64,000 bases of DNA from Dehalococcoidia bacterium UBA5748 (GTDB lineage Bacteria; Chloroflexota; Dehalococcoidia; Dehalococcoidales; UBA5627). The stretch spans positions 35,130 through 99,129 of the forward strand of contig DIFM01000041.1 in assembly GCA_002419135.1 (NCBI GenBank), read 5' to 3'. A program made the translations under genes and the position numbers. The notes beneath the pieces are model-generated. The model ran no database searches and had not been told where the DNA came from. It saw nothing but the letters and a program-made list of their open reading frames with translations. This document shows positions 1 to 64,000 of this stretch, piece by piece (within the stretch, counting starts at the first letter, position 1; each line of letters starts with the position of its first letter).

Positions 1-277
1 ATTGCAGTCGCCACTCCGGTAGCGGTTCATCTACGGCGTTGTCAGGCCTATCGCCTTTGAATTTCTGATAAGAAAAGCATACTATCGGAACGCCGCTGTT
101 TTTTACGAGTTCGATAAAGCGGTCGGTTTCCGGAGATTCACCGGGTTCACGGCTGCAAAAGACGTAAGAAATGCGGGCGTTTTTTATTTGTCCGCTGGCT
201 ATACCATCCAAAGCAGTTTTAAATAGTTCCCTTGAACCTTTTCCTCTTCCGGTGGAAAACCAGCCGAATTGATACAT
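1..277 (-). CDS. Formyltransferase-fold protein (PurN-like), N-terminal part; the 3' end runs off the window
   Basis: Not in the ORF track because there is no stop in the window. A minus-strand ATG at 277-275 opens a frame reading MYQFGWFSTGRGKGSRELFKTALDGIASGQIKNARISYVFCSREPGESPETDRFIELVKNSGVPIVCFSY... The G-x-G-S plus beta-strand pattern resembles formyltransferase N-terminal domains. The start lies 1 nt downstream of the PHP gene stop. Confidence 0.4.
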   Translation of the reverse strand, partial: MYQFGWFSTGRGKGSRELFKTALDGIASGQIKNARISYVFCSREPGESPETDRFIELVKNSGVPIVCFSYQKFKGDRPDNAVDEPLPEWRLQ

Positions 278-278
278 T

Positions 279-926
279 TTATCTAAACCGTTTCATCAAT
301 TTATTTTTTACACTGAGAAGGTGAACAAACGGGCTGGAGGAGTGAGCGTTGATTTTCCCTTCATCCAGTGCGCTTAAAAATTCTTCTTTAACATTGAAAT
401 CGGGCATCTCTATAAAACTGGTTCCTATTTCGGATATTGAATGTGCATCGCTGCCTGCGCTTTGCCTCAAATTATTTCTTATGGCGAATTTAAGCGCCTG
501 CGTACGGTCCTGGAAGGCAAGCATTCTCCCGTTATGAACTTCGATTATATCAATATCTCGCTTAATAGCCTCAAGGTTTATTCCCTGAAATGCCGATGAA
601 CGGTACTTATCGAAAGGATGCGGAATACATACCAGTCCGTCCTGTGCCCTTATTCTTTTAATCGTCTCTTGCGGTGTTATTCCGCTGGGTATGGTTTCTT
701 TTAAAAACATTCCCATTATCTCTCCGTGAGGAGTAAGTATCTCTTCGGCTACGATTATTTTAAAAGGAGCTATTGCCTGTAATTTAAGTGCTCCTGCTGT
801 TGTGCCGTGGTCACACACTGCCAGACAGTTAATCCCTATTTTTAAACAACGTTTAATGATGTCATCCAGTGAGTTGTTGGAGTCGGGAGAATAGCAGGTA
901 TGAACGTGCAGGTCGGCTTTCAGCAT
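279..926 (-). CDS. PHP-family metal-dependent phosphoesterase
   Basis: 215 aa. N-terminal ADLHVHTCYSPDS (H-x-H) plus the later motifs CDHGT, IPHPF and GSDAHS are typical of the PHP domain. Confidence 0.75.
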   Translation of the reverse strand: MLKADLHVHTCYSPDSNNSLDDIIKRCLKIGINCLAVCDHGTTAGALKLQAIAPFKIIVAEEILTPHGEIMGMFLKETIPSGITPQETIKRIRAQDGLVCIPHPFDKYRSSAFQGINLEAIKRDIDIIEVHNGRMLAFQDRTQALKFAIRNNLRQSAGSDAHSISEIGTSFIEMPDFNVKEEFLSALDEGKINAHSSSPFVHLLSVKNKLMKRFR

Positions 927-1487
927 CTATCCGTTTTTCCTTTCCAGATAGGCCCCCGACCTGGTATCTACTTTAACAATATCTCCGATGTTGATAAATA
1001 AAGGTACCTGAACGCTAACTCCCGTTTCAAGCTTCGCCGGTTTTGTGCCTGCTGTTGCGGTATCACCTTTAAATCCGGGTTCCGTCTCGACGACTTCCAG
1101 CTCGACGGCGACGGGTATTTCGACAGAAAGTATCTTTTCTTTATAGCTGGAAACTTGCACATACATTCCCTCTTTAAGATAAGCAATCGAATCTCCCAGC
1201 TGTGATTCGTCCACAGTAATCTGCTCGAAGTTCTCGGTATCCATAAAGTGGTATAATTTTTCGTCGTTATAAAGATACTGCATATCACGTGTATCCAGGT
1301 GGGCTCTTACAAATTTATCATCCGATTGGAAGCTTTGTTCAATGGTATGTCCGGCTACGATATCACGAAGTTTTACATGCGCCAGGGCGGTCCTTTTCAT
1401 TTTTATATGCTTGTAATCTATAACCTGATACAACTTATCATTTAATACAATAACTACACCTTTTCTTAATTCCGAACCGCTTAACAT
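927..1487 (-). CDS. efp: Translation elongation factor P
   Basis: 186 aa, collinear with bacterial EF-P over its full length (e.g. YLYNDEKLYHFMDTENFEQ, EPGFKGDTATAGTKPAKLETG, VPLFINIGDIVKVDTRSG). The loop that normally reads KPGKG reads KMKRTA here. Confidence 0.9.
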   Translation of the reverse strand: MLSGSELRKGVVIVLNDKLYQVIDYKHIKMKRTALAHVKLRDIVAGHTIEQSFQSDDKFVRAHLDTRDMQYLYNDEKLYHFMDTENFEQITVDESQLGDSIAYLKEGMYVQVSSYKEKILSVEIPVAVELEVVETEPGFKGDTATAGTKPAKLETGVSVQVPLFINIGDIVKVDTRSGAYLERKNG

Positions 1488-1503
1488 ATAATCTCCTGAT
1501 TAA

Positions 1504-2574
1504 CTATTTTGTCGACTTTGAAATTACGCTTATTTTACCATTTTTTACCATAACTGTATCCTCTATTCTGACTCCTCCCCACCCGGCTAAATAAATGCCC
1601 GGTTCTATGGTAAAAGCCATGTTCTCAGTCAGAATATCACCGGAAATGCGATGAAGATTGGGTTTTTCATGTGCTGCCAGACCGATTCCATGTCCAAGGC
1701 TATGCCCAAATGCTTCGCCGTATCCCGCTTCTTCGATGATGCTCCTGGCAAATTTATCGGCTTCTGCCCCGGTTGTTCCGTCGACAATCTTAGTAATGGC
1801 ATTCAACTGGGCTTCCAGCACAATCCGGTATATATTGTTAAAAGTGTTGTCTGGCTTTCCGATACACAGCGTTCTGGTTACATCACTACAATAACCCTCT
1901 ACTTTGGCACCGAAATCGATAACTATCGGTTCACCTTCTTGTATTACCCGCCCGGAAGGTTGAGCATGCGGTAATGCCGCATTGGGACCGGAGCCCACAA
2001 TTATCTCAAAAGGAATGGATTGGCTACCGGCTTCGCGCAGAGATTTTTCCAGTTCCCATGCAACATCGAGTTCTGTCATTCCGGCATGGATAATTTCCTC
2101 AATATGTTTGAACGATTTATCGCTGATTTCTGCGGCATGTTCGATACAAGCCATTTCTTCGGTGTCTTTTACCATCCTGATTGTTTCAACGGCGTCAGTT
2201 AAAGGTGTCAATTCTAATTTTATCCCGGCTTTGTCAATTGCAGATAAAAAGTTTTGATATCTCTCAAAAGTAATATCACCGGATTCGAATCCGAGTTTTT
2301 TGATCTTAAGTCCATCAATTATTTCCGGAAACCATTTATCGGTACTGCCTGAAATCCGGAATAGGGTATAAGCCGGTGCCTGCCCTTTAACCTGCTCGAC
2401 ATAACGAAAATCAGTAGCCAGTACCAGGCTGTTATACGTTATAAAAAGATAGCCGGCTGAGCCGCTGAAGCCGGAAAGGTAATACCTGTTTTCAGGTCGG
2501 GATATTAAAATTGCATCTATATTCTTTTCCTTGAGTATCTGTCTAAGCTCGGTTATCCTCTTGTCTATTTTCAT
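1504..2574 (-). CDS. Xaa-Pro aminopeptidase / M24 family peptidase
   Basis: M24 pita-bread motifs VIDFGAKVEGYCSDVTRT, GHSLGHGIGLAAHE and FTIEPGIY...VRIEDTV. The track ORF extends to 2646, but the first 24 codons lie inside the xerC/D 3' end. The internal Met (MKIDKRITELR, ATG at 2574-2572) is the more likely start. Confidence 0.85.
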   Translation of the reverse strand: MKIDKRITELRQILKEKNIDAILISRPENRYYLSGFSGSAGYLFITYNSLVLATDFRYVEQVKGQAPAYTLFRISGSTDKWFPEIIDGLKIKKLGFESGDITFERYQNFLSAIDKAGIKLELTPLTDAVETIRMVKDTEEMACIEHAAEISDKSFKHIEEIIHAGMTELDVAWELEKSLREAGSQSIPFEIIVGSGPNAALPHAQPSGRVIQEGEPIVIDFGAKVEGYCSDVTRTLCIGKPDNTFNNIYRIVLEAQLNAITKIVDGTTGAEADKFARSIIEEAGYGEAFGHSLGHGIGLAAHEKPNLHRISGDILTENMAFTIEPGIYLAGWGGVRIEDTVMVKNGKISVISKSTK

Positions 2575-3508
2575 CAATATTCCTTTCTGATTTTGCCATC
2601 GGATGGGCTGCAAGATATACCTTGCGAGCCTGTCCGTGTGTGACATGGGTATAAATCTGCGTAGTTGACAGGTTTGAATGTCCTAAAAGTTCCTGCACCA
2701 CTCTCAGGTCAGCACCGCCATCGAGCATATGTGTGGCAAAGGTATGCCGCAACAGGTGTGGATGTACATCTTTTTCAATACCTGCCAAACCGGCATATTT
2801 GTGCATAAGCAGCTGTACCATACGCTCGGTAAGCCTGTTGCCATCCCGGTTTAGAAACAGGGCACCGCCTCCGGTCCTCTTTACCTGTAATTTAGGTCTA
2901 CCGTTGCGTAAATAATTAACGATGGCTGTGGCGGCATGTTCGCCCATTAGAACCATGCGTTCCTTGGAGCCTTTGCCCCAGACGCGTATTTCGTGGCTTT
3001 CGGTGTTTATATTATCAATATTTAAGTTAACCAGTTCGCTTACACGTAAACCGGAAGCGTATATCAGTTCTATCAGGGCGCGATCGCGTAAGCCTTGCGG
3101 AGTGGACAAATCAGGAGCCTTCAATAATTTTACAACCTCTTCGATTGTTAAAAATTCAGGTAAACGCTTATCCAGCTTGGGGGAAACGGATTGTTCAAGC
3201 GGGTTTGTATCCAATATTTTCTCTCTGGAAAGGTAGCGATAAAAAGAGCGGATAGCCGAAAGCTTACGGGCAATGCTGGCTTTGGCTACACCCTGATTGG
3301 CTAAATATGCCAGATACTCGCGTAATACCCACTTATCAGCCTTGTCCAACGATTCTATTTTTTTCATACGTAAAAACTGGAAAAAGCCTTTTTCCGTACC
3401 GCGCTTGGAATTGCCGATCAGGTCGCTGGTATAGTTGCGCACCGTATAAGGCGATACGTTGCGTTCAGCTACCAGGTAATTAATATACCTGTTAAAAACT
3501 TCCTGCAT
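2543..3508 (-). CDS. xerC: Tyrosine site-specific recombinase XerC/XerD family
   Basis: 321 aa. An N-terminal SAM-like core-binding domain is followed by the catalytic motifs ASGLRVSEL, HLLRHTFATHML and GHSNLSTTQIYTHV (catalytic Tyr). Confidence 0.85.
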   Translation of the reverse strand: MQEVFNRYINYLVAERNVSPYTVRNYTSDLIGNSKRGTEKGFFQFLRMKKIESLDKADKWVLREYLAYLANQGVAKASIARKLSAIRSFYRYLSREKILDTNPLEQSVSPKLDKRLPEFLTIEEVVKLLKAPDLSTPQGLRDRALIELIYASGLRVSELVNLNIDNINTESHEIRVWGKGSKERMVLMGEHAATAIVNYLRNGRPKLQVKRTGGGALFLNRDGNRLTERMVQLLMHKYAGLAGIEKDVHPHLLRHTFATHMLDGGADLRVVQELLGHSNLSTTQIYTHVTHGQARKVYLAAHPMAKSERNIDENRQEDNRA

Positions 3509-3513
3509 TGATA

Positions 3514-5616
3514 TTAATCCTGCTGGAGTTTATTTTTGTAATCGCATTTGGTGCATTTACCCCACTTGCTTCTATATACTGTTACCAGTCCGCCGCACTT
3601 CGGGCAGGGTGGGGGCAAAGGCTTTGTGTTTATAGCAAAGGTACACTTCGGGTAATTGCTACAACCGTAAAAGGTGCGTTTCTTTTTACTGCGCTTTTCA
3701 ATGATATCTGCATCGCATTCAGGGCATTTGGCGCCGGTCTTAATTTTAAATGAGCTGGTGTATTTACAATCTGGATATCCGCTGCATGCCAAAAATTTGC
3801 CGAAACGTCCTACTTTTACAACAACCGGTTTATCGCATAAAGGGCATTTTTCGTCGGTTTCTTCGTCTGCCAGTTTTACCTTCTCTATAGCTTCGGCAGC
3901 TTTCTGAAGATCGACATTAAACGGCTCGTAAAACTCTTTTACTACCTCTATCCAGTCCCTGTCTCCAGCGGCAATTTTATCCAGGTCGTTTTCAAGATGA
4001 GCCGTGAAATCTATATTTACGATGTTGGAAAAATGCTGAAAAAGTAAATCATTAACAATAATGCCCAGTTCGGTCGGTTTAAAGCTGCCGCCGGGTTTGG
4101 TGACATATTCGCGGTCCTGAATAGTGGACAAAATAGGGGCATAAGTGCTCGGGCGTCCGATACCCCATTGTTCAAGCATTTTAATCAGCGTCGCTTCAGT
4201 ATAGCGTGATGGCGGTTTAGTAAAATGCTGGTCGTCAAAAAGATTTAAAAGTTTTAGAGTATCGCCTTTTACCATCTGCGGCAGTACAGGTGATTTCTCT
4301 TCCTCATCATCGTCTTTTTTTTCACTGTAAAGAATAATAAAACCGGGGAACACATTGACTGAACTGGTTGCTCTAAGAAGGTATTTATTTTTAGATAGGC
4401 TGCATTTGGCGTCGATATCAACAGTTGTGTTTTCAAAGGAAGCTGCTGCCATTTGGCTTGCTACCATCCTTTGCCATATCAGGTTATATATCTTATATTG
4501 TGTCGCATTAAGGTACTGCTTAATTGAAGCAGGAGTCCGCCACGCTTTGGTCGGACGAATTGCCTCGTGAGCTTCCTGGGCGCCCTTTACTTTACGGAAA
4601 AAAGAACGGGCGTGAGCAGGCAAGTAATCCGCTCCGTATTTTTCAGAAATGTAATTTCTTACTTCCGTCAGTGCTGACGGAGCGACATGCGTCGAATCTG
4701 TTCTCATATATGTAATCAGACCGACGTTACCTTCATTTCCTACAGGTAAACCTTCGTAAAGCTGCTGTGCCGTAGCCATAGTCATTTTTGCTGTAAAACG
4801 AAAACGTCTCCATGCTTCCTGCTGCAAAGTGCTGGTAATGAACGGAGGCGCCGGTTGTCTTGGTGCTTTCTTTATATCCACCTTACTGACGCTGTAAGCA
4901 GCATTTCCCAAATCTGACTTGATTGCCGTCGCTTCATCCCGGTTTTTAATTTCTGCTTTATTACTGTCTGAGGTTTTTACCAGTAATGCACGGAAAGAGT
5001 TGCTCTTTTCTTTTGTATCTTTCAGTAATTCCGCTTCTATAGTCCAGTATTCAACAGGAACAAATTTTTCAATTTCGCGTTCGCGGTCTACAATAATTTT
5101 TACAGCTACGGATTGTACTCTTCCTGCCGATAATCCTTTTCTGACTTTGCGCCATAACAGAGGGCTTAGTTTGTAACCGACCAGCCTGTCAAGTATTCGG
5201 CGTGTCTGCTGCGCATTTACCAGTTGCATATCGATTTCGCGGGGGGATTTAAAGGCATTTGTGATTGCTTCCTGTGTTATTTCATGGAAAGTGACACGAC
5301 GATATTTTACATCCTTTAGTTTAATAGCCTCGAAAAGATGCCACGCAATGGCTTCCCCCTCACGGTCGGGGTCAGTCGCCAGATATACGGTAGAAGCCGT
5401 CTTAGCGGCATCCTTGAGATCTTTTACGGTTTTATTTTTAGCTCTGGCAACAACGTATTTGGGTTCGAAATTATTTTCGATATCAACGCCCAAACGGCTT
5501 TTCGGCAAGTCCCTGACATGCCCCAGAGAAGCCTTGATTGTATATCCTCTACCCAAAATCTTGGAAAGAGTTTTTGCTTTGGCCGGTGATTCTACTATTA
5601 CAAGGTTGTTTTTCAT
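3514..5616 (-). CDS. topA: DNA topoisomerase I
   Basis: 700 aa. TOPRIM motifs LVIVESPAKAKTL and TDPDREGEAIAWH, active-site region ITYMRTDS, and several C-terminal Cys4 zinc ribbons (CPLCDKP...C, CPECDAD...C, CPKCGG...C). Confidence 0.95.
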   Translation of the reverse strand: MKNNLVIVESPAKAKTLSKILGRGYTIKASLGHVRDLPKSRLGVDIENNFEPKYVVARAKNKTVKDLKDAAKTASTVYLATDPDREGEAIAWHLFEAIKLKDVKYRRVTFHEITQEAITNAFKSPREIDMQLVNAQQTRRILDRLVGYKLSPLLWRKVRKGLSAGRVQSVAVKIIVDREREIEKFVPVEYWTIEAELLKDTKEKSNSFRALLVKTSDSNKAEIKNRDEATAIKSDLGNAAYSVSKVDIKKAPRQPAPPFITSTLQQEAWRRFRFTAKMTMATAQQLYEGLPVGNEGNVGLITYMRTDSTHVAPSALTEVRNYISEKYGADYLPAHARSFFRKVKGAQEAHEAIRPTKAWRTPASIKQYLNATQYKIYNLIWQRMVASQMAAASFENTTVDIDAKCSLSKNKYLLRATSSVNVFPGFIILYSEKKDDDEEEKSPVLPQMVKGDTLKLLNLFDDQHFTKPPSRYTEATLIKMLEQWGIGRPSTYAPILSTIQDREYVTKPGGSFKPTELGIIVNDLLFQHFSNIVNIDFTAHLENDLDKIAAGDRDWIEVVKEFYEPFNVDLQKAAEAIEKVKLADEETDEKCPLCDKPVVVKVGRFGKFLACSGYPDCKYTSSFKIKTGAKCPECDADIIEKRSKKKRTFYGCSNYPKCTFAINTKPLPPPCPKCGGLVTVYRSKWGKCTKCDYKNKLQQD

Positions 5617-6756
5617 TTAATTAATCTCAATCTTATAGAATTCTTTATTTTCGCGTATTTCGTGGCAAAGAGCATAACTCATTGTCGCTACTTGTTTTAC
5701 CATACCTTTAAGTTCCATCATAGCCAGTGTACTGCTGATAACGGATATCGGAAAACCGCTGGCACGACAGATTTCATCCACATGGGCAGGCTCGGATCCC
5801 AGTTGCTTGAGAATTACTGCTTCAGTATCCGAAGCGGGAATGATTTCTTTAGCTTCGATATGTTCTGTAATGGCGGTTAAATTAAGTTCCTGTAGAATAT
5901 CCGATGCATTGCGTACAAGCCTGGCTGTGCCTTCCATAATCAGTTTATTTGTACCAATGCTTGCCGGAGACAAGACACTTCCGGGAATGGAAAATACCTC
6001 GCGGTCCTGTTCGAATGCCAGATGTGCCGTAATCAGAGAGCCGCTGGTTTCTCCGGCTTCTACTACAAGTACACCCAGGCACAACCCGCTCATTATGCGG
6101 TTGCGGCGGGGAAAGTTCTCTGGTCGGGGTTTTGTACCGGCAGCATATTCACTTATCATAGCTCCGTTTTTAATAACCTGGCGTGCCAGATTGGCATTTT
6201 CTGCCGGATAGACGCTATCAAGTCCGCCCCCCATTACTGCAATGGTTCTGCCGCCGGCATTCAGCGCAGAACGGTGAGCGATTGTATCAATACCTTTAGC
6301 CAAACCGCTGACGATGGTTATCCTGTTCTTTGCCAATTCTGATACTATTTCTTCGGTTAACTGCCGCCCATAAACGCTGGGATTTCTGGTGCCGACTACC
6401 GCCAGACAATACTCATCCTCGGCAAGTATTTCCCCTCTGATATAAATTACAGGTGGAAAATCGTGTATCTCTTTAAGACGGTACGGATAATCCTTATCGT
6501 GGTAATTAAATGCTTTTATATTATGCTTTTCCAGTTTTTCCAACTCGGTATCAAGCGATATCTTGGGTCTCCATTTTGCAATGGAGTTGACTGTATTATC
6601 ATCAAGCCCGGCTTTTTTAAACTCGTCGATACCGGCATTCCAAGCTTTTTCAATATCGCCGAAGTAGTTTTCAATCCGGGTAAACTTTACTCTGCCGATG
6701 CCCGCAATCAGATTAAAACCTATCCAGTATTTGTTTTTTTCATTCTTGGTTGTCAA
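5617..6756 (-). CDS. dprA: DNA-processing protein DprA
   Basis: 379 aa with GTRNPSVYG and VSGLAKGIDTIAHRSAL motifs. It sits directly upstream of topA with a 0-nt gap, a common dprA-topA synteny. Confidence 0.85.
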   Translation of the reverse strand: MTTKNEKNKYWIGFNLIAGIGRVKFTRIENYFGDIEKAWNAGIDEFKKAGLDDNTVNSIAKWRPKISLDTELEKLEKHNIKAFNYHDKDYPYRLKEIHDFPPVIYIRGEILAEDEYCLAVVGTRNPSVYGRQLTEEIVSELAKNRITIVSGLAKGIDTIAHRSALNAGGRTIAVMGGGLDSVYPAENANLARQVIKNGAMISEYAAGTKPRPENFPRRNRIMSGLCLGVLVVEAGETSGSLITAHLAFEQDREVFSIPGSVLSPASIGTNKLIMEGTARLVRNASDILQELNLTAITEHIEAKEIIPASDTEAVILKQLGSEPAHVDEICRASGFPISVISSTLAMMELKGMVKQVATMSYALCHEIRENKEFYKIEIN

Positions 6757-6854
6757 AACGCTATCATTCTAGCATAATAATAAATAATAATGAAAAAGAT
6801 AGCTTGAAAATTAAGTGTATAATTAAAAGAATCTGTTGAAGATGTTGGGGGAAA

Positions 6855-6944
<90 letters not shown>

Positions 6945-7034
6945 AAATCGGCCTCATAGAAAAAATGAATCCCGAATATTGTAGTATATTTTGTGTTTTA
7001 ATTCCAGTTACGACAGCGGAAGGATTAGAACGGA

Positions 7035-7124
7035 TGGCGGAGAGGGTGGGATTCGAACCCACGCTTCACTTACGTGAAGACCGCTTTTCGAGAGCGGCAC
7101 CATGAACCACTCGGACACCTCTCC
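7035..7124 (-). tRNA. tRNA-Ser (anticodon CGA), CCA encoded
   Basis: The reverse complement reads GGAGAGG..CCGCT-CTCGAAA-AGCGG..long variable arm..GTGGGTTCGAATCCCAC-CCTCTCC-G-CCA. Its acceptor and T-arm are identical to those of the neighbouring tRNA-Ser. Confidence 0.9.
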
Positions 7125-7464
7125 AACTGTCTAAAATAAAGCTAAAATGGGATAATTTACAGACGATTTACAATTGACATAAAGTACTTTTGCGAACATG
7201 AGAATAAATACTGCTAACAGATAGCTCGGTTCTGCTAACAATCAATTCACTATTAATCATCGGGATTATTATACTGGGTAGAGATTACCTCGTCAAAAAG
7301 ATTGATTAGTATTCTAAGAAATAAAAAGGGATGGATATGTAAGCTATTTTCAATATTAATTTAAAAAAACAGCGATAATGGGCGAAAACATCCGACATCT
7401 TTTAATCTATAAATATGCTGTTGTATACTTACTCTAATTAGAAATTACATAAGCGGTAAATATA

Positions 7465-8541
7465 ATGGCTATGGTCGATATTATAGAATGTTTAAAAAAA
7501 ATGGTTGCGCTTAGAGCGTCTGATCTTCATATAAAAGCGCCTACCGGACCTATATATAGAATCGATGGATATCTGTGTAAGTGTGAAGATGGAGAAATAA
7601 CAGCTGAAGACGTAGAGGCCGCCTTTAGCAGTATTACATCAGAAAAGCAGAAGGCTGAGTTTTATAAAAATCTGGAATTAGATTTTAGCTATTCGATACC
7701 GGGTGTAGCGCGTTATCGTATAAATGTTGAAAGCCAGAGGGGAACTTTGTCTCTTGCAATACGGATGATTCCTTTTCAAGTTCCTACAATAGAGGAGTTG
7801 CAGCTACCGGATATTTTGAAAGATTTAATAATGAAACCCCGTGGATTAATTGTTGTCTCCGGTCCGACAGGCTCGGGTAAATCGACAACGTTAGCTGCAA
7901 TGATAGACCATGTAAATAATCATGGTAATCGGTCAATCATCACAATTGAAGACCCGATTGAGTACGTTTTTGCTGATAATAATTGCGTTATACTTCAAAG
8001 AGAGTTAGGTGTTGATACCAGGTCTTTTCCGGATGCTTTACGCAGTGCCCTGCGACATGACCCGGATGTAATAGTGGTAGGTGAGATGCGTGACTATGAT
8101 ACAGTATCAACAGTGATAGCTGCGGCTGAAACCGGACATTTAGTGCTTGGAACATTGCACACAATCGATGCCCCACAAGCGGTTGATAGATTGGTGGATT
8201 TGTTCCCGCCTTCTCAGCAGCGTCAGGTTCGAGTTCAGTTTTCTCAAATTATAGAAGCTGTAGTCTGCCAAACACTTCTACCAAAAGCTTGCGGGCATGA
8301 CCGCATTGCTGCATTTGAAATTATGTTGGTTAATGACGCAATTAGAAACCAAATACGTGAAGGTAGGACGTTTGAATTGCATAATACAATGCAGATGAAT
8401 ATGCTAAATGGGATGATGTTATTGGATATTGATTTGGCGAGGCTTGTTAATGAGGATATAGTAAAAAAGGATGTAGCAGTAACAAAATGCTCAAACAGGG
8501 AAAGGCTAGAGCGGTTGGTGAAGCAAAAATCTGTTTTCTGA
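7465..8541 (+). CDS. pilT: PilT-family type IV pilus retraction ATPase
   Basis: 358 aa with Walker A GPTGSGKST, Walker B DVIVVGEMRD and His box GHLVLGTLHT. No other pilus genes are in the window. Confidence 0.85.
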   Translation: MAMVDIIECLKKMVALRASDLHIKAPTGPIYRIDGYLCKCEDGEITAEDVEAAFSSITSEKQKAEFYKNLELDFSYSIPGVARYRINVESQRGTLSLAIRMIPFQVPTIEELQLPDILKDLIMKPRGLIVVSGPTGSGKSTTLAAMIDHVNNHGNRSIITIEDPIEYVFADNNCVILQRELGVDTRSFPDALRSALRHDPDVIVVGEMRDYDTVSTVIAAAETGHLVLGTLHTIDAPQAVDRLVDLFPPSQQRQVRVQFSQIIEAVVCQTLLPKACGHDRIAAFEIMLVNDAIRNQIREGRTFELHNTMQMNMLNGMMLLDIDLARLVNEDIVKKDVAVTKCSNRERLERLVKQKSVF

Positions 8542-8753
8542 ATGTATTTTTTGTTATTTTCTTAGTAATATCGTTAACTTTATCTAATTGAACTCCATAT
8601 CCGGAGCGTCAGATCTATGGAAAACCGGGTTTAAAACCAGCCAATACTCCGACTGCAAGGTCGTCGGAAGTTTATTTTTTAAGCATTGTTTTGCAAGAAT
8701 AAACTCCGCAATGATGTAATGAAATTATCATCAATTCGTAACAGGTTTATGAT

Positions 8754-9701
8754 TTATTCTTGAGGTCTTTCATAGGAAACGCTTATCATATCTTGTTTCC
8801 CCCAAACACCGACGATTATTTTAAATTTAAAATCATCAATGACACCACTCATTCTGGTACTGGGACCGCTATATTCCTGTACAACGGTTTCTTTATAATC
8901 CTGCGTTTCACCGTAAAGTTCACGGTAGTAGTTTACAGCTTCTTCATACGAACCGGTATGGCTGAACATTTTAGAAGCCATTATAGTTCCATTTGGAGGA
9001 TTACTGGTACATGCATAGTGTTCGTCCCACATATCTCCCAATTTATACGGGTTTAAAAGTGATTCCGGGAAGTCGGTATGGAACGGATTACTCGTTATAT
9101 TAAGAGTATTGGGTAGAAGTACTGATAAGTAAACTATATTCTCACCGCTCCAGTAATCCCAGCGTGCATCCACCTCATAGCCATTAACAGTTCCCTTAGC
9201 ATCCCAAAAAGATGATTCCTCATTCGTGTCGAGAAGCGCGGTATAATACTCGGCTATTTCCTTTTGAGTTTTGTCGGTAACATAAACAACGTTATAAGTA
9301 TTAGTAAAATGCCCGGTATTATTATAGGCTGGAAACATAATATCGAATGAACAGCTATCTATGGCGAGCTTGCCGTATAAAGGCCAGATATCTTCGGGGT
9401 ATCCGCCCAGCAGATAGCCCCGATAATGGCTATAGGGGTCGGTCGAGGTTGTTGCGCTTGATGTTGTGGATGCTATAGTTGTATCGGTGGTGATAATGGC
9501 AGGAGTAACTGTTATTGTTGTCGGATGAGTTACGGTTACTGTAGTAGGGATCGATAAGGTAGTGGTAATTGTATCGGTTATTCTTTCCGTACTTGTGAGA
9601 GTAATAGTTTCCGGAGTGGGTTCACTGCAGCCTGGCAATACAGATATCACGATTAATAATGCCAAAATAACTGATGTCCATATGTACTTATGCTTATTCA
9701 T
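8754..9701 (-). CDS. Lipoprotein of unknown function with a Thr-rich linker
   Basis: 315 aa. Signal peptide plus lipobox (VLPGC), a long T/I/S-rich low-complexity linker, then a globular domain I do not recognise. Confidence 0.6.
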   Translation of the reverse strand: MNKHKYIWTSVILALLIVISVLPGCSEPTPETITLTSTERITDTITTTLSIPTTVTVTHPTTITVTPAIITTDTTIASTTSSATTSTDPYSHYRGYLLGGYPEDIWPLYGKLAIDSCSFDIMFPAYNNTGHFTNTYNVVYVTDKTQKEIAEYYTALLDTNEESSFWDAKGTVNGYEVDARWDYWSGENIVYLSVLLPNTLNITSNPFHTDFPESLLNPYKLGDMWDEHYACTSNPPNGTIMASKMFSHTGSYEEAVNYYRELYGETQDYKETVVQEYSGPSTRMSGVIDDFKFKIIVGVWGKQDMISVSYERPQE

Positions 9702-9846
9702 ATGAAAGTTCTCCTGAAGACTTATAGAAACATAAAGGTCAAGACGCTACTTATCCTTATATGACGGGATATTATATCAAAAATATCTACTTGGCGTAAA
9801 ATCATGTTTCGGGATAAACTATCAATGGGCGTTAATACGATAATGC

Positions 9847-12800
9847 TTATCCCAGTATTTCTCGAATCTTATTCTCCAGTGTTTTATGATCGAAGGGTTT
9901 GCTTATGAAGTGTAGTTTGTATTTTTGAAGAAAATTCTTTACTTCTATGTTTGCAGAATCGCCTGTGGTCATGAGGATATTTTTTGATAGATACGGTTTG
10001 TCATTTACTATTTTTTCGAATAATTCCTGTCCACTCATGTCCGGCATACGTATGTCTATAATAATAATGTCATAGTTCCTATCGTTGATTTTTTGCAATG
10101 CATCATAGGGGTTGGAAATAGTATCTACGTAATATTCCGATGAATTCAATGTAGATTTAACGAATTGTCTGATGGACATTTCGTCGTCGATAACAAGAAT
10201 ATTTATCCTTTTGGAACTAATTTGATTCTCTTTCGGTAGAGCTGGCTCAGTGTACTCATAAAGATTAGAATCATTTATGACAGGCAGTTCTATTCTAAAG
10301 GTAGCACCCTCATTTAATTCGCTTTCAGCAGAAATGATTCCGCTGTGTTCGGTAATTATTGAACGTGAAAGGCTTAAACCCAAACCGGTTCCCTCTCCCA
10401 CAGGTTTGGTTGTAAAAAATGGCTGGAACAGTCGTTTCATGTTTTCTTCTGAAATACCCAGTCCGTTATCCCGGAATGATATGATTATTTTGTCATTTAT
10501 CTTTTTAGTTGTGATTTTTAATTCACCCAGCCTGTCCCTCTTTTTCATAGAATATTCCGCATTAACAATCAAATTTAAAAATACCTGTTGAATTTGCCCC
10601 GGGTCGATTGTTATTAAGGGCAGGGTCTCATCGTACTCCGTAATAACATTTATGTTATTGGTTTTAAGTACGTAAATTCGCATATTAAGTGTATTGGCTA
10701 TCAGATCATTGATATTAACCATCGCTCTGACCGGTTTATGCTGTCTGGCAAAAGTAAGCAGTCTTTTAACTATATCAGCCACTCTTCTGCTGCCGTCTGC
10801 GATGATTTCTACCTGTTCCCGCATATCCTGCGGGAGTTCTCTTTCCATAAGCATATCGGAAAAACCGATAACCCCGGTTAGCGGGTTATTGATTTCGTGT
10901 GCAATACCGGCCGCCATTTCTCCCACGGAAGCAAGGCGGCTTGATATCTCTGCTTTTTCCTGGAGCAGGCGTTTTTCTTCTTCAGCCTTTTTCACCTGTG
11001 TAATATCTCTCATTATGTGAACCGAGCCTGTTATTTCATCGCTCGAATTTTTAATAGGGGATACGGTTATTTCAAAATACTTGTCCAGTAGTTCGTGATG
11101 AATTTCAATCGTTGCTTCCCTGTCAGTATCCAACATCTTTAAATGAGGGCAGTTTGGTATAGGGTTGTCACTTTGATGCACTATTTTATAGCAGGGATTA
11201 TCCATTACCTCGTTAAGACTGATACTGAAAAGGTCTGCATATGCTTTATTAAAACGAATTATTTTAAAATCCTTGCTTTGAAGAGTAACCGGCATAGGGA
11301 TTGAATCGAACGTTATCTGCCATTCCTCAGCTGCCTGTCTTAACCTTTCTTCACTTCGTTTACGTTTTGCAATATCATCTGCTATCAGCAGCCAACTTCT
11401 GAGCGATATGGCAACAACAGGCGCCAGTCCTTGTATAAGAAACAAATCGTCTGATGAATATCGCTGTTTTGTGGCTTTGGGCGATAAACAAATATACCCG
11501 ATTTCTTTACCATCTGCTACAAGAGGAATTAAAAATTCGACATTTGGGTTAACTAAAATAGCAGAATTGGGGAAGATAATACGGGTATTGTGATTCGAAA
11601 GCAAAGCTTTTAAATCGTGCTGTCGTTCCTCTTCGTTAAAGCTGCCGGTGGCTGCAATAAGAGTACACTCTTCCTGTTCGGATGTAGTGAACAAGCAGGC
11701 TCCGTCAAGGTTGAATCTTTCAGTCAATATATTCACAATAAGTGTAGACCCGGTATTAATGTCGGTTATGGAATTAAGTGATGAACTCAGTTCGCGAAGG
11801 GTTTTTTGGTAGTCGTATTTATCTTTATAAAAGAATTTATCTACTATGACAGTGATTCCGTTTTTAACCGGACCGAAAAGCATGCTTGCAACGAGTCCCA
11901 TTAGCAATGCAATTAAAACTGCCTGCAATATTGTCAATGATTTTACATAAAAGAGAATCAGTATTATAAAAAGTGAAAAAATTGAGGCAATTATGATAGA
12001 AATTATCAGGTATATCACGCTGCGTCTGACGAATATATTTATATCCAGGAGTTTTTGTGTCATAATGGCGTAACCCATACCGATGGGTATGAAGGCAATG
12101 AAAATAACAGTAAAGCTGGCAGATATGAGGATATCACCGGTAATCATTGACGGTAAAATACTGAGTAGTAGAAAAGGAGCTACGGCAGCAATACAAAAAT
12201 ATAATAATAACTTCATCTGTTGCCGTGTTCTGGGGGAAACGGCGCTGACATAATTGTAGATGGCTACACCAATCACTGCCAGAAATGCAACTGCTAATTC
12301 TATAGACCTGATAGAACGGAATCCCATCGTTGGTTCTCCGTTCGCATAACCAATGATGGGGTATATAAGTAATGTTATTACTGCCGGTAAGTAAATCAGA
12401 AATATGTACGGATTATGCCTTAACGAGCTTCTTTCTTCCGGTAGTATTAAGAAGAAATGAAGTAAAAACCAGGGTCCCAAAGTAGTGGCAATCACAGCAA
12501 GGTGTACAGCACCGGGAATTCTTACGATCCCAGCCACGTTACCAATTATTGCCAATCCAAAGGCTAATGAACACAATAATAAAAGAATCGCAATTGCGCT
12601 TCTCGGTTTGTAAAAAAACACATAATATGCAGTCAGCCAGAAGATAACACATACGATTAAATATGGAATTAATTCAGTTATATATTGCAGCGGGGGAGTG
12701 CTATTTTTAACAGTAACAGAAATTGTTTGGCCTGTGGTACTTACCACAGACAAATCTGTTAAAGTGACACCCAGGCACTGCTTTTGCTTTTCGTACGGTT

Positions 12801-13095
12801 GTAAAAAATCGTTTGCCGGTTGGCCGTTGATTATGATAGGAATGTCACCTGTTTCTATACCAGCCTGAGCTCCTAAGCCGGCTGAATCCAAGCTTTGAAC
12901 AACCCATCCGTCTTCAGTTAATTGTAACAATACCCCGATATATGTTTTATTCAAGCTGGAGAAGAATAAAATTAATGAAAAGGCTATAACTAACAAACTG
13001 AAAAGTAGGATAGCAAATTCCCGCTTATGACAAATTATATTTGGTAACGTAGATTTTCCTGAAGTTTCATTAGCAATGGGCGGTCGGGAACTCAT
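9847..13095 (-). CDS. Hybrid sensor histidine kinase (PDZ-like, multi-TM, GAF-like, PAS, HisKA, HATPase_c, C-terminal receiver)
   Basis: 1082 aa. After an N-terminal TM segment comes a PDZ-like segment (LDSAGLGAQAGIETGDIPIIINGQ), about 10 hydrophobic helices and a PAS region. These are followed by the H-box EMAAGIAHEINNPLTG, the ATPase motifs NLIVNAEYSM / DNGLGI / GTGLGL, and a C-terminal REC (ILVIDDE...IIIIDIRMPDMSG...ISKPF). Confidence 0.85.
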   Translation of the reverse strand: MSSRPPIANETSGKSTLPNIICHKREFAILLFSLLVIAFSLILFFSSLNKTYIGVLLQLTEDGWVVQSLDSAGLGAQAGIETGDIPIIINGQPANDFLQPYEKQKQCLGVTLTDLSVVSTTGQTISVTVKNSTPPLQYITELIPYLIVCVIFWLTAYYVFFYKPRSAIAILLLLCSLAFGLAIIGNVAGIVRIPGAVHLAVIATTLGPWFLLHFFLILPEERSSLRHNPYIFLIYLPAVITLLIYPIIGYANGEPTMGFRSIRSIELAVAFLAVIGVAIYNYVSAVSPRTRQQMKLLLYFCIAAVAPFLLLSILPSMITGDILISASFTVIFIAFIPIGMGYAIMTQKLLDINIFVRRSVIYLIISIIIASIFSLFIILILFYVKSLTILQAVLIALLMGLVASMLFGPVKNGITVIVDKFFYKDKYDYQKTLRELSSSLNSITDINTGSTLIVNILTERFNLDGACLFTTSEQEECTLIAATGSFNEEERQHDLKALLSNHNTRIIFPNSAILVNPNVEFLIPLVADGKEIGYICLSPKATKQRYSSDDLFLIQGLAPVVAISLRSWLLIADDIAKRKRSEERLRQAAEEWQITFDSIPMPVTLQSKDFKIIRFNKAYADLFSISLNEVMDNPCYKIVHQSDNPIPNCPHLKMLDTDREATIEIHHELLDKYFEITVSPIKNSSDEITGSVHIMRDITQVKKAEEEKRLLQEKAEISSRLASVGEMAAGIAHEINNPLTGVIGFSDMLMERELPQDMREQVEIIADGSRRVADIVKRLLTFARQHKPVRAMVNINDLIANTLNMRIYVLKTNNINVITEYDETLPLITIDPGQIQQVFLNLIVNAEYSMKKRDRLGELKITTKKINDKIIISFRDNGLGISEENMKRLFQPFFTTKPVGEGTGLGLSLSRSIITEHSGIISAESELNEGATFRIELPVINDSNLYEYTEPALPKENQISSKRINILVIDDEMSIRQFVKSTLNSSEYYVDTISNPYDALQKINDRNYDIIIIDIRMPDMSGQELFEKIVNDKPYLSKNILMTTGDSANIEVKNFLQKYKLHFISKPFDHKTLENKIREILG

Positions 13096-14039
13096 TGTAG
13101 GAATACTCTCAATTTGTCCGGATTAGCTCCGTAACTTTCAGCTTTTTCGGCTGCTTCTGTGGCTAATAATCTGTATGACTCATTTATAATTGCAGAGTAA
13201 TGCAGGGCGCCTGTGTTGGAAAGAATATCAGAAATATTTTCTACTGAAAGTTCGTTGCCGGATTGGTTCCGATAGTATTGCTCTAATTTTTTATGAATAG
13301 CTTTTTCTGTTTGTGATAGAGCGAATACTAAAGGGAAGGTTATTTTTTTATTTATAATATCCTTTTTGTTGATAATACCCGCAATATCATTGGTTATCTG
13401 TAACATCATCCCAATGTTATAACCGAACTGTTTGAATAAATCAAGTAATTCATTATTATCGGTGGCTAGCAAAGCACCGGTATAGCAGGCGCATTCTATT
13501 TGTGATGCTGATTTCAAACTCAGAATATCCAGATAGTCTTTTTCTGAAATATCTAATTTATTACAATGCGATAAATCCAGGTGTTGACCTGTACAGGCTT
13601 TAAGATAGTAGGAATTAATGATATCCAGAATACGGACTATTTCGGAATCGTTTATTTTATTTTCTTTAAGCCGAACTATAGCTTTTTCGCCCAGTACCAG
13701 CAGGGTAGTAGCAACATTGTTTGTTATTGCTGTACCATATTTGGAAGATAACGAAAGTGGCGTATCACTATCTTCAACATCGTCGAAAACATCGCCGGCA
13801 GCCATAAAAAATTGAAGTGCCGCACAAAGAGGTAATGCCTTCTCACAATTACCTCCAATAGAATCACAAATAATCAACGGTAATAAAACCCAAGGGGTTT
13901 CAGGCTCAGCCACAGGAGCCAAGCCGCGCCTACGTACTGATAATGGCTCTCTGATAAGACCCTGAAAATCTACAGGTAAATTGGAGATGAAAAACTCCAG
14001 CTCCTCTTGTATAAGGTTAGTATACTTGATTTGCCACAT
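13092..14039 (-). CDS. Polyprenyl synthase-family protein with a degenerate second Asp-rich motif
   Basis: 315 aa. The first Asp-rich motif is present (AGDVFDDVEDSD). At the position of the second DDxxD the sequence reads QITNDIAGI. The stop overlaps the kinase start by 4 nt (13092-13095). Confidence 0.6.
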   Translation of the reverse strand: MWQIKYTNLIQEELEFFISNLPVDFQGLIREPLSVRRRGLAPVAEPETPWVLLPLIICDSIGGNCEKALPLCAALQFFMAAGDVFDDVEDSDTPLSLSSKYGTAITNNVATTLLVLGEKAIVRLKENKINDSEIVRILDIINSYYLKACTGQHLDLSHCNKLDISEKDYLDILSLKSASQIECACYTGALLATDNNELLDLFKQFGYNIGMMLQITNDIAGIINKKDIINKKITFPLVFALSQTEKAIHKKLEQYYRNQSGNELSVENISDILSNTGALHYSAIINESYRLLATEAAEKAESYGANPDKLRVFLQ

Positions 14040-14077
14040 TAAATGGTTCTAAAAAATATTTTGTTACTGTAAGCTTA

Positions 14078-14296
14078 CTAGAGCCAATAAAGTATTGCTT
14101 CAATGCCAACAGCTAATGCCGGGGAATCGGAGGTGGCAAGTCCGTATCTGCTGCTGGTATTTATAACGGCCGCTCTTTCGTTTTCGGTTAAATTATAGCG
14201 GCTCATTACGCTGTCTGGATTTGCCATAAACTGTTCCTTGATAGTCTCGTCGATGAAGATGCTTTTTACCATTTCCTGCAATGACTGTGATTTCAT
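14078..14296 (-). CDS. Small protein (72 aa) with a LigA/NHLP-leader-like helical motif
   Basis: The track ORF starts at a TTG (14302). The ATG at 14296 is better placed, about 7 nt after a GGAGG. The motif EQFMANPDSVMSRYNLTENERAAV resembles F-x-x-(D/N)P-x-x-V/L-x-x-Y-x-L-T-x-x-E-x-x-A, as found in LigA-subunit-like and NHLP-type leader domains. Confidence 0.5.
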   Translation of the reverse strand: MKSQSLQEMVKSIFIDETIKEQFMANPDSVMSRYNLTENERAAVINTSSRYGLATSDSPALAVGIEAILYWL

Positions 14297-14491
14297 GGTC
14301 AACCTCCTCAGTGGTCTTGTGAGCTGATACTCATAAAATATTATGAATAGAGTATAGTATGAAAAAATGATGAGGTCAATAAAAAATGGCCTTTTTTTCG
14401 GTGAAATATATAGTAAATAAGTACTATACCATCAATTTTACGATTAGACGAAGGCAACAAATTATAATACTATACTATCGAAGTCATACGA

Positions 14492-14878
14492 CTATTTATT
14501 ATCAAGCAGTTTGTTAATTGTGTCTAAAAGCCCATCAATTTCAAAAGGCTTGGTTATATATTCATTTGCCCCCATGACGTCAAGGCTTAATTTCTTGTTT
14601 AAGTCATGGTCGACAGCTGTCACCATTATGACAGGTATATTGGAGGTAAGCGGATTGCTTTTGACTATATGACAGGCAACATCACCGTTCATTTTGGGCA
14701 TCATAATATCCATTAATATGATATCAGGTCGTTGCTTCTGGGTTAAATCAACAGCCATTTTCCCATCGCTGGCTTCGATGACCTCATAACGACTCCGGAG
14801 TATTCTTTTTAGTAAAGACCTTACATGTTCTTCGTCGTCTACAACTAAAACTGTTTTTTTACCTGTTTTATTTTCCAT
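14492..14878 (-). CDS. Stand-alone CheY-like response regulator receiver
   Basis: Motifs VLVVDDEE, the phospho-acceptor in IILMDIMMPKMNG, VIMVTA and YITKPF. The likely start is the internal Met (MENKTGKK) rather than the track start at 14902. Confidence 0.85.
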   Translation of the reverse strand: MENKTGKKTVLVVDDEEHVRSLLKRILRSRYEVIEASDGKMAVDLTQKQRPDIILMDIMMPKMNGDVACHIVKSNPLTSNIPVIMVTAVDHDLNKKLSLDVMGANEYITKPFEIDGLLDTINKLLDNK

Positions 14879-15053
14879 AATTACCGTCTGAATTATTACC
14901 ACGGTAATTATATATCCATTTAGTGATAAATTACTATAGTTTTTGGGGATTTTATCATAAATATTATTGAAAATTTAATCATTTATTCGGAAACAATGAT
15001 AACTTACATATTGAATGAAATAGGGTAGAACTTAAGTAATACAATGCACGGTA

Positions 15054-15815
15054 TTAAAGGTTGAATAGCCGGACGGCATTTTCAAGTGTTATTTTTGCTG
15101 CGGTCACCCTGTCTATGTTTTTAATTTCCGATATTGCATAGAGCGTTCTTACTACATCTGCCGGCCTTGAATCGTATTCAAATTCAGTTCCGCGGCGGTA
15201 GGTAACAGGAGAGTCAGTTTCCAATATTAACCTTTCAAGTGGAACTGCTTTAATTGCCGCTCGGTGTTCTTCGTGGTATTCGGCAGCCGGACTGGCGGAG
15301 ATATAGTATCCGCTTTCTATAATCTGGTTCAGAATACTTAGGGGTCCTGTATACCAGTGAAAAACAGCCTTTTCAACTTCAACTTCCTGCGTGATATTAA
15401 AGCAATCCTTCCACGAATATCTGGAATGGATTAAAGCGGGCTTATTATTAGCCTTAGCAGTTGCCAAAAGTTCCCTGAAAACACTTTGCTGGTCTTCCCT
15501 CGAGGCTCTTTCTTTTACTCCTTTACTGTAATCCAAACCGATTTCACCCATGCCTATCGCCCGGTGAATATTCTCTCCGATGTAATTCATATTGTCCTGA
15601 AAATCTTCATCGGCGATATTCCAGGGGAATAAACCAAGAGCAGGGTAAAGATAATCGGGGTATATTTCGGCAAGAGCCATTATTCTCTGATTGGACAGAA
15701 AAGATGTACCTACGGCGATAACAGCCATAACATGATTTTTTCTTGCTTCTGCAATGACGGAATCGGTATTCTCTATCTCATCGATATGTGAATGAGAGTC
15801 TATCAATTCATACAT
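15054..15815 (-). CDS. TatD-family metal-dependent hydrolase
   Basis: 253 aa with N-terminal IDSHSHID, plus GEIGLDY, ALIHSR and ETDSP motifs. Confidence 0.85.
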   Translation of the reverse strand: MYELIDSHSHIDEIENTDSVIAEARKNHVMAVIAVGTSFLSNQRIMALAEIYPDYLYPALGLFPWNIADEDFQDNMNYIGENIHRAIGMGEIGLDYSKGVKERASREDQQSVFRELLATAKANNKPALIHSRYSWKDCFNITQEVEVEKAVFHWYTGPLSILNQIIESGYYISASPAAEYHEEHRAAIKAVPLERLILETDSPVTYRRGTEFEYDSRPADVVRTLYAISEIKNIDRVTAAKITLENAVRLFNL

Positions 15816-16637
15816 TTATTTTTTTACTTCCCATGACGTCAAAGCCCATTCGGTAGAAGAATTGCGGTAAAATCCATTGTTCTTTTCTAGCAGCAGGGAT
15901 TTAATAAAGGTCTTATATATAGTCAAATCCGAATCATCAGGCAAGAAATTTCTTGAAAAGTACTTGACTGCGTCATCTAAATCTTGAAAATACATCTCGG
16001 ATTGCGATTCAAAGATTTCGATATCTGCCTTTATTCCCATTTGATAGAGGCAGTTATATATAACCGGATATTCGGGGTAGGGTGTGTACTCTTTATTAAG
16101 CAAACGACAGGATTCCGCTTCAACAGGGTCGAAACTATCGGCTCTCCATGTTACATAACAATTGCCTTTAGCTACTGTATTCATGTTCTCCAATGAAGCC
16201 TGTAATCTGTTACCCATTGGTAAAAAGCGCGAAGCCAGTACTACATCGTGCGGCTCGATTTCGGCTTTAACATCAATCTCATACCAGTTCTTATTTATAA
16301 TATCGATGTTGGATATTCCCAAGGATTCTGTTTTATTTTTTAACAAATTAAGCATGCCGTTTGAGATATCCAATACGGTAACACGGCTCGCTTTTTTCGC
16401 AATGGGTATTGCCATAAGTCCGCTGCCTCCCCCCACATCCAGAACGGAATAGTCGGGAGAAAGTGACATTCGTGCTAAAAGTTCATTCGTATAAGTGCTT
16501 TTGCCGACATTTTTTTCGTAGGTCTTCGACCTCTTATCCCAAAATGCGGCGGCTTCTTCTCCGGTGTCTAATGTGTGCCCGGCTTGCATTTTCCACATGT
16601 TTTCCCAATTTATATCTTTAGTGTATTTATAACCCAT
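15816..16637 (-). CDS. Class I SAM-dependent methyltransferase
   Basis: 273 aa with SAM motif I VLDVGGGSGLMAIPIA. There is a 0-nt gap to the TatD gene. Confidence 0.75.
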   Translation of the reverse strand: MGYKYTKDINWENMWKMQAGHTLDTGEEAAAFWDKRSKTYEKNVGKSTYTNELLARMSLSPDYSVLDVGGGSGLMAIPIAKKASRVTVLDISNGMLNLLKNKTESLGISNIDIINKNWYEIDVKAEIEPHDVVLASRFLPMGNRLQASLENMNTVAKGNCYVTWRADSFDPVEAESCRLLNKEYTPYPEYPVIYNCLYQMGIKADIEIFESQSEMYFQDLDDAVKYFSRNFLPDDSDLTIYKTFIKSLLLEKNNGFYRNSSTEWALTSWEVKK

Positions 16638-16654
16638 TTATTAAGATATCCCTT

Positions 16655-17277
16655 TCATTTTGACATTTCTATCCACATGCCTTCGCAATCAAAGATAACG
16701 CTTCCTTTTAGCCCGGCGGCGGCGATGGCGTTAACAAAATAAGCTGTATTTTGCCCTTTATCCCTAATTAAAGGCTCTTCACGCCATCTGCTGCGTACCT
16801 TTTTAAAGAGAGGGTCTGCCTTAATCGCCTGTTGTATTCTGATGCTTATTTCGCTGCTGCCCAAGCCCCCCCGCAAAAAATTTTCCCACCCGGTTTTAAT
16901 ACCCGATACCTTTCTTTTATAGCGCCGGGCAGGTCTTGCCAGGAAAAAACAGAGCCTCTGCTGACGATTAAATCAAAACTATTATCAACAAATGGAATAT
17001 AATAGACATCGGTTTCAATTACCGTCTTTCTGTGGGCGAGTCCTTCAAACAGAATGTTTTTAACCGTAATATCAATTGATGCCGAATCATCATCAATTGA
17101 AACAATACTAAGATCGGTTATTTTTGCCAGAGATATCCCAAGTAAACCCGCTCCTGAACCGACATCAAGGCAATAACCTGTTTTAATCCCGTACTTATCG
17201 GTAATATAATGAGCAAGGTATGGATAAACCTCTGAAAAAAGGAGGCTTAATCTTTCTATATCGGCATGTTTGTTCAT
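16655..17277 (-). pseudogene. Class I SAM-dependent methyltransferase split by a frameshift in a G7 (plus-strand C7) run
   Basis: ORFs 16846-17277 (CLDVGSGAGLLGISLA ... LKPGGKIFCGG) and 16655-16876 (..GGLGSSEISIRIQQAIKADPLF...) read as one protein if the homopolymer at 16866-16872 were G8 or G5. Confidence 0.7.
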
Positions 17278-17375
17278 AAAATAAATCTTTTAAATATTTT
17301 TGTCGCTAAAATAACCGGTGCGAGCTGTTACAGGTAGATATAAACAAACCCCATTCAAAATTTAAATTCCTGATA

Positions 17376-17951
17376 TTAATTCTTAACCCTGTAATAAGCT
17401 CCGTAAAGGCATGCCTTACAATAGGGTACCCCATCTTTATAGACAGCCCTGCCATCCATAACCCTTTCATTACAGACAGAACAAACCGCCCTTTCTTTGG
17501 CGCTGCCCGGCAAGTCATTTTCAGGTATATCCACTTCAACCCTTTCTAAAAGCAGCATTTCTTCGTCCGGCGTTTCGGAAACCAGTTTAAGAACCTCATC
17601 GACAGAAAGTTCCTTGGGGAAATCCTTGGTAGTTGTTACACGATATGCCTCTCCCGTGGATAAACGCACAAATGTGGCTGCAAATTTACCGTAATCCACA
17701 TATTTTAACGACCTTTTACCAAGCCCGCAGCCGCTTACTCCCTGTACGGCATCGGTCATACACCTGTCAGTTTCTACATACACAATTAAATCCTTATGTT
17801 TTTTTACGTATGGGTCGAAACCGAGAACGCGCATTGCCGCTAAGGCGGATTTGGTGCCCATTGCAATTCCGACACATACATGCCCGTGGAATTCCTCAAT
17901 TTTTTTTACAAAATAGTAAAAATCCTCGATTTCTTTGGCGCTTACTGTCAT
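17376..17951 (-). CDS. FmdE-family protein with a C-terminal zinc ribbon
   Basis: 191 aa with the FHGHVCVGIAMG signature of the FmdE domain and a C-terminal CSVCNE...CKAC. Confidence 0.8.
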   Translation of the reverse strand: MTVSAKEIEDFYYFVKKIEEFHGHVCVGIAMGTKSALAAMRVLGFDPYVKKHKDLIVYVETDRCMTDAVQGVSGCGLGKRSLKYVDYGKFAATFVRLSTGEAYRVTTTKDFPKELSVDEVLKLVSETPDEEMLLLERVEVDIPENDLPGSAKERAVCSVCNERVMDGRAVYKDGVPYCKACLYGAYYRVKN

Positions 17952-17988
17952 TAATTAAATCCCCTTTCATTATTAATAATTGATATAT

Positions 17989-18774
17989 CTAATCGATTGG
18001 AACGCAAATCCTGCGGTTTATACCCGAATCCAATTGTAATACTTTTACTTTGATTCCGTAAATATTATACAGGTTTTCCTCGGTTAGCACTTCATCCGGT
18101 GTGCCGAAAGCCAAAAACTTTCCGTTATTCATAATAGCTACTTTATTCGCTACCAAAAAGACATGGTCGGGAAAATGGGAAGTCATAATCGACGGCAAAC
18201 CGTTTTTGGTTATTTCCTTAAGTATACTTAAAAAGCGGTTTTGATTGCCAAAATCCAGGTGTGAAGTAGGCTCATCCAGTAGTAATATGGAAGTTTTTTG
18301 AGCCAGCACGCGAGCAAACATCACCATTTGTCTCTCCCCGCCGCTGATGTTGGTATACGGCCTTTCCCTCAAGTGGTAAATATTCAGTTGTTTTAATGCT
18401 TCGCGGCATATTTCAATATCGTCTTCTGATGGAGTGGACATCAACCCGATATAGGCGGTTCTTCCCATAAGTACGGCATCCAGAACCGTATAAGGAAAGG
18501 TCGGGGCGTGTAATTGCGGTATGTAGCCTATATTTTTGGCGATATCATGGCGTTTCATATGCCCGATATTATGATTATCAATTACTATTGTTCCATCTGT
18601 GATGGTGAGCAAATTGGCAATGCATTTCAATAATGTTGTTTTTCCGCAGCCGTTTGGCCCTAATATACATAGATTATCCCCGTCTGAAAGGCTGAAGCTG
18701 ATTTCGTTGAATACGTCGTCTTTGCTGCCGAAATACTTGAAAGCAGCATTATTAACTTCCAGTTTTATACCCAT
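17989..18774 (-). CDS. ABC transporter ATP-binding protein (FepC/BtuD-like)
   Basis: Walker A GPNGCGKTT, signature ISGGERQ, Walker B ILLLDEPTSHLD. Confidence 0.9.
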   Translation of the reverse strand: MGIKLEVNNAAFKYFGSKDDVFNEISFSLSDGDNLCILGPNGCGKTTLLKCIANLLTITDGTIVIDNHNIGHMKRHDIAKNIGYIPQLHAPTFPYTVLDAVLMGRTAYIGLMSTPSEDDIEICREALKQLNIYHLRERPYTNISGGERQMVMFARVLAQKTSILLLDEPTSHLDFGNQNRFLSILKEITKNGLPSIMTSHFPDHVFLVANKVAIMNNGKFLAFGTPDEVLTEENLYNIYGIKVKVLQLDSGINRRICVPID

Positions 18775-19829
18775 CCCTGTTTCCCCTTTCTTATTAAATA
18801 GAGGAAGAACGGAACTCCTACTATAGCGGTCAGTATGCCGATTGGAATCTCCACGGAGAGGGCGGTACGGCAGATGTTATCGATAATTAACATATATATT
18901 CCGCCGAGAAGCGCCGAAACCGGCAGCAGTTTTTTATTGCAGGGCCCGACCAGCATCCTGCCGATATGCGGCATAACCAGTCCTACCCAGCCTATCATTC
19001 CACTGATAGAAACAGCGGCTGCGGTTATCAAGCTGGCGCATACTATTATAATTGCTCTCAACTGGGTAGTATTTACCCCCAGCGCCTTAGCCTCTTCTTC
19101 TCCCATAGAAAGTACATTAATACGCCATCGGATCAGCATCAGTATTGTAATACCGACAATAATAATGATTGCTACCGGAATCAGGTCTTTCATATATATT
19201 GAATTAAGGCTGCCCATTAACCAGAATACAATTTCAGGCAGTTCATCCTCAGGGTCTGCCATATATTGCATCAAAGAGGTCAGCGCTGAAAACAGGGCTC
19301 CGATTGCCATGCCTGCCAGTACCAGTGTAAGAGTCGGATTGCCACGGACGCGGTTGCTTATCAACCACGAAGTGCCAACAGCTAAAAGGGCCACTCCGAA
19401 AGCGCTGATTTGAATAACCGCCGGATTGCCGGAAATTACGATTGCCAGGGCAGCGCCGAAACCCGCTCCGGAAGTAACACCCAGTATTTGTGGGGAAACC
19501 AGCGGATTGCGAAATAAACCTTGAAAGGATGCTCCGGCAGTCGCCAGTGCTGCGCCAATCAGTATTGCTGCCAGTATACGCGGAAGCCTGATATCAAAGA
19601 TTACCGTTTCCATAATATCCGGCCATGTCGGGGTAATCGGGAATATTTTAGAGAGGAAAATCTGGACTACCTGGGCTGGGGAAATACCGTATCTCCCCAG
19701 CCAAAAGGATATTATGAACAGTAATATCAGAGATATGAATAGGATAAGGGTTATAGTCGGTGTCTTCTTCCAGAAAGAAACCGGCTTTTTAAAATTTTTC
19801 GTACATTTTGTTTCTATTTGAGTAGTCAT
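18765..19829 (-). CDS. FecCD-family ABC permease (iron-chelate/cobalamin type)
   Basis: 354 aa, about 9-10 TM helices, with the FecCD-like conserved stretch RLPRILAAILIGAALATAGASFQGLFRNPLVSP. Overlaps the ATPase gene by 10 nt. Confidence 0.85.
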   Translation of the reverse strand: MTTQIETKCTKNFKKPVSFWKKTPTITLILFISLILLFIISFWLGRYGISPAQVVQIFLSKIFPITPTWPDIMETVIFDIRLPRILAAILIGAALATAGASFQGLFRNPLVSPQILGVTSGAGFGAALAIVISGNPAVIQISAFGVALLAVGTSWLISNRVRGNPTLTLVLAGMAIGALFSALTSLMQYMADPEDELPEIVFWLMGSLNSIYMKDLIPVAIIIIVGITILMLIRWRINVLSMGEEEAKALGVNTTQLRAIIIVCASLITAAAVSISGMIGWVGLVMPHIGRMLVGPCNKKLLPVSALLGGIYMLIIDNICRTALSVEIPIGILTAIVGVPFFLYLIRKGKQGWV

Positions 19830-19865
19830 TTATCTGTCTTTAATTATTTATTAACGCTATCGATA

Positions 19866-21047
19866 TTAAGCAGTATTAATTGTATTCGCCATTAAAGCAT
19901 CATAGTCTGCGTCGGTCAGAGTATAGTGGTAGAAATCCAGATAAAACTCCTGTACTTTTGTCTTTAAGTCAAGGTCTGCGCACTGTTCCGGGTAGAGTGT
20001 TTGAATCATCCAGTAAATACCGACAATTTCGTTCATTCCGGCAGGCCCGTCGAACCATGAGAAGGGATTGTTCGGTCTCAGATAGACTCTTCCGTCTTGA
20101 ACTGCCTGCAAATTAGCCCATATCGGGTCTGAAAGTATCTGGTTATAAAGAGTCGCATCTGCAGCTCTGCCGATGATAATGATATCCGGATTCCATAAAA
20201 GAATCTGCTCCATCGAAACCGAAGTCATGCCGTATCCGGTCTGGTCTTCGACTACAGCTACATTAGACCCACCGCAGAAATCGATAAGCTCGGTATGCTG
20301 AGAACCGGAGGGGTCGGTACTTAGCCCGCCGTCTCCTTCGGCATAGTAAACGGTGACTTTATCTCCTTCGGCAATGTCTGCCATTACCGAAGTAACGTAA
20401 TTTACGGCTTCGGTATAGTAATCGACCAGGTTTTGTGCATGCTCTTCTACGCCGAGAAGCTCTCCCATCTTGAGTATTGATTCAGGCATGGTATCGTAAG
20501 TGTCGAAGACATTGATACTTACAACGGGAATACTGCCGAATTTGTTCTGTCTTTCTTCTACAGTGGCTGCATCACTGGCCAGTATTAAATCTGGCTCCAA
20601 TGATATAAATGTCTCATAATTGCCTGTTGATTTACCATACCAACCGCCAACAACCGGCAGATTTGCATATTGCGTATCGAAATAGTCGGCACCCTCGGTA
20701 CTGTTGGGAAGAAAACACCAACCTCCAAGTTTTTCGGGCGCCAGCATATAAGTAAGTATGCATTCGACTGGTCCGCAACAGAGCACCTTATTAATTGTTG
20801 TTGGGATTACCACGGTTCTGCCGGCGTCATCGACTATTGTTCTGGTAGCCGGTTGGCCGCTGACTGTTTCTGTTGTTGTTTCAGTTACGGTTGATATGTC
20901 GGTAACGGTGGTTGTCTGTGTGGTTGTTTTTGTGGTGGCATTTGTTACTGTAGTTGTCTGTACTTCCTTACACCCGGCGAGAGAAAAGAGCAGAGAAGCG
21001 GAGATAACCAGAGTAAACAGAACAGCGGCTATCTTATTTATCTTCAA
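19866..21047 (-). CDS. Periplasmic-binding-protein-type substrate-binding lipoprotein (BtuF/FhuD class)
   Basis: 393 aa. Signal peptide plus lipobox (LAGC), a Thr-rich linker, then PBP type-2 motifs (PDLILAS, NPDIIIIG). Confidence 0.8.
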   Translation of the reverse strand: MKINKIAAVLFTLVISASLLFSLAGCKEVQTTTVTNATTKTTTQTTTVTDISTVTETTTETVSGQPATRTIVDDAGRTVVIPTTINKVLCCGPVECILTYMLAPEKLGGWCFLPNSTEGADYFDTQYANLPVVGGWYGKSTGNYETFISLEPDLILASDAATVEERQNKFGSIPVVSINVFDTYDTMPESILKMGELLGVEEHAQNLVDYYTEAVNYVTSVMADIAEGDKVTVYYAEGDGGLSTDPSGSQHTELIDFCGGSNVAVVEDQTGYGMTSVSMEQILLWNPDIIIIGRAADATLYNQILSDPIWANLQAVQDGRVYLRPNNPFSWFDGPAGMNEIVGIYWMIQTLYPEQCADLDLKTKVQEFYLDFYHYTLTDADYDALMANTINTA

Positions 21048-21417
21048 AATATTGAATCTCCCTTCATTGAATTAATAAACTTGATTTATCTTGTAGCATA
21101 CCAAATATTAAGTGTGATATAACCGTAAGATTTAAAATAGGCAATATCGTAATATTACCTGAGATATAACACATGTATTTGCATAGTTAATTAAAACATT
21201 GCAGTAACCCTCCTTATAGTCATGAATAGTGTCCTTATAAATATTAATATAGCGCCTATCACATAAGGCTTCCAGTATATCTTCGAACGCTATATTAGCA
21301 GTAATATATAGTTGTGTCAAGCGGTTGTTATGCTATATTTTTAACCCGGATAAAAATAATTTGTTGTCATTATCGATAAATGTACGTATTTGTCCTACAA
21401 AGAATGTATCAAAAAAC

Positions 21418-21446
21418 TTGACGTAACTGAAATATTATTGTAATAT
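21418..21446 (+). promoter_or_regulatory. Candidate sigma-70-type promoter for the hdr-mvh operon
   Basis: TTGACG (21418-21423), a 17-nt spacer, then TAATAT (21441-21446), about 140 nt upstream of hdrC. Recognised by eye only. Confidence 0.4.
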
Positions 21447-21588
21447 GCATTGATATTTATACCCAATCAACAATGATATAAAGATGTATATCGAATTTAA
21501 AAGAAATAATACCAACCTGAAATACTACGAATTTGACAAGTAATTGTTGGATTCATTCGGATATTAATTTTTAACAGGGGGGAGTTTA

Positions 21589-22149
21589 ATGGAAAAAACT
21601 CAAACTATGAGCTTTTTAAAAGAGGTTAGTCAGGTCCCCGGTGGCGAAGGAGTAAATCTGTGTATTCAGTGTGGCACATGTACCGCGTCATGTCCCAGCG
21701 CCAAAATATGGGAATACACTCCTTCAGAGGTAATCGCTATGGTCAGAGCAGACATGCGCGATGCAGTGCTCTCAAGCAGTTCAATGTGGTGTTGCCTTTC
21801 CTGCTATTCATGTACTGTCCGCTGTCCAAGGGACGTCGAGCCTACAAGTTTGTTTCACGCGCTCGAATCCCTGGCGATAAAGCATGGTTACAAGCCAAAA
21901 AATACAACTACACCGGTAATGTACAACAGTTTTGTGAAGTCCATCAAAAAGAACGGCAGGGTAAGCGAGTTTCAGATGATGATGGGGTATTATCTTTCCA
22001 CCAATCCTTTTAGTGCCTTGGGTATGATGTCGGTGGCATGGAAACTGTTATCGCATGGACGTATGCCGCTTTCAGCGAGAAAGATTAAAGGTAAAAAGGA
22101 CCTTGATAAAATTGTGAAAAAACTGAACGAAGTTAGAGGTGCCCAATGA
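21589..22149 (+). CDS. hdrC: Heterodisulfide reductase subunit C-like
   Basis: 186 aa with two CX2CX2CX3CP motifs (CIQCGTCTASCP, CLSCYSCTVRCP). Overlaps hdrB by 4 nt. Confidence 0.85.
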   Translation: MEKTQTMSFLKEVSQVPGGEGVNLCIQCGTCTASCPSAKIWEYTPSEVIAMVRADMRDAVLSSSSMWCCLSCYSCTVRCPRDVEPTSLFHALESLAIKHGYKPKNTTTPVMYNSFVKSIKKNGRVSEFQMMMGYYLSTNPFSALGMMSVAWKLLSHGRMPLSARKIKGKKDLDKIVKKLNEVRGAQ

Positions 22150-23015
22150 AGAGCTATACATATTTCCCCGGCTGTTCATCGGAAGCTACTGCTGTAGGAT
22201 TGGATGTTTCCAGCAGGTCCATAGCGGAAGCTCTGGGAATGGAATTGAAAGAACTGGAAGACTGGAATTGTTGCGGTTCTACTCCTTACGGCTCACTGGA
22301 TGAGCTGGAAGCAATTGCCGTCGCAGCGCGGAATCTGGCTCTGGCAGAAAAAACGGGGCTGGATTTGGTTACCCCATGCAGTTCGTGTTTTGTCACCCTC
22401 AGTAAAGCCAGAGTACATATGATGGAAAAACCGCAGTTAAAAGCCAAAGTCAATCAAGCTTTAGCGGCTGTGGGATTGGAATATAAGGGTACTGTAAAGG
22501 TAAGGTTATTAATTGAAGCTCTGATGAGCGACATTACTGCGGAGACAATTACTTCCAAAGTTAAAAAGCCCCTTAAGGGATTGAAAGTGGCCCCCTATAC
22601 CGGATGTCAGGAGGTTCGCCCCAGGTTTGGTTTTGACCATCCGGAAAATCCCATTGCGTTGGATACCATAGTAGAAGCAGTTGGCGCTGATGCTGTCCCG
22701 TACCCTTCGAAGAGCAAATGTTGCGGCGGCTCGGCAGTGATAGCAGAAGAAGGCCTTTGTATTGAATTGATGTACAAATTACTGGACGATGCTGCAAAAA
22801 ACGGAGCCGAATGTATCGTTACCCCCTGTCCGCTCTGTCAGATGAACCTTGATGCCTATCAGGCTAAAGTAAACAGCAAATACAATACCAATTTTAATTT
22901 ACCGGTTTTGTTTGTTACACAGCTAATTGGTGTTGCACTCGGATTAAAGCAAGATAAATTGGGCTTGAAAAAGAATATTGTCAACCCGAATAAAGTCCTG
23001 GCGAAATATCTGTAA
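22146..23015 (+). CDS. hdrB: Heterodisulfide reductase subunit B-like
   Basis: 289 aa with two CCG-type cysteine-rich domains (WNCCGS...PCSSC; KCCGGS...PCPLCQ). Confidence 0.85.
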   Translation: MKSYTYFPGCSSEATAVGLDVSSRSIAEALGMELKELEDWNCCGSTPYGSLDELEAIAVAARNLALAEKTGLDLVTPCSSCFVTLSKARVHMMEKPQLKAKVNQALAAVGLEYKGTVKVRLLIEALMSDITAETITSKVKKPLKGLKVAPYTGCQEVRPRFGFDHPENPIALDTIVEAVGADAVPYPSKSKCCGGSAVIAEEGLCIELMYKLLDDAAKNGAECIVTPCPLCQMNLDAYQAKVNSKYNTNFNLPVLFVTQLIGVALGLKQDKLGLKKNIVNPNKVLAKYL

Positions 23016-23029
23016 AGGAGAGCGGAACT

Positions 23030-26000
23030 ATGGATGAAGTAAGAATTGGCGTTTATATATGTGATTGCGGTACCAATATCGCAGCTACAGTGGATACAAA
23101 AAAAGTAACTGAATTTGCCCAGGGATTGGATTCGGTGGTTGTTGCGCGTAATTATAAGTATATGTGTTCTGATCCCGGTCAAAACCTGATAAAAGATGAT
23201 ATCAAGGAAAAGAAGCTTAACAGGGTTGTAGTAGCAGCATGTTCTCCGAGGATGCACGAACCGACTTTCCGTAGAGCTGTGCAGGACGCAGGTATTAATA
23301 AATATTATTTCCAAATGGCAAATATCCGCGAACAGTGTTCATGGGTGCACGAGAATAAAGAAATGGCGACCGAGAAAGCCAAGGCTCTGGTTGAAGCTGC
23401 TGTGCGTCGTGTAGCATATCATGAGTCTTTGCAGACCAGGGAAGTGCCGGTCAACCCGAATGTGCTGGTAGTTGGTGGCGGTATCGCCGGTATTCAAGCA
23501 GCGCTGGAGATTGCCGATGGCGGAAAGAAGGTATATCTGGTGGAAAAAGATCCCAGCATCGGCGGTCATATGGCAATGTTTGATAAAACATTCCCTACAC
23601 TTGATTGTGCGGCCTGTATTCTGACTCCGAAGATGACCACGGTTGGGCAACATCCGAATATCGATCTTTTAAGTTACAGTGAAGTGGAAGAGGTATCCGG
23701 CTTCGTTGGCAATTTTAAAGCAAAGATAAAAAGAAAGGCGCGCTATGTTGATGAAACGAAGTGTACCGGCTGCGGTGAATGCACTAAAGTATGCCCGGTA
23801 CATGTAGATAATGAATTCGATATGGGTTTAAGCCAGCGTAGTGCTGCATACATTCAATCTGCTTATGCGGTACCTAACAAGGCTGTTATCGATAAAAAAG
23901 GTGTATCCCCTTGCCGTGTTGCCTGTCCGGCCGGGGTAAATGCTCATGCCTATATTGCATTGATATCCCAGGGAAAGTTTAAGGAAGCGTTGGAGGTGGT
24001 ACGCAAATCGATTCCGCTGGCAGGGGTAGTCGGTAGGGTCTGCTATCATCCCTGTGAAACTGAATGCGAGAGAGCTACGGTTGATGAAGGACTTATGATA
24101 CGCGACCTGAAGCGTTTTGTCGCTGATTATGAAATGAAAATCGGCAGGGAAAAGGCCGGTCCTGTTGAAATCACAAAAGATGACAGGGTGGCTGTAATCG
24201 GTTCCGGTCCCGCAGGGCTTGCATGCGCTTTTGATTTAATAAAGAACGGCTACCGTGTTACCGTATTCGAAAAGGCAGAGAAAGCCGGTGGTTTGATGAG
24301 GTACGGTATACCGAATTTCAAATTGCCTGAGAATATCGTGGATAACGAAATAGAATGTATCCAAGAAATGGGTGTTGAAATAAAAACCGGCTCTGAGATT
24401 AACGATATTCCCGATCTGTTCAATAAGGGCTATAAAGCAGTATTTTTAGCAACGGGAGCAGGTAAAAATAAGGAACTCGGTATTCCCGGTGAAGAAAACG
24501 ATAATGTGTTCCCGGCTCTTGATTTCCTGAAAAAAATCAATTCGGGCGAAAAGATAGCGGTTGGTAATAAGGTTGTTATTATTGGCGGTGGCAATATTGC
24601 GGTTGAAGCGGCAAGGGTTGCATGGAGATTGGGAGCAAATGATGTTACGATTGTTTACAAAAAATCCGAAGCCGAAATACCAGCCAGTGACAGTGAAGTT
24701 GAAGAAGCTGAACAAGAGGGCATTAAATTCAAATACGACACTACCGCCGATGAAATCGTAGTGCGCGATGGTAAAGTAACGGGTGTTAAATGTGTCAGCG
24801 AAGCTAAAGGGCAAAAATCCGATCAATTCGTGATAGATGCCGATAATGTAATAAATGCAGTCGGACAGGCGGTCGAAAAAACCGAACTGTCGAAAGAACT
24901 GGCGTTTACCGATTTGGGTTATCTGGAAGTCGATCCGGTTACACTTGAAACTAATGTTTCAGGGGTATTTGCCGGTGGTGAAGTAGTGGCCGGACAATTG
25001 GATGTGATTGCATCTGTTGCTGCAGGTAAAGCCGGTGCTGAAAGTATTGACAGATATTTAAGTGGCAACGATATGCGTGAAGGACGCTTCGAGCAGATGC
25101 CTCGTGTAACTAAGGTTAACAAGGATAAAGTCAAAACAAAGACCAGAGTAGTTATGTCTAAATTGGAAACCTCGAAACGAAATGATAATTTCGATGAGGT
25201 TGAACTCGGATTTGACGAGAGCCTTGCTATAGAAGAAGCCAAACGCTGTTTGAATTGCGCTGTTTGTTCTGAATGTATGTTATGCGTAAAGGCATGCGAA
25301 GCCGAAGCAATTGTTCATGACGTCAAAGAACAGACGCTCGAAGTCGAAGTAGGTTCTATTATTGTGGCTACCGGAATGAAGCAATTCGACCCTGAGGTAA
25401 TGTACACTTATGGATATAACCGCTTCGATGATGTTTTAACAGGTCTTGAGTTCGAAAGGCTTTCAAATGCGTCGGGTCCTACCGATGGTGTTGTCGTTAA
25501 AAAGAATGGAGAGAAACCAAAGAGTGTAGCTATACTGCACTGTGTAGGAAGTCGTGATGAAAACTACCACAAGTATTGCTCTCGTGTATGTTGTATGTAT
25601 TCATTAAAGTATGCCCATCTTTTGAAGGAAAAATTACCCGAAGCCGATGTTTATCAGTTGTACATAGATATGCGCTGCGCCGGTTCTGGATATGAAGAAT
25701 TCTACCTCAGATTACAGGAAGAGGGTGTCAATTTTATAAGAGGACGAGGAGCAGAAATCACGAATACGGCTGAAACGCCGGAAGAGAAAGATAAACTTAT
25801 TGTTCATTGTGAGGACACTCTGATACGTAAGAAAAGAAGGTTGCCTGTAGATATGGTAATCCTGAGCTGTGCTCTTGAGCCGAGCGATGGTGCCGAACAA
25901 ATTGGGAGAGTTCTTTCAATCAGTAAAAAAGCGGATGGATTCTTCCTTGAGAAACACCCCAAACTGGACCCGGTATCAACAATGACCGATGGAATATTCA

Positions 26001-26341
26001 TAGCGGGTTGCTGCCAGGGGCCGAAGGATATCCCCGATACGGTGGCTCAGGCTTCGGCGGCTGCCGCCAGAGCGCTGGCTATGATAAGTAACAATAAAGT
26101 CGAAATCGATGGGGCTACATCGGAGATCATTGAAGAATTATGTTCCGGATGTCGTATCTGTAATAACCTGTGTCCGTACAGTGCGATTACATTTAATGAA
26201 ACTAAAAAGGTATCCGAAATCAATCCTGTTCTCTGTAAGGGGTGCGGGGTTTGCGTATCTGCCTGTCCTAGCGACGCTATAACGGGCAATCACTTTACCA
26301 ATAAACAGATAATGGCAGAAATTGAGGGGGTGTTAGCATGA
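23030..26341 (+). CDS. hdrA: HdrA-like flavoprotein carrying an inserted GltD/NfnB-like NAD(P)H-binding module (1103 aa)
   Basis: HdrA hallmarks: N-terminal [11 protein letters not shown] site [36 protein letters not shown], and C-terminal [12 protein letters not shown] / [12 protein letters not shown]. Between them (about aa 290-700) is a GltD-like block: [10 protein letters not shown]...[31 protein letters not shown]...[31 protein letters not shown]. Confidence 0.85.
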
Positions 26342-26757
26342 GTTTTGAACCTAAGATACTAGGTATCCTCTGTAATTGGTGCTCTTATTCGGGTGCTGAT
26401 TTGGCAGGGACTTCACGAAAAAAGTATCCTGCAAATATCAGGATAGTGAGGGTGATGTGCAGTGGCAGGGTTGACCCTGTATTCATCCTGAAAGCCCTTC
26501 AATCGGGGGCTGACGGAGTATTAATTCTTGGATGTCATCCCGGGGATTGCCATTATACTTCAGGTAATTATAAGGCCTTGCGGCGCATGGAAATGTTAAA
26601 AAAATTGGCGGAGCAGATGGGGATCGAAGACGATCGCATTCGCCTTGATTGGGTAGCGGCATCCGAAGGTGATAGATTTGCAGAGATAATAAAAGATATG
26701 ACAGAAAAAATTAAACAGTTGGGGCCTTTCCCCAGGGATGGAGGAGATAATGGCTAA
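26338..26757 (+). CDS. mvhD: MvhD-like (methyl-viologen-reducing hydrogenase delta subunit) protein
   Basis: 139 aa with [21 protein letters not shown] and [10 protein letters not shown] motifs. ATGA overlap with hdrA. Confidence 0.85.
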
Positions 26758-27706
26758 ACCAAAGGTGGCGTTATATTGGGCTGCCAGTTGCGGGGGTTGC
26801 GATATCGGCCTTCTGGAAATTGGTGAAAACCTGCTCAAGTTGATTGAGGCGGTGGACATTGTATTTTGGCCGGTTGCCATTGACGTTAAATATAAGGACG
26901 TTGAAGCTATGGAGGATGGGAGTATTGATGTCTGCCTGTTCAATGGTGCGATCCGCAGCTCTGAACAGGAGCACATTGCAAAGCTTTTGAGGGCAAAATC
27001 AAAGGTTATGATAGCTTACGGAGCCTGTGCTTATCAGGGAGGTATTCCGGGTCTGGCCAATATGTATAACAGGGAAATGATAATGGAGAGAGCATATCTG
27101 GAGACACCTTCTACTGAGAACCCCGATAAAGTTCTACCCCAGACGAGCTATCAGGCTCCGGAAGGAGAGCTTACTTTACCATTGCTTTTTGATACGGTTA
27201 AAACACTGGCACAGACAGTAAAGGTTGAATATATAATTCCCGGTTGTCCACCCGAAGCGCAAACAACATGGATGGCTCTTGAAGCATTGATAACCGGTCA
27301 AATGCCTCCTGTGGGAACGGTTATTACCGGTAACGCTAAGGCTGTTTGTAACGAGTGCCCGCGTAAGCGTGATGTTAAGAAAGTAAAGAAATTTTATAGG
27401 ACCTATGAAATTGATCCGGACCCCGAGATATGTCTTTTAGAACAGGGACTTCCGTGTGCCGGAATTGCTACTAAGGGCGGCTGCGACGCCAGATGCCCCA
27501 AAGCAGGGATGCCCTGTACCGGTTGTTATGGCCCGGTGGATGGTGTAATTGACCAGGGGGCGCATTTTATGAATGCTATAGCTTCTGTTATCGATTCAAA
27601 TGACCCGAATGAAATCGGAAAAATCATTGCAGATATCAGAGATCCTGCCGGTACATTCTATCGCTACAGTTTACCTGATTCCATATTAAGGAGGGCCAGA
27701 GTTTAA
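26750..27706 (+). CDS. mvhG: [NiFe]-hydrogenase small subunit, MvhG-like (group 3c type)
   Basis: N-terminal [15 protein letters not shown] and C-terminal Cys clusters ([30 protein letters not shown]). The start is taken at the ATG preceded by GGAGGAG; the track start is at 26738. Confidence 0.8.
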
Positions 27707-29163
27707 TGAGAAAGATTAGTATAGACCCGATTACAAGGCTTGAAGGGCATGGAAAAATCGAGATATTCCTTAATGATGAGGGAACGGTAGAGAACAGCTA
27801 TTTTCAGGTACCTGAACTGCGTGGCTTTGAAAAGTTTTCGGAAGGAAGATTAGCTGAAGATATGCCTCAAATTACACAGAGGGTTTGCGGCGTATGCCCG
27901 GAGGCGCATCATCTGGCATCGACCAAAACGCTGGATGCACTTTTCCATGTAACCCCGACCAGCACTGCCAGGAAACTGCGAGAACTGTTATACAATGCAT
28001 TTTATGTAACCGACCATACTACACACTTTTATATCCTGGGAGGTCCTGATTTTGTTATGGGTCCGGATGCGCCGGTCGCAGAACGCAATATTATCGGCGT
28101 TATCGGTAAGGTGGGGCTGGAACTGGGTGGCGCGGTCATCAATACCAGAAAAAAATGCCATCACTTAATCCAGGAGTTGGGTGGTAAGGCGGTACATCCG
28201 GTTTTTGGGTTACCGGGAGGTGTCAGCAGGGGCATAAACGAAGAGGAACGAAAGGAATTTGAACAAATTGCCAGGGATTCTCTTGAGTTTGCCAAGCTTT
28301 CCTTGAAAGTATTCGATGATATAGTTTTGGCTAATAAAGAATATGTCGATATGATTGTCAGCGATGCCTATACTCATAGGACCTACTCTATGGGACTGGT
28401 GGATGAGAATAATAAAGTAAATTACTATGATGGAAAGATAAGAGTTGTTGATCCGGATGGAAAAGAATTTGCTAAATTCGAGCCTAAAGATTACCTTGAG
28501 CATATAGCCGAACATGTCGAACCTTGGAGCTATATTAAGTTCCCGTATCTGAAGAAGGTCGGATGGAAAGGTTTCGTGGACGGAAAAGACAGCGGTGTAT
28601 TCCGTGTTGCTCCGATGGCTCGTCTTAACGCTTCGGATGGTATGGCAACGCCGGTGGCACAGGAAGCATACGAAAAGATGTATGATACGCTTGGCGGGAA
28701 ACCGGTGCATCATACTCTTGCTATTCATTGGGCAAGACTTGTTGAAATGGTACAGGCTGCCGAAACAATGATTGCTCTGTGTACCGATCCTGAGATTACC
28801 GGCGATGATTTAAGAAATATTCCTACGGCTACTCCTGATGAGGGAGTTGGGATAATCGAAGCTCCCAGGGGCACTTTAATTCATCATTACCAAACAGATG
28901 AAAAGGGCATAATTAAGAAGGCTAATTTAATTGTAGCAACAGTTAATAATGGAGCAGCGGTTAATATGTCCATTAATAAAGCAGCCAGGGCTCTCATCCA
29001 ACCGGATAAAGAAATAACGGAAGGATTGCTCAACCGTATCGAGATGGCATGGAGACCGTATGACTTATGTCTGGCTTGTGCCAGCCATAATTTACCGGGG
29101 CATCCGGCAATGCCGATGTATGTTTATAATAAAAATAAACAAATAGTAAAAAGTTGGGAATAG
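27706..29163 (+). CDS. mvhA: [NiFe]-hydrogenase large subunit, MvhA-like (group 3c type)
   Basis: 485 aa with N-terminal RLEGHGKI and RVCGVCPEAH, and the C-terminal DLCLACASH motif followed by a 24-aa extension. Confidence 0.85.
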   Translation: MRKISIDPITRLEGHGKIEIFLNDEGTVENSYFQVPELRGFEKFSEGRLAEDMPQITQRVCGVCPEAHHLASTKTLDALFHVTPTSTARKLRELLYNAFYVTDHTTHFYILGGPDFVMGPDAPVAERNIIGVIGKVGLELGGAVINTRKKCHHLIQELGGKAVHPVFGLPGGVSRGINEEERKEFEQIARDSLEFAKLSLKVFDDIVLANKEYVDMIVSDAYTHRTYSMGLVDENNKVNYYDGKIRVVDPDGKEFAKFEPKDYLEHIAEHVEPWSYIKFPYLKKVGWKGFVDGKDSGVFRVAPMARLNASDGMATPVAQEAYEKMYDTLGGKPVHHTLAIHWARLVEMVQAAETMIALCTDPEITGDDLRNIPTATPDEGVGIIEAPRGTLIHHYQTDEKGIIKKANLIVATVNNGAAVNMSINKAARALIQPDKEITEGLLNRIEMAWRPYDLCLACASHNLPGHPAMPMYVYNKNKQIVKSWE

Positions 29164-29176
29164 ATTACATAACATT

Positions 29177-29638
29177 TTGAAAACGCTTATTTTAGGATTG
29201 GGTAATCCATATCTCTGCGATGACAGCGCCGGCTTGAAGGTAGTCAAGCAGCTAGAAAAGAGGTTATCCAATCCCGATGTTTCTTTAAATGAGACCAGCC
29301 TGGCAGGTATTAATCTACTTGATTACCTGGTAGGCTACGACAAGGCTATCATTATCGATGCTATCACATCACCGAATGGTAAACCGGGTAGTATTTATCG
29401 CTTGACTCCCGAGGAATTCGATACTACTTGTCATACTACTTCCAGCCATGACATCGGTGTCATTGCCGCCATTGAGCTTGGCAGGAGGTTGGAGTTATCG
29501 ATGCCGAAAACAATAGAGATTATCGGTATAGAGGCACTTGACGTCAGCACTCTTACAGAGGAATGTTCCCCTGAGGTGGAGGCTGCAATTCCAATGGCAG
29601 CGGATATGATAGTAGAGGAAGTAAATGTAACGCCTTGA
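29177..29638 (+). CDS. Hydrogenase maturation endopeptidase (HybD/FrhD family)
   Basis: 153 aa with ILGLGNPYLCDDSAG, IIIDAI and TSSHDIG, matching the metal-ligand pattern of the family. TTG start. Confidence 0.8.
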   Translation: MKTLILGLGNPYLCDDSAGLKVVKQLEKRLSNPDVSLNETSLAGINLLDYLVGYDKAIIIDAITSPNGKPGSIYRLTPEEFDTTCHTTSSHDIGVIAAIELGRRLELSMPKTIEIIGIEALDVSTLTEECSPEVEAAIPMAADMIVEEVNVTP

Positions 29639-29708
29639 GTTTTTTCTTTCATAATTAACTGTAAATATAATAGACATTATGGTGTCCGCATAGTATAATA
29701 AATATACA

Positions 29709-30785
29709 ATGTGTATTTTATCGCAAAGCAACACACTTCAGATTAATCAGAGCACAGGCCAATACCTCAGAATTGAGCAATCGAACCTGTTGTCTATGCC
29801 ATTGTCAGAACTTAATTCATTTATCAGAGAAATTGAAAACAGCGAGTTGTTTGTTAAATATTTTAGGGAAAACAAAATTGTCCGCTATCAGAGATTTGAT
29901 AATTCAGATACATATATAAGCCATTTAAAATTTGATGAATCGGCTCTTGTTGATAATCAGCCTCCTGAAATAGATTCATTGCTGGAAAACAATCAAAACA
30001 CGATTGAATACATTCGTAAAATCGGTCCGGATAATTTTAAGAAATTTTTCATGGTACCGGAGGAAGGTCAATCCGAAGATGAAATTGCATTTGCCTGTGG
30101 CATACCTATAGCGTATGTTAAGGATATCAATAATCTGGTAAATGATATGGCGGTACTGGATGAGTTCCATTCTACATCCTCTCTTAACATTAATGATGTC
30201 AATTATACTAAAGTCGCCGCTATTGATAGAGAAGGAGACGGATTCAGGGTAAGCTATTATTTAAACTCTCTGGCAAGAGGGCGGTATCTGATAAATTATG
30301 AAATGCTTGAAGAGCATATAGTCCGGAAGTGCGTCAATGACGATGAAATAAAAAAAATAAGAGCCCTTCTTAAAAAGCTGGAGATGATAAATGTCTGTAA
30401 ACAGACATTGCATATCATTTTAATTAATTTAATCCACAAACAATGGGCTTTTATTGATTCGGGGAATTTCAAGGATTTATTGCCGCTTAGTCAAAAAGAA
30501 TTGGCTTTTCAACTGGGAATCAATCCGGCTACCTTAAGCCGTGCCATTAAGTTGAGAACAATAGATATTCCTTGTGGGCGGGAGATAACTCTAAAAAGTC
30601 TGTTTCCGAATCCAAGAAAATTCCGGATGGCGGTCCTGAAAAAGGTTTTACAGTCAGAAAATAATCTTATATCAGATAGAGTAATACAATCTAAACTATC
30701 CGGAAAATATGGAGTAAACATCTCAAGGCGTACAGTTGCAAATATGAGGAGGGAATTGAAAATACCTGCCGGGGGAGCTAGATAA
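29709..30785 (+). CDS. rpoN: Short sigma-54 (RpoN)-like factor, 358 aa
   Basis: C-terminal RpoN box ISRRTVANMRRELKIPAGGAR. HTH and flanking region CKQTLHIILINLIHKQWAFIDSG...LLPLSQKELAFQLGINPATLSRAIK...LKSLF. Gln/Leu-rich N-terminus LQINQSTGQYLRIEQSNLLSMPLSELNSFIREIENSE. Confidence 0.75.
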   Translation: MCILSQSNTLQINQSTGQYLRIEQSNLLSMPLSELNSFIREIENSELFVKYFRENKIVRYQRFDNSDTYISHLKFDESALVDNQPPEIDSLLENNQNTIEYIRKIGPDNFKKFFMVPEEGQSEDEIAFACGIPIAYVKDINNLVNDMAVLDEFHSTSSLNINDVNYTKVAAIDREGDGFRVSYYLNSLARGRYLINYEMLEEHIVRKCVNDDEIKKIRALLKKLEMINVCKQTLHIILINLIHKQWAFIDSGNFKDLLPLSQKELAFQLGINPATLSRAIKLRTIDIPCGREITLKSLFPNPRKFRMAVLKKVLQSENNLISDRVIQSKLSGKYGVNISRRTVANMRRELKIPAGGAR

Positions 30786-32735
30786 ATGAGTATCATTTAT
30801 ACTGAAAAAGATAAATGTAAAAGTTGTTACGCGTGTATACGCAGTTGTCCTGTTAAAGCTATTAAAGTCGAAGATCGACTGGCACAGGTAATACGAGAGC
30901 GTTGTATAGTTTGCGGAAACTGTTTGGAAGTATGCGTTACCGGTGCAAAGAAAGTTGAGAGCGATACCAGCCTCGTGTGGCAATTACTTAGCAAAAGGGA
31001 TAATTATTTAGTTGCGGTAGTTTCCTCATCTTTCCCGGCTGCCATGCCCGAAGTAGAACCGGGTAGTTTTGTTTCTGCATTGAAAAAATTGGGCTTTAAT
31101 GAAGTTATGGAAGATTCCGTTGGCGCAGAGTTAATAGGCAAGGAATACAGACGTTTGTTAACTAATCAGACCGGTAAACCGGTCATATCATCAAACTGCC
31201 CGGCGGTAGTAAATTATATAGAAAAATATTATCCCAAGTTAATTGGCTATATGGCTCATATCGTATCGCCGACTATAGCAACCGGCAGGTTGATTAAAAA
31301 CCATTATAACAGGGCAGCAAAAGTTGTTTTTATCGGTCCTTGTGTTGCAAAAAAAGATGAGGCGCGTAAACCCGGTAACCGTGGCGTGATAGACGCCGTT
31401 TTGACATTTGCCGAGCTCAAAGAAATGTTTACGGCGAAAAAGATAATCCCCGAAAAAGAGCCCCCATCAAGTTTTAGCGGGCCGACTCCCGACTTAGGCA
31501 GACTGATGTCTATTTCCGGAGGGTTGGCAAAGATTGCCGGGCTGTCAGATGATATCCTGAAAAACGAGGTGATCGGTGCTAACGGAAGGGAAGCGGTATC
31601 AAAAATATTAAAAGAGTTTGCCCATGGCGAGATTAATGCAAAGCTGATAAATCTCTATTTTTGCCACGGATGTGTTGGCGGTCCGGTAATCGATAATGAT
31701 TTGAGTATCTACAGACGCGAGGAACTTGTTGCTCGCTACGCATTAAAAGAATCTCATCCGGAACGGACGAAAAGCGATCTTGAGAAGTATGCTGATATCC
31801 AATTAAGCCGGCAATTTGTAACTCAGAATGTAATACTTGCCTCACCGGGTGATGAGGAAATTGAGAAAGTACTGCAAAAGATGAATAGGAGTAATCCTGA
31901 GGAACAGTTTAATTGCGGTGCCTGTGGTTACAGCTCGTGTCGTGAACTGGCTATGGCTGTTTGTGAAGGATTAGCAGAAATTGAAATGTGCTGGCCATAT
32001 TTGCATAAACATATGCAGGAAACGCAGGATGGATTGATACAGGCAGAAAAGATGACTTCTCTCGGGCAGCTTGCTGCTTCGGTTGCGCACGAAATCAACA
32101 ATCCCTTGTCAGGTGTTCTTATATATACGCAGCTTATGTCCAAGAAGTTAAAGGATAAGAATTATAGCACAGACGTTGCCCTGGACTATTTATCAAAAAT
32201 GGAAACGGAACTCAATCGAAGTACCAAGCTGGTCAGAAGTTTGCTCGATTTTTCAAGACAAACGGTTCCTGAGTTTTGGGAAGTGGACGTCAATGAGATA
32301 GTCGAAAGAAGTTATGACCTTGGTATACATTCGGCGGAAATGCAAAATGTGGAAGTATTAAAGCACCTTTCGCCGAATTTGCCTAAAATAGTGGCTGATT
32401 TCGGACAGATTCAGCAGGTTTGTACCAACCTTATAATGAATGCCATACAGGCAATGCCCGGCGGGGGAGTTTTAACGATACGTACATTACCGCTGGATGA
32501 ACAGGTACTGATAGAGGTAAGCGATACCGGAGTAGGAATATCACAGGAGAATATGAAAAAGCTTTTTACTCCTTTTTTCACCACAAAAAAAGAACAAAAA
32601 GGGGTGGGGCTGGGATTGGCAATATCTTACGGCATTGTCCAGCGTCATCATGGAAGAATAGATATAAAAACCAAAGAAGGAGAAGGCACAACGTTCAAGG
32701 TCTACCTGCCTGTCGTACATGAAGAAGAAGATTAA
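30786..32735 (+). CDS. Soluble sensor histidine kinase with an [FeFe]-hydrogenase H-domain-like sensor
   Basis: 649 aa with no TM segments. Two 4Fe-4S motifs (CKSCYACIRSCP, CIVCGNCLEVC). H-cluster-like motifs SSNCP (C138), GPCVAKKDE (C186) and FCHGCVGGP (C293/C296). A CGACGYSSC...C...C module, the H-box SVAHEINNPLSG, and HATPase motifs NLIMNAIQAM, DTGVGI, GVGLGL. Confidence 0.8.
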   Translation: MSIIYTEKDKCKSCYACIRSCPVKAIKVEDRLAQVIRERCIVCGNCLEVCVTGAKKVESDTSLVWQLLSKRDNYLVAVVSSSFPAAMPEVEPGSFVSALKKLGFNEVMEDSVGAELIGKEYRRLLTNQTGKPVISSNCPAVVNYIEKYYPKLIGYMAHIVSPTIATGRLIKNHYNRAAKVVFIGPCVAKKDEARKPGNRGVIDAVLTFAELKEMFTAKKIIPEKEPPSSFSGPTPDLGRLMSISGGLAKIAGLSDDILKNEVIGANGREAVSKILKEFAHGEINAKLINLYFCHGCVGGPVIDNDLSIYRREELVARYALKESHPERTKSDLEKYADIQLSRQFVTQNVILASPGDEEIEKVLQKMNRSNPEEQFNCGACGYSSCRELAMAVCEGLAEIEMCWPYLHKHMQETQDGLIQAEKMTSLGQLAASVAHEINNPLSGVLIYTQLMSKKLKDKNYSTDVALDYLSKMETELNRSTKLVRSLLDFSRQTVPEFWEVDVNEIVERSYDLGIHSAEMQNVEVLKHLSPNLPKIVADFGQIQQVCTNLIMNAIQAMPGGGVLTIRTLPLDEQVLIEVSDTGVGISQENMKKLFTPFFTTKKEQKGVGLGLAISYGIVQRHHGRIDIKTKEGEGTTFKVYLPVVHEEED

Positions 32736-34068
32736 AATATTAATTGTAGATGATGAAGACGTAATCCGTGATTCGTTTTATGAATGGTTAACGGAGTTAG
32801 GTTATGATGTTCTGCTGGCTGAGAACGGTATTAGCGCTTTAAGTGTTATCAATGAGAAAAAACCTGATATTGCTTTTATTGATTTGGTTCTGCCCGGAAT
32901 GGACGGGATAGAGGTTTTGAGAAAAATCAGGGAAACAGGACAAGGTACCGGTTGCGTAATTATGACTGCGTACGGAGGTATATCCACTGCTATAACCTCA
33001 ATGAAGGAAGGTGCTTTCGATTATATTGAAAAGCCTTTTTGCCCCGGTAAAGTGGAACTTTTAATTGAAAAGATGATAGAACATCAAACAATAAAAAAAG
33101 AGAATTTGTTGTTGCACCAAAAGCTTGATGAACGCTTTAATTTTGAGAACATTATTTACAAAAGTACCAAAATGCAAAGAATAGTTGAACTGGTTAAGGC
33201 TGTCGCTAAAAGCAATGCTACGGTGCTTATAACCGGAGAAAGCGGCACCGGAAAAGAATTGATTGCCAGGGCAATACATAGCTACAGCAATCGTTGTAGT
33301 AAACCATTTATTGCTATAAGTTGTGCCGCTCTGCCGGAGAATATTCTGGAGAGTGAATTGTTCGGACATGAAAGAGGTTCGTTTACCGGCGCCCATGCCC
33401 GCAGGAAGGGTAAATTTGAAATTTCCGATGGCGGAACCCTTTTTATGGATGAAATCGGAGACATGAGCACCAATATACAGATTCACTTATTGAGAGTGTT
33501 AGAAGAAAAAGAGTTTACACGGGTAGGCGGTAACGAAGTCGTTAAAGTGGATGTGAGATTGATATCAGCCACCAACAAAGATATGAAGCAGGAAGTCTTG
33601 AATGGTAATTTCAGGGAAGACTTATACTATCGGTTGAATGTGGTTAATATTGAATTGCCTCCCTTGCGTGACAGAAAAGAGGACATCCCGTTGCTGGCGG
33701 AGCATTTTTTAACTAAGTTTGCCGAAGAGAATAAAAAAGACATCAAAGACTTAAGCCCGGATGCCATTAATGATTTATTGAAATATGATTGGCCCGGTAA
33801 TGTCAGAGAGCTTGAAAACGTGATAGAGCGGGCGGTAATTCTGTCAGAAGAAAGTTTGCTAAATACAAAAGACCTGTTTTTAGAAGAGAACGGTGTACTT
33901 GTAGGGGAAAAAACATTAACCAGTATAACGGAAATTGAGAAAAAGCATATTGTTAATGTTTTGGAAGAATGCGGTGGGAATTGTACTAAATCGGCTCGTA
34001 TTTTAGGAATATCACGTATGACGCTGTATAATAAAATCCGGTCATATGGCATTGAAGTAAAAAAATAA
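32719..34068 (+). CDS. Sigma-54-dependent NtrC-family response regulator (enhancer-binding protein)
   Basis: 449 aa. REC (ILIVDDED, IAFIDLVLPGMDG, EKPF), AAA+ (GESGTGKE, GSFTGA loop, LFMDEIG, RVGG) and a C-terminal HTH (KSARILGISRMTLYNKI). Overlaps the kinase gene by 17 nt. Confidence 0.9.
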   Translation: MKKKIKILIVDDEDVIRDSFYEWLTELGYDVLLAENGISALSVINEKKPDIAFIDLVLPGMDGIEVLRKIRETGQGTGCVIMTAYGGISTAITSMKEGAFDYIEKPFCPGKVELLIEKMIEHQTIKKENLLLHQKLDERFNFENIIYKSTKMQRIVELVKAVAKSNATVLITGESGTGKELIARAIHSYSNRCSKPFIAISCAALPENILESELFGHERGSFTGAHARRKGKFEISDGGTLFMDEIGDMSTNIQIHLLRVLEEKEFTRVGGNEVVKVDVRLISATNKDMKQEVLNGNFREDLYYRLNVVNIELPPLRDRKEDIPLLAEHFLTKFAEENKKDIKDLSPDAINDLLKYDWPGNVRELENVIERAVILSEESLLNTKDLFLEENGVLVGEKTLTSITEIEKKHIVNVLEECGGNCTKSARILGISRMTLYNKIRSYGIEVKK

Positions 34069-34089
34069 TTTTATTCAAAATATATTGGT

Positions 34090-34105
34090 TGGCATAATAA
34101 TTGCA
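34090..34105 (+). promoter_or_regulatory. Sigma-54 (-24/-12) promoter
   Basis: TGGCAT-AATAA-TTGCA, against the consensus TGGCAC-N5-TTGCW. It begins 22 nt (a 21-nt gap) after the activator stop and lies 46 nt upstream of the ATG at 34152, which is preceded by GGGAGGG. Confidence 0.7.
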
Positions 34106-34151
34106 CCAATATTTAAATAGGGAATAATATATATTATATTGGGAGGGCATT

Positions 34152-34562
34152 ATGAAATCATTCGATCTTATTTCTATTAACCCTAGGGATGTTCCTGAAC
34201 ATTTGAAAATAGGGCAGGAAAAATACGAGAATGGTAATTACGAGGAAGCTGTAAATGAATTCAGTTCCATATTGAATGTAGCGCCCAGCAATATCGATGC
34301 CAGGATATGGCTTAGGAAAGCGCAGGTTTCTCTGGATAAAGAAAAAGGGCTCCTTTCTGAAAAAGTAGCAAATCCCAAAATTAAGGAATTAAAAGAACGT
34401 CCCGGTGCGCAAAGATATTGCCTGTATTGTGTTAAAGGGGATGTTTCAAACAGGGTATGCAGTCGTCTTTTTCAGTGTAAGACTTGTGAATTCGGGCAGA
34501 ATATGCAGAATTTACAAAAAGCAAAACTGGCTGCCAAAAAAGAAGCGGTTGTAAAAGAATAA
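34152..34562 (+). CDS. Small protein with a TPR-like helical N-terminus and a C-terminal Cys-rich (zinc-ribbon-like) segment
   Basis: 136 aa. GQEKYENGNYEEAVNEFSSILNVAPSNIDARIWL looks like a single TPR. The C-terminus carries CLYC-x9-C-x6-CKTC. It is the first ORF after the sigma-54 promoter. Confidence 0.55.
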   Translation: MKSFDLISINPRDVPEHLKIGQEKYENGNYEEAVNEFSSILNVAPSNIDARIWLRKAQVSLDKEKGLLSEKVANPKIKELKERPGAQRYCLYCVKGDVSNRVCSRLFQCKTCEFGQNMQNLQKAKLAAKKEAVVKE

Positions 34563-34611
34563 TTTTTAGTATAAATACCGGATAAACAATTTATGTAAAT
34601 AAATATTAGGG

Positions 34612-36954
34612 ATGTGTAATATGAATGAGAGTTCTGTGCTTGTTATCGAAAGTGATCCCATTGTTAGGGAATCTCTCAGTGGTTGGTTGAGCAGCACCGG
34701 ATTTGAGGTTACTTCTGCAGAAGACGGGGAGAAAATTGTAAAAGTTTTCGCCAAAAGTGATTTTAATATTGTTATAATGGATGTCCGTTTGCACAGTGAA
34801 ACACAGCTGGCGACACTCCGGGAAATGAAGGCAATTCGTCCATGGATAAAAACAATTATAATCGCAGCTCATCCACAGGAAGAAACAGTGCTGGAAGCCA
34901 AAAAAATCGGAGTAGTAGACTATATTGTAAAACCTGTGGATATGGATGACCTGCAAAGAATTATACAGGGGTCAGTAGAATCTATTTACAAAGATAATGT
35001 TAATATTACCGATGATAACACTTCCTTCGAAAGTTCCGGTGATGAGCTGGTGCCGGGAATAAAAAAATCATTTGCCATATCGAGAGAATACCTGTCTTTA
35101 ATGGTAGAAAATCTACTTAGAGAAACCGAAGTTATCGGGGTGAAGGCGAAGCAGGGAAAGTATATCTACGACAGGATTCATGGTTTTTATGAACTTAGTC
35201 TGGATTATGATGTTACGGTGTCGCCACCCACCAGATATATGTTTCCAGCCAAAGAGACACTCTTAAAATTTAAAACGGGAAACGGCAACCATGTGGAGCC
35301 GGTAATTGAATCCACGCCGAGGGTGATTATCGGTGTTCATCCATACGATATCAAGGCTATTGAATTACTGGATGACGTTTTTATGAACCATAATCCCGAC
35401 CCGAACTACATCGCAAGGCGGGAAAATACAATAATTATCGGAGTGGACTGTCTACACCCGTCGCCCCGCAGTTTTGCGCCCAGTATGGGGACCAATTGGA
35501 CTGAAACAGGCTTTGACCTGCTGTTAACCGATATCGGAAACAGTTATATTGTAAAAATAGGGACCGAAAAAGGGGCGGAACTGCTGGCAAAACATACCAA
35601 ATACCGTTTACCTACCGGAGATGAAATTGTCAGGCAGAAAAAGGTAAGGGGAGAGGCTTTAAACAGATATAAAGTTGCGCTGGATACACCAAAGGACAGA
35701 ATCCCCAAAATACTTGAGGAAAGTTATGATGACCCTTATTGGGAGAACAGGAGCGCAACATGTTTAAGTTGCGGGTCATGTATTATGGTCTGTCCTACCT
35801 GTTACTGTTTTGATGTAAAGGATGAGATGGCGTTGAATTTAACGGAGGGCGAAAGATTCAGGCGCTGGGACGGATGTATGCTGGTTGATTTTGCAAAAGT
35901 TGCTTCGGGGGAAAACTTCCGGAAGGATAAAGCCAGCCGTTTTCGCCATAGAATGTTTCGCAAAGGAAAATATATACTGGAAAGATATGGGAAAGTCGGA
36001 TGTGTAGGTTGCGGCCGCTGCTCAAGTGCTTGTTTGGCGGGTATTGCCAGTCCGCTTGAGGCATTTAACTCGCTGGCAGAAAATATTCGCTTAAAGGAAG
36101 CTGCAACCAGCGTTATTCAACCTGCAAAGCAGGCAATGGATATTTATACTCCGGAAATGGCAGAAATTCTTTCGGTGAGGCAATTAACGGAGAAAGAAAA
36201 AGTTTTTGAATTAAAACTAAAAAGCGGTAAAAAACTGGGACATTACCCCGGACAGTTCGTTACAGTTTCAATAATGGGTACCGGCGAAGCGCCGTTGTCC
36301 ATTTCGTCTTCACCTTTAAGAGGAAAAAACTTTCAACTGGCCGTGCGTAGTATGGGCGATTTAACATCAGCGCTGCATTCGGTAGAAGCAGGCGCTACGG
36401 TAGGTATCAGAGGACCGTTTGGCAATGGTTTCCCTCTGGAAACACTGGAGGGGAGGGACCTGTTGCTTATCGCCGGTGGAATCGGGCTTTTCCCATTGAG
36501 ATCGCTGATACAATATGTGATGGATAGGCGATATGATTACGGTAAGGTAAGCCTTCTTTACGGTTGTCGTACACCTGCCGAACGTGTTTTTACCGATGAA
36601 CTGGATTTTTGGCAAAACAGCAAGGATATAGATTTCCATGAAACGGTTGATCTGCAAAGCGAAGGGTGGACGGGTAACGTGGGGGTAATTACCAATTTAA
36701 TCGATAAAGTGGAGATTGACCCTAAGAAGACTATGGTGGCGGTGGTAGGACCGCCGATAATGTATAAATTTGTTATCGAAAAATTAAAAAAGAGGGATTT
36801 GCCTGATGCTCATGTTTTTCTCTCTTTGGAACGTAAGATGAAATGCGGAGTAGGTAAATGCGGGCATTGCCAGATTAACGGTATATATACCTGTCAGGAA
36901 GGGCCGGTGTTTTCACTTACGCAGTTAAGAAGTTTGAGAGAGGCGGTGCTGTGA
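34612..36954 (+). CDS. Receiver domain fused to hydrogenase beta-like (4Fe-4S) and gamma-like (FAD/NAD(P)/2Fe-2S) subunits of a group-3b-type [NiFe]-hydrogenase
   Basis: 780 aa. REC at about aa 8-120 (VLVIESD, D57 in NIVIMDVRL, K107 in YIVKPV). Beta-like part with CLSCGSCIMVCPTCYC and CVGCGRCSSAC. Gamma-like part with PLSISS, LLLIAGGIGLFPL and C-terminal CGVGKCGHCQ. The start could be the ATG at 34621. Confidence 0.8.
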   Translation: MCNMNESSVLVIESDPIVRESLSGWLSSTGFEVTSAEDGEKIVKVFAKSDFNIVIMDVRLHSETQLATLREMKAIRPWIKTIIIAAHPQEETVLEAKKIGVVDYIVKPVDMDDLQRIIQGSVESIYKDNVNITDDNTSFESSGDELVPGIKKSFAISREYLSLMVENLLRETEVIGVKAKQGKYIYDRIHGFYELSLDYDVTVSPPTRYMFPAKETLLKFKTGNGNHVEPVIESTPRVIIGVHPYDIKAIELLDDVFMNHNPDPNYIARRENTIIIGVDCLHPSPRSFAPSMGTNWTETGFDLLLTDIGNSYIVKIGTEKGAELLAKHTKYRLPTGDEIVRQKKVRGEALNRYKVALDTPKDRIPKILEESYDDPYWENRSATCLSCGSCIMVCPTCYCFDVKDEMALNLTEGERFRRWDGCMLVDFAKVASGENFRKDKASRFRHRMFRKGKYILERYGKVGCVGCGRCSSACLAGIASPLEAFNSLAENIRLKEAATSVIQPAKQAMDIYTPEMAEILSVRQLTEKEKVFELKLKSGKKLGHYPGQFVTVSIMGTGEAPLSISSSPLRGKNFQLAVRSMGDLTSALHSVEAGATVGIRGPFGNGFPLETLEGRDLLLIAGGIGLFPLRSLIQYVMDRRYDYGKVSLLYGCRTPAERVFTDELDFWQNSKDIDFHETVDLQSEGWTGNVGVITNLIDKVEIDPKKTMVAVVGPPIMYKFVIEKLKKRDLPDAHVFLSLERKMKCGVGKCGHCQINGIYTCQEGPVFSLTQLRSLREAVL

Positions 36955-37694
36955 TGAAACCGAAAGTGGCTTTTTTTGATTTTACCGGATGCGAAGGCTG
37001 TCAGCTGGATGCGCTGAATTTGGATGCCGAAGATTTAATTGATCTGCTGAACGGGGTGGATATCGTCGATTTTAGGGAGGTAATGACGGAAAGGTCTGAT
37101 AATTACGATATAGCTTTTGTCGAGGGTAGTATAACTACCGAGGGTGAAATAGAACGTATCAAAAAGATCAGAGAACAGGCTAAAATAGTGGTTGCTCTGG
37201 GTGCTTGTGCCTGTATCGGCGGAGTAAATTGCCTTAAAAATCATGTGCCGATGGAAGAAGCTCTCAGAATTGTATATGGTAAAGATGCCAAATACTATAA
37301 TACAATACCCGCCAGACCTGCCGATGCTGTGATAAAGGTAGACCACTATGTTCGCGGTTGTCCGCCGTCTACTGCCGAATTAGTCAAAGTAATAAAGGCT
37401 TTATTAATGAACAAAAAGCCGGACATTCCCAGCTATCCGGTTTGTGTGGAATGCAAAATGGCAGGTAATATTTGTGTTTATGAAAAAGGGCAGACCTGTC
37501 TGGGGCCTGTTACAAGAGCCGGTTGCAATGCGATATGCATAACCAGCGGCAGGTATTGTTGGGGCTGTCGTGGTTTGGTCGATGAACCCAATATCCAATC
37601 TCAGAAAGACATTCTAAACAAATATGGGCTTACCGCAGAACAGGTGATAGAGAAGTTTAAAATATATGATACGTGCAGTGAGGTGCTAAAATGA
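36951..37694 (+). CDS. [NiFe]-hydrogenase small (delta-like) subunit, group 3b type
   Basis: 247 aa with N-terminal VAFFDFTGCEGCQLD, GACACIGG and C-terminal Cys clusters (CVECK, CLGPVTRAGCNAIC, CWGCRG). Start and stop overlap the neighbouring genes on both sides. Confidence 0.8.
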   Translation: MMKPKVAFFDFTGCEGCQLDALNLDAEDLIDLLNGVDIVDFREVMTERSDNYDIAFVEGSITTEGEIERIKKIREQAKIVVALGACACIGGVNCLKNHVPMEEALRIVYGKDAKYYNTIPARPADAVIKVDHYVRGCPPSTAELVKVIKALLMNKKPDIPSYPVCVECKMAGNICVYEKGQTCLGPVTRAGCNAICITSGRYCWGCRGLVDEPNIQSQKDILNKYGLTAEQVIEKFKIYDTCSEVLK

Positions 37695-38977
37695 CACAGG
37701 TTAACATAAATGTTCATCATTTAACCCGTGTCGAAGGACATGGCAATATTGTTCTCAATGTAAATGAAGGGAAAATTGAAGAGCTAAAATGGATTGTTTC
37801 GGAATCCCCCCGTTTCTTTGAAGTGATGATGCGTGACAGATACTATGAAGACGTCAATCATATAGCATCCAGAATATGCGGCATCTGTTCTATATCACAT
37901 TCCACAGTCTCTTTACAGGCTACCGAAAAGGCGTTTGGAATCAAACCTTCCGAGCAAACAATCCTGTTAAGAAAACTATTATTCAATGCGGAAGTAATGG
38001 AAAGCCATATATTGCATATTATGTTTTTAGCGGCTCCGGATTTTCTGGGTGTAGGCAGTGTTTTCCCGCTGATAAATACCCATAAAGATATTGTTGTTAT
38101 GTCTTTAAGACTGAAAAGGTTGTCTTATAATTTAGCTGAAGCGCTGGCGGGGAGAAAAACGCATCCTCTTTCATGTATTGTCGGTGGTTTTGCCAAACTG
38201 CCTCAATACAGTGAACTTGAAGACCTGCGTAAAAGACTTGAAGATGCTCTGATTGACCTTGCGACTATTGTTGACTTGTTCAAAACATTGAAAATACCGG
38301 AGTTTCAGCGTGAAACCGAATACATCGCTCTCAAAGATGAAAGCGAGTATGCTTTTATCAGCGGGCAAATTGCCTCTTCCGATACAGGGCTGACACCGGT
38401 AGAAAATTATCTCAAAGTCACAAATGAATTTTGTGTTCCCCAGTCTACGGCTAAATATACTAAAAATGCCAGAGATTCCTATATGGTAGGCGCCCTGGCT
38501 CGGTTTAACATAAATCATGAACAACTCCTTCCGAAAGCCAAAAACGCTGCCAATGAACTTGGGCTGGTAGCTCCTAATATAAACCCGTTCATGATAACTG
38601 TCGCCCAGCTGGTTGAGGTTATACACGTTGTGGAACATAGTATTCAAATAATCGACCGCCTGTTTGCTGCCGGAATAAAAGAAGAACCTCATCGGGTTAA
38701 TCCCAGGAGGGGACGAGGCATTGCTTCAGTGGAAGCGCCGCGTGGTATTCTCTTCCATGACTATACTTACGGAGAAGGTGGTGTTTTAAAAGAAGCCAAC
38801 TGCGTAATACCGACCAATCAGAATCACAATAATATTCAAAAAGATTTTGAATCGCTTGTTCCCATAATCCTGTTGCAACCCGAAAACCAAATACGGCATA
38901 CCATGGAAATGCTGGTAAGGGCATACGACCCGTGTATTTCGTGTTCAGCCCATATGTTAAAAGTCGATTTCAAATAA
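37691..38977 (+). CDS. [NiFe]-hydrogenase large (alpha-like) subunit, group 3b type
   Basis: 428 aa with RVEGHGNI, RICGICSISH and C-terminal DPCISCSAH followed by only 7 residues. The beta-gamma-delta-alpha order mirrors Pyrococcus furiosus hydBGDA. Confidence 0.8.
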   Translation: MTQVNINVHHLTRVEGHGNIVLNVNEGKIEELKWIVSESPRFFEVMMRDRYYEDVNHIASRICGICSISHSTVSLQATEKAFGIKPSEQTILLRKLLFNAEVMESHILHIMFLAAPDFLGVGSVFPLINTHKDIVVMSLRLKRLSYNLAEALAGRKTHPLSCIVGGFAKLPQYSELEDLRKRLEDALIDLATIVDLFKTLKIPEFQRETEYIALKDESEYAFISGQIASSDTGLTPVENYLKVTNEFCVPQSTAKYTKNARDSYMVGALARFNINHEQLLPKAKNAANELGLVAPNINPFMITVAQLVEVIHVVEHSIQIIDRLFAAGIKEEPHRVNPRRGRGIASVEAPRGILFHDYTYGEGGVLKEANCVIPTNQNHNNIQKDFESLVPIILLQPENQIRHTMEMLVRAYDPCISCSAHMLKVDFK

Positions 38978-39138
38978 GTAATCGGACACAGCGGATGCGG
39001 TCATCAATACAATTGTTAAATGATTGCATCCGCTTGCTACAGCATAAAACACCTGCCGGACATATTATCCAAAATTAATCTTTGCTAGTTTCGTCATTAT
39101 TGCTCTTTACTAAAAAAGAGGCGGTGGTGTAAATCTTC

Positions 39139-39167
39139 TTGACACAATTATACAGTCCATATAAAAT
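39139..39167 (+). promoter_or_regulatory. Candidate sigma-70-type promoter
   Basis: TTGACA (39139-39144), a 17-nt spacer, then TAAAAT (39162-39167). A GAGGTG lies 7 nt before the ATG at 39188. Confidence 0.5.
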
Positions 39168-39187
39168 GGATGATGAGGTGTGTCACG

Positions 39188-39601
39188 ATGCAATGTCCCA
39201 TATGTAAAAAAGACATGATAGATGTCGAGTATGATAAAATCGAATTAGATTATTGTGTTAAATGTAAGGGAGTGTGGTTCGACTCCGACGAATTCGAACT
39301 GCTGTTTGAGAAAATGAATCTTGGGGATTCCTTTCCATTATTCTCGGAATTAACAAATAGGATTGATGACAAAGTTTCGGAGAATAAACATAAATGCCCT
39401 ATATGTAAAAAGGCAATGGGCAAGATAAGAATCGGGGATAATTCCAAGACTATTATCGATATATGTGTTAACGGTGACGGGTTGTGGTTTGACGGAGGAG
39501 AGGTTGTTCTACTAATCAAGCATGCTTCAAAAGATATTCAGCAGGAATCAAGCGCTGAACAACAGGCAATAAACTTTCTTGGAGAGGTCTTTCGTATATA
39601 G
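39188..39601 (+). CDS. Tandem TFIIB-type zinc-ribbon protein
   Basis: Two repeats of CPICKK-x-M...D-x-C-x-x-C/G-x-G-x-WFD. The start is chosen from the promoter and RBS geometry; the track start at 39170 would be essentially leaderless. Confidence 0.65.
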   Translation: MQCPICKKDMIDVEYDKIELDYCVKCKGVWFDSDEFELLFEKMNLGDSFPLFSELTNRIDDKVSENKHKCPICKKAMGKIRIGDNSKTIIDICVNGDGLWFDGGEVVLLIKHASKDIQQESSAEQQAINFLGEVFRI

Positions 39602-39652
39602 GGAAGTTTTCTAGTATTCCGCAGAAGCGGGAACTACATTAGGAGGTGTTTC

Positions 39653-40219
39653 TTGGAAATTGTACTTTGGGTTTTACTGGGAATCGTAGTTTTATTGTTG
39701 CTATTTTATGTTTTTACCTACAACGGTTTGGTCCGCTTACGCAATCAGGTTAAGAATGCCTGGGCTCAGATTGACGTTCAGTTAAAGAGAAGATATGACC
39801 TTATCCCCAACCTCATGGAAACGGTTAAAGGTTATATGAAGCATGAAAGAGAAACTCTGGAAGCGGTAACTAATGCCAGGAACCTGGCTCAAAAAATATC
39901 CGATAGCGGTGCCGCAGCCCGTTCGAAGGCTGAGGGGGAACTTAGCTCGGCATTAAGCAGGTTGCTGGCTGTTGCGGAAAATTATCCGGATTTAAAAGCC
40001 AATCAGAATTTCCTTGCTTTGCAGGAAGAATTGGCATCAACTGAAAATAAAATCAGTTTTTCGCGCCAATTCTATAACGATTCGGTTTTAAATTATAACA
40101 ACAAAATACAGATGTTCCCTTCGAATATTGTTGCCGGAATGAGTGGTTTTAAGATCGGTGAGTTCTTTGAAGTTACAACAATAAATGAGAGAGAGGCTCC
40201 CAAGGTCAGTTTTAGTTAA
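39653..40219 (+). CDS. lemA: LemA-family membrane protein
   Basis: 188 aa with an N-terminal TM helix followed by [32 protein letters not shown]...ENYPDLKAN...[19 protein letters not shown], typical of LemA. Confidence 0.85.
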
Positions 40220-40235
40220 AGGAATATAAAGCAAT

Positions 40236-41435
40236 ATGTGGGAACAAATTAGGTCCAACCAGATAAGGTCGGCGGTTCTGGTTATCGGCATGGGTGCCTT
40301 GCTATTCGTAATCGGCTATTTTCTGGGATTGTATTTTTTCGATAGCGGGATAGGAGGACTGCTGATTGCCATTGCGTTATGGTTGATAATGACACTTGTA
40401 GGCTATTTCCAGGGGGATAGTATTCTTCTGGCTTCTGCCGGCGCAAAAAAAATCAAACATGATGACCATCCGCGGCTCTATAACATAGTTGAAGAAATGC
40501 GTATTGCTTCAGGGCTGCCAAAAACTCCTGATATATACATAATAGATGACCCTTCCCTGAACGCTTTTGCCACCGGTCGCGACCCGAATAAGGCTGCAGT
40601 TGCCATAACTTCCGGTTTGCTGCAACAGTTAAACCGGGATGAGTTGCAGGGTGTAATGGCGCATGAAATTTCCCATATTAAGAACAGAGATGTCTTACTT
40701 ATGGCGATGACCAGCGTTCTGTTGGGTGCGATTGTGATGTTATCGTGGTACGGTTCGCGTATTATGATTTTTGGGGGTGGGGGTTCGCGGCGTAATTCTT
40801 CATCGGGAGGGGCTGCCCAGGGGATAATAATGATTGTATCTCTTCTTTTAATGATACTGGCTCCTATTTTTGCGCAGCTTATATATTTTGCCATATCGAG
40901 AAAGCGGGAGTATCTCGCTGATGCCTCAGCCGCGATGTATACCAGATATCCTGAAGGGCTGGCTTCCGCACTGGAGAAACTGGGCGCATCGAGCGGTCAG
41001 TTAAAATCTGCCAATCAGGCAACTGCGCCGATGTATATCGTAAATCCGTTTCGTAAAAAAGGAAAGGCGGCAACCGATTTGAGCAGTACTCACCCTCCTA
41101 TTTCAGAAAGAATTCGTATTTTACGCTCTATGGGTGGCGGTGCTTCTTATATCGATTATGAAAAAGCGTATAAACAGGTACACAAGAGCAAGGGCAGTGT
41201 CATTCCGGCATCTGCTATGTCGCTGGCAGGGGATTTGTTGCAACCTGTTTCACGCGCATCCGCAGTTGATAACCCCGGAAGGCTTGAGAGAACTCGGGAG
41301 ACTTCAGACGTAATGTGGAAGTTGAGTGATTATAAGACTATAGAGTGCTCATGCGGAACTAAATTAAGGATTCCGCCGCATTTTAGTGAAAAGAGTATTC
41401 AGTGTCCGCATTGCGGACAAAAACACGTGCTATAA
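40236..41435 (+). CDS. M48-family (HtpX-like) zinc metalloprotease with a C-terminal zinc ribbon
   Basis: 399 aa with TM helices, the HEISHIKNRD (HExxH) motif and EYLADASA, plus a C-terminal CSCGTK...CPHCG. A LemA plus M48 gene pair is a common arrangement. Confidence 0.8.
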   Translation: MWEQIRSNQIRSAVLVIGMGALLFVIGYFLGLYFFDSGIGGLLIAIALWLIMTLVGYFQGDSILLASAGAKKIKHDDHPRLYNIVEEMRIASGLPKTPDIYIIDDPSLNAFATGRDPNKAAVAITSGLLQQLNRDELQGVMAHEISHIKNRDVLLMAMTSVLLGAIVMLSWYGSRIMIFGGGGSRRNSSSGGAAQGIIMIVSLLLMILAPIFAQLIYFAISRKREYLADASAAMYTRYPEGLASALEKLGASSGQLKSANQATAPMYIVNPFRKKGKAATDLSSTHPPISERIRILRSMGGGASYIDYEKAYKQVHKSKGSVIPASAMSLAGDLLQPVSRASAVDNPGRLERTRETSDVMWKLSDYKTIECSCGTKLRIPPHFSEKSIQCPHCGQKHVL

Positions 41436-41465
41436 TTTTTATACGATAATCAATGTCAGCTAACA

Positions 41466-41495
41466 GGGGAGATAGTGATTATCTCCTCTGTTTTT
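41466..41495 (+). terminator. Rho-independent terminator after the M48 protease gene
   Basis: Stem GGGGAGATA / TATCTCCTC (41466-41474 / 41480-41488), loop GTGAT, followed by TGTTTTT. Confidence 0.65.
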
Positions 41496-41530
41496 ATGAT
41501 ATTTACTAAAAAGGTGGTTAGCAGGTAACG

Positions 41531-42025
41531 TCAAATATCTTGTGTAAAATTGGGTAAGGGCTTATCCTCCCAGTTATTATTCAGATGATTCATTACTCCA
41601 AAGATTATTCGGTCCACACTTTTATAATTGGTAAAACAGCTCATTGTTTTGGTTCTTCTTCTGACTTCCCTGAAAGATCTCTCTATAACATTGGTGGTTC
41701 TTATCTTAATACGATGTGATACCGGACAATCCAAGAAATTCAGCATCTCATCCAGGTCATTTTCCAAGCACCTGATTGCCCTGGGGTAATGTATACACCA
41801 TTCGGATTTCCAGTCATTAAAAGCTTTAACTGCCTCCCTCCTGTTGTCTGCCAAATATATCAATTTCGTCCCTGCCATGCACTTTTTCTGGTCTTTACGC
41901 TTCAGGTAGTTGGAAATGTTCCTCAGTTTGTGCGCCCAACACCTTTGGATAGGAATATAAGGATATATTATTTCAATAGCACTGTGCAGCCCCTTGCAGC
42001 CATCGATACAGATGAGCTTGCAGTT
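41531..42025 (-). mobile_element. IS256-family transposase remnant (C-terminal ~165 aa only)
   Basis: The minus-strand frame is open beyond the track ORF and reads ..LICIDGCKGLHSAIEIIYPYIPIQRCWAHKLRNISNYLKRKDQKKCMAGTKLIY...TNVIERSFREVRRRTKTMSCF.. This is the DDE-region and C-terminal signature of mutator/IS256 transposases. The N-terminal half is absent. Confidence 0.75.
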
Positions 42026-42043
42026 GTTCCCCGCCGATCCTCT

Positions 42044-42367
42044 TTGTCTCTCATGTCGGATAATGGCTGCCAGCCAACATCGATAAGCTTCATGAAATCG
42101 TGCCGTGACATGGGAATTAAGCAGGCTTTTACCAGCTACAATAACCCCAAGGGGAATGCCGATACCGAGAGGTTTTTCCGGACAATGAAAGAAGAGCTAT
42201 TATGGCTACGAGATTGGGTAAATCCTATGGAGCTTATGGATGAAATCGGAGAATAGATTCCGAATTACAATGCCAACTATCTGCATTCGTCACTGGGATA
42301 TAAGACACCAAACCAGGCGGAAACAGAATATTATAATGGACAGCTACTACACAATTTGAGGGCTTGA
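42044..42367 (+). mobile_element. rve (IS3/IS481-type) transposase remnant, 5'-truncated with an in-frame TAG
   Basis: ..MSDNGCQPTSISFMKSCRDMGIKQAFTSYNNPKGNADTERFFRTMKEELLW.. continues in the same frame after the TAG at 42254-42256 as IPNYNANYLHSSLGYKTPNQAE..*. This is a typical integrase-core C-terminus. Confidence 0.7.
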
Positions 42368-42444
42368 CTTAATGGGGCGCATTACACCTTTCTTAATAAT
42401 TGAAAGTGCCATAAGTATAAATATTGTTAGCCAATAAGCCGGTG

Positions 42445-43071
42445 CTATTTCAATAAAGGGCATTTGCATCTGATACAAAAGTCTTCTTTTATATCGTTAA
42501 AGTATATACAGGATATACACAAAATTTCCGTATCCTTGCTTTTATCGTATTTTTCAAAATAAAACAAACCCTTATGATGCCGTATGCGGTCGCCGATTTC
42601 ATAGTAATTGAATATATCAGGATAATCCGTCCATTTAATCTTTTTAACTTTTCCAGAATCCTGTTCAATTTTCATTATATACTTTGTATTGTATTCGTTA
42701 TTGGAATGTTTGACATAGAATTGCTTATCAATTACAATACCGTCCCATGTTTTATCCAGTCTTCTTTTTGCTGTCTGAAGGGCTGCTATCGCAATAAACA
42801 TTCCTCCTATTCCCATCCCGTAAAAAAGTGACTCGGGCCAATCCAGATCGCCGGTATTATTACCATAAATGGGGAAGCCGATAATTGCTATTATTGCCAA
42901 AATAAAAGAGAAAAGGAATGACCATGTTATGGAATCCTTTTTATATTTTGAATAAGCAGGGTCTGATATTTTATCTGAAAAACCTATCAAATTGACCTCA
43001 ATATTTTTAATCGGTAAAGTTATTCTATCATATAAATATTTATATAAAAACGGGCCAGAAAGTATTGACAT
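42445..43071 (-). CDS. Hypothetical membrane protein with a C-terminal zinc ribbon
   Basis: 208 aa with two predicted TM helices (FLFSFILAIIAIIGFPIY, GMGIGGMFIAIAAL) and a C-terminal CISC...CIRCKC. No family recognised. Confidence 0.5.
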   Translation of the reverse strand: MSILSGPFLYKYLYDRITLPIKNIEVNLIGFSDKISDPAYSKYKKDSITWSFLFSFILAIIAIIGFPIYGNNTGDLDWPESLFYGMGIGGMFIAIAALQTAKRRLDKTWDGIVIDKQFYVKHSNNEYNTKYIMKIEQDSGKVKKIKWTDYPDIFNYYEIGDRIRHHKGLFYFEKYDKSKDTEILCISCIYFNDIKEDFCIRCKCPLLK

Positions 43072-43121
43072 AATATATGGGAAGTGCTAATCTTTTGGCA
43101 AAATAACTCAAGGAGGCTGCA

Positions 43122-43277
43122 ATGGGTATTTTTTCCAACAAGATGGTGGTTGCTATCGTTTGTATTGTGGCGGGGTTTCTGATTCTGCCATTTTTAAGTC
43201 TTCCGTCCATTATCTCATGGATAATCGGTATTTTCCTTATTGTATATGGCGTACTGGTTTTACTGGGGAAAAAATAG
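43122..43277 (+). CDS. Unannotated small membrane protein (51 aa, DUF3096-like)
   Basis: Below the ORF-track cutoff. AAGGAGG sits 6 nt upstream of the ATG. It reads MGIFSNKMVVAIVCIVAGFLILPFLSLPSIISWIIGIFLIVYGVLVLLGKK, i.e. two TM helices, and is followed by a GGGCT/AGCCC hairpin. Confidence 0.55.
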   Translation: MGIFSNKMVVAIVCIVAGFLILPFLSLPSIISWIIGIFLIVYGVLVLLGKK

Positions 43278-43456
43278 AAGAGAAAGTTATAATGATCGCA
43301 ACGAAGGGGCTGCTTAGTAAGCCCTTTCGGCATTTTATGGGTTCGTCTTCAAGTGAAGTGTTTACTATGGGATACAAGCAAGGATGGTGCCGGAATAATC
43401 AAATCTTTTTGGACAGTTTTTCAAGCTGAGTGATAGGCTGTTTTTATACCTAAAAG

Positions 43457-43530
43457 CCTCCCCGGAGAGATTCGAACTCTCGACCCACTGCTTAGAAGGC
43501 AGTTGCTCTGTCCAGCTGAGCTACAGGGAG
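43457..43530 (-). tRNA. tRNA-Arg (anticodon TCT)
   Basis: The reverse complement reads CTCCCTG-TA-GCTC-AGCTGGACA-GAGC-A-ACTGC-CTTCTAA-GCAGT-GGGTC-GAGAG-TTCGAAT-CTCTC-CGGGGAG-G. It has a C1-G72 first pair and no encoded CCA. Confidence 0.85.
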
Positions 43531-43588
43531 TAGTAGAAATAACATCATTATTTTATAATAATTGGCTAAAAGAGTAAAATATTTTTGG

Positions 43589-44155
43589 TTAACGCTCATT
43601 TTGTTTTTTATTTCTGGTGGAAATAAAAACATATGTAACTAATCCCAGCAGTGCGACTCCGGCTATAATGGCGCCTGCCCATCCAAGCAGTGTTAAACAA
43701 GTAACTATAACACCCGCTATGATAACTCCGATAAAAATGGAGAAAAAGGCTTGTTTGAATCCTATGCCCAAGAGTACTGCGACCAGTGAACCCGTCCATG
43801 CTCCGGTTACAGGCAAAGGAATAGCAACCAATAATATTAATCCCAGGCTCTTGTATTTTTTTATCGGCCTGCTTCTATTGTTTGCTCTTTCAAACAGCCA
43901 ATCGAAGAATTTTTTCATTTGCGGAATTCGGCTTAGGAATTTGGCAATTGATTCTATAAATAACAGGATAAACGGTACCGGCAACATGTTCCCGATGATG
44001 GCAAGCAGAAACGCATAATACCACGGGAAATCAAAATTGACGATAGCTACAGGAATAGATGCCCTTAACTCGAATATAGGTAAGGCTGAAATTAAAATGA
44101 TAATTAATTCTTTGGCAAGATTTAAATCGAGAATGGAAAGTAATAGTTCTAACAA
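43589..44155 (-). CDS. Small multi-pass membrane protein (COG2426-like putative small-molecule exporter)
   Basis: 188 aa with about 5 TM helices. The family assignment comes from overall look only. Confidence 0.45.
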   Translation of the reverse strand: MLELLLSILDLNLAKELIIILISALPIFELRASIPVAIVNFDFPWYYAFLLAIIGNMLPVPFILLFIESIAKFLSRIPQMKKFFDWLFERANNRSRPIKKYKSLGLILLVAIPLPVTGAWTGSLVAVLLGIGFKQAFFSIFIGVIIAGVIVTCLTLLGWAGAIIAGVALLGLVTYVFISTRNKKQNER

Positions 44156-44319
44156 TAATTTTATCCTGTTTCAGTAAATATAAAGCAGTCTAGCAAACAG
44201 TTTATTGAACCGTCAAGTTAATGTAAGAATTTCTTGACAACCTTTTTACTTCATTGCTAGTATAAGGGTTAGCTCCTATTCATATTATTTACATATTGCT
44301 GTTATATCGAGTAAAAATT

Positions 44320-46197
44320 ATGCCCGAATTATTAGATAAAATAAACGGCCCCGCAGATCTTAAAAATCTGACCACAAAGCAACTGGAAAAATTGGCTGAT
44401 GAAATCAGGCAGGAACTTGTTTCTGTGATAACGGTAAACGGTGGTCATCTGGCATCCAGCCTCGGAGTTGTCGAGTTGACAATTGCTTTACACAGGGTCT
44501 TCAACAGCCCCGATGATAAAATAATCTGGGATGTCGGGCATCAGTCTTATGCTCATAAGCTGCTTACGGGCAGAAAGAAACAGTTCAAAACAGTTCGCCA
44601 ATACGGCGGGTTGTCCGGTTTCCCATCGCGTGATGAAAGTCCGCATGACCCATTCGGAGCAGGGCATGCCAGCACATCTGTTTCAGCTGCTATGGGGATG
44701 GCTAAAGCAAGGGACCTGGCCGGTGACGACTATCATGTAATCGCTGTCATTGGAGATGGGGCAGCAACCGGTGGTATGGCGTTGGAGGCTTTTAATAATC
44801 TTCCTTATCTGGGTTCTAAATTGATTGTTATTCTTAACGATAACGGTATGTCGATCTCGCCCACAGTGGGAGCGTTATCAAAGATATTCAGTAAGGTGCG
44901 CTTTGATAAAAGGTACTATAAAGCCAGCGAAAAAAGTAAAAGAATTCTCGATTATTTGCCTCTGGGTAAAAAACTATGGGAATTCGGAGAGAAGATTAAA
45001 AGCAGCATTAAGGGTTTTGTTATGCCGACTACAATTTGGGAAGAATTCGGTATGGCATACATGGGGCCGATCGACGGGCATAATATAAAAGACCTTGAGA
45101 CAGCATTGATACAGGCGAGGGATTACAGTCATAAGCCGACGCTTATTCATATATCCACAACGAAAGGTAAAGGGTACACCCCCGCTGAAGGCAATGCGGT
45201 TTATTTTCATGGGGTATCCCCTGCATGCAAGGTTCAGGCGAAGACAGCTCCCACTTATAGTGAAGTATTTGCACAGACTGTCTTGCAATTAGCCAGGGAA
45301 GAGCCGAAACTGGTTGTTATTACCCCTGCCATGCCGGAGGGAAATTGCCTTAGTATAGTGCAAAATGAGTTCCCTGATAGGGTTATTGATGTTGGTATAT
45401 GCGAACAACACGCGGTTACTTTTGCAGCCGGATTAGCTACTCAAGGCTATATACCTGTCGTGGCTATCTATTCTACTTTCCTGCAACGGTCTTTTGACCA
45501 GATAATACATGATGTCTGTTTACAGGATTTACCTGTTGTATTTGCTATAGACCGCGGAGGTATAGTCGGAGACGATGGTAAAACACATCAGGGTATTTTT
45601 GACATATCTTATCTTTCGTTGATACCTAATTTGATTTTATCTGCTCCAAAGGATGAAAACGAATTACAGCATTTACTATATACCGCAACTAAAACTAAAC
45701 ATCCGATGGCTATAAGATATCCCCGCGGTTGTGGAACCGGGATAACTATCGATGATAAATTTAAGATAATCCCGCTCGGTACAGCAGAAGTGTTGAAAGA
45801 GGGCAATGATATAGCTATTATAGCGGTCGGCGCTTCCGTACCTTATGCTATACAGTCGGCGGGAGAGCTATCGTTAAAAGGAATTGAAGCAACCGTTATC
45901 AACGGACGTTTTATGAAGCCGTTGGATGCGGGTATTCTGCTTGATACTGCCCGAAGGATAAAAAATATTATAACCGTGGAGGAGAATGTACTTAACGGCG
46001 GTTTCGGGAGTATCGTATTATCGCTTTTACAGAGGGAAGGTTTAACTGATGTCAGGGTTAAGACAATAGGTATTCCCGATAAATATGTTGAGCACGGTAC
46101 GCCAAAGATATTAAGAGTAAAATACGGCTTGGATTCTGAAGGGATAGTTAAAGAGGCGCTGGCATTGTTACCGGAAGTTAAAAGAATTCACTGTTAA
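44320..46197 (+). CDS. dxs: 1-deoxy-D-xylulose-5-phosphate synthase
   Basis: GGHLASSLGVVELTIALH, the TPP motif GDGAATGGMALEA...NDN, and a transketolase-like C-terminus. The start is taken at MPELLDKINGP; the track TTG is at 44296. Confidence 0.95.
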   Translation: MPELLDKINGPADLKNLTTKQLEKLADEIRQELVSVITVNGGHLASSLGVVELTIALHRVFNSPDDKIIWDVGHQSYAHKLLTGRKKQFKTVRQYGGLSGFPSRDESPHDPFGAGHASTSVSAAMGMAKARDLAGDDYHVIAVIGDGAATGGMALEAFNNLPYLGSKLIVILNDNGMSISPTVGALSKIFSKVRFDKRYYKASEKSKRILDYLPLGKKLWEFGEKIKSSIKGFVMPTTIWEEFGMAYMGPIDGHNIKDLETALIQARDYSHKPTLIHISTTKGKGYTPAEGNAVYFHGVSPACKVQAKTAPTYSEVFAQTVLQLAREEPKLVVITPAMPEGNCLSIVQNEFPDRVIDVGICEQHAVTFAAGLATQGYIPVVAIYSTFLQRSFDQIIHDVCLQDLPVVFAIDRGGIVGDDGKTHQGIFDISYLSLIPNLILSAPKDENELQHLLYTATKTKHPMAIRYPRGCGTGITIDDKFKIIPLGTAEVLKEGNDIAIIAVGASVPYAIQSAGELSLKGIEATVINGRFMKPLDAGILLDTARRIKNIITVEENVLNGGFGSIVLSLLQREGLTDVRVKTIGIPDKYVEHGTPKILRVKYGLDSEGIVKEALALLPEVKRIHC

Positions 46198-46278
46198 ACG
46201 AAAATGATATATAATTATGTGCTTAGCATTGAGTAGCAGAATTGCCTGATTTTTTTATTTTCATGAAAAAGGGTACAG

Positions 46279-47484
46279 ATGAATAAATTAACGGTCAGAG
46301 ATATCGATGTCAGCGGTAAAAAAGTGCTTGTAAGGGTAGATTATAATATTCCTTTTAGTTATAAGACACACGCTATAACCGATGACAGCCGCATCAGGGC
46401 TTCGCTGCCAACCATTGACTATCTGGTTGAGCAAGGGGCAAGAATTATTCTGTGTTCACATCTCGGGCGTCCTTCAGGGCAACCTAATGCCGAGTTTAGC
46501 TTAGCAATCGTGGCGCAGCATCTTTCACAAATTATGAGGCAATCGGTTGGATTTGTTAACGATTGTATTGGTTTCGAAGTTGATAGCGCTATTGCCGGTA
46601 TGCAAAACGGCGATATTCTGTTGTTAGAGAACCTCAGATTTTACGAGGAAGAAGAAAAAGGGGATGATGCTTTTGCCCGAGCGCTCTCAAAACACGGTGA
46701 TATCTTTGTAAATGACGCTTTTGGTACAGCTCATAGAAAACATGCATCGATCGTCGGTGTTACCAAATATATACCATCTGTATCCGGTTTATTGCTGGAA
46801 AAGGAAATAAATGCCCTGGGCAAGGTTTTAACGGAACCGCCTCATCCTTTCGGGGTGCTTTTAGGCGGTGCCAAAGTAAGTGATAAAGTAGCCATGTTAG
46901 ATAACATTATGGAAAAGGTAGATACAATAGTTATCGGTGGCGGTATGGCAGCTACATTTCTAAAGGCACAATCTTATGAAGTGGGAGCTTCTTTAATAGA
47001 TGATTCAGTGGATACTGCTCGGGATATAATTGAGAAAACGAAGCAGAACAGCGTAAAACTTTTTCTTCCGGATGATATGCTGGTAGCCAGTGAAGTTAAT
47101 GATAAGGCCGAAACTGAAAATGTTGATATTGCGCATATCCCCGCAAATAAACATATAGTAGACATTGGTACTTTAACTATCACAAAATTCACAAAAGCGC
47201 TTGAAAAATGCCGTACTGTGTTTTGGAACGGGCCGATGGGGATCTATGAAATACCTCAATTCAGTGAAGGCACGAAAATTATGGCGCAAATTATTGCCAA
47301 TCTGCACGGTACCACTATTATCGGTGGCGGATCGACATCCGAAATCGTAACCGAGTTAAAATTAGGGCATAAAATGACCTTTGTATCTACCGGCGGAGGA
47401 GCTTCTTTGAAATTCTTAAGCGGGGAAACACTTCCCGGTGTTGAAGCATTGCTGGACAAAAAAGCGAAAATAAATCCAGCCTGA
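46279..47484 (+). CDS. pgk: Phosphoglycerate kinase
   Basis: 401 aa with VRVDYNIP, SHLGRP, FWNGPMG and STGGGASL motifs. Confidence 0.95.
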   Translation: MNKLTVRDIDVSGKKVLVRVDYNIPFSYKTHAITDDSRIRASLPTIDYLVEQGARIILCSHLGRPSGQPNAEFSLAIVAQHLSQIMRQSVGFVNDCIGFEVDSAIAGMQNGDILLLENLRFYEEEEKGDDAFARALSKHGDIFVNDAFGTAHRKHASIVGVTKYIPSVSGLLLEKEINALGKVLTEPPHPFGVLLGGAKVSDKVAMLDNIMEKVDTIVIGGGMAATFLKAQSYEVGASLIDDSVDTARDIIEKTKQNSVKLFLPDDMLVASEVNDKAETENVDIAHIPANKHIVDIGTLTITKFTKALEKCRTVFWNGPMGIYEIPQFSEGTKIMAQIIANLHGTTIIGGGSTSEIVTELKLGHKMTFVSTGGGASLKFLSGETLPGVEALLDKKAKINPA

Positions 47485-47499
47485 ACGGAGTGAAGCATT

Positions 47500-48711
47500 T
47501 TGGGTAATATTAGTCTTCAATTAATCAGAGAATTATCGAATACCACTCCTTCCAAAATTGTGTTACTGGTTATCGACGGCATGGGTGGGCTCCCTGACAT
47601 TTCCAGCGGTAAAACAGAACTGGAAGCTGCCAATATTCCCAATATGGATGGTCTTGCCGCTATGAGTATTTGCGGTTTGTCCGACCCGGTAAGTCCGGGT
47701 ATTACGGCAGGCAGCGCTCCGGGGCACCTGGCATTATTTGGCTATGACCCGGTTACATATCATATAGGTCGAGGCGTATTGGAAGCGATGGGAATAGATT
47801 ATCCGCTTCAATCCGGAGATATAGCAGCACGCGGTAATTTTTGCACTATTGATAAAAACGGATTTATTACGGACAGGCGTGCGGGACGTATTTCAACCGA
47901 ACAAAGCAGCCAGCTGTGCGATTTGCTCAACAATATGAATATAGATGGGGTAAGTTTATATGCCTTACCGGTGAAAGACCATCGTATGGCATTGGTAATT
48001 AGGGGTGATAATCTAAATCACAACATAACCGATTCCGATCCCCAGAAAACAGGGGTGACTCCGTTAAAGGTAAAGGCTAACTCTCCTGAGGCAGAAAGGA
48101 CAGCGAGTATTATAAATAAGTTTCTTGAGAGGGCGAGAGATATCCTTGCCTCTCACAATCCTGCCAATATGTTGTTGTTACGCGGCTTTGATGAAAAACC
48201 GAAGTTTCCAACCGTATCTGAGATATATAAATTGAAGCCGGCGGCAATTGCCAGTTACCCGATGTATCGGGGTTTAGCCAGAGCGGTCGGAATGGAAGTT
48301 TTGGAAACAGGTCCGGCCATTGAAGATGAAATGTCCACTCTTAAAAAAAGTTACGATAGTTATGATTTTTTCTTTATACATATAAAAGAAACCGATGCAC
48401 AGGGTGAAGATGGCAACTTTGAAGCTAAGGTGAAGGTATTGGAGCATGTGGATAGAATTTTACCGGAAATTACCGGATTAAATCCTGATGTAATAATTGT
48501 TGCAGGTGATCATTCTACTCCTGCTATGATTAAAGGACATAGCTGGCACTCGGTGCCGGTGCTGATTTATTCTAAATGGTGCCGGCCGGATAATGTTAGA
48601 CAGTTTACGGAATCGGCATGTATCTATGGTGGATTGGGTAGAATATCAGCTACTGATATTATGCCGCTGGCAATGGCAAATGCCTTGAAACTCAATAAAT
48701 ACGGAGCATAA
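47500..48711 (+). CDS. apgM: Cofactor-independent phosphoglycerate mutase, archaeal (ApgM) type
   Basis: 403 aa with VIDGMGG, TDAQGEDGNF and AGDHSTP motifs. Sits between pgk and tpiA. TTG start. Confidence 0.8.
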   Translation: MGNISLQLIRELSNTTPSKIVLLVIDGMGGLPDISSGKTELEAANIPNMDGLAAMSICGLSDPVSPGITAGSAPGHLALFGYDPVTYHIGRGVLEAMGIDYPLQSGDIAARGNFCTIDKNGFITDRRAGRISTEQSSQLCDLLNNMNIDGVSLYALPVKDHRMALVIRGDNLNHNITDSDPQKTGVTPLKVKANSPEAERTASIINKFLERARDILASHNPANMLLLRGFDEKPKFPTVSEIYKLKPAAIASYPMYRGLARAVGMEVLETGPAIEDEMSTLKKSYDSYDFFFIHIKETDAQGEDGNFEAKVKVLEHVDRILPEITGLNPDVIIVAGDHSTPAMIKGHSWHSVPVLIYSKWCRPDNVRQFTESACIYGGLGRISATDIMPLAMANALKLNKYGA

Positions 48712-48716
48712 AAATA

Positions 48717-49484
48717 ATGAGGATTCCATTAATTGCCGGTAACTGGAAAATGAATACATCGGTTGAGGAAGCTGTTGCTCTCGTTAGCGCTATGCAAAAA
48801 GAGCTGGATGACATCGGTAATGTTGAAAAACTTATCTGTCCGCCATTTATATCGCTGAAAGCGGTTTATGAATTACTTGCCCCAAGCACTATAAAAGTCG
48901 GAGCTCAAAATATGCACTATGAGGATAAGGGTGCATTTACCGGGGAAGTATCGCCTTTAATGATAAAAGATATTTGCGGGTATGTCATTATCGGACATTC
49001 GGAGCGCAGACAATACTTTAATGACGACCTTTATATCAATAAAAAGTTAAAAGCCGCAATTAGATATGGAATTATTCCGATTCTGTGTATCGGTGAAAAA
49101 CCGGAGGAAAAACAATCCGGTAAAACTATTGAGGTGCTTGATAAGCAACTGGAGCAGGCGTTTATAGATATTGAAGATATCGATACTCTTGTTATAGCAT
49201 ATGAGCCGATTTGGGCAATTGGCACCGGGATGTCTGCCAGTGGGGAGCAAGCTAACAGTATAATTGAAGCTATCAGGCAAAAAATAGGGGCTCTATACGA
49301 CAATAAGGTTGCTTCCGCCATACGTATCCTTTACGGTGGAAGCGCCAATGCCGAAAATATCATTGAATTTGTCAGCCAATCTGAGATAGACGGTGCTCTG
49401 GTAGGAGGCGCCAGCCTGAAACCGGAGCTGTTTATAAGCATGGTTAAACAGACTTCCGCTATATACAAAGATGTTATAGAATAG
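48717..49484 (+). CDS. tpiA: Triosephosphate isomerase
   Basis: 255 aa with AGNWKMN, IGHSERR, YEPIWAIGTG and YGGS motifs. Confidence 0.95.
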   Translation: MRIPLIAGNWKMNTSVEEAVALVSAMQKELDDIGNVEKLICPPFISLKAVYELLAPSTIKVGAQNMHYEDKGAFTGEVSPLMIKDICGYVIIGHSERRQYFNDDLYINKKLKAAIRYGIIPILCIGEKPEEKQSGKTIEVLDKQLEQAFIDIEDIDTLVIAYEPIWAIGTGMSASGEQANSIIEAIRQKIGALYDNKVASAIRILYGGSANAENIIEFVSQSEIDGALVGGASLKPELFISMVKQTSAIYKDVIE

Positions 49485-49552
49485 GGGATAGTTAACATAA
49501 TATCTACTGATACCTCTTCTAACTTTTTACTATAAGTCCTTTATTTCCGTTA

Positions 49553-50476
49553 ATGATTATGAAACAAATAATTGCCATTGTTGGTCCTACCGGTATCGGA
49601 AAAAGTAATTTAGCTGTGCGTATTAGTCAAAAGATTGATGCGGAGATTATTGGTGCGGATAGTCGCCAGGTGTACCGATATATGGATATCGGTACTGCAA
49701 AACCTTCCAAAGAGGAAAGGGGTTTGGTTCCCCATCATTTAATTGACATAATAAATCCGAACGAGTCTTTCAGCCTTGCAGAGTATCAACAACAATGTAA
49801 ATCGATTATTGAAGATATTTGTAACAGAAATAAGTTACCGTTATTGGTTGGCGGCAGCGGGCAGTATACTTGGGCGGTACTGGAGGGTTGGGGGATTCCT
49901 GAAGTTGCTCCGGATATGAAATATCGGAACATGCTGGAAAATAAGGCAGCGGAGATGGGTAAAGAAGAATTATACCACGAACTGTTGCTTACAGACCCGG
50001 AAGCTGCTGCAAGAATAGATGAATCTAACGTAAGAAGAGTAATCAGAGCGTTGGAAATTGCAAAAAATGCCAAGGATAATAAGACGCGAAAAAGAGATAA
50101 ACAACCGATATATGATGCTCTTATCATAGGGTTGACAACTTCACGTGAGGAGTTATATTGCAGGATTGATAAAAGAGTAGATTCTATGATAGAAAAAGGG
50201 CTGCTCGATGAAACCAAGTGGTTGATAGACAATGAATATAACAGCGATTTACCATCGATGTCCGGTATTGGATATAAGCAGATGGTAATGTATCTCAAGG
50301 GTGAATTAAGCCTTGATTCGGCTATACAACAGATCAAATATGAAACGCATCGTTATGTGCGCAGCCAATATAACTGGTTCAAGTTAAAAGATGATAGAAT
50401 TAAGTGGTTTGATGTACAAAACGAGGTTGAATCTGACATAATTAGAGCAATCGATGATTTTATCTCTACTGATTAG
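49553..50476 (+). CDS. miaA: tRNA dimethylallyltransferase
   Basis: 307 aa with the P-loop GPTGIGKS, SADSRQVYRYMDIGTAKP and HHLID motifs. Confidence 0.9.
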   Translation: MIMKQIIAIVGPTGIGKSNLAVRISQKIDAEIIGADSRQVYRYMDIGTAKPSKEERGLVPHHLIDIINPNESFSLAEYQQQCKSIIEDICNRNKLPLLVGGSGQYTWAVLEGWGIPEVAPDMKYRNMLENKAAEMGKEELYHELLLTDPEAAARIDESNVRRVIRALEIAKNAKDNKTRKRDKQPIYDALIIGLTTSREELYCRIDKRVDSMIEKGLLDETKWLIDNEYNSDLPSMSGIGYKQMVMYLKGELSLDSAIQQIKYETHRYVRSQYNWFKLKDDRIKWFDVQNEVESDIIRAIDDFISTD

Positions 50477-50484
50477 GAGCTAAA

Positions 50485-51342
50485 ATGGTTTTTACAAAGT
50501 TACAGAGTGTAGGCAACGATTTTGTTTTAATAGAAACAAATGACTTGACTTACGATTGGGAAAGTTTATCTAAGGCTATGTGTGACAGGAAATTCGGTAT
50601 CGGCGCCGACGGTCTGCTATTGCTTGTTCCATCATTAAAAGCGGATTTCGGTATGCGTATGTTCAATCCTGATGGTACTGAGTCTGAGGCTTGCGGTAAC
50701 GGATTAAGGTGTCTTATTAAATACATTGCTGATATAAAACTTGCCGGAAAAGAAGATTCAAACTTGAATATCGATACTATAGCCGGTGTAAGGAAAGCAA
50801 TATTTGTAAGAAAAGAAGGCAAAGCGGATATGATTCAGGCATCTATGGGTATTCCTGAATTTGATACTGCAAAGATTCCAGTAGCAATCGATAATAATAG
50901 AGGTAGGATTGTTGCGTCAAGGCTTATAACAGAATATCCTTTAACGATAGATAATATCGATTTACTGCTTAGTTTTGTATCTATGGGAAATCCGCATGCT
51001 GTTTATTTTCAGAAAAAGCCCGTCAGGGAGTTTCCGTTAGCAAGAATTGGTCCTCTGGTTGAAAATTATATTGCATTCCCAAAACATATTAACTTTGAAG
51101 TAGCAGAAATTGTTAGTAGAGGCCAAATAGAAGTAAGGGTATGGGAAAGAGGCGCCGGCGAAACGCTGGGTTGTGGTACCGGCGCTTGTGCTGTAGCTGT
51201 TTGTGCAATCCTACTGGGATATACGGACAATGCAGTGGTCGTAATTCTTCCGGGAGGCAAACTGCGGGTGGAATGGGATGGCAAAGGGGAAGTATTGCTT
51301 AGCGGTGTTGCCGAGATAGTGTTTAGAGGTGATTGGAAATAA
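50485..51342 (+). CDS. dapF: Diaminopimelate epimerase
   Basis: 285 aa with LQSVGNDFVL and the two catalytic-Cys motifs SEACGNGLRC and LGCGTGACA. Confidence 0.9.
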   Translation: MVFTKLQSVGNDFVLIETNDLTYDWESLSKAMCDRKFGIGADGLLLLVPSLKADFGMRMFNPDGTESEACGNGLRCLIKYIADIKLAGKEDSNLNIDTIAGVRKAIFVRKEGKADMIQASMGIPEFDTAKIPVAIDNNRGRIVASRLITEYPLTIDNIDLLLSFVSMGNPHAVYFQKKPVREFPLARIGPLVENYIAFPKHINFEVAEIVSRGQIEVRVWERGAGETLGCGTGACAVAVCAILLGYTDNAVVVILPGGKLRVEWDGKGEVLLSGVAEIVFRGDWK

Positions 51343-51369
51343 TAAATCTGTTCTTGAGGTTAAAATTAT

Positions 51370-52563
51370 ATGCAAATGTCACAACGCATGAATAATCTGG
51401 AACCATATCTTTTTGTTGAAATTAACAAAAAAATTGCTGAAAAAAAGGCTCTGGGTAAAGAGGTTATTAATTTCAGTATCGGCGACCCGGATTTACCCAC
51501 GCCGGAAAATGTAATAAATAAGATTTGCCAAAAGGCTGCTGACCCGGCAAATCACCGCTATCCGGAGACATTCGGATTACCTGAATTAAGGCAGGCAATA
51601 GCCGGTTGGTACAAAAAACGCTTTAATGTAATACTGGACCCTGACATTGAAGTATTGCCGTTACATGGTTCCAAAGAGGGTATTGCGCATATAGCTTTGT
51701 GTTATATAAACCCGGGCGACATTGCTTTGGTTCCGGACCCCGGTTATCCGGTGTATACCGGCGGCACGATTCTGGCAGGTGGTGAGGTTCATTACCTGCC
51801 ACTTTTACCGGATAATAGTTTTTTGCCTGATTTGAAAGCTATTCCTGATACTGTTTTAAAAAAAGCTAAAATACTCTGGATAAATTACCCGAATAATCCA
51901 ACCGGGGCGGTTGCTGAAATAGAATTCTTTAATAAGGTGGTAGAGTTTGCAAAGAGTAATGATATTTTAGTCTGCCATGACGGGCCATATTCTGAGGTTG
52001 CTTTTGATGATTATAAGCCGGTTAGTTTTCTACAGGCGAATGGAGCTAAAGATGTCGGTGTGGAGTTTCATTCGCTTTCGAAGAGTTATAACATGACCGG
52101 CTGGCGCATCGGAATGGTAGTGGGTAATTCCGAAGCGGTACAAGCCTTGAATACGGTAAAATCAAACCTGGATTCGGGAATACCGCAGGCGATACAATTT
52201 GCCGCTATCGAAGCCTTAAATAATTCGCAGGAGGCAATCGTTAAACACAATGAGGTTTATCAAAGACGTCGTGACCTTTTGATTGAGGTATTGAATGATA
52301 TAGGTGTAGATGCCAAACCACCCAAAGCGGGTTTATATATCTGGGCGAAAGTACCGCAGGGATATACTTCGATAGAGTTTACCAATGACCTGCTGGATAA
52401 TTTGGGCATTGTTGTCACACCCGGGACGGGGTATGGGGCTTGTGGGGAGGGGTATGTACGTTTATCCCTAACCATTCCGGATGCGAATCTTGTGAAAGGA
52501 TTATCGCGATTGTCGGGATGGAAGAATAATAAGGATAAGTTCAAAGCTAAAATTAGAAGGTAG
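51370..52563 (+). CDS. dapL: Class I/II PLP aminotransferase, probably LL-diaminopimelate aminotransferase
   Basis: 397 aa with the PLP-Lys motif SLSKSYNMTGWRIG and NYPNNPTG. The function is inferred from adjacency to dapF. Confidence 0.6.
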   Translation: MQMSQRMNNLEPYLFVEINKKIAEKKALGKEVINFSIGDPDLPTPENVINKICQKAADPANHRYPETFGLPELRQAIAGWYKKRFNVILDPDIEVLPLHGSKEGIAHIALCYINPGDIALVPDPGYPVYTGGTILAGGEVHYLPLLPDNSFLPDLKAIPDTVLKKAKILWINYPNNPTGAVAEIEFFNKVVEFAKSNDILVCHDGPYSEVAFDDYKPVSFLQANGAKDVGVEFHSLSKSYNMTGWRIGMVVGNSEAVQALNTVKSNLDSGIPQAIQFAAIEALNNSQEAIVKHNEVYQRRRDLLIEVLNDIGVDAKPPKAGLYIWAKVPQGYTSIEFTNDLLDNLGIVVTPGTGYGACGEGYVRLSLTIPDANLVKGLSRLSGWKNNKDKFKAKIRR

Positions 52564-52629
52564 CTTTACATAAAGGAGTATATAATAAATAATAAAACAC
52601 AGAATACTTCATCTGCCAATGAGCACGCT

Positions 52630-53775
52630 TTGCTGGTAGCTGTAGGTATCGACAGCATTAAGGATAACTGGTCGTTAGAGCAATCTCTTGATGAATTAGC
52701 TCAGCTGGCAGACACCGCCGGAGCGGTTGTGGTCGGAAGGCTTACCCAAAAACTCCATCAGCCATCGAGAAATCTTTATATCGGTAAAGGCAAATTAGAT
52801 GAACTTATTGAACTTAGGGATACTACAAAAGCCGATGTCATAATATTCGATGATGAATTATCACCTTTACAGCAGAGAAATCTGGAAGAAGCATTAAATG
52901 TGAAAATTATCGACCGGGTTGCTCTGATACTGGATATCTTTGCTCACCGTGCTCAGACTCATGAAGGTAAATTACAGGTAGAGCTGGCACAACACCAATA
53001 TCTTCTTCCAAGATTAGCCGGACAATGGAGTCATCTTGAAAGGTTGGGAGGTGGAATTGGAACCAGAGGGCCGGGAGAATCCCAGCTTGAGACTGACCGC
53101 AGGCTGATTAATAAAAAAATACAGAAGTTAAAAAAACAACTCGATGATGTAAAAAAGCATCGTATGCTTTACCGGCAACAGCGACGAAAGAGCGGCATTC
53201 CTATAGTTGCACTGGTTGGCTATACGAATTCGGGGAAAAGCACATTATTGAATGCACTTGGCAAAGCAGATGTTTTGGCTGAAGACAAGCTCTTTGCGAC
53301 ACTCGATCCGACCACCAGAAGAATTATGCTGCCGGAAAAAACAACTTTTCTCCTCAGTGATACCGTTGGTTTTATAAGGAAGTTGCCCCCGGTAGTAGTA
53401 TCGGCGTTCAGGGCGACACTGGAGGAATTGGAAGAAGCTACAATTCTTCTTCACGTAGTGGATTTTTCTTCCGGGAGTGCTGCCGAAATGTGTGAAGTTG
53501 TTGAAGATGTTTTTAAAGACCTGGGGATTTCCAATAAACCGGTTATAACGGTGTTAAATAAAATAGACCTTTTACTGGACCCCCAAAAAAAATGGATTGA
53601 AAACGAAGCAATTACTTTTTTTGAAAATCAGGAAATAGAAAAAGAAGAAAATGCGGTAATTATTTCAGCAAAGAAAGGTTGGGGGTTAAAAAATCTGCTA
53701 AATAAGGTAAATGAGGTTATAAATAATGGGAAGCCTTTTACAACAGATTTTACAACAAAAAATGAGGCGCTGTAA
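52630..53775 (+). CDS. hflX: GTPase HflX
   Basis: G1 motif [19 protein letters not shown] and NKID, with an HflX N-terminal domain ([28 protein letters not shown]). The frame stays open back to 52564 and a strong AAGGAG lies at 52573-52578, so the true start may be an upstream non-ATG codon. Confidence 0.85.
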
Positions 53776-54269
53776 TCGAAATCCAGCCAATTAATAGGTT
53801 GTGTAAGTATATTTCCTCGTATATGGCGTATATAAACGCTCTATGGCTTTTACGGACATAAAAAATATAGAGGACTTATTAGAATAAACACCAATGGCGA
53901 AAAGATAGAAAAATAACGCAACTTCGTTTTTAATAGTTTACGGCAATTCAATTTTTCAGGCGTCTGCAAAAACTTAACATAAACAATATGTAATTTTTTG
54001 AAGAAGATTTACAGGCGATGTCTTGGCTATCAGGTGAGTGAAAAGAATAGACCTAATGAATTAAATATATGAATTGTTAAAGGTTTTAACTATGTTTCAT
54101 ATAAGCATAAAGAATAATTATCTGTTAAAATCATTATCATCTTATACAATACCTTTAGTGTAAATAGGCTGCTGTTTTGCTACTCGATATTTCATAAGAT
54201 AAATTATTATGATAGCAAGTATATTATGTTAAGTAAGTACTTTGTGCCTGTGCGTAATACTTCGCACTA

Positions 54270-54288
54270 TATATATTATGTAATATTA
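54270..54288 (+). repeat. Left copy of a 19-nt exact direct repeat TATATATTATGTAATATTA (followed by ..GGTTA)
   Basis: Identical 19-mer at 55677-55695. In both copies GGTTA follows within 1-3 nt. Confidence 0.7.
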
Positions 54289-54295
54289 AGGGTTA

Positions 54296-54808
54296 TTGCA
54301 TAATAGCAGACAAGGTGCGAATAATATGGCTGAAAAACAAGCGCATAGATTAAAAGCCCGCTTCGCTGGCAAAGAACAGGAAATACTTCGTTGTATTCGT
54401 GTTCACGGGTCTATTGCTGCAATGATACGTTACGAAGTAGCGGATTATATCTGCTGGAATAAGTATATCGAAAAGATAAAGCAGGAATTCGCCCAGGGTG
54501 AAACCCCGGGTGAATACACTCCAGATAAAAAACAAAACGAATCACAGGGCAATACTGCTCTAATGCCTGTCTGCCAACAGATAACAATAAACAGGAATAT
54601 GCTCGGAATATGCCATAATCGCAGGGAATTAGCCGATGAGCTGGTAAACGCATTTACAGATAAAGCGGTATATCTAAAGAACGAAAATGATAGATTAACG
54701 GCTAAAATCAGAGAGTTAGAAGAACGTCTGGCAATGTACGAGGATAGACAAGACGAAAAACTGGCGACAGAGATACTGCAGTCAATAGGAACGATAAGAA
54801 GATGTTGA
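54296..54808 (+). CDS. Hypothetical coiled-coil protein
   Basis: 170 aa (the start is possibly the ATG at 54326, MAEKQAHRL). It has a C-terminal heptad-like segment LKNENDRLTAKIRELEERLAMYE. No family recognised. Confidence 0.45.
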   Translation: MHNSRQGANNMAEKQAHRLKARFAGKEQEILRCIRVHGSIAAMIRYEVADYICWNKYIEKIKQEFAQGETPGEYTPDKKQNESQGNTALMPVCQQITINRNMLGICHNRRELADELVNAFTDKAVYLKNENDRLTAKIRELEERLAMYEDRQDEKLATEILQSIGTIRRC

Positions 54809-55056
54809 CTTATAGCCTGTTTGAGTCTATTATGAATATTGAAATCGGTCTGCCTTCGGCAAGGGATGTGGTTGGGCGGTGGTGGAAACCGCGCCCTACC
54901 AAGCCTTCAACAGTAGTTGAAAAATCATTTGTAGCCCCTTCCTTACTAACAGGGGCTATTATAAGCACAAATACGAACGAATCAAAGCTGAGTAATTTTG
55001 TGCGGTTGAAATCATCACAAATCTACAATGTAATCATCTCCTCGAAATATATCTTA

Positions 55057-55085
55057 TTGACACAATTACAAAACAGGTATAATAT
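55057..55085 (+). promoter_or_regulatory. Candidate sigma-70-type promoter for the RHH/SEC-C gene
   Basis: TTGACA (55057-55062) followed by TATAAT/TAATAT at 55078-55085 (15-17-nt spacer), 18 nt before the start at 55103. Confidence 0.45.
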
Positions 55086-55102
55086 GCTTACGCATAAGGG
55101 GG

Positions 55103-55441
55103 GTGAATTCAATGGATAAAGTTGTATCAGTCCGATTACCTGAAGAAGTTATAGCGTGGCTGTCTGATGCCTCACGATTAAACAAAACAACAATAAGCGG
55201 AATGGCAAAGGATATAATTCTGTCCGGCTATTCCGCTATGAAGTCAGAATTAATGCCTGTATTGATTGAATTAAAAGCGGAAAACGAAAAATTAAAAGAA
55301 GAAAACGAGAAAATAAAAGTCCGACAACGTTTAAACGAAAGCGTAAAGACTGAGCCCGTAAAAATAAAGGTTGGGCGGAATGCGCCCTGCCCTTGTGGCA
55401 GCGGAAAAAAGTATAAGCATTGTTGCGGGGCAATCGAATGA
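55103..55441 (+). CDS. Ribbon-helix-helix-like N-terminus, coiled coil, and C-terminal SEC-C metal-binding motif
   Basis: 112 aa. [35 protein letters not shown] follows the RHH pattern, a Glu/Lys heptad region comes next, and the C-terminus [19 protein letters not shown] is the canonical SEC-C motif. Confidence 0.6.
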
Positions 55442-55455
55442 AAACGAAAGGGCGT

Positions 55456-55484
55456 ACCAGTCAAGGGTTTACCCCTTGACTGGT
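55456..55484 (+). terminator. Strong hairpin after the SEC-C gene
   Basis: A perfect 12-bp stem ACCAGTCAAGGG / CCCTTGACTGGT with a 5-nt loop, 15 nt after the stop. There is no clear U-tract. Confidence 0.5.
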
Positions 55485-55676
55485 GTATCGGATTGTAAAA
55501 AGCATAATAAGTCCATGGGGGTAGACCAAAGGGATAGCCCCCATACAGAGAAAAGAAAAGAGTAAACGAAATAAAGGGGTTCTCGGGTTAAAACAACAAA
55601 CCGTCACCGAATTGAAATAACGGTAGTAAAAAAGATAGAATAGTGCGAAGTTATAGTTTAATAATAAATTATCAAC

Positions 55677-55695
55677 TATATATTATGTAATATTA
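55677..55695 (+). repeat. Right copy of the 19-nt exact direct repeat TATATATTATGTAATATTA
   Basis: See the left copy at 54270-54288. Confidence 0.7.
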
Positions 55696-55828
55696 TGGTT
55701 AAAAATACCAAAAGGCTAAAACCCAACATTAGTAATATAATAAGCAACAAAATTATTACGGTGAATGCTGCCACAACTAAATTAATACAATTTGCTGTTT
55801 CTGACACAATGGAAAGAAAAATATAATG

Positions 55829-56605
55829 TCAATAACTGTTGACTGTGTTAATCATTGATGCCAAAGATTCGGCAAAGGCTCTCCTGAGAGTTTCTATAGA
55901 TTTTATATCAGGGGTTTTGTCGTTTTTCATGTAGAGATTCTGATTGGTTTCCTGGAGAATCGCCGGAACACGATTTTCCTGTCTTTTTAATGAATTGGTC
56001 GAATGCTTACCGCAAACATGTCCGTAGACATAATCAAATTTAGATTCGTTTATGGTAATCTTTACTTCTGGTAGTCTTATAGCTAATTCCTCTGCGTATG
56101 TTTCTATAAATATATCCGGACAGAAAACGGTTTCTGATTGGTCTACTACTGAAACCTGGTAATTCATCAACTCGATTTGATTGTCGCCTACTCCATGGCT
56201 TGTAATCGTGGAATGCCCATCAAGCATAAAACTAATATTGTTGTTTTCGATAGAATTACTGATAGCATCATGAAAAGACAATAAATATTTTTCAGCAAGA
56301 CTCCTTCTAAGAGTTATGTCAGGTGCCTTCCCCTTTTTATACAGATCCTTCCCGAGTCTGTTTTTTAAAGGAATGCTATCGTCAAGTTTATAGGGTTCCC
56401 TGTTGGATTCGAGTATTAAACTACAATATGGAAAGATGACCTGTGAATTGCCTAGAATATCACGAAAATCATACAACCAGTGGGTATACCAGTCTATATC
56501 GCCTGTATATTCCGTAAAGTTTTCAGAAAGATTATTTACAGATATTTCTCGAGGAATAAATATCCCACTATGAGGGATTACTACTAAAAGTTCATTAAAT
56601 ACCAT
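55829..56605 (-). CDS. N-formylglutamate amidohydrolase (FGase)-family protein
   Basis: 258 aa. LVVIPHSGIFIP and FMLDGHST resemble the H-x-G...D-x-H-S metal-site pattern of the family. Confidence 0.5.
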   Translation of the reverse strand: MVFNELLVVIPHSGIFIPREISVNNLSENFTEYTGDIDWYTHWLYDFRDILGNSQVIFPYCSLILESNREPYKLDDSIPLKNRLGKDLYKKGKAPDITLRRSLAEKYLLSFHDAISNSIENNNISFMLDGHSTITSHGVGDNQIELMNYQVSVVDQSETVFCPDIFIETYAEELAIRLPEVKITINESKFDYVYGHVCGKHSTNSLKRQENRVPAILQETNQNLYMKNDKTPDIKSIETLRRAFAESLASMINTVNSY

Positions 56606-56634
56606 TTTAAATTAACAAAGAAGACAGAGCAATT

Positions 56635-57174
56635 TTATTCCATGTGTTCCATCAATTTGTGAGCCGGTTCAGGTTCCTTCCCTTTTAGAATCAAAGCAAA
56701 GTGATTGATTATTTTATCTGTTTCCGGGTCTTTATCGTGCCACCGGATAAGAAATTCCTCTTCTGTCAACCAGGTCTTGCGGAAACTGGACGGGTCTTCG
56801 AAGACAATTATATTTTCGTGATAACCGACAACAATGACATAATGGCCATCATCATAGTCCTCGTGCCACTCTTTAAGGGTCATATATTTTTCTGCCCAGG
56901 CTTGCACAAGCACAATCACCGGATGGGATGTGTCGATAAAATGCTTGATTTTATCAATCCCGGCATCATATTTCTCTATAACGTCAAATCCATATTTCTC
57001 AGCTACGGAAATCATGTTTCTAATCGGGGTTCCGTCGCTGTTTATTAAAAGCTTGCTATACAGTTCATCACTGCGAACTTCAATGCCGTAATATGCCATT
57101 ACTAATTGTAGTGCGGTCGCACCACAATCGAAATCAAAGGTTTGTCGTCCGCCGGGCAAATCAATAATCATCAA
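56635..57174 (-). CDS. Peptidase C39-like (papain-fold cysteine peptidase) domain protein
   Basis: 179 aa with Q-x5-DCGATALQLVMAYYG (oxyanion Gln plus catalytic Cys), HPVIVLV and DGHYVIVVGY (catalytic His). Confidence 0.6.
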   Translation of the reverse strand: MMIIDLPGGRQTFDFDCGATALQLVMAYYGIEVRSDELYSKLLINSDGTPIRNMISVAEKYGFDVIEKYDAGIDKIKHFIDTSHPVIVLVQAWAEKYMTLKEWHEDYDDGHYVIVVGYHENIIVFEDPSSFRKTWLTEEEFLIRWHDKDPETDKIINHFALILKGKEPEPAHKLMEHME

Positions 57175-57204
57175 AATACAAGCCGAAATGTGGATATAAA
57201 CACT

Positions 57205-58203
57205 TCAGGATATAACTAATACACAATCAGACATACGCATGGCAATCAATGACCCGGTGTATTTACCCTGAACGGTAACCTGCTGCCCTTTTCCCATGCT
57301 TTTCAGTTCATCCGCATGTTTTTTGTCAAACATGCATTGAACACTTTTGGTGAGGTTTAACGAGGCATCGGTAATACGTATATAATTGATGGCGAGAACC
57401 TCTTTTACATCAATGGCACCGGCGTAACCCGATAACCTTATTGTCCTATTAACAAATTTTTCCGTAGCCGATGTGTAATCCGCGGCATAATCCGCAAGCA
57501 ACTCGTCTATAGTCACGTTAATATCAGCAGGTGCGATTAGTTCCTTTTCCGTTTGCGCCGGCTCTTCAGTTATAGCCGTTTCGGGCATTGCTTGCACCGA
57601 CTTATCAGGTATAATCTGTTCTGCTTCTTCAGCGGATTCCATGGATTGTTCTTTTTCAGTCAAAAGCACATCATCGGTATTATTTCCCAATTCCGCATTA
57701 GCGGTATTTTTATCTTCCGCCACTTCAGAAACATTTTCAACGGTTTCCACACCGCATTCGGATTCTTCCGGTTCTTCAGACATTTCTTTCTGTTCCGTGT
57801 TATTTAATTCTTTTATAATTTCCTCGTCACTGACAGATTCCGAATCGTTGTCCTCCTCATGTTCAGAAACTTTCTGTATTAAGACCTGTTGAGGCGAAAT
57901 ATTTTCATCAATTACATTTTCTTCGTCCCGGGAGGTATCTACTTCACGATATGTGTTATGGCTGCTTACAAGAGGAACATCCTCCATTTCTTCTGTAAAA
58001 ACAGAATATTCCCTACAGTTATGATCTTCTTCTCGCTCTTCTTGAGCAGCCGGCTTCTTACCGGACAACCTCTCTTCTCTAATTTGGCTATATGTTTTTT
58101 CAACAAGCTTAAACCCGGGTGAAGCTAATGGATAACCGCATAAATAGCAAGCCCAATCGGTCGTTCTCATTGTCTCCCTGAAGCAATTCGGACATCTCGG
58201 CAT
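57205..58203 (-). CDS. Zinc ribbon, long acidic low-complexity region, and C-terminal OB-fold (tRNA_anti-like) protein
   Basis: 332 aa. N-terminal CPNC...CYLCG, about 180 aa of Glu/Asp-rich sequence, and a C-terminus FVNRTIRLSGYAGAID...VQCMFDKKHADELKSMGKGQQVTVQGKY..CVLV that resembles tRNA_anti-like OB folds. Confidence 0.5.
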   Translation of the reverse strand: MPRCPNCFRETMRTTDWACYLCGYPLASPGFKLVEKTYSQIREERLSGKKPAAQEEREEDHNCREYSVFTEEMEDVPLVSSHNTYREVDTSRDEENVIDENISPQQVLIQKVSEHEEDNDSESVSDEEIIKELNNTEQKEMSEEPEESECGVETVENVSEVAEDKNTANAELGNNTDDVLLTEKEQSMESAEEAEQIIPDKSVQAMPETAITEEPAQTEKELIAPADINVTIDELLADYAADYTSATEKFVNRTIRLSGYAGAIDVKEVLAINYIRITDASLNLTKSVQCMFDKKHADELKSMGKGQQVTVQGKYTGSLIAMRMSDCVLVIS

Positions 58204-58306
58204 TTCGCACCTCTAAAAGAAATATATTACTGTACAGATCTGCATATAATTATATAGGAAAACACCGGTATTTTGATATAGGTATAATCGGAAGATGCTA
58301 TAGAAG

Positions 58307-58378
<72 letters not shown>

Positions 58379-58428
58379 TCAAATTATCAGTCAAGTTTAA
58401 CATTTAATGCCCGGCAGAACAAGATTAC

Positions 58429-58503
58429 TGGAGCGGGAGACGGGATTCGAACCCGCGACTGCCTGCTTGGAAGGCAGGAACTCTACCGCTGAGTTACTCC
58501 CGC
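58429..58503 (-). tRNA. tRNA-Gly (anticodon TCC), CCA encoded
   Basis: The reverse complement reads GCGGGAG-TA-ACTC-AGCGGTA-GAGT-T-CCTGC-CTTCCAA-GCAGG-CAGTC-GCGGG-TTCGAAT-CCCGT-CTCCCGC-T-CCA. Confidence 0.9.
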
Positions 58504-58719
58504 GCTACATTATGTAAATAAGTAATCTGCTTTGCCCAAAACCCTATATATTATAACCGCTGCTCTATTTTCAATCAAATAAAAGAGAAAAGTTATAATC
58601 TATGAAATAACTATCGGTGGATACTAACCGGAAATAATATGGTAAACTTTAATATGCCATATTGCATTTGGTTTTACAAATATTGATCGATGTTAAAAAT
58701 ATATTGATAGGAGAAATAA

Positions 58720-59676
58720 ATGAATAGATGGTTAACGCTCGCATTGCTTGTAATACTTACTATCGGCACTGTTACCAATGGTATATTATATTTCCAAACG
58801 TCAGAAAAACTGAATGAGGCTCAAAACAAGATAGAATTGATAGAAGGAGAATTTTCCTCTTTGGACTCCGATGTTTCCGGTTTAAAATCTTTAGTTTCAT
58901 CATTGGAAAATGGTATTGATGGCGCGCAAAACGACATAGATAATGTAGAGGGGTTTATGTATGCGCTGGACGATAGTATTAACGGAGTGCAGAATTCTTT
59001 ATCTGAATTAAATAACAGTTATACTTCTTTATCATCGCAAGTGAATTCGCTCGCAGACTGGGATGACATTGTTAATAAAATCGAGCCTTCAATTACAATG
59101 CTTATTGTTGATATGGGAGATGGAACCAGCCATGGTACCGGTATAATAATAACGAGTGATGGTTGGGTACTGACAGCAGCGCATATGATTGATGGTGTGG
59201 AAAACCTTTCCGATATTGAGTTTATTCTAACTAATGGGGATTCTTACGGTTGTGAGAATATCTATGTCGATGATGAACTTGATGTCGGTTTTGTAAAAAT
59301 AGATACCAATAAAACGGACTTTACGGCTGCCGTTATTGGTTCGTCATCTGATACTAAAGTCGGAGAGGAAGTTATGGCAGTCGGCCACCCGTTAAGTCTT
59401 GGCAATCCTCCTACTTATACGGCCGGTATTTTATCTGCTTTCAGGATAGCCGAACAGGATGGTTTGGAATATATCCAGACAGATGCCGCTGTAAATGGCG
59501 GTAGCAGCGGAGGTGCGCTGCTTAACACTAAGGGAGAATTAATCGGGATTATTTCCTGGAGTTACGTGGGTTATAGAGATGGCTATGGGTATTTTTATGA
59601 AGAAGTCTTTGAAGGTATGCATTATGCCGTCCCGGTCGATGATATTTTCCCCCTGCCTGATGATGTTATAATATAA
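58720..59676 (+). CDS. Membrane-anchored trypsin-like (S1C/HtrA-type) serine protease without PDZ
   Basis: 318 aa with an N-terminal TM helix, a coiled-coil region, and the catalytic triad context LTAAHMI, LDVGFVKI and NGGSSGGALLN. Confidence 0.8.
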   Translation: MNRWLTLALLVILTIGTVTNGILYFQTSEKLNEAQNKIELIEGEFSSLDSDVSGLKSLVSSLENGIDGAQNDIDNVEGFMYALDDSINGVQNSLSELNNSYTSLSSQVNSLADWDDIVNKIEPSITMLIVDMGDGTSHGTGIIITSDGWVLTAAHMIDGVENLSDIEFILTNGDSYGCENIYVDDELDVGFVKIDTNKTDFTAAVIGSSSDTKVGEEVMAVGHPLSLGNPPTYTAGILSAFRIAEQDGLEYIQTDAAVNGGSSGGALLNTKGELIGIISWSYVGYRDGYGYFYEEVFEGMHYAVPVDDIFPLPDDVII

Positions 59677-59696
59677 TAATTATTAAATTTAAAAAT

Positions 59697-59728
59697 GGGA
59701 AGGAGAGGGGAATTTTACTCTCACCTTC
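59697..59728 (+). terminator. Hairpin after the protease gene
   Basis: GGAAGGAGAG / CTCACCTTCC (9 of 10 bp) with a 12-nt loop, 21 nt after the stop. Confidence 0.4.
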
Positions 59729-59861
59729 CTGTTAATCAGTCGTGTACTGTATAAAATAAAGTAATTCTGATATGCTCACCCTTAAGTAAATTGCCGGAGA
59801 AGCGTGTATGGTTTTTCTTTTTGGGAACAAAGATTATTACGACCTGCTCGGTTATATAAAT

Positions 59862-60218
59862 ATGAAATGCCCCGGCTGCAAAAAGCAAAGGATTTTTGCA
59901 GTTAAGCAGGAAAGAAAAAAATTGACTGTTTATTTCATACCCACCTTCCAGTTTTCCTCCAGGCAAATACTGGTTTGTGAATACTGTAGAGAAGTATTGC
60001 AGGTTGATGACGAACTGAAACCTAAAATTGCTGAAAATATGATAAGCCAGAAGAAATTGGATTCATTGATTAAGCGTGGAGAAGTCGACCATCTAATCGG
60101 CATTGGTCCAAAAAGAAAATCAAGGCGGGTGTCCAAAATAACCTGCCCAAGTTGCGGAAGCAAAATCGATAAAACAGTAAAATATTGTCCGGAATGCGGA
60201 AATAAAAATGAGCATTAA
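59862..60218 (+). CDS. Zinc-ribbon domain protein
   Basis: N-terminal MKCPGCKK...CEYC and C-terminal CPSCGSK...CPECG. The start is taken at the Met preceding the first ribbon (track start 59808). Overlaps yggS by 11 nt. Confidence 0.55.
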   Translation: MKCPGCKKQRIFAVKQERKKLTVYFIPTFQFSSRQILVCEYCREVLQVDDELKPKIAENMISQKKLDSLIKRGEVDHLIGIGPKRKSRRVSKITCPSCGSKIDKTVKYCPECGNKNEH

Positions 60219-60867
60219 ACAACATGTAACAGAATTGCTTAATGAACTTCCTACCGGGGTTCAGCTTGTTGCTGCGGCAAAAACCATGGAGGCATCTAAA
60301 GTAATTGAGGCTATTGATGCCGGTGTTCAAGTAATCGGCGAAAATTATGTTCAGGAAGCAGAGGTAAAATATAGTATCATCGGCAACCGTGCAAAATGGC
60401 ATTTTATCGGGCATTTGCAACACAATAAAGTAAAGAAAGCTGTTGCAATTTTTGACATGATAGAAACCGTTGATTCGGTAGAAATTGCTTCGGTTATTGA
60501 TAAAAGATGCGAAGAAATTTGCAAGATAATGCCGGTGCTTATCGAGGTTAACAGCGGGACTGAGGAACAAAAAGCCGGTGTTTTGCCTGAAAATGCTATT
60601 CCTCTAATTAAAGAAATATCGATTCTTAATAACATTAAAATAATGGGGCTGATGACAATGGGCCCGTTAGCCGGTGAACCGGAGGAATCCCGTCCCTATT
60701 TTATAAAGACCAGGGATTTGTTCGAATATACTAAAAGCCTTGATTTAGCAGACGTCGATATGAAATATCTGTCGATGGGAATGACGGATTCGTATAAGAT
60801 TGCAATACAGGAAGGCGCCAATATTGTCAGAATCGGAAGTAAAATATTCGGGCCAAGAAAAGCTTAG
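60208..60867 (+). CDS. yggS: YggS-family pyridoxal-phosphate homeostasis protein
   Basis: 219 aa with the PLP-Lys context LVAAAKT, plus WHFIGHLQHNK and LSMGMTDSY motifs. Confidence 0.85.
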   Translation: MSIKQHVTELLNELPTGVQLVAAAKTMEASKVIEAIDAGVQVIGENYVQEAEVKYSIIGNRAKWHFIGHLQHNKVKKAVAIFDMIETVDSVEIASVIDKRCEEICKIMPVLIEVNSGTEEQKAGVLPENAIPLIKEISILNNIKIMGLMTMGPLAGEPEESRPYFIKTRDLFEYTKSLDLADVDMKYLSMGMTDSYKIAIQEGANIVRIGSKIFGPRKA

Positions 60868-61524
60868 CTAGTTTATACTTTCCAGTCCTTTTATTATGTC
60901 ATCCAAATTACCAAAAGGCAGGCAATTAAATCCCTCCTCCCGGCATAAGGATAACATCGGTTCAGTGGCAAAGGTATAATGCGCCAATTTCGCTGCCGGT
61001 ATATCAGAGGCTCCATTTCCTATAATGATGACTCGCCAGCCTTCATTTAGAAATTTATTTACGTAAGCCTCTTTAAAACCGTTTTGGATTTCTTTGCCAT
61101 CCGGACCGATATAGCGGGCTTCAATTCCATTATTATTAAACTCTGCCTGAGCAGCGTAAATGACAATATCGTCTATACCGGCGTTGTTAAGAAGAGTCTT
61201 AATGTAAAAAGTCATTCCGTTGCTTACAATTGTGAAGCGGAAATTGCGTAAACGGCAATAATTCACCAATTCTTTCAAACCCGGCCTTAGTTCGGCTTTT
61301 TCATTAACAAATGAAACAAGGGTAGGCTCATCTTCTTTAACCATTCTGAAAGCAAGTGTATTGAAGCGCCCTACCGAAATCCTGTTACTCTTATACTGTT
61401 CAAGGACAGAACGCCAGTCGCCATCGGCAAAAGAATCCAGTATCAGAAAACTGATATCTTTTTCGGTTAACGTGCCATCAAAGTCACATTGAATTAATGT
61501 CTTGATATTTGAGGAGTTTTGCAT
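60868..61524 (-). CDS. HAD-IB family phosphatase (MtnX-like)
   Basis: 218 aa with motif I CDFDGTLT, motif II IVSNG and motif IV IGNGASD. The overall layout is like MtnX-type phosphatases. Confidence 0.7.
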   Translation of the reverse strand: MQNSSNIKTLIQCDFDGTLTEKDISFLILDSFADGDWRSVLEQYKSNRISVGRFNTLAFRMVKEDEPTLVSFVNEKAELRPGLKELVNYCRLRNFRFTIVSNGMTFYIKTLLNNAGIDDIVIYAAQAEFNNNGIEARYIGPDGKEIQNGFKEAYVNKFLNEGWRVIIIGNGASDIPAAKLAHYTFATEPMLSLCREEGFNCLPFGNLDDIIKGLESIN

Positions 61525-61530
61525 AGATGA

Positions 61531-62037
61531 TCAGCCTTTATACGCAGGCTCTTCTTGAGCATTCTCCGGTTCTATTTTGTAGAGCTTGTCATCGCTCCCC
61601 AATCTGTCTATATATAGTATTCCGTCCAGGTGGTCGGTTTCGTGTTCAATTGCTTGAGATAAAAGTCCGCCAGCTTTGATTTTTATTTTTTCACCTTTGA
61701 TATTTAATCCTTTGGCTACGATAGAAACAGACCTGATAACCTCGCCCTGGTAGCCGGGAACGCTAAGGCATCCCTCCATTAATTCCACTTCTCCGTTGCG
61801 TTTGGTTATTTCCGGATTGATTATACAGAAAGGTTCCTGGTCGGGCATTTGAAGTACTATGACACGCAACGAAACGCCGACCTGCGGGGCTGCCAAACCT
61901 ACCCCATCTGATTCCTGCATCGTTAATATCATATCATCTACCAATTGAATTATTGATTTATCTATCTCGGGAACTTTAACTGCTTTCTGCCTGAGTACCG
62001 GGTCCGGAATCACCCGTACCTCTCTTATTTTTGCCAC
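61531..62037 (-). CDS. def: Peptide deformylase
   Basis: 168 aa with GVGLAAPQVG, EGCLSVPG and HETDHLDG motifs. Confidence 0.95.
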   Translation of the reverse strand: MAKIREVRVIPDPVLRQKAVKVPEIDKSIIQLVDDMILTMQESDGVGLAAPQVGVSLRVIVLQMPDQEPFCIINPEITKRNGEVELMEGCLSVPGYQGEVIRSVSIVAKGLNIKGEKIKIKAGGLLSQAIEHETDHLDGILYIDRLGSDDKLYKIEPENAQEEPAYKG

Positions 62038-62133
62038 ACCAGCACCTTTATTGTATATATATTTGATGTAAATTTCTTATTTATAATATTAACACACAAT
62101 ATAAAATTGTTCTAATAACCCGAAGGGCAGAGT

Positions 62134-62267
62134 TCCACGGACCGAGTCCGTGGGTGAATGAGATTTCCTGAATGCTATCTCAAGGAACAAGGTAGGTATT
62201 AACAAGAGCATATGCATTCAGGTCAAGCGGAGCTTGAACTGTAAAGTGCCACGGGCTTTGCCCGTGG
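62134..62267. ncRNA. Hairpin-rich intergenic element (candidate structured RNA or REP-like palindromic units), class unknown
   Basis: CCACGGAC-cga-GTCCGTGG (62135-62153). Long-range pairing CCTGAATGC (62167-62175) with GCATTCAGG (62214-62222). TCAAGC-gga-GCTTGA (62223-62237). CCACGGGC-ttt-GCCCGTGG (62249-62267). Confidence 0.35.
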
Positions 62268-62344
62268 GTATCTACTTTAAAACCGTAACAGGAGAGTTTA
62301 AGTTGCGGCTGAAGCCCAGTTGTGATAGTATATTTTAGCTGTAT

Positions 62345-62983
<639 letters not shown>

Positions 62984-63166
62984 TGCAGAGCCTCCCGTTT
63001 ATTATTCTAAAAAACACTATTACATTAACATTTATTTTAGCAGAATCTTTGCCACATTTAATAGTCTTATAGTAACATATCGGTCCGTATTTCGTTTATT
63101 ATTACAGGATTAGTAAACAGTGCTATAATATTGACGATTATTATAGCTACTAAATATCAAGGGGTA

Positions 63167-63754
63167 ATGATGACTAGAAAATGGAAAATGATATCTATAA
63201 TAATAGCCGGCTATTTACTGCTGGTTTTGCTGTTTACTGCTTTCTCCGGAAGTGTGTTTTATTTTACGCAGCAGATGAAGGCAGATTCAACCGTTTATAT
63301 TAATGAAGACCGGTTTGAATACTATTTTCACATACATAATGATGACAAAGCGATAGTAATTGATTTTGATTCGGAAAAAATAAATAGTGATTTGGCTCAT
63401 ATCACGGTTAATATCCATCCCAAAGATAATCATCGAATATCATCTTTAGCATTAAGTTTCGAAAATATCATTCCGGTTGATGCTTTTCTTTACGACGATC
63501 CGTCAGGGCAGTATGCAAACCTTTATAATCGTGAGGTTGTTTACGGCGAAGATAATATTGTAATAAAGTATCCCGATATGAATAGCCAATTCAATCAGGT
63601 AATTCAGTTGGAATACTGGGTTGATACAACCAAGTTGGATTCTGCCTATGAAAAATTCACAATGTCTTTTACATTGTATATGCATGAGAACAGTCTGTTA
63701 AAAATCTGGCGCTACTATGCTACATCTGGTGTGCAGTTGGATATGAATAGTTAA
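63167..63754 (+). CDS. Hypothetical membrane-anchored protein
   Basis: The start is taken at the ATG after AAGGGG (track TTG at 63131). There is one N-terminal TM helix (MISIIIAGYLLLVLLFTAF). No family recognised. Confidence 0.45.
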   Translation: MMTRKWKMISIIIAGYLLLVLLFTAFSGSVFYFTQQMKADSTVYINEDRFEYYFHIHNDDKAIVIDFDSEKINSDLAHITVNIHPKDNHRISSLALSFENIIPVDAFLYDDPSGQYANLYNREVVYGEDNIVIKYPDMNSQFNQVIQLEYWVDTTKLDSAYEKFTMSFTLYMHENSLLKIWRYYATSGVQLDMNS

Positions 63755-63886
63755 TATATAAAGTTATGTAAACTGTCCACTGCCGGCGTATTTTGTAGCT
63801 AACTCACTTTGACAAAAAGACCTTGATATAATAAGCTATTATGTGGTCGTACGGCGTATGTAAATCGTGCGATATCATTTTCAATT

Positions 63887-63963
63887 GGCGCATTCGTCTA
63901 GTGGCCTAGGACACATCCCTCTCAAGGATGAGATCACGGGTTCGAATCCCGTATGCGCTACCA
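63887..63963 (+). tRNA. tRNA-Glu (anticodon CTC), CCA encoded
   Basis: GGCGCAT-TC-GTCTAGTGGCCTAGGAC-A-CATCC-CTCTCAA-GGATG-AGATC-ACGGG-TTCGAAT-CCCGT-ATGCGCT-A-CCA. Confidence 0.85.
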
Positions 63964-64000
63964 AATTATTTTACTCATTCGCTTCCAATGGTTGTAATTC

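What the first reader, a model, noticed from the sequence alone, without database searches (positions are those of the whole stretch)
23897..25130. HdrA interrupted by a complete GltD/NfnB-like NAD(P)H module
Seen in the sequence: the 1103-aa HdrA-like ORF has HdrA motifs at both ends ([29 protein letters not shown], two C-terminal CX2CX2CX3CP). It also has an internal block of about 400 aa that carries [55 protein letters not shown] and [17 protein letters not shown]. These are the Fe-S, FAD and NAD(P)H signatures of the glutamate synthase small subunit, NfnB and SudA. Established knowledge: methanogen HdrA is roughly 650 aa and bifurcates electrons from MvhADG. As far as I recall, large HdrA homologues with an NfnB-like module have been noted in sulfate reducers and syntrophs (called HdrL), but that needs verifying. 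Inference: this complex could couple H2, NAD(P)H, ferredoxin and a disulfide in one machine.
Basis: partly seen in the sequence, partly recalled or inferred. Interest (0 to 1): 0.6.

Follow-up and report, generated by a model that had tools for sequence, protein, structure and literature searches.

The report
HdrA with built-in NADPH module
A hydrogenase-linked electron-splitting enzyme subunit (HdrA) of an uncultured Dehalococcoidales bacterium really does carry a 456-residue NADP(H)-binding flavoprotein module spliced into its ferredoxin domain, but this design has already been described (HdrL, "type III HdrA"), so it is a new member of a known, still uncharacterised kind.

Summary
ORF 23030-26341 (+) encodes 1103 aa. 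Residues 1-289 and 746-1103 form a complete HdrA, contiguous with methanogen HdrA structures. Residues 290-745 (nt 23897-25264, not 25130) are a GltD/NfnL-type Fe-S/FAD/NAD(P)H module.

It is not an assembly artefact. At least 119 protein clusters and 22 genome loci keep the same junctions, mostly within hdrC-hdrB-hdrA-mvhD-mvhG-mvhA-hycI operons.

Two corrections:
- The module is circularly permuted. The segment that begins canonical NfnB/GltD (NF.EV...RCL.C) lies at the end of the insert, so both ends ligate one cluster next to HdrA's second ferredoxin motif.
- It resembles the non-bifurcating NADPH-input domains of StnC and NfnA (Bfu-type Nfn), not bifurcating NfnB. The proximal-cluster ligand is an invariant Lys, and no NfnA/NfnS partner is encoded.

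Most likely mechanism (inferred): NADP(H) is wired to HdrA's low-potential output, replacing or joining ferredoxin, in an H2 / NADP(H) / HdrB-substrate complex.

The architecture is published: HdrL (2009), ANME-1 HdrA-NfnB (2022) and type III HdrA with mvhADG (2025). Novelty: new member of a known kind. Interest is about 0.3.

In passing: Ignavibacteria-type loci split HdrA in the same domain and encode NuoE/NuoF-like proteins there.

The parts
21418..21446 (+). candidate sigma-70-type promoter (TTGACG-17-TAATAT) upstream of hdrC
   Evidence: Consensus scan, and sequence. This is only a pattern match. No sigma-54 site lies upstream of hdrC.
21589..22149 (+). hdrC-like gene (186 aa, two 4Fe-4S motifs)
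   Evidence: Pfam Fer4_8 and related families. NCBIfam HdrC TIGR03290 scores 88.8 bits, below its cut-off. It overlaps hdrB by 4 nt.
22146..23015 (+). hdrB-like gene (289 aa, two CCG domains)
   Evidence: Pfam CCG, 2 stretches, E 1.1e-27. NCBIfam HdrB TIGR03288 scores 224 bits and SdhE-type 242 bits, both below their cut-offs.
23030..26341 (+). long hdrA (1103 aa + stop): HdrA with the inserted NADP(H) module
23030..23896 (+). HdrA part 1 (aa 1-289): N-terminal 4-Cys cluster domain (C11, C13, C46, C71), the first half of the thioredoxin-reductase-like FAD domain (GGGIAG at 149-154; C193/C196), and the first motif of the inserted ferredoxin domain (C245, C248, C251, C255) with its loop up to ...[10 protein letters not shown]
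   Evidence: Aligns to residues 9-298 of 8rvu HdrA. All listed Cys are invariant in 133 long-form sequences.
23897..25264 (+). inserted module (aa 290-745), a circularly permuted GltD/NfnL-type NADP(H):Fe-S flavoprotein
   Evidence: PRK12771 485 bits, aa 284-776. Solved relatives: 9bov_A E 7e-105, 9n5u_A, 8oh5_C, 4ylf_B. Foldseek: 4ylf_B TM 0.74.
23897..24184 (+). Fe-S sub-domain of the insert (aa 290-385): C295, C299, C338, C342, C346 and the Lys ligand candidate K361
   Evidence: Pfam Fer4_20 profile positions 30-110. The Cys residues and K361 are invariant in 133/133 sequences. K361 aligns with StnC K170 and with the NfnB Glu ligand (PMC10482914).
24185..25069 (+). FAD- and NAD(P)H-binding Rossmann domains of the insert (aa 386-680): GSGPAG 391-396, IPNFKLP 427-433, GGGNIA 519-524, [11 protein letters not shown] 542-552
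   Evidence: Pfam Pyr_redox_2 aa 386-657 and Pyr_redox 514-587. Aligned to NfnB residues 45-462. The family consensus is YRRSRAEMPA.
25070..25153 (+). linker (aa 681-708), poorly conserved, modelled without regular secondary structure
   Evidence: AF2 DSSP shows no element between 679 and 713, with pLDDT 53-63. The tail has the highest dN/dS.
25154..25264 (+). permuted first segment of the GltD/NfnB Fe-S domain (aa 709-745: ...[21 protein letters not shown]740LNC743AV)
   Evidence: Aligns to NfnB residues 8-43 (weak on its own: 14.6 bits). Matches Fer4_20 profile positions 1-37, E 1.2e-5. It is contiguous in the alignments to StnC, NfnA and 9bov. C740 and C743 are invariant.
25265..26341 (+). 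HdrA part 2 (aa 746-1103 + stop): second motif of the inserted ferredoxin domain (C746, C749, C752, C756), the rest of the FAD domain with cluster Cys C838, C850, C854, C855 and K860, and the C-terminal 2x[4Fe-4S] ferredoxin domain
   Evidence: Aligns to residues 301-653 of 8rvu HdrA. K860 aligns with the Lys said to contact FAD N5 in 5ODC (PMC6405883).
26338..26757 (+). mvhD (139 aa, [2Fe-2S] adaptor)
   Evidence: Pfam FlpD E 3e-57. Overlaps hdrA by 4 nt.
26738..27706 (+). mvhG (322 aa), [NiFe]-hydrogenase small subunit
   Evidence: Pfam Oxidored_q6; NCBIfam VhuG 246 bits.
27706..29163 (+). mvhA (485 aa), [NiFe]-hydrogenase large subunit, Cys type (RVCGVCPEAHH ... DLCLACASH)
   Evidence: Pfam NiFeSe_Hases; NCBIfam VhuA 392 bits; sequence.
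29177..29638 (+). hydrogenase maturation protease (HycI family)
   Evidence: Pfam HycI E 3e-17. Syntenic in related loci.

Best explanation
The ORF is a genuine, complete HdrA. Its inserted ferredoxin domain carries a 456-aa, circularly permuted GltD/NfnL-type flavoprotein module (two [4Fe-4S], FAD, NADP(H) site).

Shown by sequence:
- The chain leaves HdrA after ...[10 protein letters not shown](289) and enters the module in the middle of its first Cys motif (C295, C299).
- It runs through the Fe-S, FAD and NAD(P)H domains and a linker.
- It returns through the segment that begins canonical NfnB/GltD (NF.EV...RC740..C743).
- It continues without a gap into HdrA's second ferredoxin motif (C746...C756).
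- The module's two ends therefore meet at one cluster, directly beside an HdrA cluster.

Inferred mechanism:
1. In the HdrC-HdrB-HdrA(long)-MvhD-MvhG-MvhA complex, H2 is oxidised at MvhA. Electrons reach the bifurcating FAD of HdrA through MvhG and MvhD.
2. The high-potential electron goes through HdrC to HdrB and an unidentified disulfide-type acceptor.
3. The low-potential electron goes through the two ferredoxin-domain clusters and the module's two clusters to the module's FAD.
4. That FAD does not bifurcate. It collects two electrons and reduces NADP+.

NADP(H) thus takes the place of, or is added to, free ferredoxin. This would allow NADPH formation from H2 at low H2 pressure, driven by the exergonic reduction at HdrB. 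The reaction should be reversible.
For: Architecture:
- HdrA profiles and solved HdrA chains cover aa 1-289 and 746-1103 contiguously.
- All Fe-S ligands, the FAD motif and K860 are conserved.
- Insert boundaries come from alignment with short forms and methanogen HdrA.

Permutation:
- Fer4_20 profile positions 30-110 lie at aa 293-370, and positions 1-37 at aa 717-757.
- NfnB residues 45-462 come first, then residues 8-43.
- StnC, NfnA and 9bov_A show the same order.

Non-bifurcating NADPH-port type:
- K361 is invariant in 133/133 sequences, at the position of StnC K170 and the Lys-ligated A7 cluster of NfnA. NfnB has Glu there (PMC10482914; PMC11829005).
- No NfnA/NfnS-like gene is in the operon.

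NADP(H) preference:
- The second Rossmann motif is GGGN(A/I)A.
- The loop is YRRS in about 126/133 relatives and YKKS here, as in NADPH-specific NfnB, StnC and NfnA.

Position on the low-potential output:
- The inserted ferredoxin domain is described as the ferredoxin-reducing, low-potential output in HdrA and in BamE (PMC12054007; bioRxiv 10.64898/2026.04.10.717634).

Module is functional:
- dN/dS is about 0.1.

Operon:
- Overlapping or near-abutting genes.
- The same layout occurs in 14 long-form loci that reach mvhA.

Fold:
- Foldseek matches 5odc_A (TM 0.64) and 4ylf_B (TM 0.74).
Against: - No biochemical data exist for any member, so the direction of electron flow is inferred.
- In every solved relative with the Lys-ligated cluster (StnC, NfnA), the module serves as the entry for NADPH as the mid-potential donor. 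This fits the rival model (NADPH donor, H2 product) at least as well.
- Sending a roughly -500 mV electron to NADP+ wastes energy unless H2 is scarce.
- Cluster-to-cluster distances could not be measured.
- Ferredoxin binding cannot be excluded.
- The window's own sequence has Lys instead of Arg at three cofactor-proximal positions (431, 544, 545), so its nucleotide preference is less certain than that of the family.
- The HdrB substrate in Dehalococcoidales is unknown.
Confidence: 0.5

Rival explanations
1. NAD(P)H is the mid-potential donor. The module feeds single electrons from NAD(P)H through the ferredoxin-domain clusters into HdrA's bifurcating FAD. The FAD then sends one electron to HdrBC (disulfide) and the other, through MvhD/G/A, to protons. 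The complex would be an NAD(P)H-driven, disulfide-assisted H2-evolving enzyme, or the reverse confurcation. This is the model proposed for archaeal type III HdrA.
For: - PMC12054007 proposes exactly this for the Bathyarchaeota type III hdrA-mvhADG cluster.
- In the solved homologues closest to the insert (StnC 8oh5_C; NfnA 9bov_A and 9n5u_A), the Lys-ligated module is the NADPH entry that relays single electrons to a remote bifurcation site (PMC10482914, PMC11829005).
- K361 is invariant.
Against: - It requires the inserted ferredoxin domain, described as the low-potential output in HdrA and BamE structures (PMC12054007; 10.64898/2026.04.10.717634), to act as the input, and the MvhD path to act as the low-potential output.
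- At the low H2 pressures of digesters and sediments, NADPH can reduce protons without coupling.
- It needs a stoichiometric supply of oxidised HdrB substrate.
Confidence: 0.28
2. The insert is a true NfnB-type second bifurcation site. The complex would have two bifurcating flavins and handle four substrates (H2, NADPH, ferredoxin, disulfide). This follows the first reader's inference and the speculation for ANME-1 HdrA-NfnB fusions.
For: - The insert is about 36% identical to T. maritima NfnB with the same fold.
- The Arg equivalent to NfnB R187 is kept in 127/133 relatives.
- PMC9012536 raises the idea.
Against: - The proximal-cluster ligand is Lys in 133/133 sequences, not the Glu of NfnB.
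- No NfnA/NfnS-type [2Fe-2S]/FAD partner in the operon could provide a second exit from the flavin.
- StnC keeps the same Arg yet does not bifurcate (PMC10482914).
- In the window the Arg is replaced by Lys (K431).
Confidence: 0.1
3. The module is a relic with only a structural role, or is decaying. The complex would work like an ordinary Mvh-Hdr with ferredoxin.
For: - In the window's clade the insert diverges 2-4 times faster than the HdrA core. For example, WIN-L013 is 93/89% identical in the core but 74% in the insert. L006 is 92/91% against 64% (matrix; 62% by tblastn).
- Three cofactor-proximal Arg are Lys here.
Against: - dN/dS of the FAD/NADP part is 0.09-0.14, far below 1.
- All Cys ligands, both glycine motifs and K361 are invariant across 133 sequences from several phyla.
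- Arg to Lys is conservative and fits a 41% GC genome.
Confidence: 0.05
4. Assembly or annotation artefact: two genes merged, or a chimeric contig.
For: None found.
Against: - The module lies inside HdrA with two in-frame junctions.
- Identical junctions occur in 119 protein clusters and 22 genome loci from independent projects and several phyla.
- There is no composition break.
Confidence: 0.01

Closest known systems
Type III HdrA of methane/alkane-metabolising archaea (class A10 of Bathyarchaeota with mvhADG; A9 of ANME-1), Microbiol Spectr 2025, PMC12054007
   Same: - HdrA of the type I pattern with a GltD domain inserted at the inserted ferredoxin domain.
- The Bathyarchaeota cluster also contains mvhADG.
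- The authors suggest the insert blocks or repurposes the ferredoxin site for a pyridine nucleotide.
   Different: - Archaeal; only nine sequences were reported.
- The authors infer NAD(H) from a GXGXXG motif. The bacterial family here has GGGNAA plus YRRS (YKKS in the window), which points to NADP(H).
- The passages I read do not mention the permutation or the Lys ligand.
- I did not compare sequences directly, so a common origin of the two inserts is untested.
ANME-1 HdrA9/10/11 with an NfnB-like insertion (Chadwick et al. 2022, PMC9012536)
   Same: [quoted passage not shown]
- About 45% identity to T. maritima NfnB.
- NADPH is suggested as the substrate.
   Different: - ANME-1 gene clusters have other partners.
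- The authors consider a second bifurcation site. Here the Lys ligand and the missing NfnA-type partner argue against that.
HdrL of Desulfobacterium autotrophicum and Syntrophobacter fumaroxidans (PMC2702500, PMC5947623)
   Same: - A large HdrA homologue described as a heterodisulfide reductase/glutamate synthase fusion with NAD(P)H-binding site(s).
- Always followed by mvhD.
- A 1478-aa database representative of this size class (P0131, organism unknown) shows the same two junction sequences (...INKRGTSPC... and ...[15 protein letters not shown]...).
   Different: - In the 1400-1500-aa class, going by P0131 alone (organism unknown), the module-bearing HdrA unit lacks the N-terminal cluster domain and is fused to a second complete HdrA.
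- The Syntrophobacter locus has no mvhA, and neither HdrL paper links HdrL to a complete MvhADG hydrogenase.
- I could not retrieve the named HdrL sequences, so the identity of P0131 with 'HdrL' is by architecture only.
NfnL/GltD-like NADPH domain of StnC (8OH5) and of NfnA in Bfu-type NfnABC (9BOV, 9N5U)
   Same: - Best solved matches to the insert (E 7e-105 to 7e-87).
- Same permuted order, with the RCL.C segment last.
- Same Lys at the proximal-cluster ligand position.
- Same YRR(S/T)-type NADPH loop in the family.
- The module is itself inserted into a host Fe-S protein (between the 2Fe-2S domain and the NuoG/Fdh-like part).
- The FAD is non-bifurcating and relays single electrons.
   Different: - The host is a NuoG/Fdh-like subunit of a NuoEF-type (Bfu) bifurcating enzyme, not HdrA.
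- StnC Cys114 is Ala here.
NfnB/NfnL of NfnAB (NfnSL), 4YLF and 5JCA
   Same: - Same fold (Foldseek TM 0.72-0.74).
- Two [4Fe-4S], FAD and an NADPH site.
   Different: - Linear, not permuted, topology.
- Glu ligand on the proximal cluster.
- Needs the NfnA/NfnS partner.
- The FAD bifurcates.
MvhADG-HdrABC of hydrogenotrophic methanogens (5ODC) and Elp-Hdr (8RVU)
   Same: - All subunits are present in one operon.
- The HdrA parts have very strong sequence matches (E about 1e-220), with every cluster ligand and the FAD-contacting Lys conserved.
   Different: - No insert; ferredoxin is the low-potential acceptor and CoM-S-S-CoB the high-potential one.
- The organism here is a bacterium, in which a CoM-S-S-CoB heterodisulfide substrate is not expected (general knowledge; only this 64-kb window could be examined).
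- NCBIfam equivalog cut-offs for HdrA/B/C and VhuA/G are all missed.
MetFV-HdrABC-MvhD of Moorella thermoacetica
   Same: An HdrA-containing complex that oxidises NADH and is listed with '2 FAD in HdrA' (PMC5861303, Table 1). It is a possible biochemical precedent for a pyridine-nucleotide-reactive HdrA.
   Different: - The partner is methylene-THF reductase, not a hydrogenase.
- I did not see the Moorella HdrA sequence, so whether it has this insert is unverified.

Membership tests
HdrA (flavin-based electron-bifurcating heterodisulfide reductase subunit A) | N-terminal domain with a 4-Cys [4Fe-4S] site | tested here: met
   C11, C13, C46 and C71 align with the Cys of solved HdrA and are invariant in 133 sequences.
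HdrA (flavin-based electron-bifurcating heterodisulfide reductase subunit A) | Thioredoxin-reductase-like FAD domain with GxGxxG, the CC-containing cluster site and the Lys that contacts FAD N5 | tested here: met
   GGGIAG 149-154; C838, C850, C854, C855; K860 aligns with the Lys five residues after the CC pair in 8rvu (Lys409 of 5ODC per PMC6405883). All are invariant.
HdrA (flavin-based electron-bifurcating heterodisulfide reductase subunit A) | Inserted ferredoxin domain (2 motifs) and C-terminal 2x[4Fe-4S] ferredoxin domain | tested here: met
   C245/248/251/255 and C746/749/752/756 are separated by the insert. C1038-1048 and C1069-1079 form the C-terminal domain.
HdrA (flavin-based electron-bifurcating heterodisulfide reductase subunit A) | Curated NCBIfam HdrA model cut-off | tested here: not met
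   HdrA2 855.8 bits against cut-off 1100. HdrA 651 bits against 1400. These models are tuned to methanogen orthologues, and the match is split by the insert.
HdrA (flavin-based electron-bifurcating heterodisulfide reductase subunit A) | Genomic association with hdrB (CCG), hdrC and mvhD | tested here: met
HdrA (flavin-based electron-bifurcating heterodisulfide reductase subunit A) | Electron bifurcation activity | not testable with these tools
   Requires enzymology.
HdrL / type III HdrA (HdrA with inserted GltD-type NAD(P)H module) | GltD/NfnB-family Fe-S + FAD + NAD(P)H module interrupting the inserted ferredoxin domain of HdrA | tested here: met
   Insert aa 290-745 lies between ferredoxin motif 1 plus its loop and ferredoxin motif 2. 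The definitions come from PMC2702500, PMC9012536 and PMC12054007.
HdrL / type III HdrA (HdrA with inserted GltD-type NAD(P)H module) | mvhD immediately downstream | tested here: met
   mvhD 26338-26757 overlaps the hdrA stop.
HdrL / type III HdrA (HdrA with inserted GltD-type NAD(P)H module) | Common descent of the insert with the named HdrL / archaeal type III sequences | tested here: inconclusive
   The same junction motifs appear in a 1478-aa representative, P0131.
NfnB/NfnL (bifurcating subunit of NfnAB/NfnSL) | Glu as fourth ligand of the FAD-proximal [4Fe-4S] | tested here: not met
   The aligned position is K361, in 133/133 sequences.
NfnB/NfnL (bifurcating subunit of NfnAB/NfnSL) | Arg hydrogen-bonded to FAD N5 (R187 in T. 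maritima, R201 in P. furiosus) | tested here: inconclusive
   Lys (K431) in the window; Arg in 127/133 relatives. StnC keeps the Arg without bifurcating (PMC10482914).
NfnB/NfnL (bifurcating subunit of NfnAB/NfnSL) | Partner subunit NfnA/NfnS ([2Fe-2S] + FAD, PyrK-like) encoded alongside | tested here: not met
   None in the operon. The only PyrK-like domain in the window belongs to the separate hydrogenase gene 34612-36954.
NfnB/NfnL (bifurcating subunit of NfnAB/NfnSL) | Linear topology (NF.EV..RCL.C segment at the N-terminus) | tested here: not met
   That segment is at aa 709-745, after the Rossmann domains.
GltD (glutamate synthase small subunit) | Curated family score and a GltB partner | tested here: not met
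   TIGR01318 228 bits against cut-off 483. TIGR01317 192 bits against 448. TIGR01316 309 bits against 472. No gltB is in the window.
NfnL-like NADPH-input module of Bfu-type enzymes (StnC, NfnA of NfnABC); NCBIfam PRK12771/PRK12814 type | Permuted order with the RCL.C segment C-terminal, module embedded in a host Fe-S protein | tested here: met
   Contiguous alignment of aa 293-750 to StnC 102-575 and 9bov_A 102-575. Fer4_20 is permuted.
NfnL-like NADPH-input module of Bfu-type enzymes (StnC, NfnA of NfnABC); NCBIfam PRK12771/PRK12814 type | Lys at the proximal-cluster ligand position | tested here: met
   K361 aligns with StnC K170 and is invariant. Actual ligation was not observed.
NfnL-like NADPH-input module of Bfu-type enzymes (StnC, NfnA of NfnABC); NCBIfam PRK12771/PRK12814 type | NADPH-type loop YRR(S/T) after the second Rossmann strand | tested here: inconclusive
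   YKKS in the window; YRRS in about 126/133 relatives. Specificity was not measured.
NfnL-like NADPH-input module of Bfu-type enzymes (StnC, NfnA of NfnABC); NCBIfam PRK12771/PRK12814 type | PRK12771 curated cut-off | tested here: not met
   485.2 bits against cut-off 516. This is a near miss, and relatives P0129 and P0131 pass.
MvhADG-type (group 3c) [NiFe]-hydrogenase | MvhD/G/A genes adjacent to hdrA, with NiFe-binding Cys motifs in the large subunit | tested here: met
   Pfam FlpD, Oxidored_q6 and NiFeSe_Hases. VhuA/VhuG equivalog cut-offs are not reached.

The most novel reading that the evidence does not exclude
The ferredoxin-output site of hydrogenase-linked HdrA may be an evolutionary docking hot-spot where pyridine-nucleotide modules have repeatedly replaced soluble ferredoxin.

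- In Dehalococcoidia, Zixibacteria, Latescibacterota, Gemmatimonadota and Coatesbacteria the site holds a self-closing (circularly permuted) GltD cassette. Its two ends share one cluster, so it can be spliced into any Fe-S loop.
- In Ignavibacteria-type loci HdrA is split in the same domain. Its second half is fused to a NuoG-like N-terminus, next to NuoE/NuoF-like genes.

If so, many non-methanogens would possess ferredoxin-independent H2:NAD(P)+ oxidoreductases powered by reduction of an unknown HdrB substrate. Long and short forms would interconvert by gain and loss of the cassette.
Probability: 0.3. Interest if true: 0.6.

Novelty: new member of a known kind. Interest (0 to 1): 0.3.

Why it matters
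No HdrA with a built-in NAD(P)H module has been characterised biochemically or structurally. Yet the design is widespread in uncultured anaerobes of digesters, aquifers and sediments.

If NADP(H) is wired to the low-potential output of HdrA, these organisms could make NADPH from H2 at concentrations too low for direct reduction, or dispose of NADPH as H2. Either route bypasses ferredoxin, which changes how their energy budgets and H2 thresholds should be modelled.

The Dehalococcoidales operon here is compact and complete: hdrCB, long hdrA, mvhDGA and the maturation protease, all Cys rather than Sec. That makes it a practical candidate for heterologous expression.

The permuted topology and the invariant Lys are concrete, testable handles on whether the second flavin bifurcates.

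Tried and rejected
- **Artefact or merged genes:** rejected, because the junctions are conserved across assemblies and composition is flat.
- **Sigma-54 control of the hdr operon:** a TGGCAC-N5-TTGCW search gave no more hits than shuffles and none upstream of hdrC. The best site (34090-34105) lies before the second hydrogenase cluster.
- **Clue to the HdrB substrate:** no conserved DsrC/TusE-like or other thiol-carrier gene lies near the operon, in the window or in related loci.
- **AF2 model:** the full protein gave only moderate confidence (pLDDT 72, pTM 0.57). It served only for fold matching.
- **NJ tree of the HdrA core:** shallow clades are well supported. Support values for the deep, rooted clades came out as about 1% because of how rooted bipartitions were counted, and should be ignored. 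I therefore claim only that long and short forms are interleaved, not a number of events.
- **dS saturation:** dS is saturated for most pairs. Only WIN-L001 gives a clean dN/dS.
- **Named sequences:** D. autotrophicum HdrL, ANME-1 and Bathyarchaeota type III, and Moorella HdrA sequences could not be fetched. Comparison with them rests on published descriptions and on the architecture-matched representative P0131.
- **Papers with nothing on this architecture:** the deep-sea Chloroflexi paper (PMC5736913), the HdrA evolution preprint (10.1101/2024.09.26.615249, restricted to 640-775 aa) and PMC7325909.

Full report
**What is there.** The window is about 41% GC. Judging from the closest relatives of this operon and its neighbours, it comes from an uncultured Dehalococcoidales bacterium. 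HdrA is 94% identical to MAG AS06rmzACSIP_226 and 96% to UBA5627 over the shared part, and the flanking genes are syntenic. Around the finding lies a tight plus-strand operon:

| Gene | Coordinates |
|---|---|
| hdrC | 21589-22149 |
| hdrB | 22146-23015 |
| long hdrA | 23030-26341 |
| mvhD | 26338-26757 |
| mvhG | 26738-27706 |
| mvhA | 27706-29163 |
| HycI-type protease | 29177-29638 |

Four of the six gene junctions overlap (by 1-20 nt); the other two are 14-nt and 13-nt gaps. The surrounding genes are ordinary chromosomal ones: EF-P, topoisomerase I, DprA, DXS, PGK, TIM.

**Checking the observation.**
- NCBIfam HdrA models match aa 5-301 (profile 1-302) and aa 739-1102 (profile 294-651).
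- GltD-family models match aa 284-776. The best is PRK12771, 485 bits, against profile positions 39-544 of 566.
- Pfam Pyr_redox_2 (158 bits) and Fer4_20 (69 bits) are far above their thresholds.
- Against solved structures, HdrA of Methanothermobacter (8RVU) and Methanothermococcus (5ODC) align at E about 1e-220 in two pieces. Query 1-289 pairs with chain 9-298, and query 746-1102 with chain 301-653.

The internal block therefore replaces about two residues of a methanogen HdrA. Alignment with short bacterial HdrAs and the methanogen sequence places the junctions after ...[10 protein letters not shown](289) and before C746. The insert is aa 290-745, nt 23897-25264.

**Not an artefact.** 119 of the 120 best database clusters (61-94% identity, from NCBI, JGI, ENA and Logan assemblies) are 1100-1140 aa and cover the whole query. 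A scan of one genome per species found 22 loci with N-part, insert and C-part; one ORF was confirmed in the 19 whose full sequence could be extracted. They occur in Dehalococcoidales/Dehalococcoidia and other Chloroflexota, and in Latescibacterota, Gemmatimonadota, Coatesbacteria, Zixibacteria and a deltaproteobacterial MAG. Where the contig is long enough (14 loci), the order is the same: hdrC-hdrB-hdrA-mvhD-mvhG-mvhA-hycI. GC content and skew show no break.

**Anatomy of the host.** All Fe-S ligands of HdrA are present and invariant in 133 long-form sequences:
- the N-terminal 4-Cys site: C11, C13, C46, C71
- C193/C196 (C196 is selenocysteine in some relatives)
- the two ferredoxin-domain motifs: C245-255 and C746-756
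- the CC-containing site: C838, C850, C854, C855
- the two C-terminal motifs

K860 aligns with the Lys reported to contact N5 of the bifurcating FAD in 5ODC (PMC6405883). HdrB has two CCG domains, HdrC has two cluster motifs, and MvhA has both NiFe Cys motifs. The machine looks complete.

**Anatomy of the insert.** It is not a linear copy of GltD/NfnB.
- HMMER aligns aa 293-680 to T. maritima NfnB residues 45-462.
- It aligns aa 709-744 to NfnB residues 8-43, the NF.EV...EA.RCL.C segment that opens canonical GltD/NfnB. This second match is weak on its own (14.6 bits).
- Pfam confirms the order independently. The head of the insert matches Fer4_20 profile positions 30-110, and the tail peptide matches positions 1-37 at E 1.2e-5.

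The module is therefore circularly permuted. The canonical first motif, C-x2-C-x4-C-x3-CP, is opened after its second Cys. The chain enters at C295/C299 and leaves at C740/C743. These four Cys, together with C338, C342 and C346, account for the seven Cys of the two NfnB-type clusters.

The exit runs straight into HdrA's motif 2 (RC740-LN-C743-AV-C746-SE-C749-ML-C752-VKA-C756). One module cluster and one HdrA cluster are thus bound by consecutive residues. From this I infer, but cannot measure, a short electron-transfer distance.

The same permuted order is found in the best solved relatives: NfnA of Caldicellulosiruptor NfnABC (9BOV, E 7e-105), NfnA of Thermococcus NfnABC (9N5U) and StnC of Sporomusa (8OH5). 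In StnC, the module (aa 102-565) is likewise embedded between the N-terminal [2Fe-2S] segment (aa 1-101) and the rest of the NuoG-like part (PMC10482914). A search of 1.8 billion representatives shows the module in many architectures of 480-1530 aa. These include free-standing PRK12771-type proteins, DPD-like fusions and several HdrA fusions.

**Which kind of GltD-family module?** Three diagnostics were read from the alignments and checked across 133 relatives.
1. The fourth ligand of the FAD-proximal cluster is Glu in bifurcating NfnB and Lys in StnC (K170) and NfnA. Here it is K361, invariant in 133/133.
2. The Arg that contacts FAD N5 in NfnB (R187/R201) is Arg in 127/133 relatives but Lys (K431) in the window's small clade. 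StnC keeps this Arg yet does not bifurcate, so this feature does not discriminate.
3. The NADPH 2'-phosphate loop is YRRS in about 126/133 relatives and YKKS here. The second glycine motif is GGGN(A/I)A.

All solved relatives are NADPH enzymes. No NfnA/NfnS-like partner is encoded in the operon. Together these features place the insert with the non-bifurcating NADPH-input modules of Stn/NfnABC. There, NADPH reduces the FAD, and electrons pass singly through the Lys-ligated cluster to a remote bifurcation site (PMC10482914, PMC11829005).

**Is the module functional?** In the window's clade the insert diverges faster than the core.

| Pair | N part | C part | Insert |
|---|---|---|---|
| WIN-L013 | 93% | 89% | 74% |
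| WIN-L006 | 92% | 91% | 64% (matrix; 62% by tblastn) |

However, dN/dS of its FAD/NADP part is 0.09-0.14, against 0.01-0.05 for the core (only WIN-L001 is unsaturated). That indicates weaker but clear purifying selection. The three Arg-to-Lys changes are confined to 6 of 133 sequences and fit a low-GC genome.

**Mechanism.** Two structure-based sources describe the inserted ferredoxin domain of HdrA-type proteins as the low-potential output of the bifurcating FAD. It reduces ferredoxin in HdrA and feeds BamBC in class II benzoyl-CoA reductase (PMC12054007; bioRxiv 10.64898/2026.04.10.717634). The module is welded to exactly that domain.

My best reading (confidence about 0.5) is as follows:
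1. H2 electrons arrive through MvhA, MvhG and MvhD at the HdrA FAD.
2. One electron goes to HdrC/HdrB and an unknown acceptor.
3. The other passes four clusters to the module FAD, which reduces NADP+.

At 1-10 Pa H2 the H+/H2 couple (about -265 to -295 mV) lies above the cellular NADP+/NADPH couple. The coupling would therefore be useful there (thermodynamic reasoning from established potentials, not tested).

The main rival (about 0.28) is the model published for archaeal type III HdrA. In it, NAD(P)H is the mid-potential donor and H2 the low-potential product. The role of the module in Stn/NfnABC supports this rival. A second bifurcation site (about 0.1) is disfavoured by the Lys ligand and the missing partner.

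**Comparison with what is known.** The architecture is already in the literature:
- HdrL, a 'heterodisulfide reductase/glutamate synthase fusion', always followed by mvhD (PMC2702500, 2009; PMC5947623, 2018)
[quoted passage not shown] A 1478-aa HdrL-sized representative (P0131) shows the same junction sequences, on an HdrA unit that lacks the N-terminal domain and is fused to a second HdrA.

This analysis adds the following:
- the Dehalococcoidales and multi-phylum bacterial distribution together with a full MvhADG
- the exact boundaries
- the permuted topology
- the invariant Lys and the NADPH-type loop
- evidence that long and short forms are interleaved in the HdrA-core tree. L027 (long) groups with Anaerolineae short forms at 100% bootstrap. 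L011 (long, Sec) groups with the short Sec forms L025, L026 and L060 at 59%

The interleaving implies repeated gain, loss or recombination of the cassette.

**Verdict.** This is a new member of a known, biochemically uncharacterised kind. Interest is about 0.3.

**Seen in passing.** Eleven loci (Ignavibacteria, a Desulfobacterales MAG and others) have HdrA split inside the same ferredoxin domain. A 285-aa protein ends after ferredoxin motif 1. NuoE-like and NuoF-like genes follow; in the Ignavibacteria-type loci (six of the eleven) a HydS-like gene also lies between the halves. PHP and HATPase genes were confirmed by Pfam only in L034. Last comes a 588-aa protein in which a NuoG-like N-terminus is fused to the rest of HdrA, followed by mvhDGA. 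This is a different pyridine-nucleotide module at the same site, and it may be the more novel lead.

Noticed in passing
L034:895-9971 (also L033, L037, L038, L040, L042, L044, L045, L052, L065, L074): In Ignavibacteria-type and some other loci, the Mvh-linked HdrA is split inside the inserted ferredoxin domain. A 285-aa N-part ends after ferredoxin motif 1. NuoE-like and NuoF-like genes follow; in the Ignavibacteria-type loci (six of the eleven) a HydS-like gene also lies between the halves. PHP and HATPase genes were confirmed by Pfam only in L034. Last comes a 588-aa protein with a NuoG-like 2Fe-2S/4Fe-4S N-terminus fused to the HdrA C-part, followed by mvhD/G/A. A Bfu/NuoEF-type NADH module therefore occupies the site where the window has the GltD cassette. 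I found no description of this in the literature searches I ran.
   Followed up: partly
window 29709-34068: Directly downstream of the operon lie three regulatory genes. The first is a 358-aa protein with only a sigma-54 DNA-binding domain. The second is a [FeFe]-hydrogenase-like (Fe_hyd_lg_C + FeS) sensor histidine kinase (30786-32735). The third is an NtrC-type sigma-54 activator (32719-34068). The trio is syntenic with the hdr-mvh operon in several related Dehalococcoidales loci. This may be an H2- or redox-sensing regulatory unit.
   Followed up: partly
window 34090-34105 and 34612-38977: A sigma-54-like -24/-12 site (TGGCATAATAATTGCA, one mismatch) precedes a small ORF and a second [NiFe]-hydrogenase cluster. 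The first gene of that cluster (780 aa) fuses a response-regulator receiver domain to a Fer4_22 domain plus a PyrK-like FAD/NAD/[2Fe-2S] diaphorase part. Small (36951-37694) and large (37691-38977) subunits follow. A receiver domain on a hydrogenase diaphorase subunit is unusual.
   Followed up: no
window aa 196 of HdrA (nt 23615-23617); L011, L025, L026, L060: The second Cys of FPTLDC..C is an in-frame TGA (selenocysteine) in one long-form and three short-form relatives (FPTLDCSAUIL). The window has Cys. ORF callers truncate those genes at 194 aa.
   Followed up: partly
window 24185-25264 vs L001-L006, L013: Within the window's own clade the insert evolves 2-4 times faster than the HdrA core. 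L006 has a core 91-92% identical to the window but an insert only 64% identical (matrix; 62% by tblastn), about as far as inserts of the next clade. This suggests recombination or a rate shift. Only this clade (6/133) has Lys for Arg at positions 431, 544 and 545.
   Followed up: partly
L022, L023, L024 (short HdrA, Dehalococcoidia): These short forms are 73-79% identical to the window in the HdrA N-terminal part (72-75% in the C-terminal part). They lack the insert but have an expanded, atypical second ferredoxin motif (C-x12-C-x2-C-x11-C). Other bacterial short forms have C-x7-C-x2-C-x3-C. Long forms and methanogens share C-x2-C-x2-C-x3-C.
   Followed up: no
L028:2133-7011, L029:8001-12867: Two hdrA copies lie in tandem upstream of mvhDGA in two Dehalococcoidia/Chloroflexi MAGs.
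   Followed up: no
window 17376-21047 (- strand): Divergent from the hdr operon is an FecCD/ABC-type uptake system: binding protein 19866-21047, permease and ATPase. An FmdE-domain/zinc-finger protein (17376-17951) is next to it. The arrangement is conserved in the closest relatives. The substrate is unknown.
   Followed up: no

Follow-up and report, generated by a model that had tools for sequence, protein, structure and literature searches.

We found that the gene at positions 30786-32735 of the window (the whole 64-kb stretch of DNA analysed here) encodes what is probably a cytoplasmic histidine kinase with an input module of the group C type, the putative sensory [FeFe]-hydrogenases, acting by the mechanism proposed below. 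A regulatory role in H2/redox metabolism is very likely, because the kinase is accompanied by a cognate sigma-54 activator and a conserved promoter before a hydrogenase operon, and because orthologues in another phylum lie beside hydEFG and [FeFe]-hydrogenases. The first-pass annotation had proposed a one-polypeptide H2 (or redox/O2) sensor kinase; its structural claims hold and the gene context favours H2/redox regulation, while we infer H2 binding and the presence of a 2Fe subcluster in this clade.

Domain anatomy and conservation of the kinase

30786-32735, + strand: sensor histidine kinase, 649 aa, ATG start (ORF call, Pfam and NCBIfam domains)
30795-30950, + strand: N-terminal ferredoxin-like domain, aa 4-55 (Fer4_10 and Fer4_7 matches)
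31008-31685, + strand: H-domain, Fe_hyd_lg_C, aa 75-300 (Pfam, E 2e-50)
31194-31196, + strand: codon of N137, at the position of the proton-relay C299 of CpI
31197-31199, + strand: codon of C138
31341-31343, + strand: codon of C186
31662-31664 and 31671-31673, + strand: codons of C293 and C296
31905-31994, + strand: C-terminal Fe-S module, PF04060, aa 374-403 (Pfam)
32061-32714, + strand: kinase core, HisKA aa 426-492 and HATPase_c aa 541-643 (Pfam)
32088-32090, + strand: codon of the phospho-acceptor H435 (HisKA)

Pfam places the modules in the order two [4Fe-4S] ferredoxin motifs, H-domain, Fe-S module, DHp (HisKA) and ATPase domain. The earlier reading had put two ferredoxin-type clusters ahead of the H-domain and DHp and ATPase domains after the Fe-S module, and both placements are borne out, the former by Pfam and cysteine conservation and the latter by the HisKA and HATPase_c matches. 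It had also described the protein as free of transmembrane and PAS domains, and this description stands: no PAS domain was matched in Pfam at E <= 0.01, and we take the kinase to be without a transmembrane helix because its 19-residue Kyte-Doolittle hydropathy peaks at just 1.14.

Conservation was assessed in a close set of 118 full-length relatives with at least 60% identity and in a diverse set of 150 representatives of 50%-identity clusters, and a Pfam domain census covered 71 diverse relatives. An identical kinase protein is present on a 143-kb JGI metagenome contig, and an 85%-identical orthologue is found on the 1.50-Mb contig ERZ21831104:ctg97406l.

The ferredoxin-like domain comprises two CxxCxxCxxxC(P) motifs (C11/14/17/21 and C40/43/46/50), each cysteine of which is kept in at least 115 of the 118 close relatives. 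The H-domain motifs read SSNCP (135-139, with N137 and C138), GPCVAKKDE (184-192, with C186) and FCHGCVGGP (292-300, with C293 and C296), and these positions, along with CGACGYSSC from 377, match exactly those first given for the translated ORF. HMMER alignment to the solved HydA chains 7p5h, 8a6t and 7q4v sets SSNCP on TSCCP, GPCvaKKdE on MPCtaKKfE and FC-HGCvGG on ACnyGCvGG, such that the Fe_hyd_lg_C fold is present together with the cysteines of L1 (TSCCP), L2 (MPCxxKxxE) and L3 (CxxGC) that define the H-domain superfamily. C186, C293 and C296 are invariant in the close set and C138 is Cys in 117/118; all four are at least 90% conserved in the diverse set. Because the motifs are conserved across relatives, the matches are not due to chance. 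Retention of the four H-cluster cysteines, as originally claimed, is confirmed by the HydA alignment and the close set, as is the replacement of the proton-relay Cys by Asn, with N137 falling on the first Cys of TSCCP. Residue 137 is Asn in 101 of the 118 close relatives, the remainder having Thr (12), His (3) or Ser (2).

Other residues around the predicted H-cluster are a mixture of conserved and altered positions. K189, E192 and G184, which occupy the CpI K358, E361 and M353 positions, are invariant in the close set, P162 (equivalent to CpI P324) is conserved, and the F417-equivalent is largely so. In CpI, K358 contacts the distal CN ligand. At the M497 position this protein has Y291, and the clade has Tyr or His. 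The A-P-S of CpI 230-232 is S-S-S in this clade, with Pro kept in 137/150 diverse relatives, and the D/E preceding the L3 Cys, otherwise conserved in the diverse set, is Asn; because of these two changes the 2Fe pocket may be altered. The HydA alignment also has a 5-residue gap where group A enzymes carry what we take, from CpI numbering, to be the E279/E282 stretch.

The first-pass annotation had described the C-terminal module as CGACGYSSC followed by two further cysteines. The module is present from 377, and its ligand set can be refined to C377, C380, C385 and C402 (Cx2Cx4Cx16C), which are invariant in the close set; C393 is Cys in just 97/118. Downstream, the kinase competence motifs are complete, with the H-box His and the N, G1 and G2 boxes of HisKA-type kinases, and H435, E436, N438, P440, N552, D580, G582, G584, G606, G608 and G610 are invariant. 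The best NCBIfam matches of the kinase are AtoS and ZraS, each below its equivalog cut-off.

In the AF2 model the H-domain has pLDDT 85-95, and the sensor half superposes on HydA (8a6t, 7q4w), CpI and CbA5H, as does the C-terminal half on ZraS and HK853. The Fe-S module leads straight into a helix (403-455) and HisKA, joining C402 to H435. Confidence is low at residues 413-435 of this linker helix, which counts against the mechanism we favour, and the model is poor for the N-terminal ferredoxin domain (pLDDT <50).

The regulator, its promoter and the neighbouring operons

21589-29638, + strand: upstream operon of hdrC, hdrB, hdrA-like, mvhD, [NiFe] small and large subunits and an endopeptidase
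29709-30785, + strand: sigma-54-like protein, 358 aa (Pfam Sigma54_DBD at aa 212-357)
32719-34068, + strand: cognate response regulator, NtrC/AtoC-like, with REC, sigma-54 AAA+ activator and Fis-type HTH (Pfam, NCBIfam)
34090-34105, + strand: sigma-54 type -24/-12 promoter, TGGCATAATAATTGCA, 47 bp 5' of the next ORF
34152-34562, + strand: small TPR-like, Cys-rich protein, first gene after the promoter, conserved (cluster c15; weak TPR matches)
34612-36954, + strand: REC-fused sulfhydrogenase-type beta and gamma subunits (Pfam, NCBIfam)
36951-37694, + strand: [NiFe]-hydrogenase small subunit, group 3b-like (ShyA/HydA-like; Pfam, NCBIfam)
37691-38977, + strand: [NiFe]-hydrogenase large subunit, group 3b-like (ShyA/HydA-like; Pfam, NCBIfam)

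The kinase is part of a compact block of genes. A sigma-54-like gene lies immediately 5' of it in 21/21 Chloroflexota loci; in its product we recognise just the C-terminal DNA-binding domain, which bears the RpoN box, and PDB matches to RpoN are likewise C-terminal. The start of the regulator gene overlaps the kinase stop codon, and a regulator adjoins the kinase in most Chloroflexota loci. Of 16 Chloroflexota loci, 13 have TTGGCA-N6-ATTGCA behind the regulator gene; the background rate is 0.025 matches per kb. Sigma-54 consensus matches are not enriched over the window as a whole (28 versus 27.5 by chance), a count that is uninformative, and the evidence for the promoter is its position-specific conservation across loci. 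No such element was found before the upstream hdr/mvh operon or behind the activator gene in Ignavibacteria loci. Within the Chloroflexota, the block of sigma-54-like, kinase and regulator genes with the promoter behind it is kept down to 52% kinase identity.

The genes downstream of the block always encode H2 or low-potential redox enzymes; this clade has [NiFe]-hydrogenases or NuoEF/Rnf-type modules there, and an enzyme subunit with a receiver domain is a conserved feature of the Chloroflexota operon behind the promoter. Here, the product of 34612-36954 comprises a REC domain in which the acceptor Asp and the Lys are conserved, then a HydB-like part with Fer4_22, and then a HydG-like FAD/NAD part. 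The [NiFe] subunits of the upstream operon are Vhu/Mvh-like (group 3c-like); this operon is kept 5' of the kinase in closer relatives and is a possible second regulatory target.

Proposed mechanism and alternative readings

In the mechanism we propose, H2, the presumed signal, would react slowly at an H-cluster whose ligands are C138, C186, C293 and C296, while three exchanges, C299 to Asn, M353 to Gly and M497 to Tyr/His (CpI numbering), disable the canonical proton relay. The C-terminal Fe-S module would then change conformation according to the redox or ligand state of the H-cluster and of the accessory clusters, and as C402 is predicted at the start of the long helix that runs into the H435-bearing DHp helix, autophosphorylation would be modulated. 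The phosphoryl group would pass to the adjacent NtrC-type regulator, which would activate the sigma-54 promoter at 34090-34105 and so turn on the TPR protein, the REC-fused beta/gamma subunit and the group 3b-like [NiFe]-hydrogenase, a direction of response that we presume. Phosphoryl groups may also be accepted by the receiver domain fused to the hydrogenase subunit, and the sigma-54-like protein encoded upstream may serve as a dedicated sigma factor. TmHydS and TamHydS, the sensory-type enzymes of Thermotoga maritima and Thermoanaerobacter mathranii, contain a functional H-cluster and are reactive towards H2 (PMC8163306, PMC10055695, PMC13104023). Two published observations count against this scheme: H2 does not reduce the C-terminal cluster of TamHydS (PMC13104023), which bears on the proposed coupling step, and no group C/D enzyme has yet been directly shown to act as a sensor (PMC8924675).

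The foremost alternative, which we consider rather unlikely, is that the H-domain of the Dehalococcoidales clade keeps [4Fe-4S]H and has no di-iron subcluster, as in Nar1/NARF-like proteins, and that the kinase regulates hydrogenases by reporting, through four [4Fe-4S] clusters, the poise of the ferredoxin/low-potential pool or damage by O2 or oxidants. Its main support lies in the surroundings of the gene. NCBIfam models detected no hydE, hydF or hydG among the mid-sized ORFs of the window; the one match was HflX, whose GTPase domain resembles HydF weakly. Using tblastn with Ignavibacterial HydE, HydF, HydG and HydA seeds against the window and 60+ loci, we obtained no match in any Chloroflexota locus, and neither hydEFG nor a catalytic HydA was found in the window plus ~20 kb of extra flank (~85 kb of genome) or at up to 10 kb from any Chloroflexota orthologue. 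The flanks, ~10 kb on each side, carry Wood-Ljungdahl and housekeeping genes and no maturases. The enzymes regulated in the clade, all [NiFe]-hydrogenases or NuoEF/Rnf-type modules, and the clade-specific pocket changes (APS to SSS, D/E to Asn, and Asn at the C299-equivalent) point the same way.

The residues of the pocket also supply evidence against a cubane-only site, in which the invariant K189 and E192, the conserved G184 and P162 and the largely conserved F417-equivalent would be superfluous; judged by CpI equivalents, the comparison with Nar1/NARF-like proteins finds the K358, E361 and P324 equivalents kept and those of A230 and P231 replaced by Ser. Orthologues elsewhere, moreover, cluster with hydEFG. 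Those from Ignavibacteria/Bacteroidota, which align over their full length at 37-44% identity, are flanked on both sides by trimeric group A [FeFe]-hydrogenase operons, with hydF within 10 kb in 9 loci and hydE/hydG within 10 kb in 4, all above NCBIfam cut-offs. A maturase gene can be unlinked from that of its client, and the first-pass annotation's use of hydEFG absence as grounds for refutation is weaker than stated, because active [FeFe]-hydrogenases are reported in organisms that lack these maturases (PMC11216029). Our search of the literature on Dehalococcoid(i)a together with hydEFG or sensory [FeFe]-hydrogenases returned nothing relevant.

It is improbable that the signal perceived by the kinase is CO or some other small H-cluster ligand in place of H2. 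The H-cluster binds CO. Wood-Ljungdahl/CODH-ACS genes (FTHFS, RACo, FolD and CdhD) on the same contig make CO a possible relevant metabolite, but CODH is not among the products of the regulated genes, which are hydrogenases and NAD(P)/ferredoxin modules, and characterised sensory-type enzymes have a reduced affinity for CO (PMC8163306). We give almost no credence to the H-domain being a working catalytic hydrogenase joined to a kinase half that is degenerate or unrelated to H2 signalling: TmHydS and TamHydS do retain low H2 turnover (PMC8163306, PMC10055695), but here the proton-relay Cys is missing, the E279/E282 stretch of group A falls in the 5-residue gap, the kinase catalytic residues are all invariant, and the kinase gene overlaps the regulator gene with a conserved sigma-54 promoter behind.

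Relation to known sensory hydrogenases

Groups C and D are marked by a C299 position that is not conserved, Gly in place of M353 and a Cx2Cx4Cx16C cluster at the C-terminal end (PMC8163306, PMC10055695), and all three features are present in the kinase, upholding the likeness to group C sensory [FeFe]-hydrogenases that had been noted at the outset. Two N-terminal [4Fe-4S] motifs, the H-domain and the C-terminal Cx2Cx4Cx16C, which together form the published definition (PMC8163306), are likewise all found, and N137 and G184 correspond to a variable C299 and a small residue at M353. Among the 150 diverse relatives the C299-equivalent is Ala in 43, Pro in 26, Ser in 25, Thr in 18, Cys in 15 and Asn in 7, with Gly at the M353-equivalent in 145; this distribution matches published group C statistics, in which M353 is Gly in about 51% (PMC10055695). 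Group A is excluded by N137, G184 and Y291 at the C299, M353 and M497 positions, and the NCBIfam group A models score 99 bits against a cut-off of 406. The protein falls outside the TmHydS-like M2f/C3 subtype, having no PAS domain after the C-terminal cluster, and outside the TamHydS-like group D (M2e), which has Ser/Thr at M353 (PMC8163306) where all 118 close relatives have Gly.

HydDB lists an [FeFe] subtype C1, 'histidine kinase-linked (putative)' (Sondergaard et al. 2016, PMC5037454), and groundwater Elusimicrobia have been noted to carry a group C enzyme fused to a kinase (bioRxiv 10.1101/765248); the kinase is therefore less novel than first implied. With HisKA and HATPase_c in the same polypeptide, it has the C1 kinase link, an assignment judged by linkage, and by its domain content belongs to this already catalogued kind with a putative H2-sensing role. 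It shares with the C1 and Elusimicrobia enzymes the H-domain with four cysteines, the two N-terminal [4Fe-4S] motifs, the kinase link and the predicted H2 sensing. In contrast to C1, the Dehalococcoidales clade is tied to [NiFe] group 3 hydrogenases and NuoEF/Rnf modules instead of [FeFe] enzymes, carries Asn in place of C299 and SSS in place of APS, and is accompanied by the sigma-54-like protein and REC-fused enzyme subunits.

Individual sensory enzymes exhibit a similar blend. The group C (M2f) HydS of Thermotoga maritima and the HydS of Ruminococcus albus have the same order of 2x[4Fe-4S], H-domain and Cx2Cx4Cx16C, together with a non-conserved C299 (Ala in TmHydS), Gly at M353 and the low turnover of a putative sensor (PMC10055695). 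TmHydS differs in ending with a PAS domain and no kinase, whereas the Dehalococcoidales protein joins the Fe-S module directly to DHp, and in having Ser at the M497 position where the kinase clade has Tyr/His. The group D (M2e) TamHydS likewise has no PAS domain, a C-terminal [4Fe-4S] module and a broken proton pathway, but carries Ser/Thr at M353 instead of the invariant Gly of the group C state, and the kinase-like ATPase that flanks its gene (PMC8163306) is separate, whereas here the kinase is fused. The group 2b systems HoxBC/HupUV, HoxJ/HupT and HoxA/HupR follow an analogous path from a slow hydrogenase through a kinase to an NtrC-type regulator and hydrogenase genes, but differ in having an unrelated metal site and fold, in dividing sensor and kinase between separate polypeptides, and in the PAS domain of HoxJ.

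New here are the conserved Chloroflexota block, the sigma-54 promoter, the REC-fused enzyme operon and the Ignavibacteria hydEFG neighbourhood. These data suggest that one sensor module controls both [FeFe]- and [NiFe]-hydrogenases across phyla, and REC domains fused to hydrogenase subunits may place enzyme activity under phosphorylation control, of which we know of no earlier description. It is possible, and we put it forward tentatively, that the Dehalococcoidales have kept an [FeFe]-type H-cluster protein solely as a sensor that, in an organism with the Wood-Ljungdahl pathway, governs [NiFe]-hydrogenases and electron-bifurcating modules via a private cassette, consisting of a shortened sigma-54-like factor, an NtrC-type activator paired with a conserved -24/-12 promoter, and a post-translational branch phosphorylating receiver domains fused to hydrogenase/diaphorase subunits. 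If the lineage also lacks hydEFG, either a novel maturation route would exist for one regulatory protein or the H-domain would have been repurposed as a cubane-only redox sensor.

Since about 2014-2016 the case for a sensory role of groups C and D has been built on domain content and gene context, and papers of 2022-2026 still term it putative (PMC8924675, PMC13104023). A soluble, PAS-less sensor-kinase fusion offers a quantifiable output in autophosphorylation and phosphotransfer, and with a cognate regulator and a mapped target promoter identified, the H2-sensing hypothesis can be tested in vitro and in reporter strains. Fusion of this sensor module to a kinase is common, occurring in 39 of the 71 diverse relatives in the domain census. 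Clostridial sigma-54 activators with Fer4/Fe_hyd_lg_C/FeS input (PMC6615313) have the same three-part sensor module and a sigma-54 dependent output, but are one-component proteins, whereas the Dehalococcoidales system uses a kinase and then a separate receiver-activator; one-component sigma-54 activator fusions with the module account for 10/71 in the census.

Architecture and conservation of the sensor kinase

The ORF that the first-pass annotation had read as a histidine kinase with a hydrogenase-like input domain comprises the following modules, as recognised by Pfam.

30786-32735, + strand: sensor histidine kinase ORF, ATG start, 649 aa
aa 4-55: two 4Fe-4S ferredoxin motifs
aa 75-300: Fe_hyd_lg_C (H-domain), E 2e-50
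aa 374-403: PF04060 'putative Fe-S cluster' domain
aa 426-492: HisKA
aa 541-643: HATPase_c

This is the module order previously claimed, and the claimed lack of transmembrane and PAS domains also held: Pfam detected no PAS domain in the 649-aa kinase, and the hydrophobicity maximum (Kyte-Doolittle, 19-residue window) is just 1.14, so the protein is expected to be soluble. The motifs SSNCP (135-139), GPCVAKKDE (184-192), FCHGCVGGP (292-300) and CGACGYSSC (from 377) lie exactly where they had been placed. When aligned by HMMER with solved HydA chains (7p5h, T. maritima; 8a6t, T. kivui; 7q4v, A. woodii), SSNCP falls on TSCCP, GPCvaKKdE on MPCtaKKfE, and FC-HGCvGG on ACnyGCvGG. The proton-relay Cys (C299 in the reference [FeFe]-hydrogenase CpI) is thus replaced by N137, as had been proposed, and C138, C186, C293 and C296 match the ligands of these chains and are predicted to be the full set of four retained H-cluster ligands. 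The earlier observation on this ORF is confirmed.

Among 118 full-length relatives with at least 60% identity, C186, C293 and C296 are invariant, as are K189 and E192 (CpI K358/E361) and G184 (CpI M353), while C138 is Cys in 117 and P162 (CpI P324) is Pro in 116. Position 137 is Asn in 101 relatives, Thr in 12, His in three and Ser in two, and where CpI has M497, the relatives have Tyr (57), His (50) or Cys (9). The invariant cysteines of the C-terminal Fe-S module, C377, C380, C385 and C402, form a Cx2Cx4Cx16C motif, with C393 dispensable (Cys in 97/118). The sensor motifs are thus under selection, and the kinase catalytic residues (H435 and the N, G1 and G2 boxes) are all invariant.

The structure prediction that the first-pass annotation had proposed, an AlphaFold2 model with 59 relatives as input, gave a confident H-domain (pLDDT 85-95). 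Its N-terminal half superposes on the catalytic [FeFe]-hydrogenase subunits 8a6t_A, 7q4w_A, CbA5H and CpI (~360 columns, ~4 Å rmsd) and its C-terminal half on kinase cores of the ZraS/HK853 type. C402 lies directly N-terminal to a helix (403-455) that runs into the H435-bearing DHp helix, a geometry that fits a possible direct mechanical link from the Fe-S module to the DHp, with low pLDDT at residues 413-435. In TamHydS, the putative sensory hydrogenase of Thermoanaerobacter mathranii, H2 does not reduce the C-terminal cluster, and a structural rather than redox role was therefore proposed for it (PMC13104023).

Relationship to putative sensory hydrogenases and H-cluster maturases

[FeFe]-hydrogenases of groups C and D carry a pair of [4Fe-4S] motifs at the N-terminus and Cx2Cx4Cx16C at the C-terminus, and C299 is not conserved in them (PMC8163306). 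When residues 1-410 (the sensor half) served as query in an exhaustive search, 862 clusters at the 50%-identity level passed E <= 1e-30. Across the best 150, the residue equivalent to C299 is Ala (43), Pro (26), Ser (25), Thr (18), Cys (15), Asn (7) or His (6), and 145 have Gly in place of M353, spectra that mirror those published for the HydDB sensory set (Cys in only 17%, Ala ~43%, Pro ~10% and Ser ~10% at C299; Gly ~51% at M353; PMC10055695). Judged by its sequence, the kinase shows the features by which putative sensory [FeFe]-hydrogenases are recognised in the literature. Group D has Ser/Thr at M353, whereas the kinase family has an invariant Gly, which points to group C.

Such fusions have precedents: HydDB subtype C1 is 'histidine kinase-linked (putative)' (PMC5037454), and an Elusimicrobia group C enzyme is fused to a kinase ATPase domain, with related enzymes in Ignavibacterium and Caldithrix (bioRxiv 10.1101/765248). 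Pfam, run on 71 diverse proteins related to the sensor half, found HATPase_c in 39, HisKA in 37 and PAS in about 16, indicating that the three-part module is a widespread cytoplasmic input domain whose commonest output is a kinase fusion. In ten of the 71, the sensor half is joined directly to sigma-54 AAA+ activator and HTH_8 domains, and these proteins are one-component versions of the kinase/regulator circuit; a sigma-54 activator with the same sensor architecture has also been catalogued in Clostridiales (PMC6615313). The kinase belongs to an already catalogued kind, whose sensory function is putative.

Full-length orthologues with 37-46% identity were found in Ignavibacteria/Bacteroidota and KSB1 MAGs. 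In Ignavibacteriales the genes run hydE, hydG, an AspA-like ammonia-lyase gene, hydF, nuoE, nuoF, group A6 hydA and the kinase, followed by REC, sigma-54 activator, REC, nuoE, nuoF and a second hydA. The hydrogenase and maturase products all score above curated NCBIfam cut-offs.

HydE: 316 bits (cut-off 255)
HydG: 544 bits (cut-off 312)
HydF: 533 bits (cut-off 326)
HydA (group A6): 866 bits (cut-off 765)
L032:2773-4191, + strand: AspA-type ammonia-lyase gene between hydG and hydF (Ignavibacteriales/Bacteroidales; also in loci L025, L026 and L042)

Within 10 kb of a kinase orthologue, hydF occurs in nine loci and hydE with hydG in four. Among the comparative evidence, this hydEFG neighbourhood argues most strongly that the kinase family is served by the H-cluster maturases as their client and regulates hydrogen metabolism. 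The placement of the ammonia-lyase gene fits a role in dithiomethylamine synthesis recently proposed for ammonia-lyases (PMC11736057).

No hydE, hydF, hydG or catalytic HydA gene was found in the 64-kb window, in ~20 kb of additional flank, or within 10 kb of any Chloroflexota kinase orthologue. At positions conserved across the wider family, the Dehalococcoidales clade differs, with S-S-S replacing A-P-S (CpI 230-232; Pro in 137/150 wider relatives) and Asn replacing the D/E two residues ahead of CpI M497. The missing local maturases and these substitutions keep alive the alternative of a cubane-only, Nar1-like redox sensor. However, the K358, E361 and P324 equivalents are invariant or nearly so and that of F417 is largely conserved, and we regard this alternative as rather unlikely. 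Absence of hydEFG had been put forward as part of a refutation of H2 sensing; none was seen in ~85 kb, but active [FeFe]-hydrogenases have been reported in organisms without hydEFG (PMC11216029), which makes such absence less decisive than claimed. The one-polypeptide H2/redox sensor kinase first proposed remains the best explanation: sensing of H2 through a full H-cluster is somewhat favoured, and control of the downstream sigma-54 operon by a sensor kinase of an Fe-S/hydrogenase-like type is highly probable.

Regulator, promoter and receiver-fused subunits

The start of the regulator gene overlaps the kinase stop codon, and its product is of the NtrC/AtoC type (REC, sigma-54 activator domain, HTH). 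A candidate promoter occupies the 83-bp gap 3' of this gene, with the next ORF 47 bp further.

34090-34105: near-consensus sigma-54 -24/-12 element, TGGCATAATAATTGCA
34152-34562, + strand: small TPR-like protein, 136 aa; TPR-like N-terminus, Cys-rich C-terminus (CxxC...CxxC)
34612-36954, + strand: REC with sulfhydrogenase-type beta and gamma subunits in one polypeptide (REC-HydB/G)
Downstream of REC-HydB/G: small and large subunits of a group 3b-like [NiFe]-hydrogenase
L018:13382-14305 and L018:16237-17250 (a locus from other Dehalococcoidia): REC-NuoE and REC-HoxU-like

Consensus matches across the whole window are at chance level, so the element is unremarkable if taken alone. TTGGCA-N6-ATTGCA, with a background of 0.025 matches per kb, recurs at the same place in 13 Chloroflexota loci (kinase identity down to 52%), out of 16 in which the regulator is followed by a + strand gene no more than 400 bp away; the sigma54-like/kinase/regulator block is kept in all of them.

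The TPR-like gene, first behind the promoter, is conserved in closer relatives (cluster c15). The enzyme genes behind the promoter in Chloroflexota start with a receiver-fused redox subunit and are of two types, REC-HydB/G followed by the [NiFe] 3b hydrogenase, or REC-NuoE, NuoF and REC-HoxU-like followed by ApbE/Rnf. Receiver-fused subunits are without exception encoded downstream of the conserved sigma-54 promoter and keep the acceptor Asp and the Lys of REC, which suggests that these redox enzymes may be directly controlled by phosphorylation. As a PAS-less fusion whose partner and promoter are known, the kinase offers a convenient test system for the long-standing 'sensory hydrogenase' hypothesis.

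Upstream genes and host

Upstream of the kinase lie hdrC, hdrB, a long hdrA-like gene, mvhD, genes for Vhu/Mvh-like [NiFe] small and large subunits, and an endopeptidase gene.

9847-13095, - strand: hybrid PAS-HisKA-HATPase-REC kinase, 1082 aa
23030-26341, + strand: HdrA-like protein, 1103 aa, with an inserted GltD/NfnB-like Fer4_20 plus Pyr_redox_2 module
29709-30785, + strand: sigma-54-like protein, 358 aa, of which only a C-terminal sigma-54 DNA-binding domain with RpoN box is recognisable
L064:15858-20648 (same 143-kb contig, just past window position 1): Wood-Ljungdahl genes FTHFS (formyl-THF synthetase), RACo, FolD and CdhD

The sigma-54-like gene (cluster c5) is directly 5' of the kinase gene in 21/21 Chloroflexota loci. 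Its 358-aa product has no recognisable activator-interacting or core-binding region and may serve the kinase regulon as a dedicated or truncated sigma-54. To our knowledge, the wiring of this lineage, in which an [FeFe]-type sensor would control [NiFe]-hydrogenases, with a sigma-54-like companion and receiver-fused hydrogenase subunits, has no earlier description.

The hybrid kinase, whose N-terminal ~590 aa have no Pfam match, has no bearing on the sensor-kinase finding. Given its insert, the HdrA-like protein may belong to a bifurcating complex of the heterodisulfide-reductase/Mvh type, linked to NAD(P).

JGI metagenome 3300002219 contains a 143-kb contig (record SCADCLC_10007608) that encodes an identical kinase protein. 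A 1.50-Mb ENA contig shares the local gene order and encodes an orthologue of 85% identity, and the annotations of relatives assign them to Dehalococcoidales/Chloroflexota MAGs. With Wood-Ljungdahl genes beside the window, the host is likely to be a member of the Dehalococcoidales that lives by acetogenesis or syntrophy, for which H2 partial pressure would be important.

Follow-up and report, generated by a model that had tools for sequence, protein, structure and literature searches.

In Cupriavidus necator (Ralstonia eutropha), the H2 sensor HoxBC signals through the histidine kinase HoxJ to the NtrC-family regulator HoxA, which acts on sigma-54-dependent hydrogenase promoters. This circuit is the closest functional parallel to the locus that we describe here, which lies in a 64-kb stretch of DNA (64,000 nucleotides; hereafter the window) from the Dehalococcoidia bacterium UBA5748. 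It likewise combines a hydrogenase-like sensor, a kinase, an NtrC-type activator, and a predicted sigma-54 promoter placed ahead of hydrogenase genes. The Hox sensor is a separate regulatory [NiFe] hydrogenase and its circuit uses the general RpoN, whereas an [FeFe]-like sensor is fused to the kinase here and a compact sigma-54 homologue is encoded in the same operon; the host, again unlike that of the Hox system, belongs to a Dehalococcoidales (Chloroflexota) lineage represented by metagenome-assembled genomes (MAGs).

With respect to promoter architecture, the Escherichia coli glnAp2 promoter, which is governed by NtrB/NtrC, offers a second point of comparison. Its activator sites are 17-bp dyads with a 6-N5-6 arrangement at about -110 and -140, some of which overlap the sigma-70 promoter glnAp1. 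Our locus resembles glnAp2 in possessing a -24/-12 promoter and an NtrC-type regulator, and candidate TGTCAA-N5-TTGACA sites overlap -35 boxes at positions 29660 and 39128 of the window; at both loci, sites overlapping a sigma-70 promoter presumably repress. It differs from glnA in the sequence of the site and in having none within about 800 nt of the promoter at 34090. By sequence, the nearest named families are AtoS/AtoC and ZraS/ZraR, which share the domain order found here (receiver, AAA+, HTH_8): the best NCBIfam matches of our activator are AtoC (514.6 bits) and ZraR (439.6 bits), and those of the kinase core are AtoS and ZraS. Since these scores fall below the equivalog cut-offs of 714 and 760 bits, the two systems are not orthologues of the one studied here, and their sensor domains and target genes are unrelated to those in the window.

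The sensory [FeFe] hydrogenases of groups C and D (e.g., HydS of Thermotoga maritima) are described, in those parts of the literature accessible to us, as having an H-domain, a replaced relay cysteine, and a C-terminal FeS motif next to a signalling domain, all of which recur in our locus. The studied examples covered there carry a PAS domain, whereas the module is fused directly to HisKA/HATPase in the window and, unlike in those accounts, the chain from activator via promoter to target operon can here be read from the sequence. The promoter itself is of a textbook type set in an interesting regulatory module: a full signal chain, leading from an [FeFe]-like sensor kinase through an activator and a compact sigma-54 to a promoter and a [NiFe] hydrogenase, is legible in a single locus of an uncultured Dehalococcoidales lineage for which hydrogen metabolism is ecologically relevant. 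It provides a concrete output promoter for the question of H2 sensing and its targets by sensory [FeFe] hydrogenases, and this promoter lends itself to reconstruction as a reporter, either in vitro or in another host. Francke et al. (2011; PMC3162934) report sigma-54 and its activators for only some Chloroflexi, and our literature search returned nothing specific on sigma-54 in Dehalococcoidia.

The -24/-12 element and its downstream operon

Compared with the consensus TGGCAC-N5-TTGCW, the core element at 34090 has both TGGCA and TTGCA intact, and TA replaces CG at two weakly conserved positions following TGGCA (Table 1). Its GG (34091-92) and GC (34103-04) dinucleotides are set 10 nt apart. 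The element lies in a non-coding gap of 83 nt (34069-34151) that opens behind the TAA stop codon of the activator gene (34066-68); it is found 21 nt past this stop codon and 46 nt ahead of the ATG at 34152, and points in the same direction as the downstream gene. A sigma-54 promoter had been proposed at this site in an initial annotation of the DNA, which gave the sequence, the GG/GC spacing, the coordinates, the 83-nt gap, and the start codon at 34152 with its ribosome-binding site GGGAGGG. On re-reading, all of these positional statements proved to be correct, and the promoter reading itself is supported by the conservation of the motif and by the adjacent genes for an activator and a sigma-54 homologue. 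We consider it very probable that 34090-34105 is a functional sigma-54-dependent promoter. Usual sigma-54 geometry would place the transcription start at about A34116, 12 nt past the C of the GC dinucleotide, and the predicted transcript would then have a leader of about 36 nt.

Exact matches to TGGCA-N6-TTGCW occur twice in the whole 64-kb window, compared to 0.44 expected from shuffles, a figure that agrees with the 0.1-0.5 chance matches per window estimated in the initial annotation. With two matches set against 0.44, the match alone is not significant; as that annotation had held with regard to position, it is the location of the element, together with its conservation, that makes it so. 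The second match (34287-34302) is on the minus strand within the 136-aa reading frame, 180 nt away, and has no strict-pattern counterpart on the minus strand of the close relatives L002 and L082/L083; given its location in a coding region and the missing counterpart, we discarded it as a second promoter and counted it as a chance occurrence. One might view the match at 34090 in the same manner, as a chance sequence without function, in keeping with the expected frequency and with an apparently meaningless neighbor on the other strand. However, the motif is present at the orthologous position in dozens of loci, at roughly 200-fold the background density, and the idea of a chance match is thereby effectively refuted.

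The first gene behind the element encodes a 136-aa protein with a Cys-rich C-terminus and a weak, sub-threshold TPR similarity in Pfam; no NCBIfam match was obtained for it. Its strong ribosome-binding site and its start codon are conserved in the window's clade (alignment A2; see below), and in the other clade the gene behind the promoter encodes a longer homologue. The three coding regions downstream of it match the sulfhydrogenase families ShyB/HydB, HydG/ShyC, Oxidored_q6, and ShyA/HydA, in all cases under the equivalog cut-offs. They are group-3b-like [NiFe] hydrogenase genes and, together with the 136-aa protein gene, the likely targets of the promoter. Given the overlaps among these last three coding regions, all four genes are probably transcribed as a single unit. 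The order of the hydrogenase genes is identical in L002, L082, L162, L164, L166, and L167, and all genes between 21.6 and 41.4 kb of the window are on the plus strand.

Table 1. Features of the sigma-54-related locus (positions counted from the first nucleotide of the window)
Feature	Position	Strand	Basis
HdrA/MvhD/MvhG/MvhA-type genes and HycI protease gene	23030-29638	+	Pfam/NCBIfam
TGTAAATATAATAGACA, TGT-N11-ACA element (29660-76) overlapping the -35 box of a sigma-70-type promoter	29660-29699	+	Weight matrix, sigma-70 scan
Compact sigma-54 homologue, 358 aa	29709-30785	+	Pfam, profile, fold match
Sensor histidine kinase, 649 aa	30786-32735	+	Pfam
NtrC/AtoC-type response regulator, predicted sigma-54 activator, 449 aa	32719-34068	+	Pfam, translation
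Core -24/-12 element, TGGCATAATAATTGCA	34090-34105	+	Read directly; exact match to TGGCA-N6-TTGCW
Conserved stretch 3' of the -12 element, CCAATATTTAAATAGGGAATAATAT	34106-34130	+	Alignment A2; AAATAGGG part common to the other clade
Ribosome-binding site GGGAGGG (34141-47) and first operon gene, 136 aa	ATG 34152, to 34562	+	ORF calling
Receiver domain fused to HydB/HydG-like subunits (sulfhydrogenase beta/gamma-like), 780 aa	34612-36954	+	Pfam/NCBIfam
[NiFe] hydrogenase small subunit	36951-37694	+	Pfam/NCBIfam
[NiFe] hydrogenase large subunit	37691-38977	+	Pfam/NCBIfam
TGTAAATCTTCTTGACA, second TGT-N11-ACA element (39128-39144) overlapping the -35 box of a sigma-70-type promoter	39128-39167	+	Weight matrix

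Conservation of the element in related loci

Related loci were gathered through the activator, through alignment of the sigma-like protein against metagenome contigs, and through exact look-ups of family members. They are mostly metagenomic, and the closest named genomes are those of Dehalococcoidales. A first set comprised 36 loci covering both the 3' end of the orthologous activator gene and some DNA downstream of it; in 34 of them, TGG[CT]A-N6-T[TC]GC is present on the same strand within 400 nt past the activator gene. The two exceptions are L156, which possesses the one-mismatch variant TGGCCAAGAAATTGCA (35 of 36 loci if this variant is counted), and L108, in which the locus is rearranged. 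With loci that were added later included, the strict pattern TGGCA-N6-TTGC was found 41 times on the same strand in the 450 nt past the activator gene of 43 loci, compared to about 0.2 matches expected; elsewhere in these loci it occurs 16 times in 1.63 million strand-bases (0.0098 per kb), from which the enrichment mentioned above follows. The consensus of the motif and its flanks reads TTTTnTTT-TGGCAAGAAAATTGCAC-CTAaATAGGG. In two loci, the whole cassette is duplicated ahead of further genes (L004, 9656-9771; L084, 14478 and 14601).

The window's own clade comprises the window, L082/83, L002, L162, L164/165, L166, and L167/168, and the alignment that we refer to as A2 contains seven sequences of this clade. 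Its sigma-like proteins are 58-64% identical to that of the window, except for L082/83 with 86%. In A2, the spacer of 18-30 nt between the activator stop codon and the motif cannot be aligned, whereas 13 of the 16 motif columns and about 25 nt following them are kept. The combination of a diverged spacer and a retained motif is a signature of selection on the element itself.

These comparisons also bear on two other readings of the same nucleotides. The gap can be read as a sigma-70 promoter, with TTGGCA (34089-94) as the -35 box and TAAATA (34114-19) as the -10 box, and a consensus scan does report weak matches in the gap (9/12). Such weak matches are, however, no commoner than in shuffled sequence (33 versus 28.8), the spacer of 19 nt lies outside the usual 16-18 nt, and in the larger clade just 13 nt lie between these blocks. 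The GG-N10-GC spacing is invariant across clades, while the distance from the -12 element to the AAATAGGG block differs by 6 nt between them; this pattern of an invariant -24/-12 spacing and a variable distance to the downstream block argues against a sigma-70 promoter, which we regard as quite improbable.

Even less credence can be given to the notion that the motif forms the loop of a hairpin or protein-binding palindrome, ATATTGGT...ACCAATAT (34082-34112), which would either terminate the activator operon or be bound by a repressor. The motif is indeed bracketed by an exact 8-nt inverted repeat (34082-89/34105-12), and relatives carry a terminator at this position. Yet the predicted RNA fold is weak (-9.4 kcal/mol, z = -1.5, a value equaled by 14 of 200 shuffles) and lacks a U-run, while the terminators of the relatives reach z values of -3.4 to -4.5, and the arms of the repeat are not conserved in L002, L162, L166, and L167. 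We therefore rejected it both as a terminator and as an operator on account of its weak fold and lack of conservation. A search against Rfam revealed no RNA family either in 29000-40000 of the window or in the cassette of a relative.

The compact sigma-54 homologue, the activator, and the sensor kinase

Candidates for all protein components of a sigma-54-dependent circuit are encoded in the gene cluster upstream of the element. The 358-aa protein encoded by its first gene matches the Pfam family Sigma54_DBD (2.7e-16), and its sequence-level similarity to sigma-54 is confined to the C-terminal half; with 69.5 bits, it remains below the cut-off of the rpoN equivalog (277 bits), and Pfam found no sigma-54 core-binding domain in it. 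A profile of the family aligns residues 158-358 to the Aquifex sigma-54 structure 5ui5 (9e-19). Conserved in this family are the STLSR helix-turn-helix and the RpoN box SRRTVAN.R, which contact -12 and -24 in solved sigma-54 complexes, as well as an N-terminus (Q..Q..LRIEQSNLL.MP..EL) that resembles region I. In an AlphaFold model of the protein (pLDDT 73), the best 21 Foldseek matches to PDB entries are all sigma-54, with full-length alignments, a probability of 1.0, and a TM score of about 0.38; the middle 150 residues match sigma-54 at the fold level only, in this model of pLDDT 73. The modeled fold, which is of medium confidence, suggests that the protein may be able to bind core polymerase.

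An exhaustive profile search (E <= 1e-30) places this protein in a family of at least 281 clusters at 50% identity, nearly all of whose representatives are 340-390 aa long and align end to end; most are unnamed. In essentially all related loci that extend far enough, the compact sigma gene is followed by the kinase and activator genes, and tblastn found no second sigma-54 or activator gene within the 64-kb window. An Elusimicrobia MAG encodes a distant relative of the compact sigma family that likewise adjoins a kinase/activator/receiver operon, and TGGC[CA]-N6-TTGC is present at four gene-upstream sites of this locus, three of them in gaps between genes and one ahead of the first called gene. 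Based on its sequence and fold matches to sigma-54 and on its linkage to the kinase and activator genes, we think that the compact sigma-54 acts at 34090, for which it is the most likely factor. With its short members, the family invites one to ask what minimal size a sigma-54 needs in order to function.

The activator possesses the Pfam domains Response_reg, Sigma54_activat (2.7e-73), and HTH_8, and its translation contains the GSFTGA motif and intact Walker motifs (Walker A, GESGTGKE). Both clades share an identical recognition helix, GISRMTLYNKI. A 143-kb JGI metagenome contig encodes the exact activator protein; judged by this protein, the closest genomes are Dehalococcoidales MAGs, whose activators are 65-76% identical.

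The N-terminal 400 residues of the kinase form an [FeFe]-hydrogenase-like module, composed of two [4Fe-4S] motifs, an H-domain, and a C-terminal FeS motif, that is fused to HisKA and HATPase domains (Pfam: Fe_hyd_lg_C with 2.1e-50, FeS, HisKA, HATPase_c). Relative to solved [FeFe] hydrogenases, the kinase has SSNCP in place of TSCCP and retains PCxxKKxE and CxGCxGG. Its H-cluster cysteines, including the second Cys of TSCCP, are preserved, and the proton-relay Cys is replaced by Asn. An additional C-terminal FeS motif and a replaced proton-relay Cys are, according to the portions of the literature accessible to us, traits of putative sensory [FeFe] hydrogenases. With its ligating cysteines kept and its proton-transfer Cys altered, the N-terminus of the kinase fits the sensory type by sequence. 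Since the SSNCP motif and the extra FeS motif are found as in sensory hydrogenases, H2 or the redox state is the likely input of the kinase.

Candidate activator sites and the predicted route of activation

An upstream activator sequence at about 80-200 nt is typical of sigma-54 promoters, although it does not strictly define them. We found such a candidate in most relatives, where a 17-bp TGT-N11-ACA element, typically TGTAAAGAAAATAGACA, overlaps the end of the activator reading frame some 100 nt ahead of TGGCA; none was found at this distance in the window. Of the distinct relative contexts that we examined, only one lacks the element near the promoter. In 22 distinct contexts, its outer T is the third position of codons for eight amino acids, and its outer A begins codons for five. 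The element is also retained in the non-coding cassette duplicates of L004 and L084; in L132 it is present three times at intervals of 44-45 nt, without -10 boxes, and many loci carry a more palindromic version, TGTCAA-N5-TTGACA, some 40 nt ahead of the sigma-like gene. The variety of amino acids encoded at its outer positions, its non-coding copies, its tripling in L132, and its palindromic versions mark TGT-N11-ACA as a signal at the DNA level. Its layout, 6-N5-6, is that of NtrC-type sites. With moderate confidence, we regard TGT-N11-ACA as the candidate binding site of the activator; it could also belong to another regulator or to the architecture of sigma-70 promoters, with whose -35 boxes it coincides at 29660 and 39128. 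A further candidate reading, in which TGT-N11-ACA together with TACAAT forms a sigma-70 promoter for a short terminated RNA, was downgraded in view of the tripled copies of L132 that lack a -10 box.

In the larger clade, the spacer of about 77 nt holds a strong hairpin, AGGCTATCCTGA-N5-TCAGGATAGCCT, whose T-run merges into the -24 element and whose stem shows compensatory changes in L123/L126 and in L132. This hairpin is an intrinsic terminator of the regulatory operon. The terminator hairpin of the relatives (GGCTATCCT-N9-AGGATAGCC) is absent from the window, in which we found no terminator ahead of the promoter at 34090; read-through could therefore supply expression independently of this promoter, a point that speaks against its functional reading.

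When a weight matrix built from the TGT-N11-ACA elements of the relatives was applied to 33300-34900, i.e., to about 800 nt on either side of the promoter, it gave no match of 4 bits or more. An exhaustive search for dyads of 5-6 nt with spacers of 0-13 nt, from -500 to +250, yielded nothing that the five independent members of the window's clade have in common, apart from an AT-rich run at the start site and a dyad that falls within the conserved coding motif WPGNVREL. Two individual candidates were rejected as enhancers. The perfect 11-nt inverted repeat 33910-20/33952-62, inside the activator gene, is broken in L082 and absent from L002, L162, L166, and L167; TGTAGGGGAAAAAACA, a TGT-N10-ACA sequence at -190, occurs solely in the window and in L082/L083, which are 94% identical to it, whereas L002, L162, L164, L166, and L167 have a different sequence there. 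The initial annotation had reported no clear palindrome upstream of the promoter, which is essentially right, given that the 11-nt repeat is not conserved. It had also reasoned that the intergenic DNA offers no room for an upstream activator sequence, so that such a site must lie inside the 3' end of the activator gene or act from elsewhere. The first branch holds in most relatives, by virtue of their TGT-N11-ACA element, and fails in the window, to which the second branch applies. Activators with a retained DNA-binding domain do not usually lack a recognisable site nearby, and this too counts against a functional promoter.

By comparison with its relatives, one or more deletions appear to have removed the proximal enhancer, the terminator, and the first receiver gene from the window's clade, in which the promoter at 34090 is nevertheless kept under selection. 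One may ask if the promoter is instead a relic, an inherited -24/-12 element that no longer fires, with the hydrogenase expressed solely by read-through from the promoter at 29671-29699. The loss of both the proximal TGT-N11-ACA element and the terminator would suit such a scenario, as would the short distance of just 18-30 nt between stop codon and motif in the window's clade and the good sigma-70-type promoter ahead of the regulatory operon. Against it, the activator, kinase, and sigma genes are all intact, and five independent lineages of the clade (58-64% identity of the sigma-like protein) keep the motif and some 25 nt beyond it. Since their spacers have diverged, this retention reflects purifying selection that continued to act on the element once the enhancer had gone, and we judge a relic promoter to be unlikely, if less so than the sigma-70 reading.

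Strong copies of TGT-N11-ACA are found at only two places in the window, 29660 and 39128, and both positions are conserved in the window's clade. The copy at 29660 is the best weight-matrix match in the whole window. It scored 21.7 bits with a matrix of the relatives' promoter-proximal elements, whose training set included an identical 17-mer of L132, and 22.5 bits with a matrix trained with the 29660 site itself and with the other -49 and Zn-ribbon sites. The sigma-70-type promoter that it overlaps (TAGACA-17-TATAAT, 29671-29699; scan score 11/12) ends 9 nt before the ATG of the sigma-like gene. An element at -49 from this ATG is also present in L002, L082, L164, L166, and L167. At 4.4 kb upstream, the 29660 element is the candidate activator site nearest to the promoter at 34090. 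The copy at 39128, located 5.0 kb downstream of 34090, overlaps the -35 box of the promoter of the next operon, which comprises Zn-ribbon/LemA/M48 genes; at this position, L162 and L167 possess the palindromic TGTCAAGAACATTGACA, and L002 and L164 possess TGTCAAGAATATAGACA. The 39128 element may or may not belong to the activator system.

Taking the promoter at 34090 as functional, we propose that RNA polymerase and a sigma-54 factor, most likely the compact homologue whose gene lies 4.3 kb upstream in this cluster, would bind GG and GC at -24/-12 as a closed complex. The [FeFe]-hydrogenase-like kinase would phosphorylate the adjacent NtrC-type regulator, presumably in response to H2 or the redox state, and the phosphorylated regulator would open the complex through ATP hydrolysis; transcription would then proceed from about 34116 and cover the gene of the 136-aa protein as well as those of the receiver-fused [NiFe] hydrogenase (34152-38977). 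The probable binding site of the activator in most relatives is TGT-N11-ACA, about 100 nt upstream, and a strong intrinsic terminator separates their regulatory operon from the promoter. NtrC works from kilobase distances. In the window's clade, activation may occur by looping from 29660 and/or 39128, by way of an unrecognised site, or from solution without DNA binding; the enhancer-less clade thus makes an interesting case for studying activators that have no sites close to their promoter. Since there is no terminator before 34090, read-through from the sigma-70-type promoter at 29671-29699 should add to expression and probably contributes a basal level of hydrogenase.

More tentatively, and with considerable doubt, we entertain the possibility that the locus represents a self-contained cassette, in which a compact (about 360 aa), essentially unnamed sigma-54 family travels with its own kinase, its own activator, and a small number (one or a few) of -24/-12 promoters dedicated to it. 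In the Dehalococcoidales lineage of the window, this cassette would wire an [FeFe]-derived H2 sensor directly to the expression of a [NiFe] hydrogenase, and in the clade devoid of a proximal enhancer, activation would either span 4-5 kb or dispense with sequence-specific binding to DNA.

A family of compact sigma-54 homologues and the adjacent kinase

The sigma-like gene of the window belongs to a family of compact sigma-54 homologues whose members are approximately 340-390 amino acids long, while the sigma-54 proteins of Aquifex and E. coli comprise approximately 400 to 480 amino acids or more. We counted 281 clusters in this family (50% identity, E <= 1e-30); its members are mostly unnamed or annotated as 'hypothetical', and every one of them falls short of the cut-offs set for the rpoN family. 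A kinase/activator pair and -24/-12-like motifs adjoin the gene of the compact homologue at the Dehalococcoidales loci as well as in a single Elusimicrobia MAG.

The histidine kinase of the window retains the H-cluster cysteines in its hydrogenase-like domain, carries an Asn in place of the proton-relay Cys (SSNCP), and possesses a C-terminal FeS motif that precedes HisKA. At a number of related loci (e.g., L097, L099, and L105), the kinase encoded at the same position matches the kinase core only; both kinds of kinase, the hydrogenase-fused and the core-only form, are present at two others (L143 and L155).

Features and their positions (window coordinates unless a related locus is named)
Feature	Position	Remarks
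Sigma-70-type promoter	29660-29699	flanks the sigma-54-controlled unit
Compact sigma-54 homologue gene	29709-30785	relatives P0001-P0176, L169
Histidine kinase	30786-32735	direct fusion to [FeFe]-hydrogenase-like domain
136-aa protein gene	34152-34562	first after the promoter; assigned to no family
HydB/HydG-like subunit gene	34612-36954	
Sigma-70-type promoter	39128-39167	flanks the sigma-54-controlled unit
Overlapping ORFs	41531-42256	opposite strands
Promoter cassette, larger clade	L148 14389-14480	
Promoter cassette, larger clade	L004 9650-9790	
Promoter cassette, larger clade	L084 14470-14640	
Promoter cassette, larger clade	L132 4480-4740	
Inserted hairpin elements	L124 11000-11230	

The TGT-N11-ACA dyad and the promoter cassette

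In the larger clade of related loci, the -24/-12 element is part of a conserved promoter cassette of approximately 130 nt that also contains the 17-bp dyad TGT-N11-ACA, a TTTTACAAT block, a small hairpin (CTGCTTAAAGCAG), a strong terminator hairpin, and a T-run. Duplicates of this cassette are found in front of other genes, and the dyad is present in three copies at L132. At L124, L136, and L161, the stretch from the dyad to the promoter contains additional insertions, namely G+C-rich repeated hairpins (e.g., GAGGGGCTGACGCCCCTC and CCCTTCCCTTATTAAGGGAAGGG), which shift TGT-N11-ACA to positions from -200 to -265. In appearance, these insertions resemble small intergenic elements of a mobile or repetitive kind.

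In both sigma-70-type promoters of the window, TGTAAAT precedes the -35 end by 11 nt, thereby forming TGT-N11-ACA dyads. Since the promoter of the sigma-like gene ends 9 nt before the ATG, its position suggests that the corresponding mRNA is leaderless or nearly so.

Genes following the -24/-12 promoter

The 136-aa protein combines an N-terminal part with weak TPR similarity and a Cys-rich C-terminus (CLYC...C...CKTC). In the other clade, the gene for a homologue comes second after the promoter, and the match extends over approximately 185 codons; the protein is a conserved regulon member. The fused HydB/HydG-like hydrogenase subunit carries a receiver domain at its N-terminus, and the kinase might therefore also act post-translationally on the hydrogenase enzyme itself. 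In the larger clade, the promoter is followed by separate single-domain receiver genes instead of a receiver-hydrogenase fusion. Directly downstream of the LemA/M48 genes of the window, the overlapping opposite-strand ORFs resemble fragments of transposases and include an integrase-like motif at the C-terminal end.
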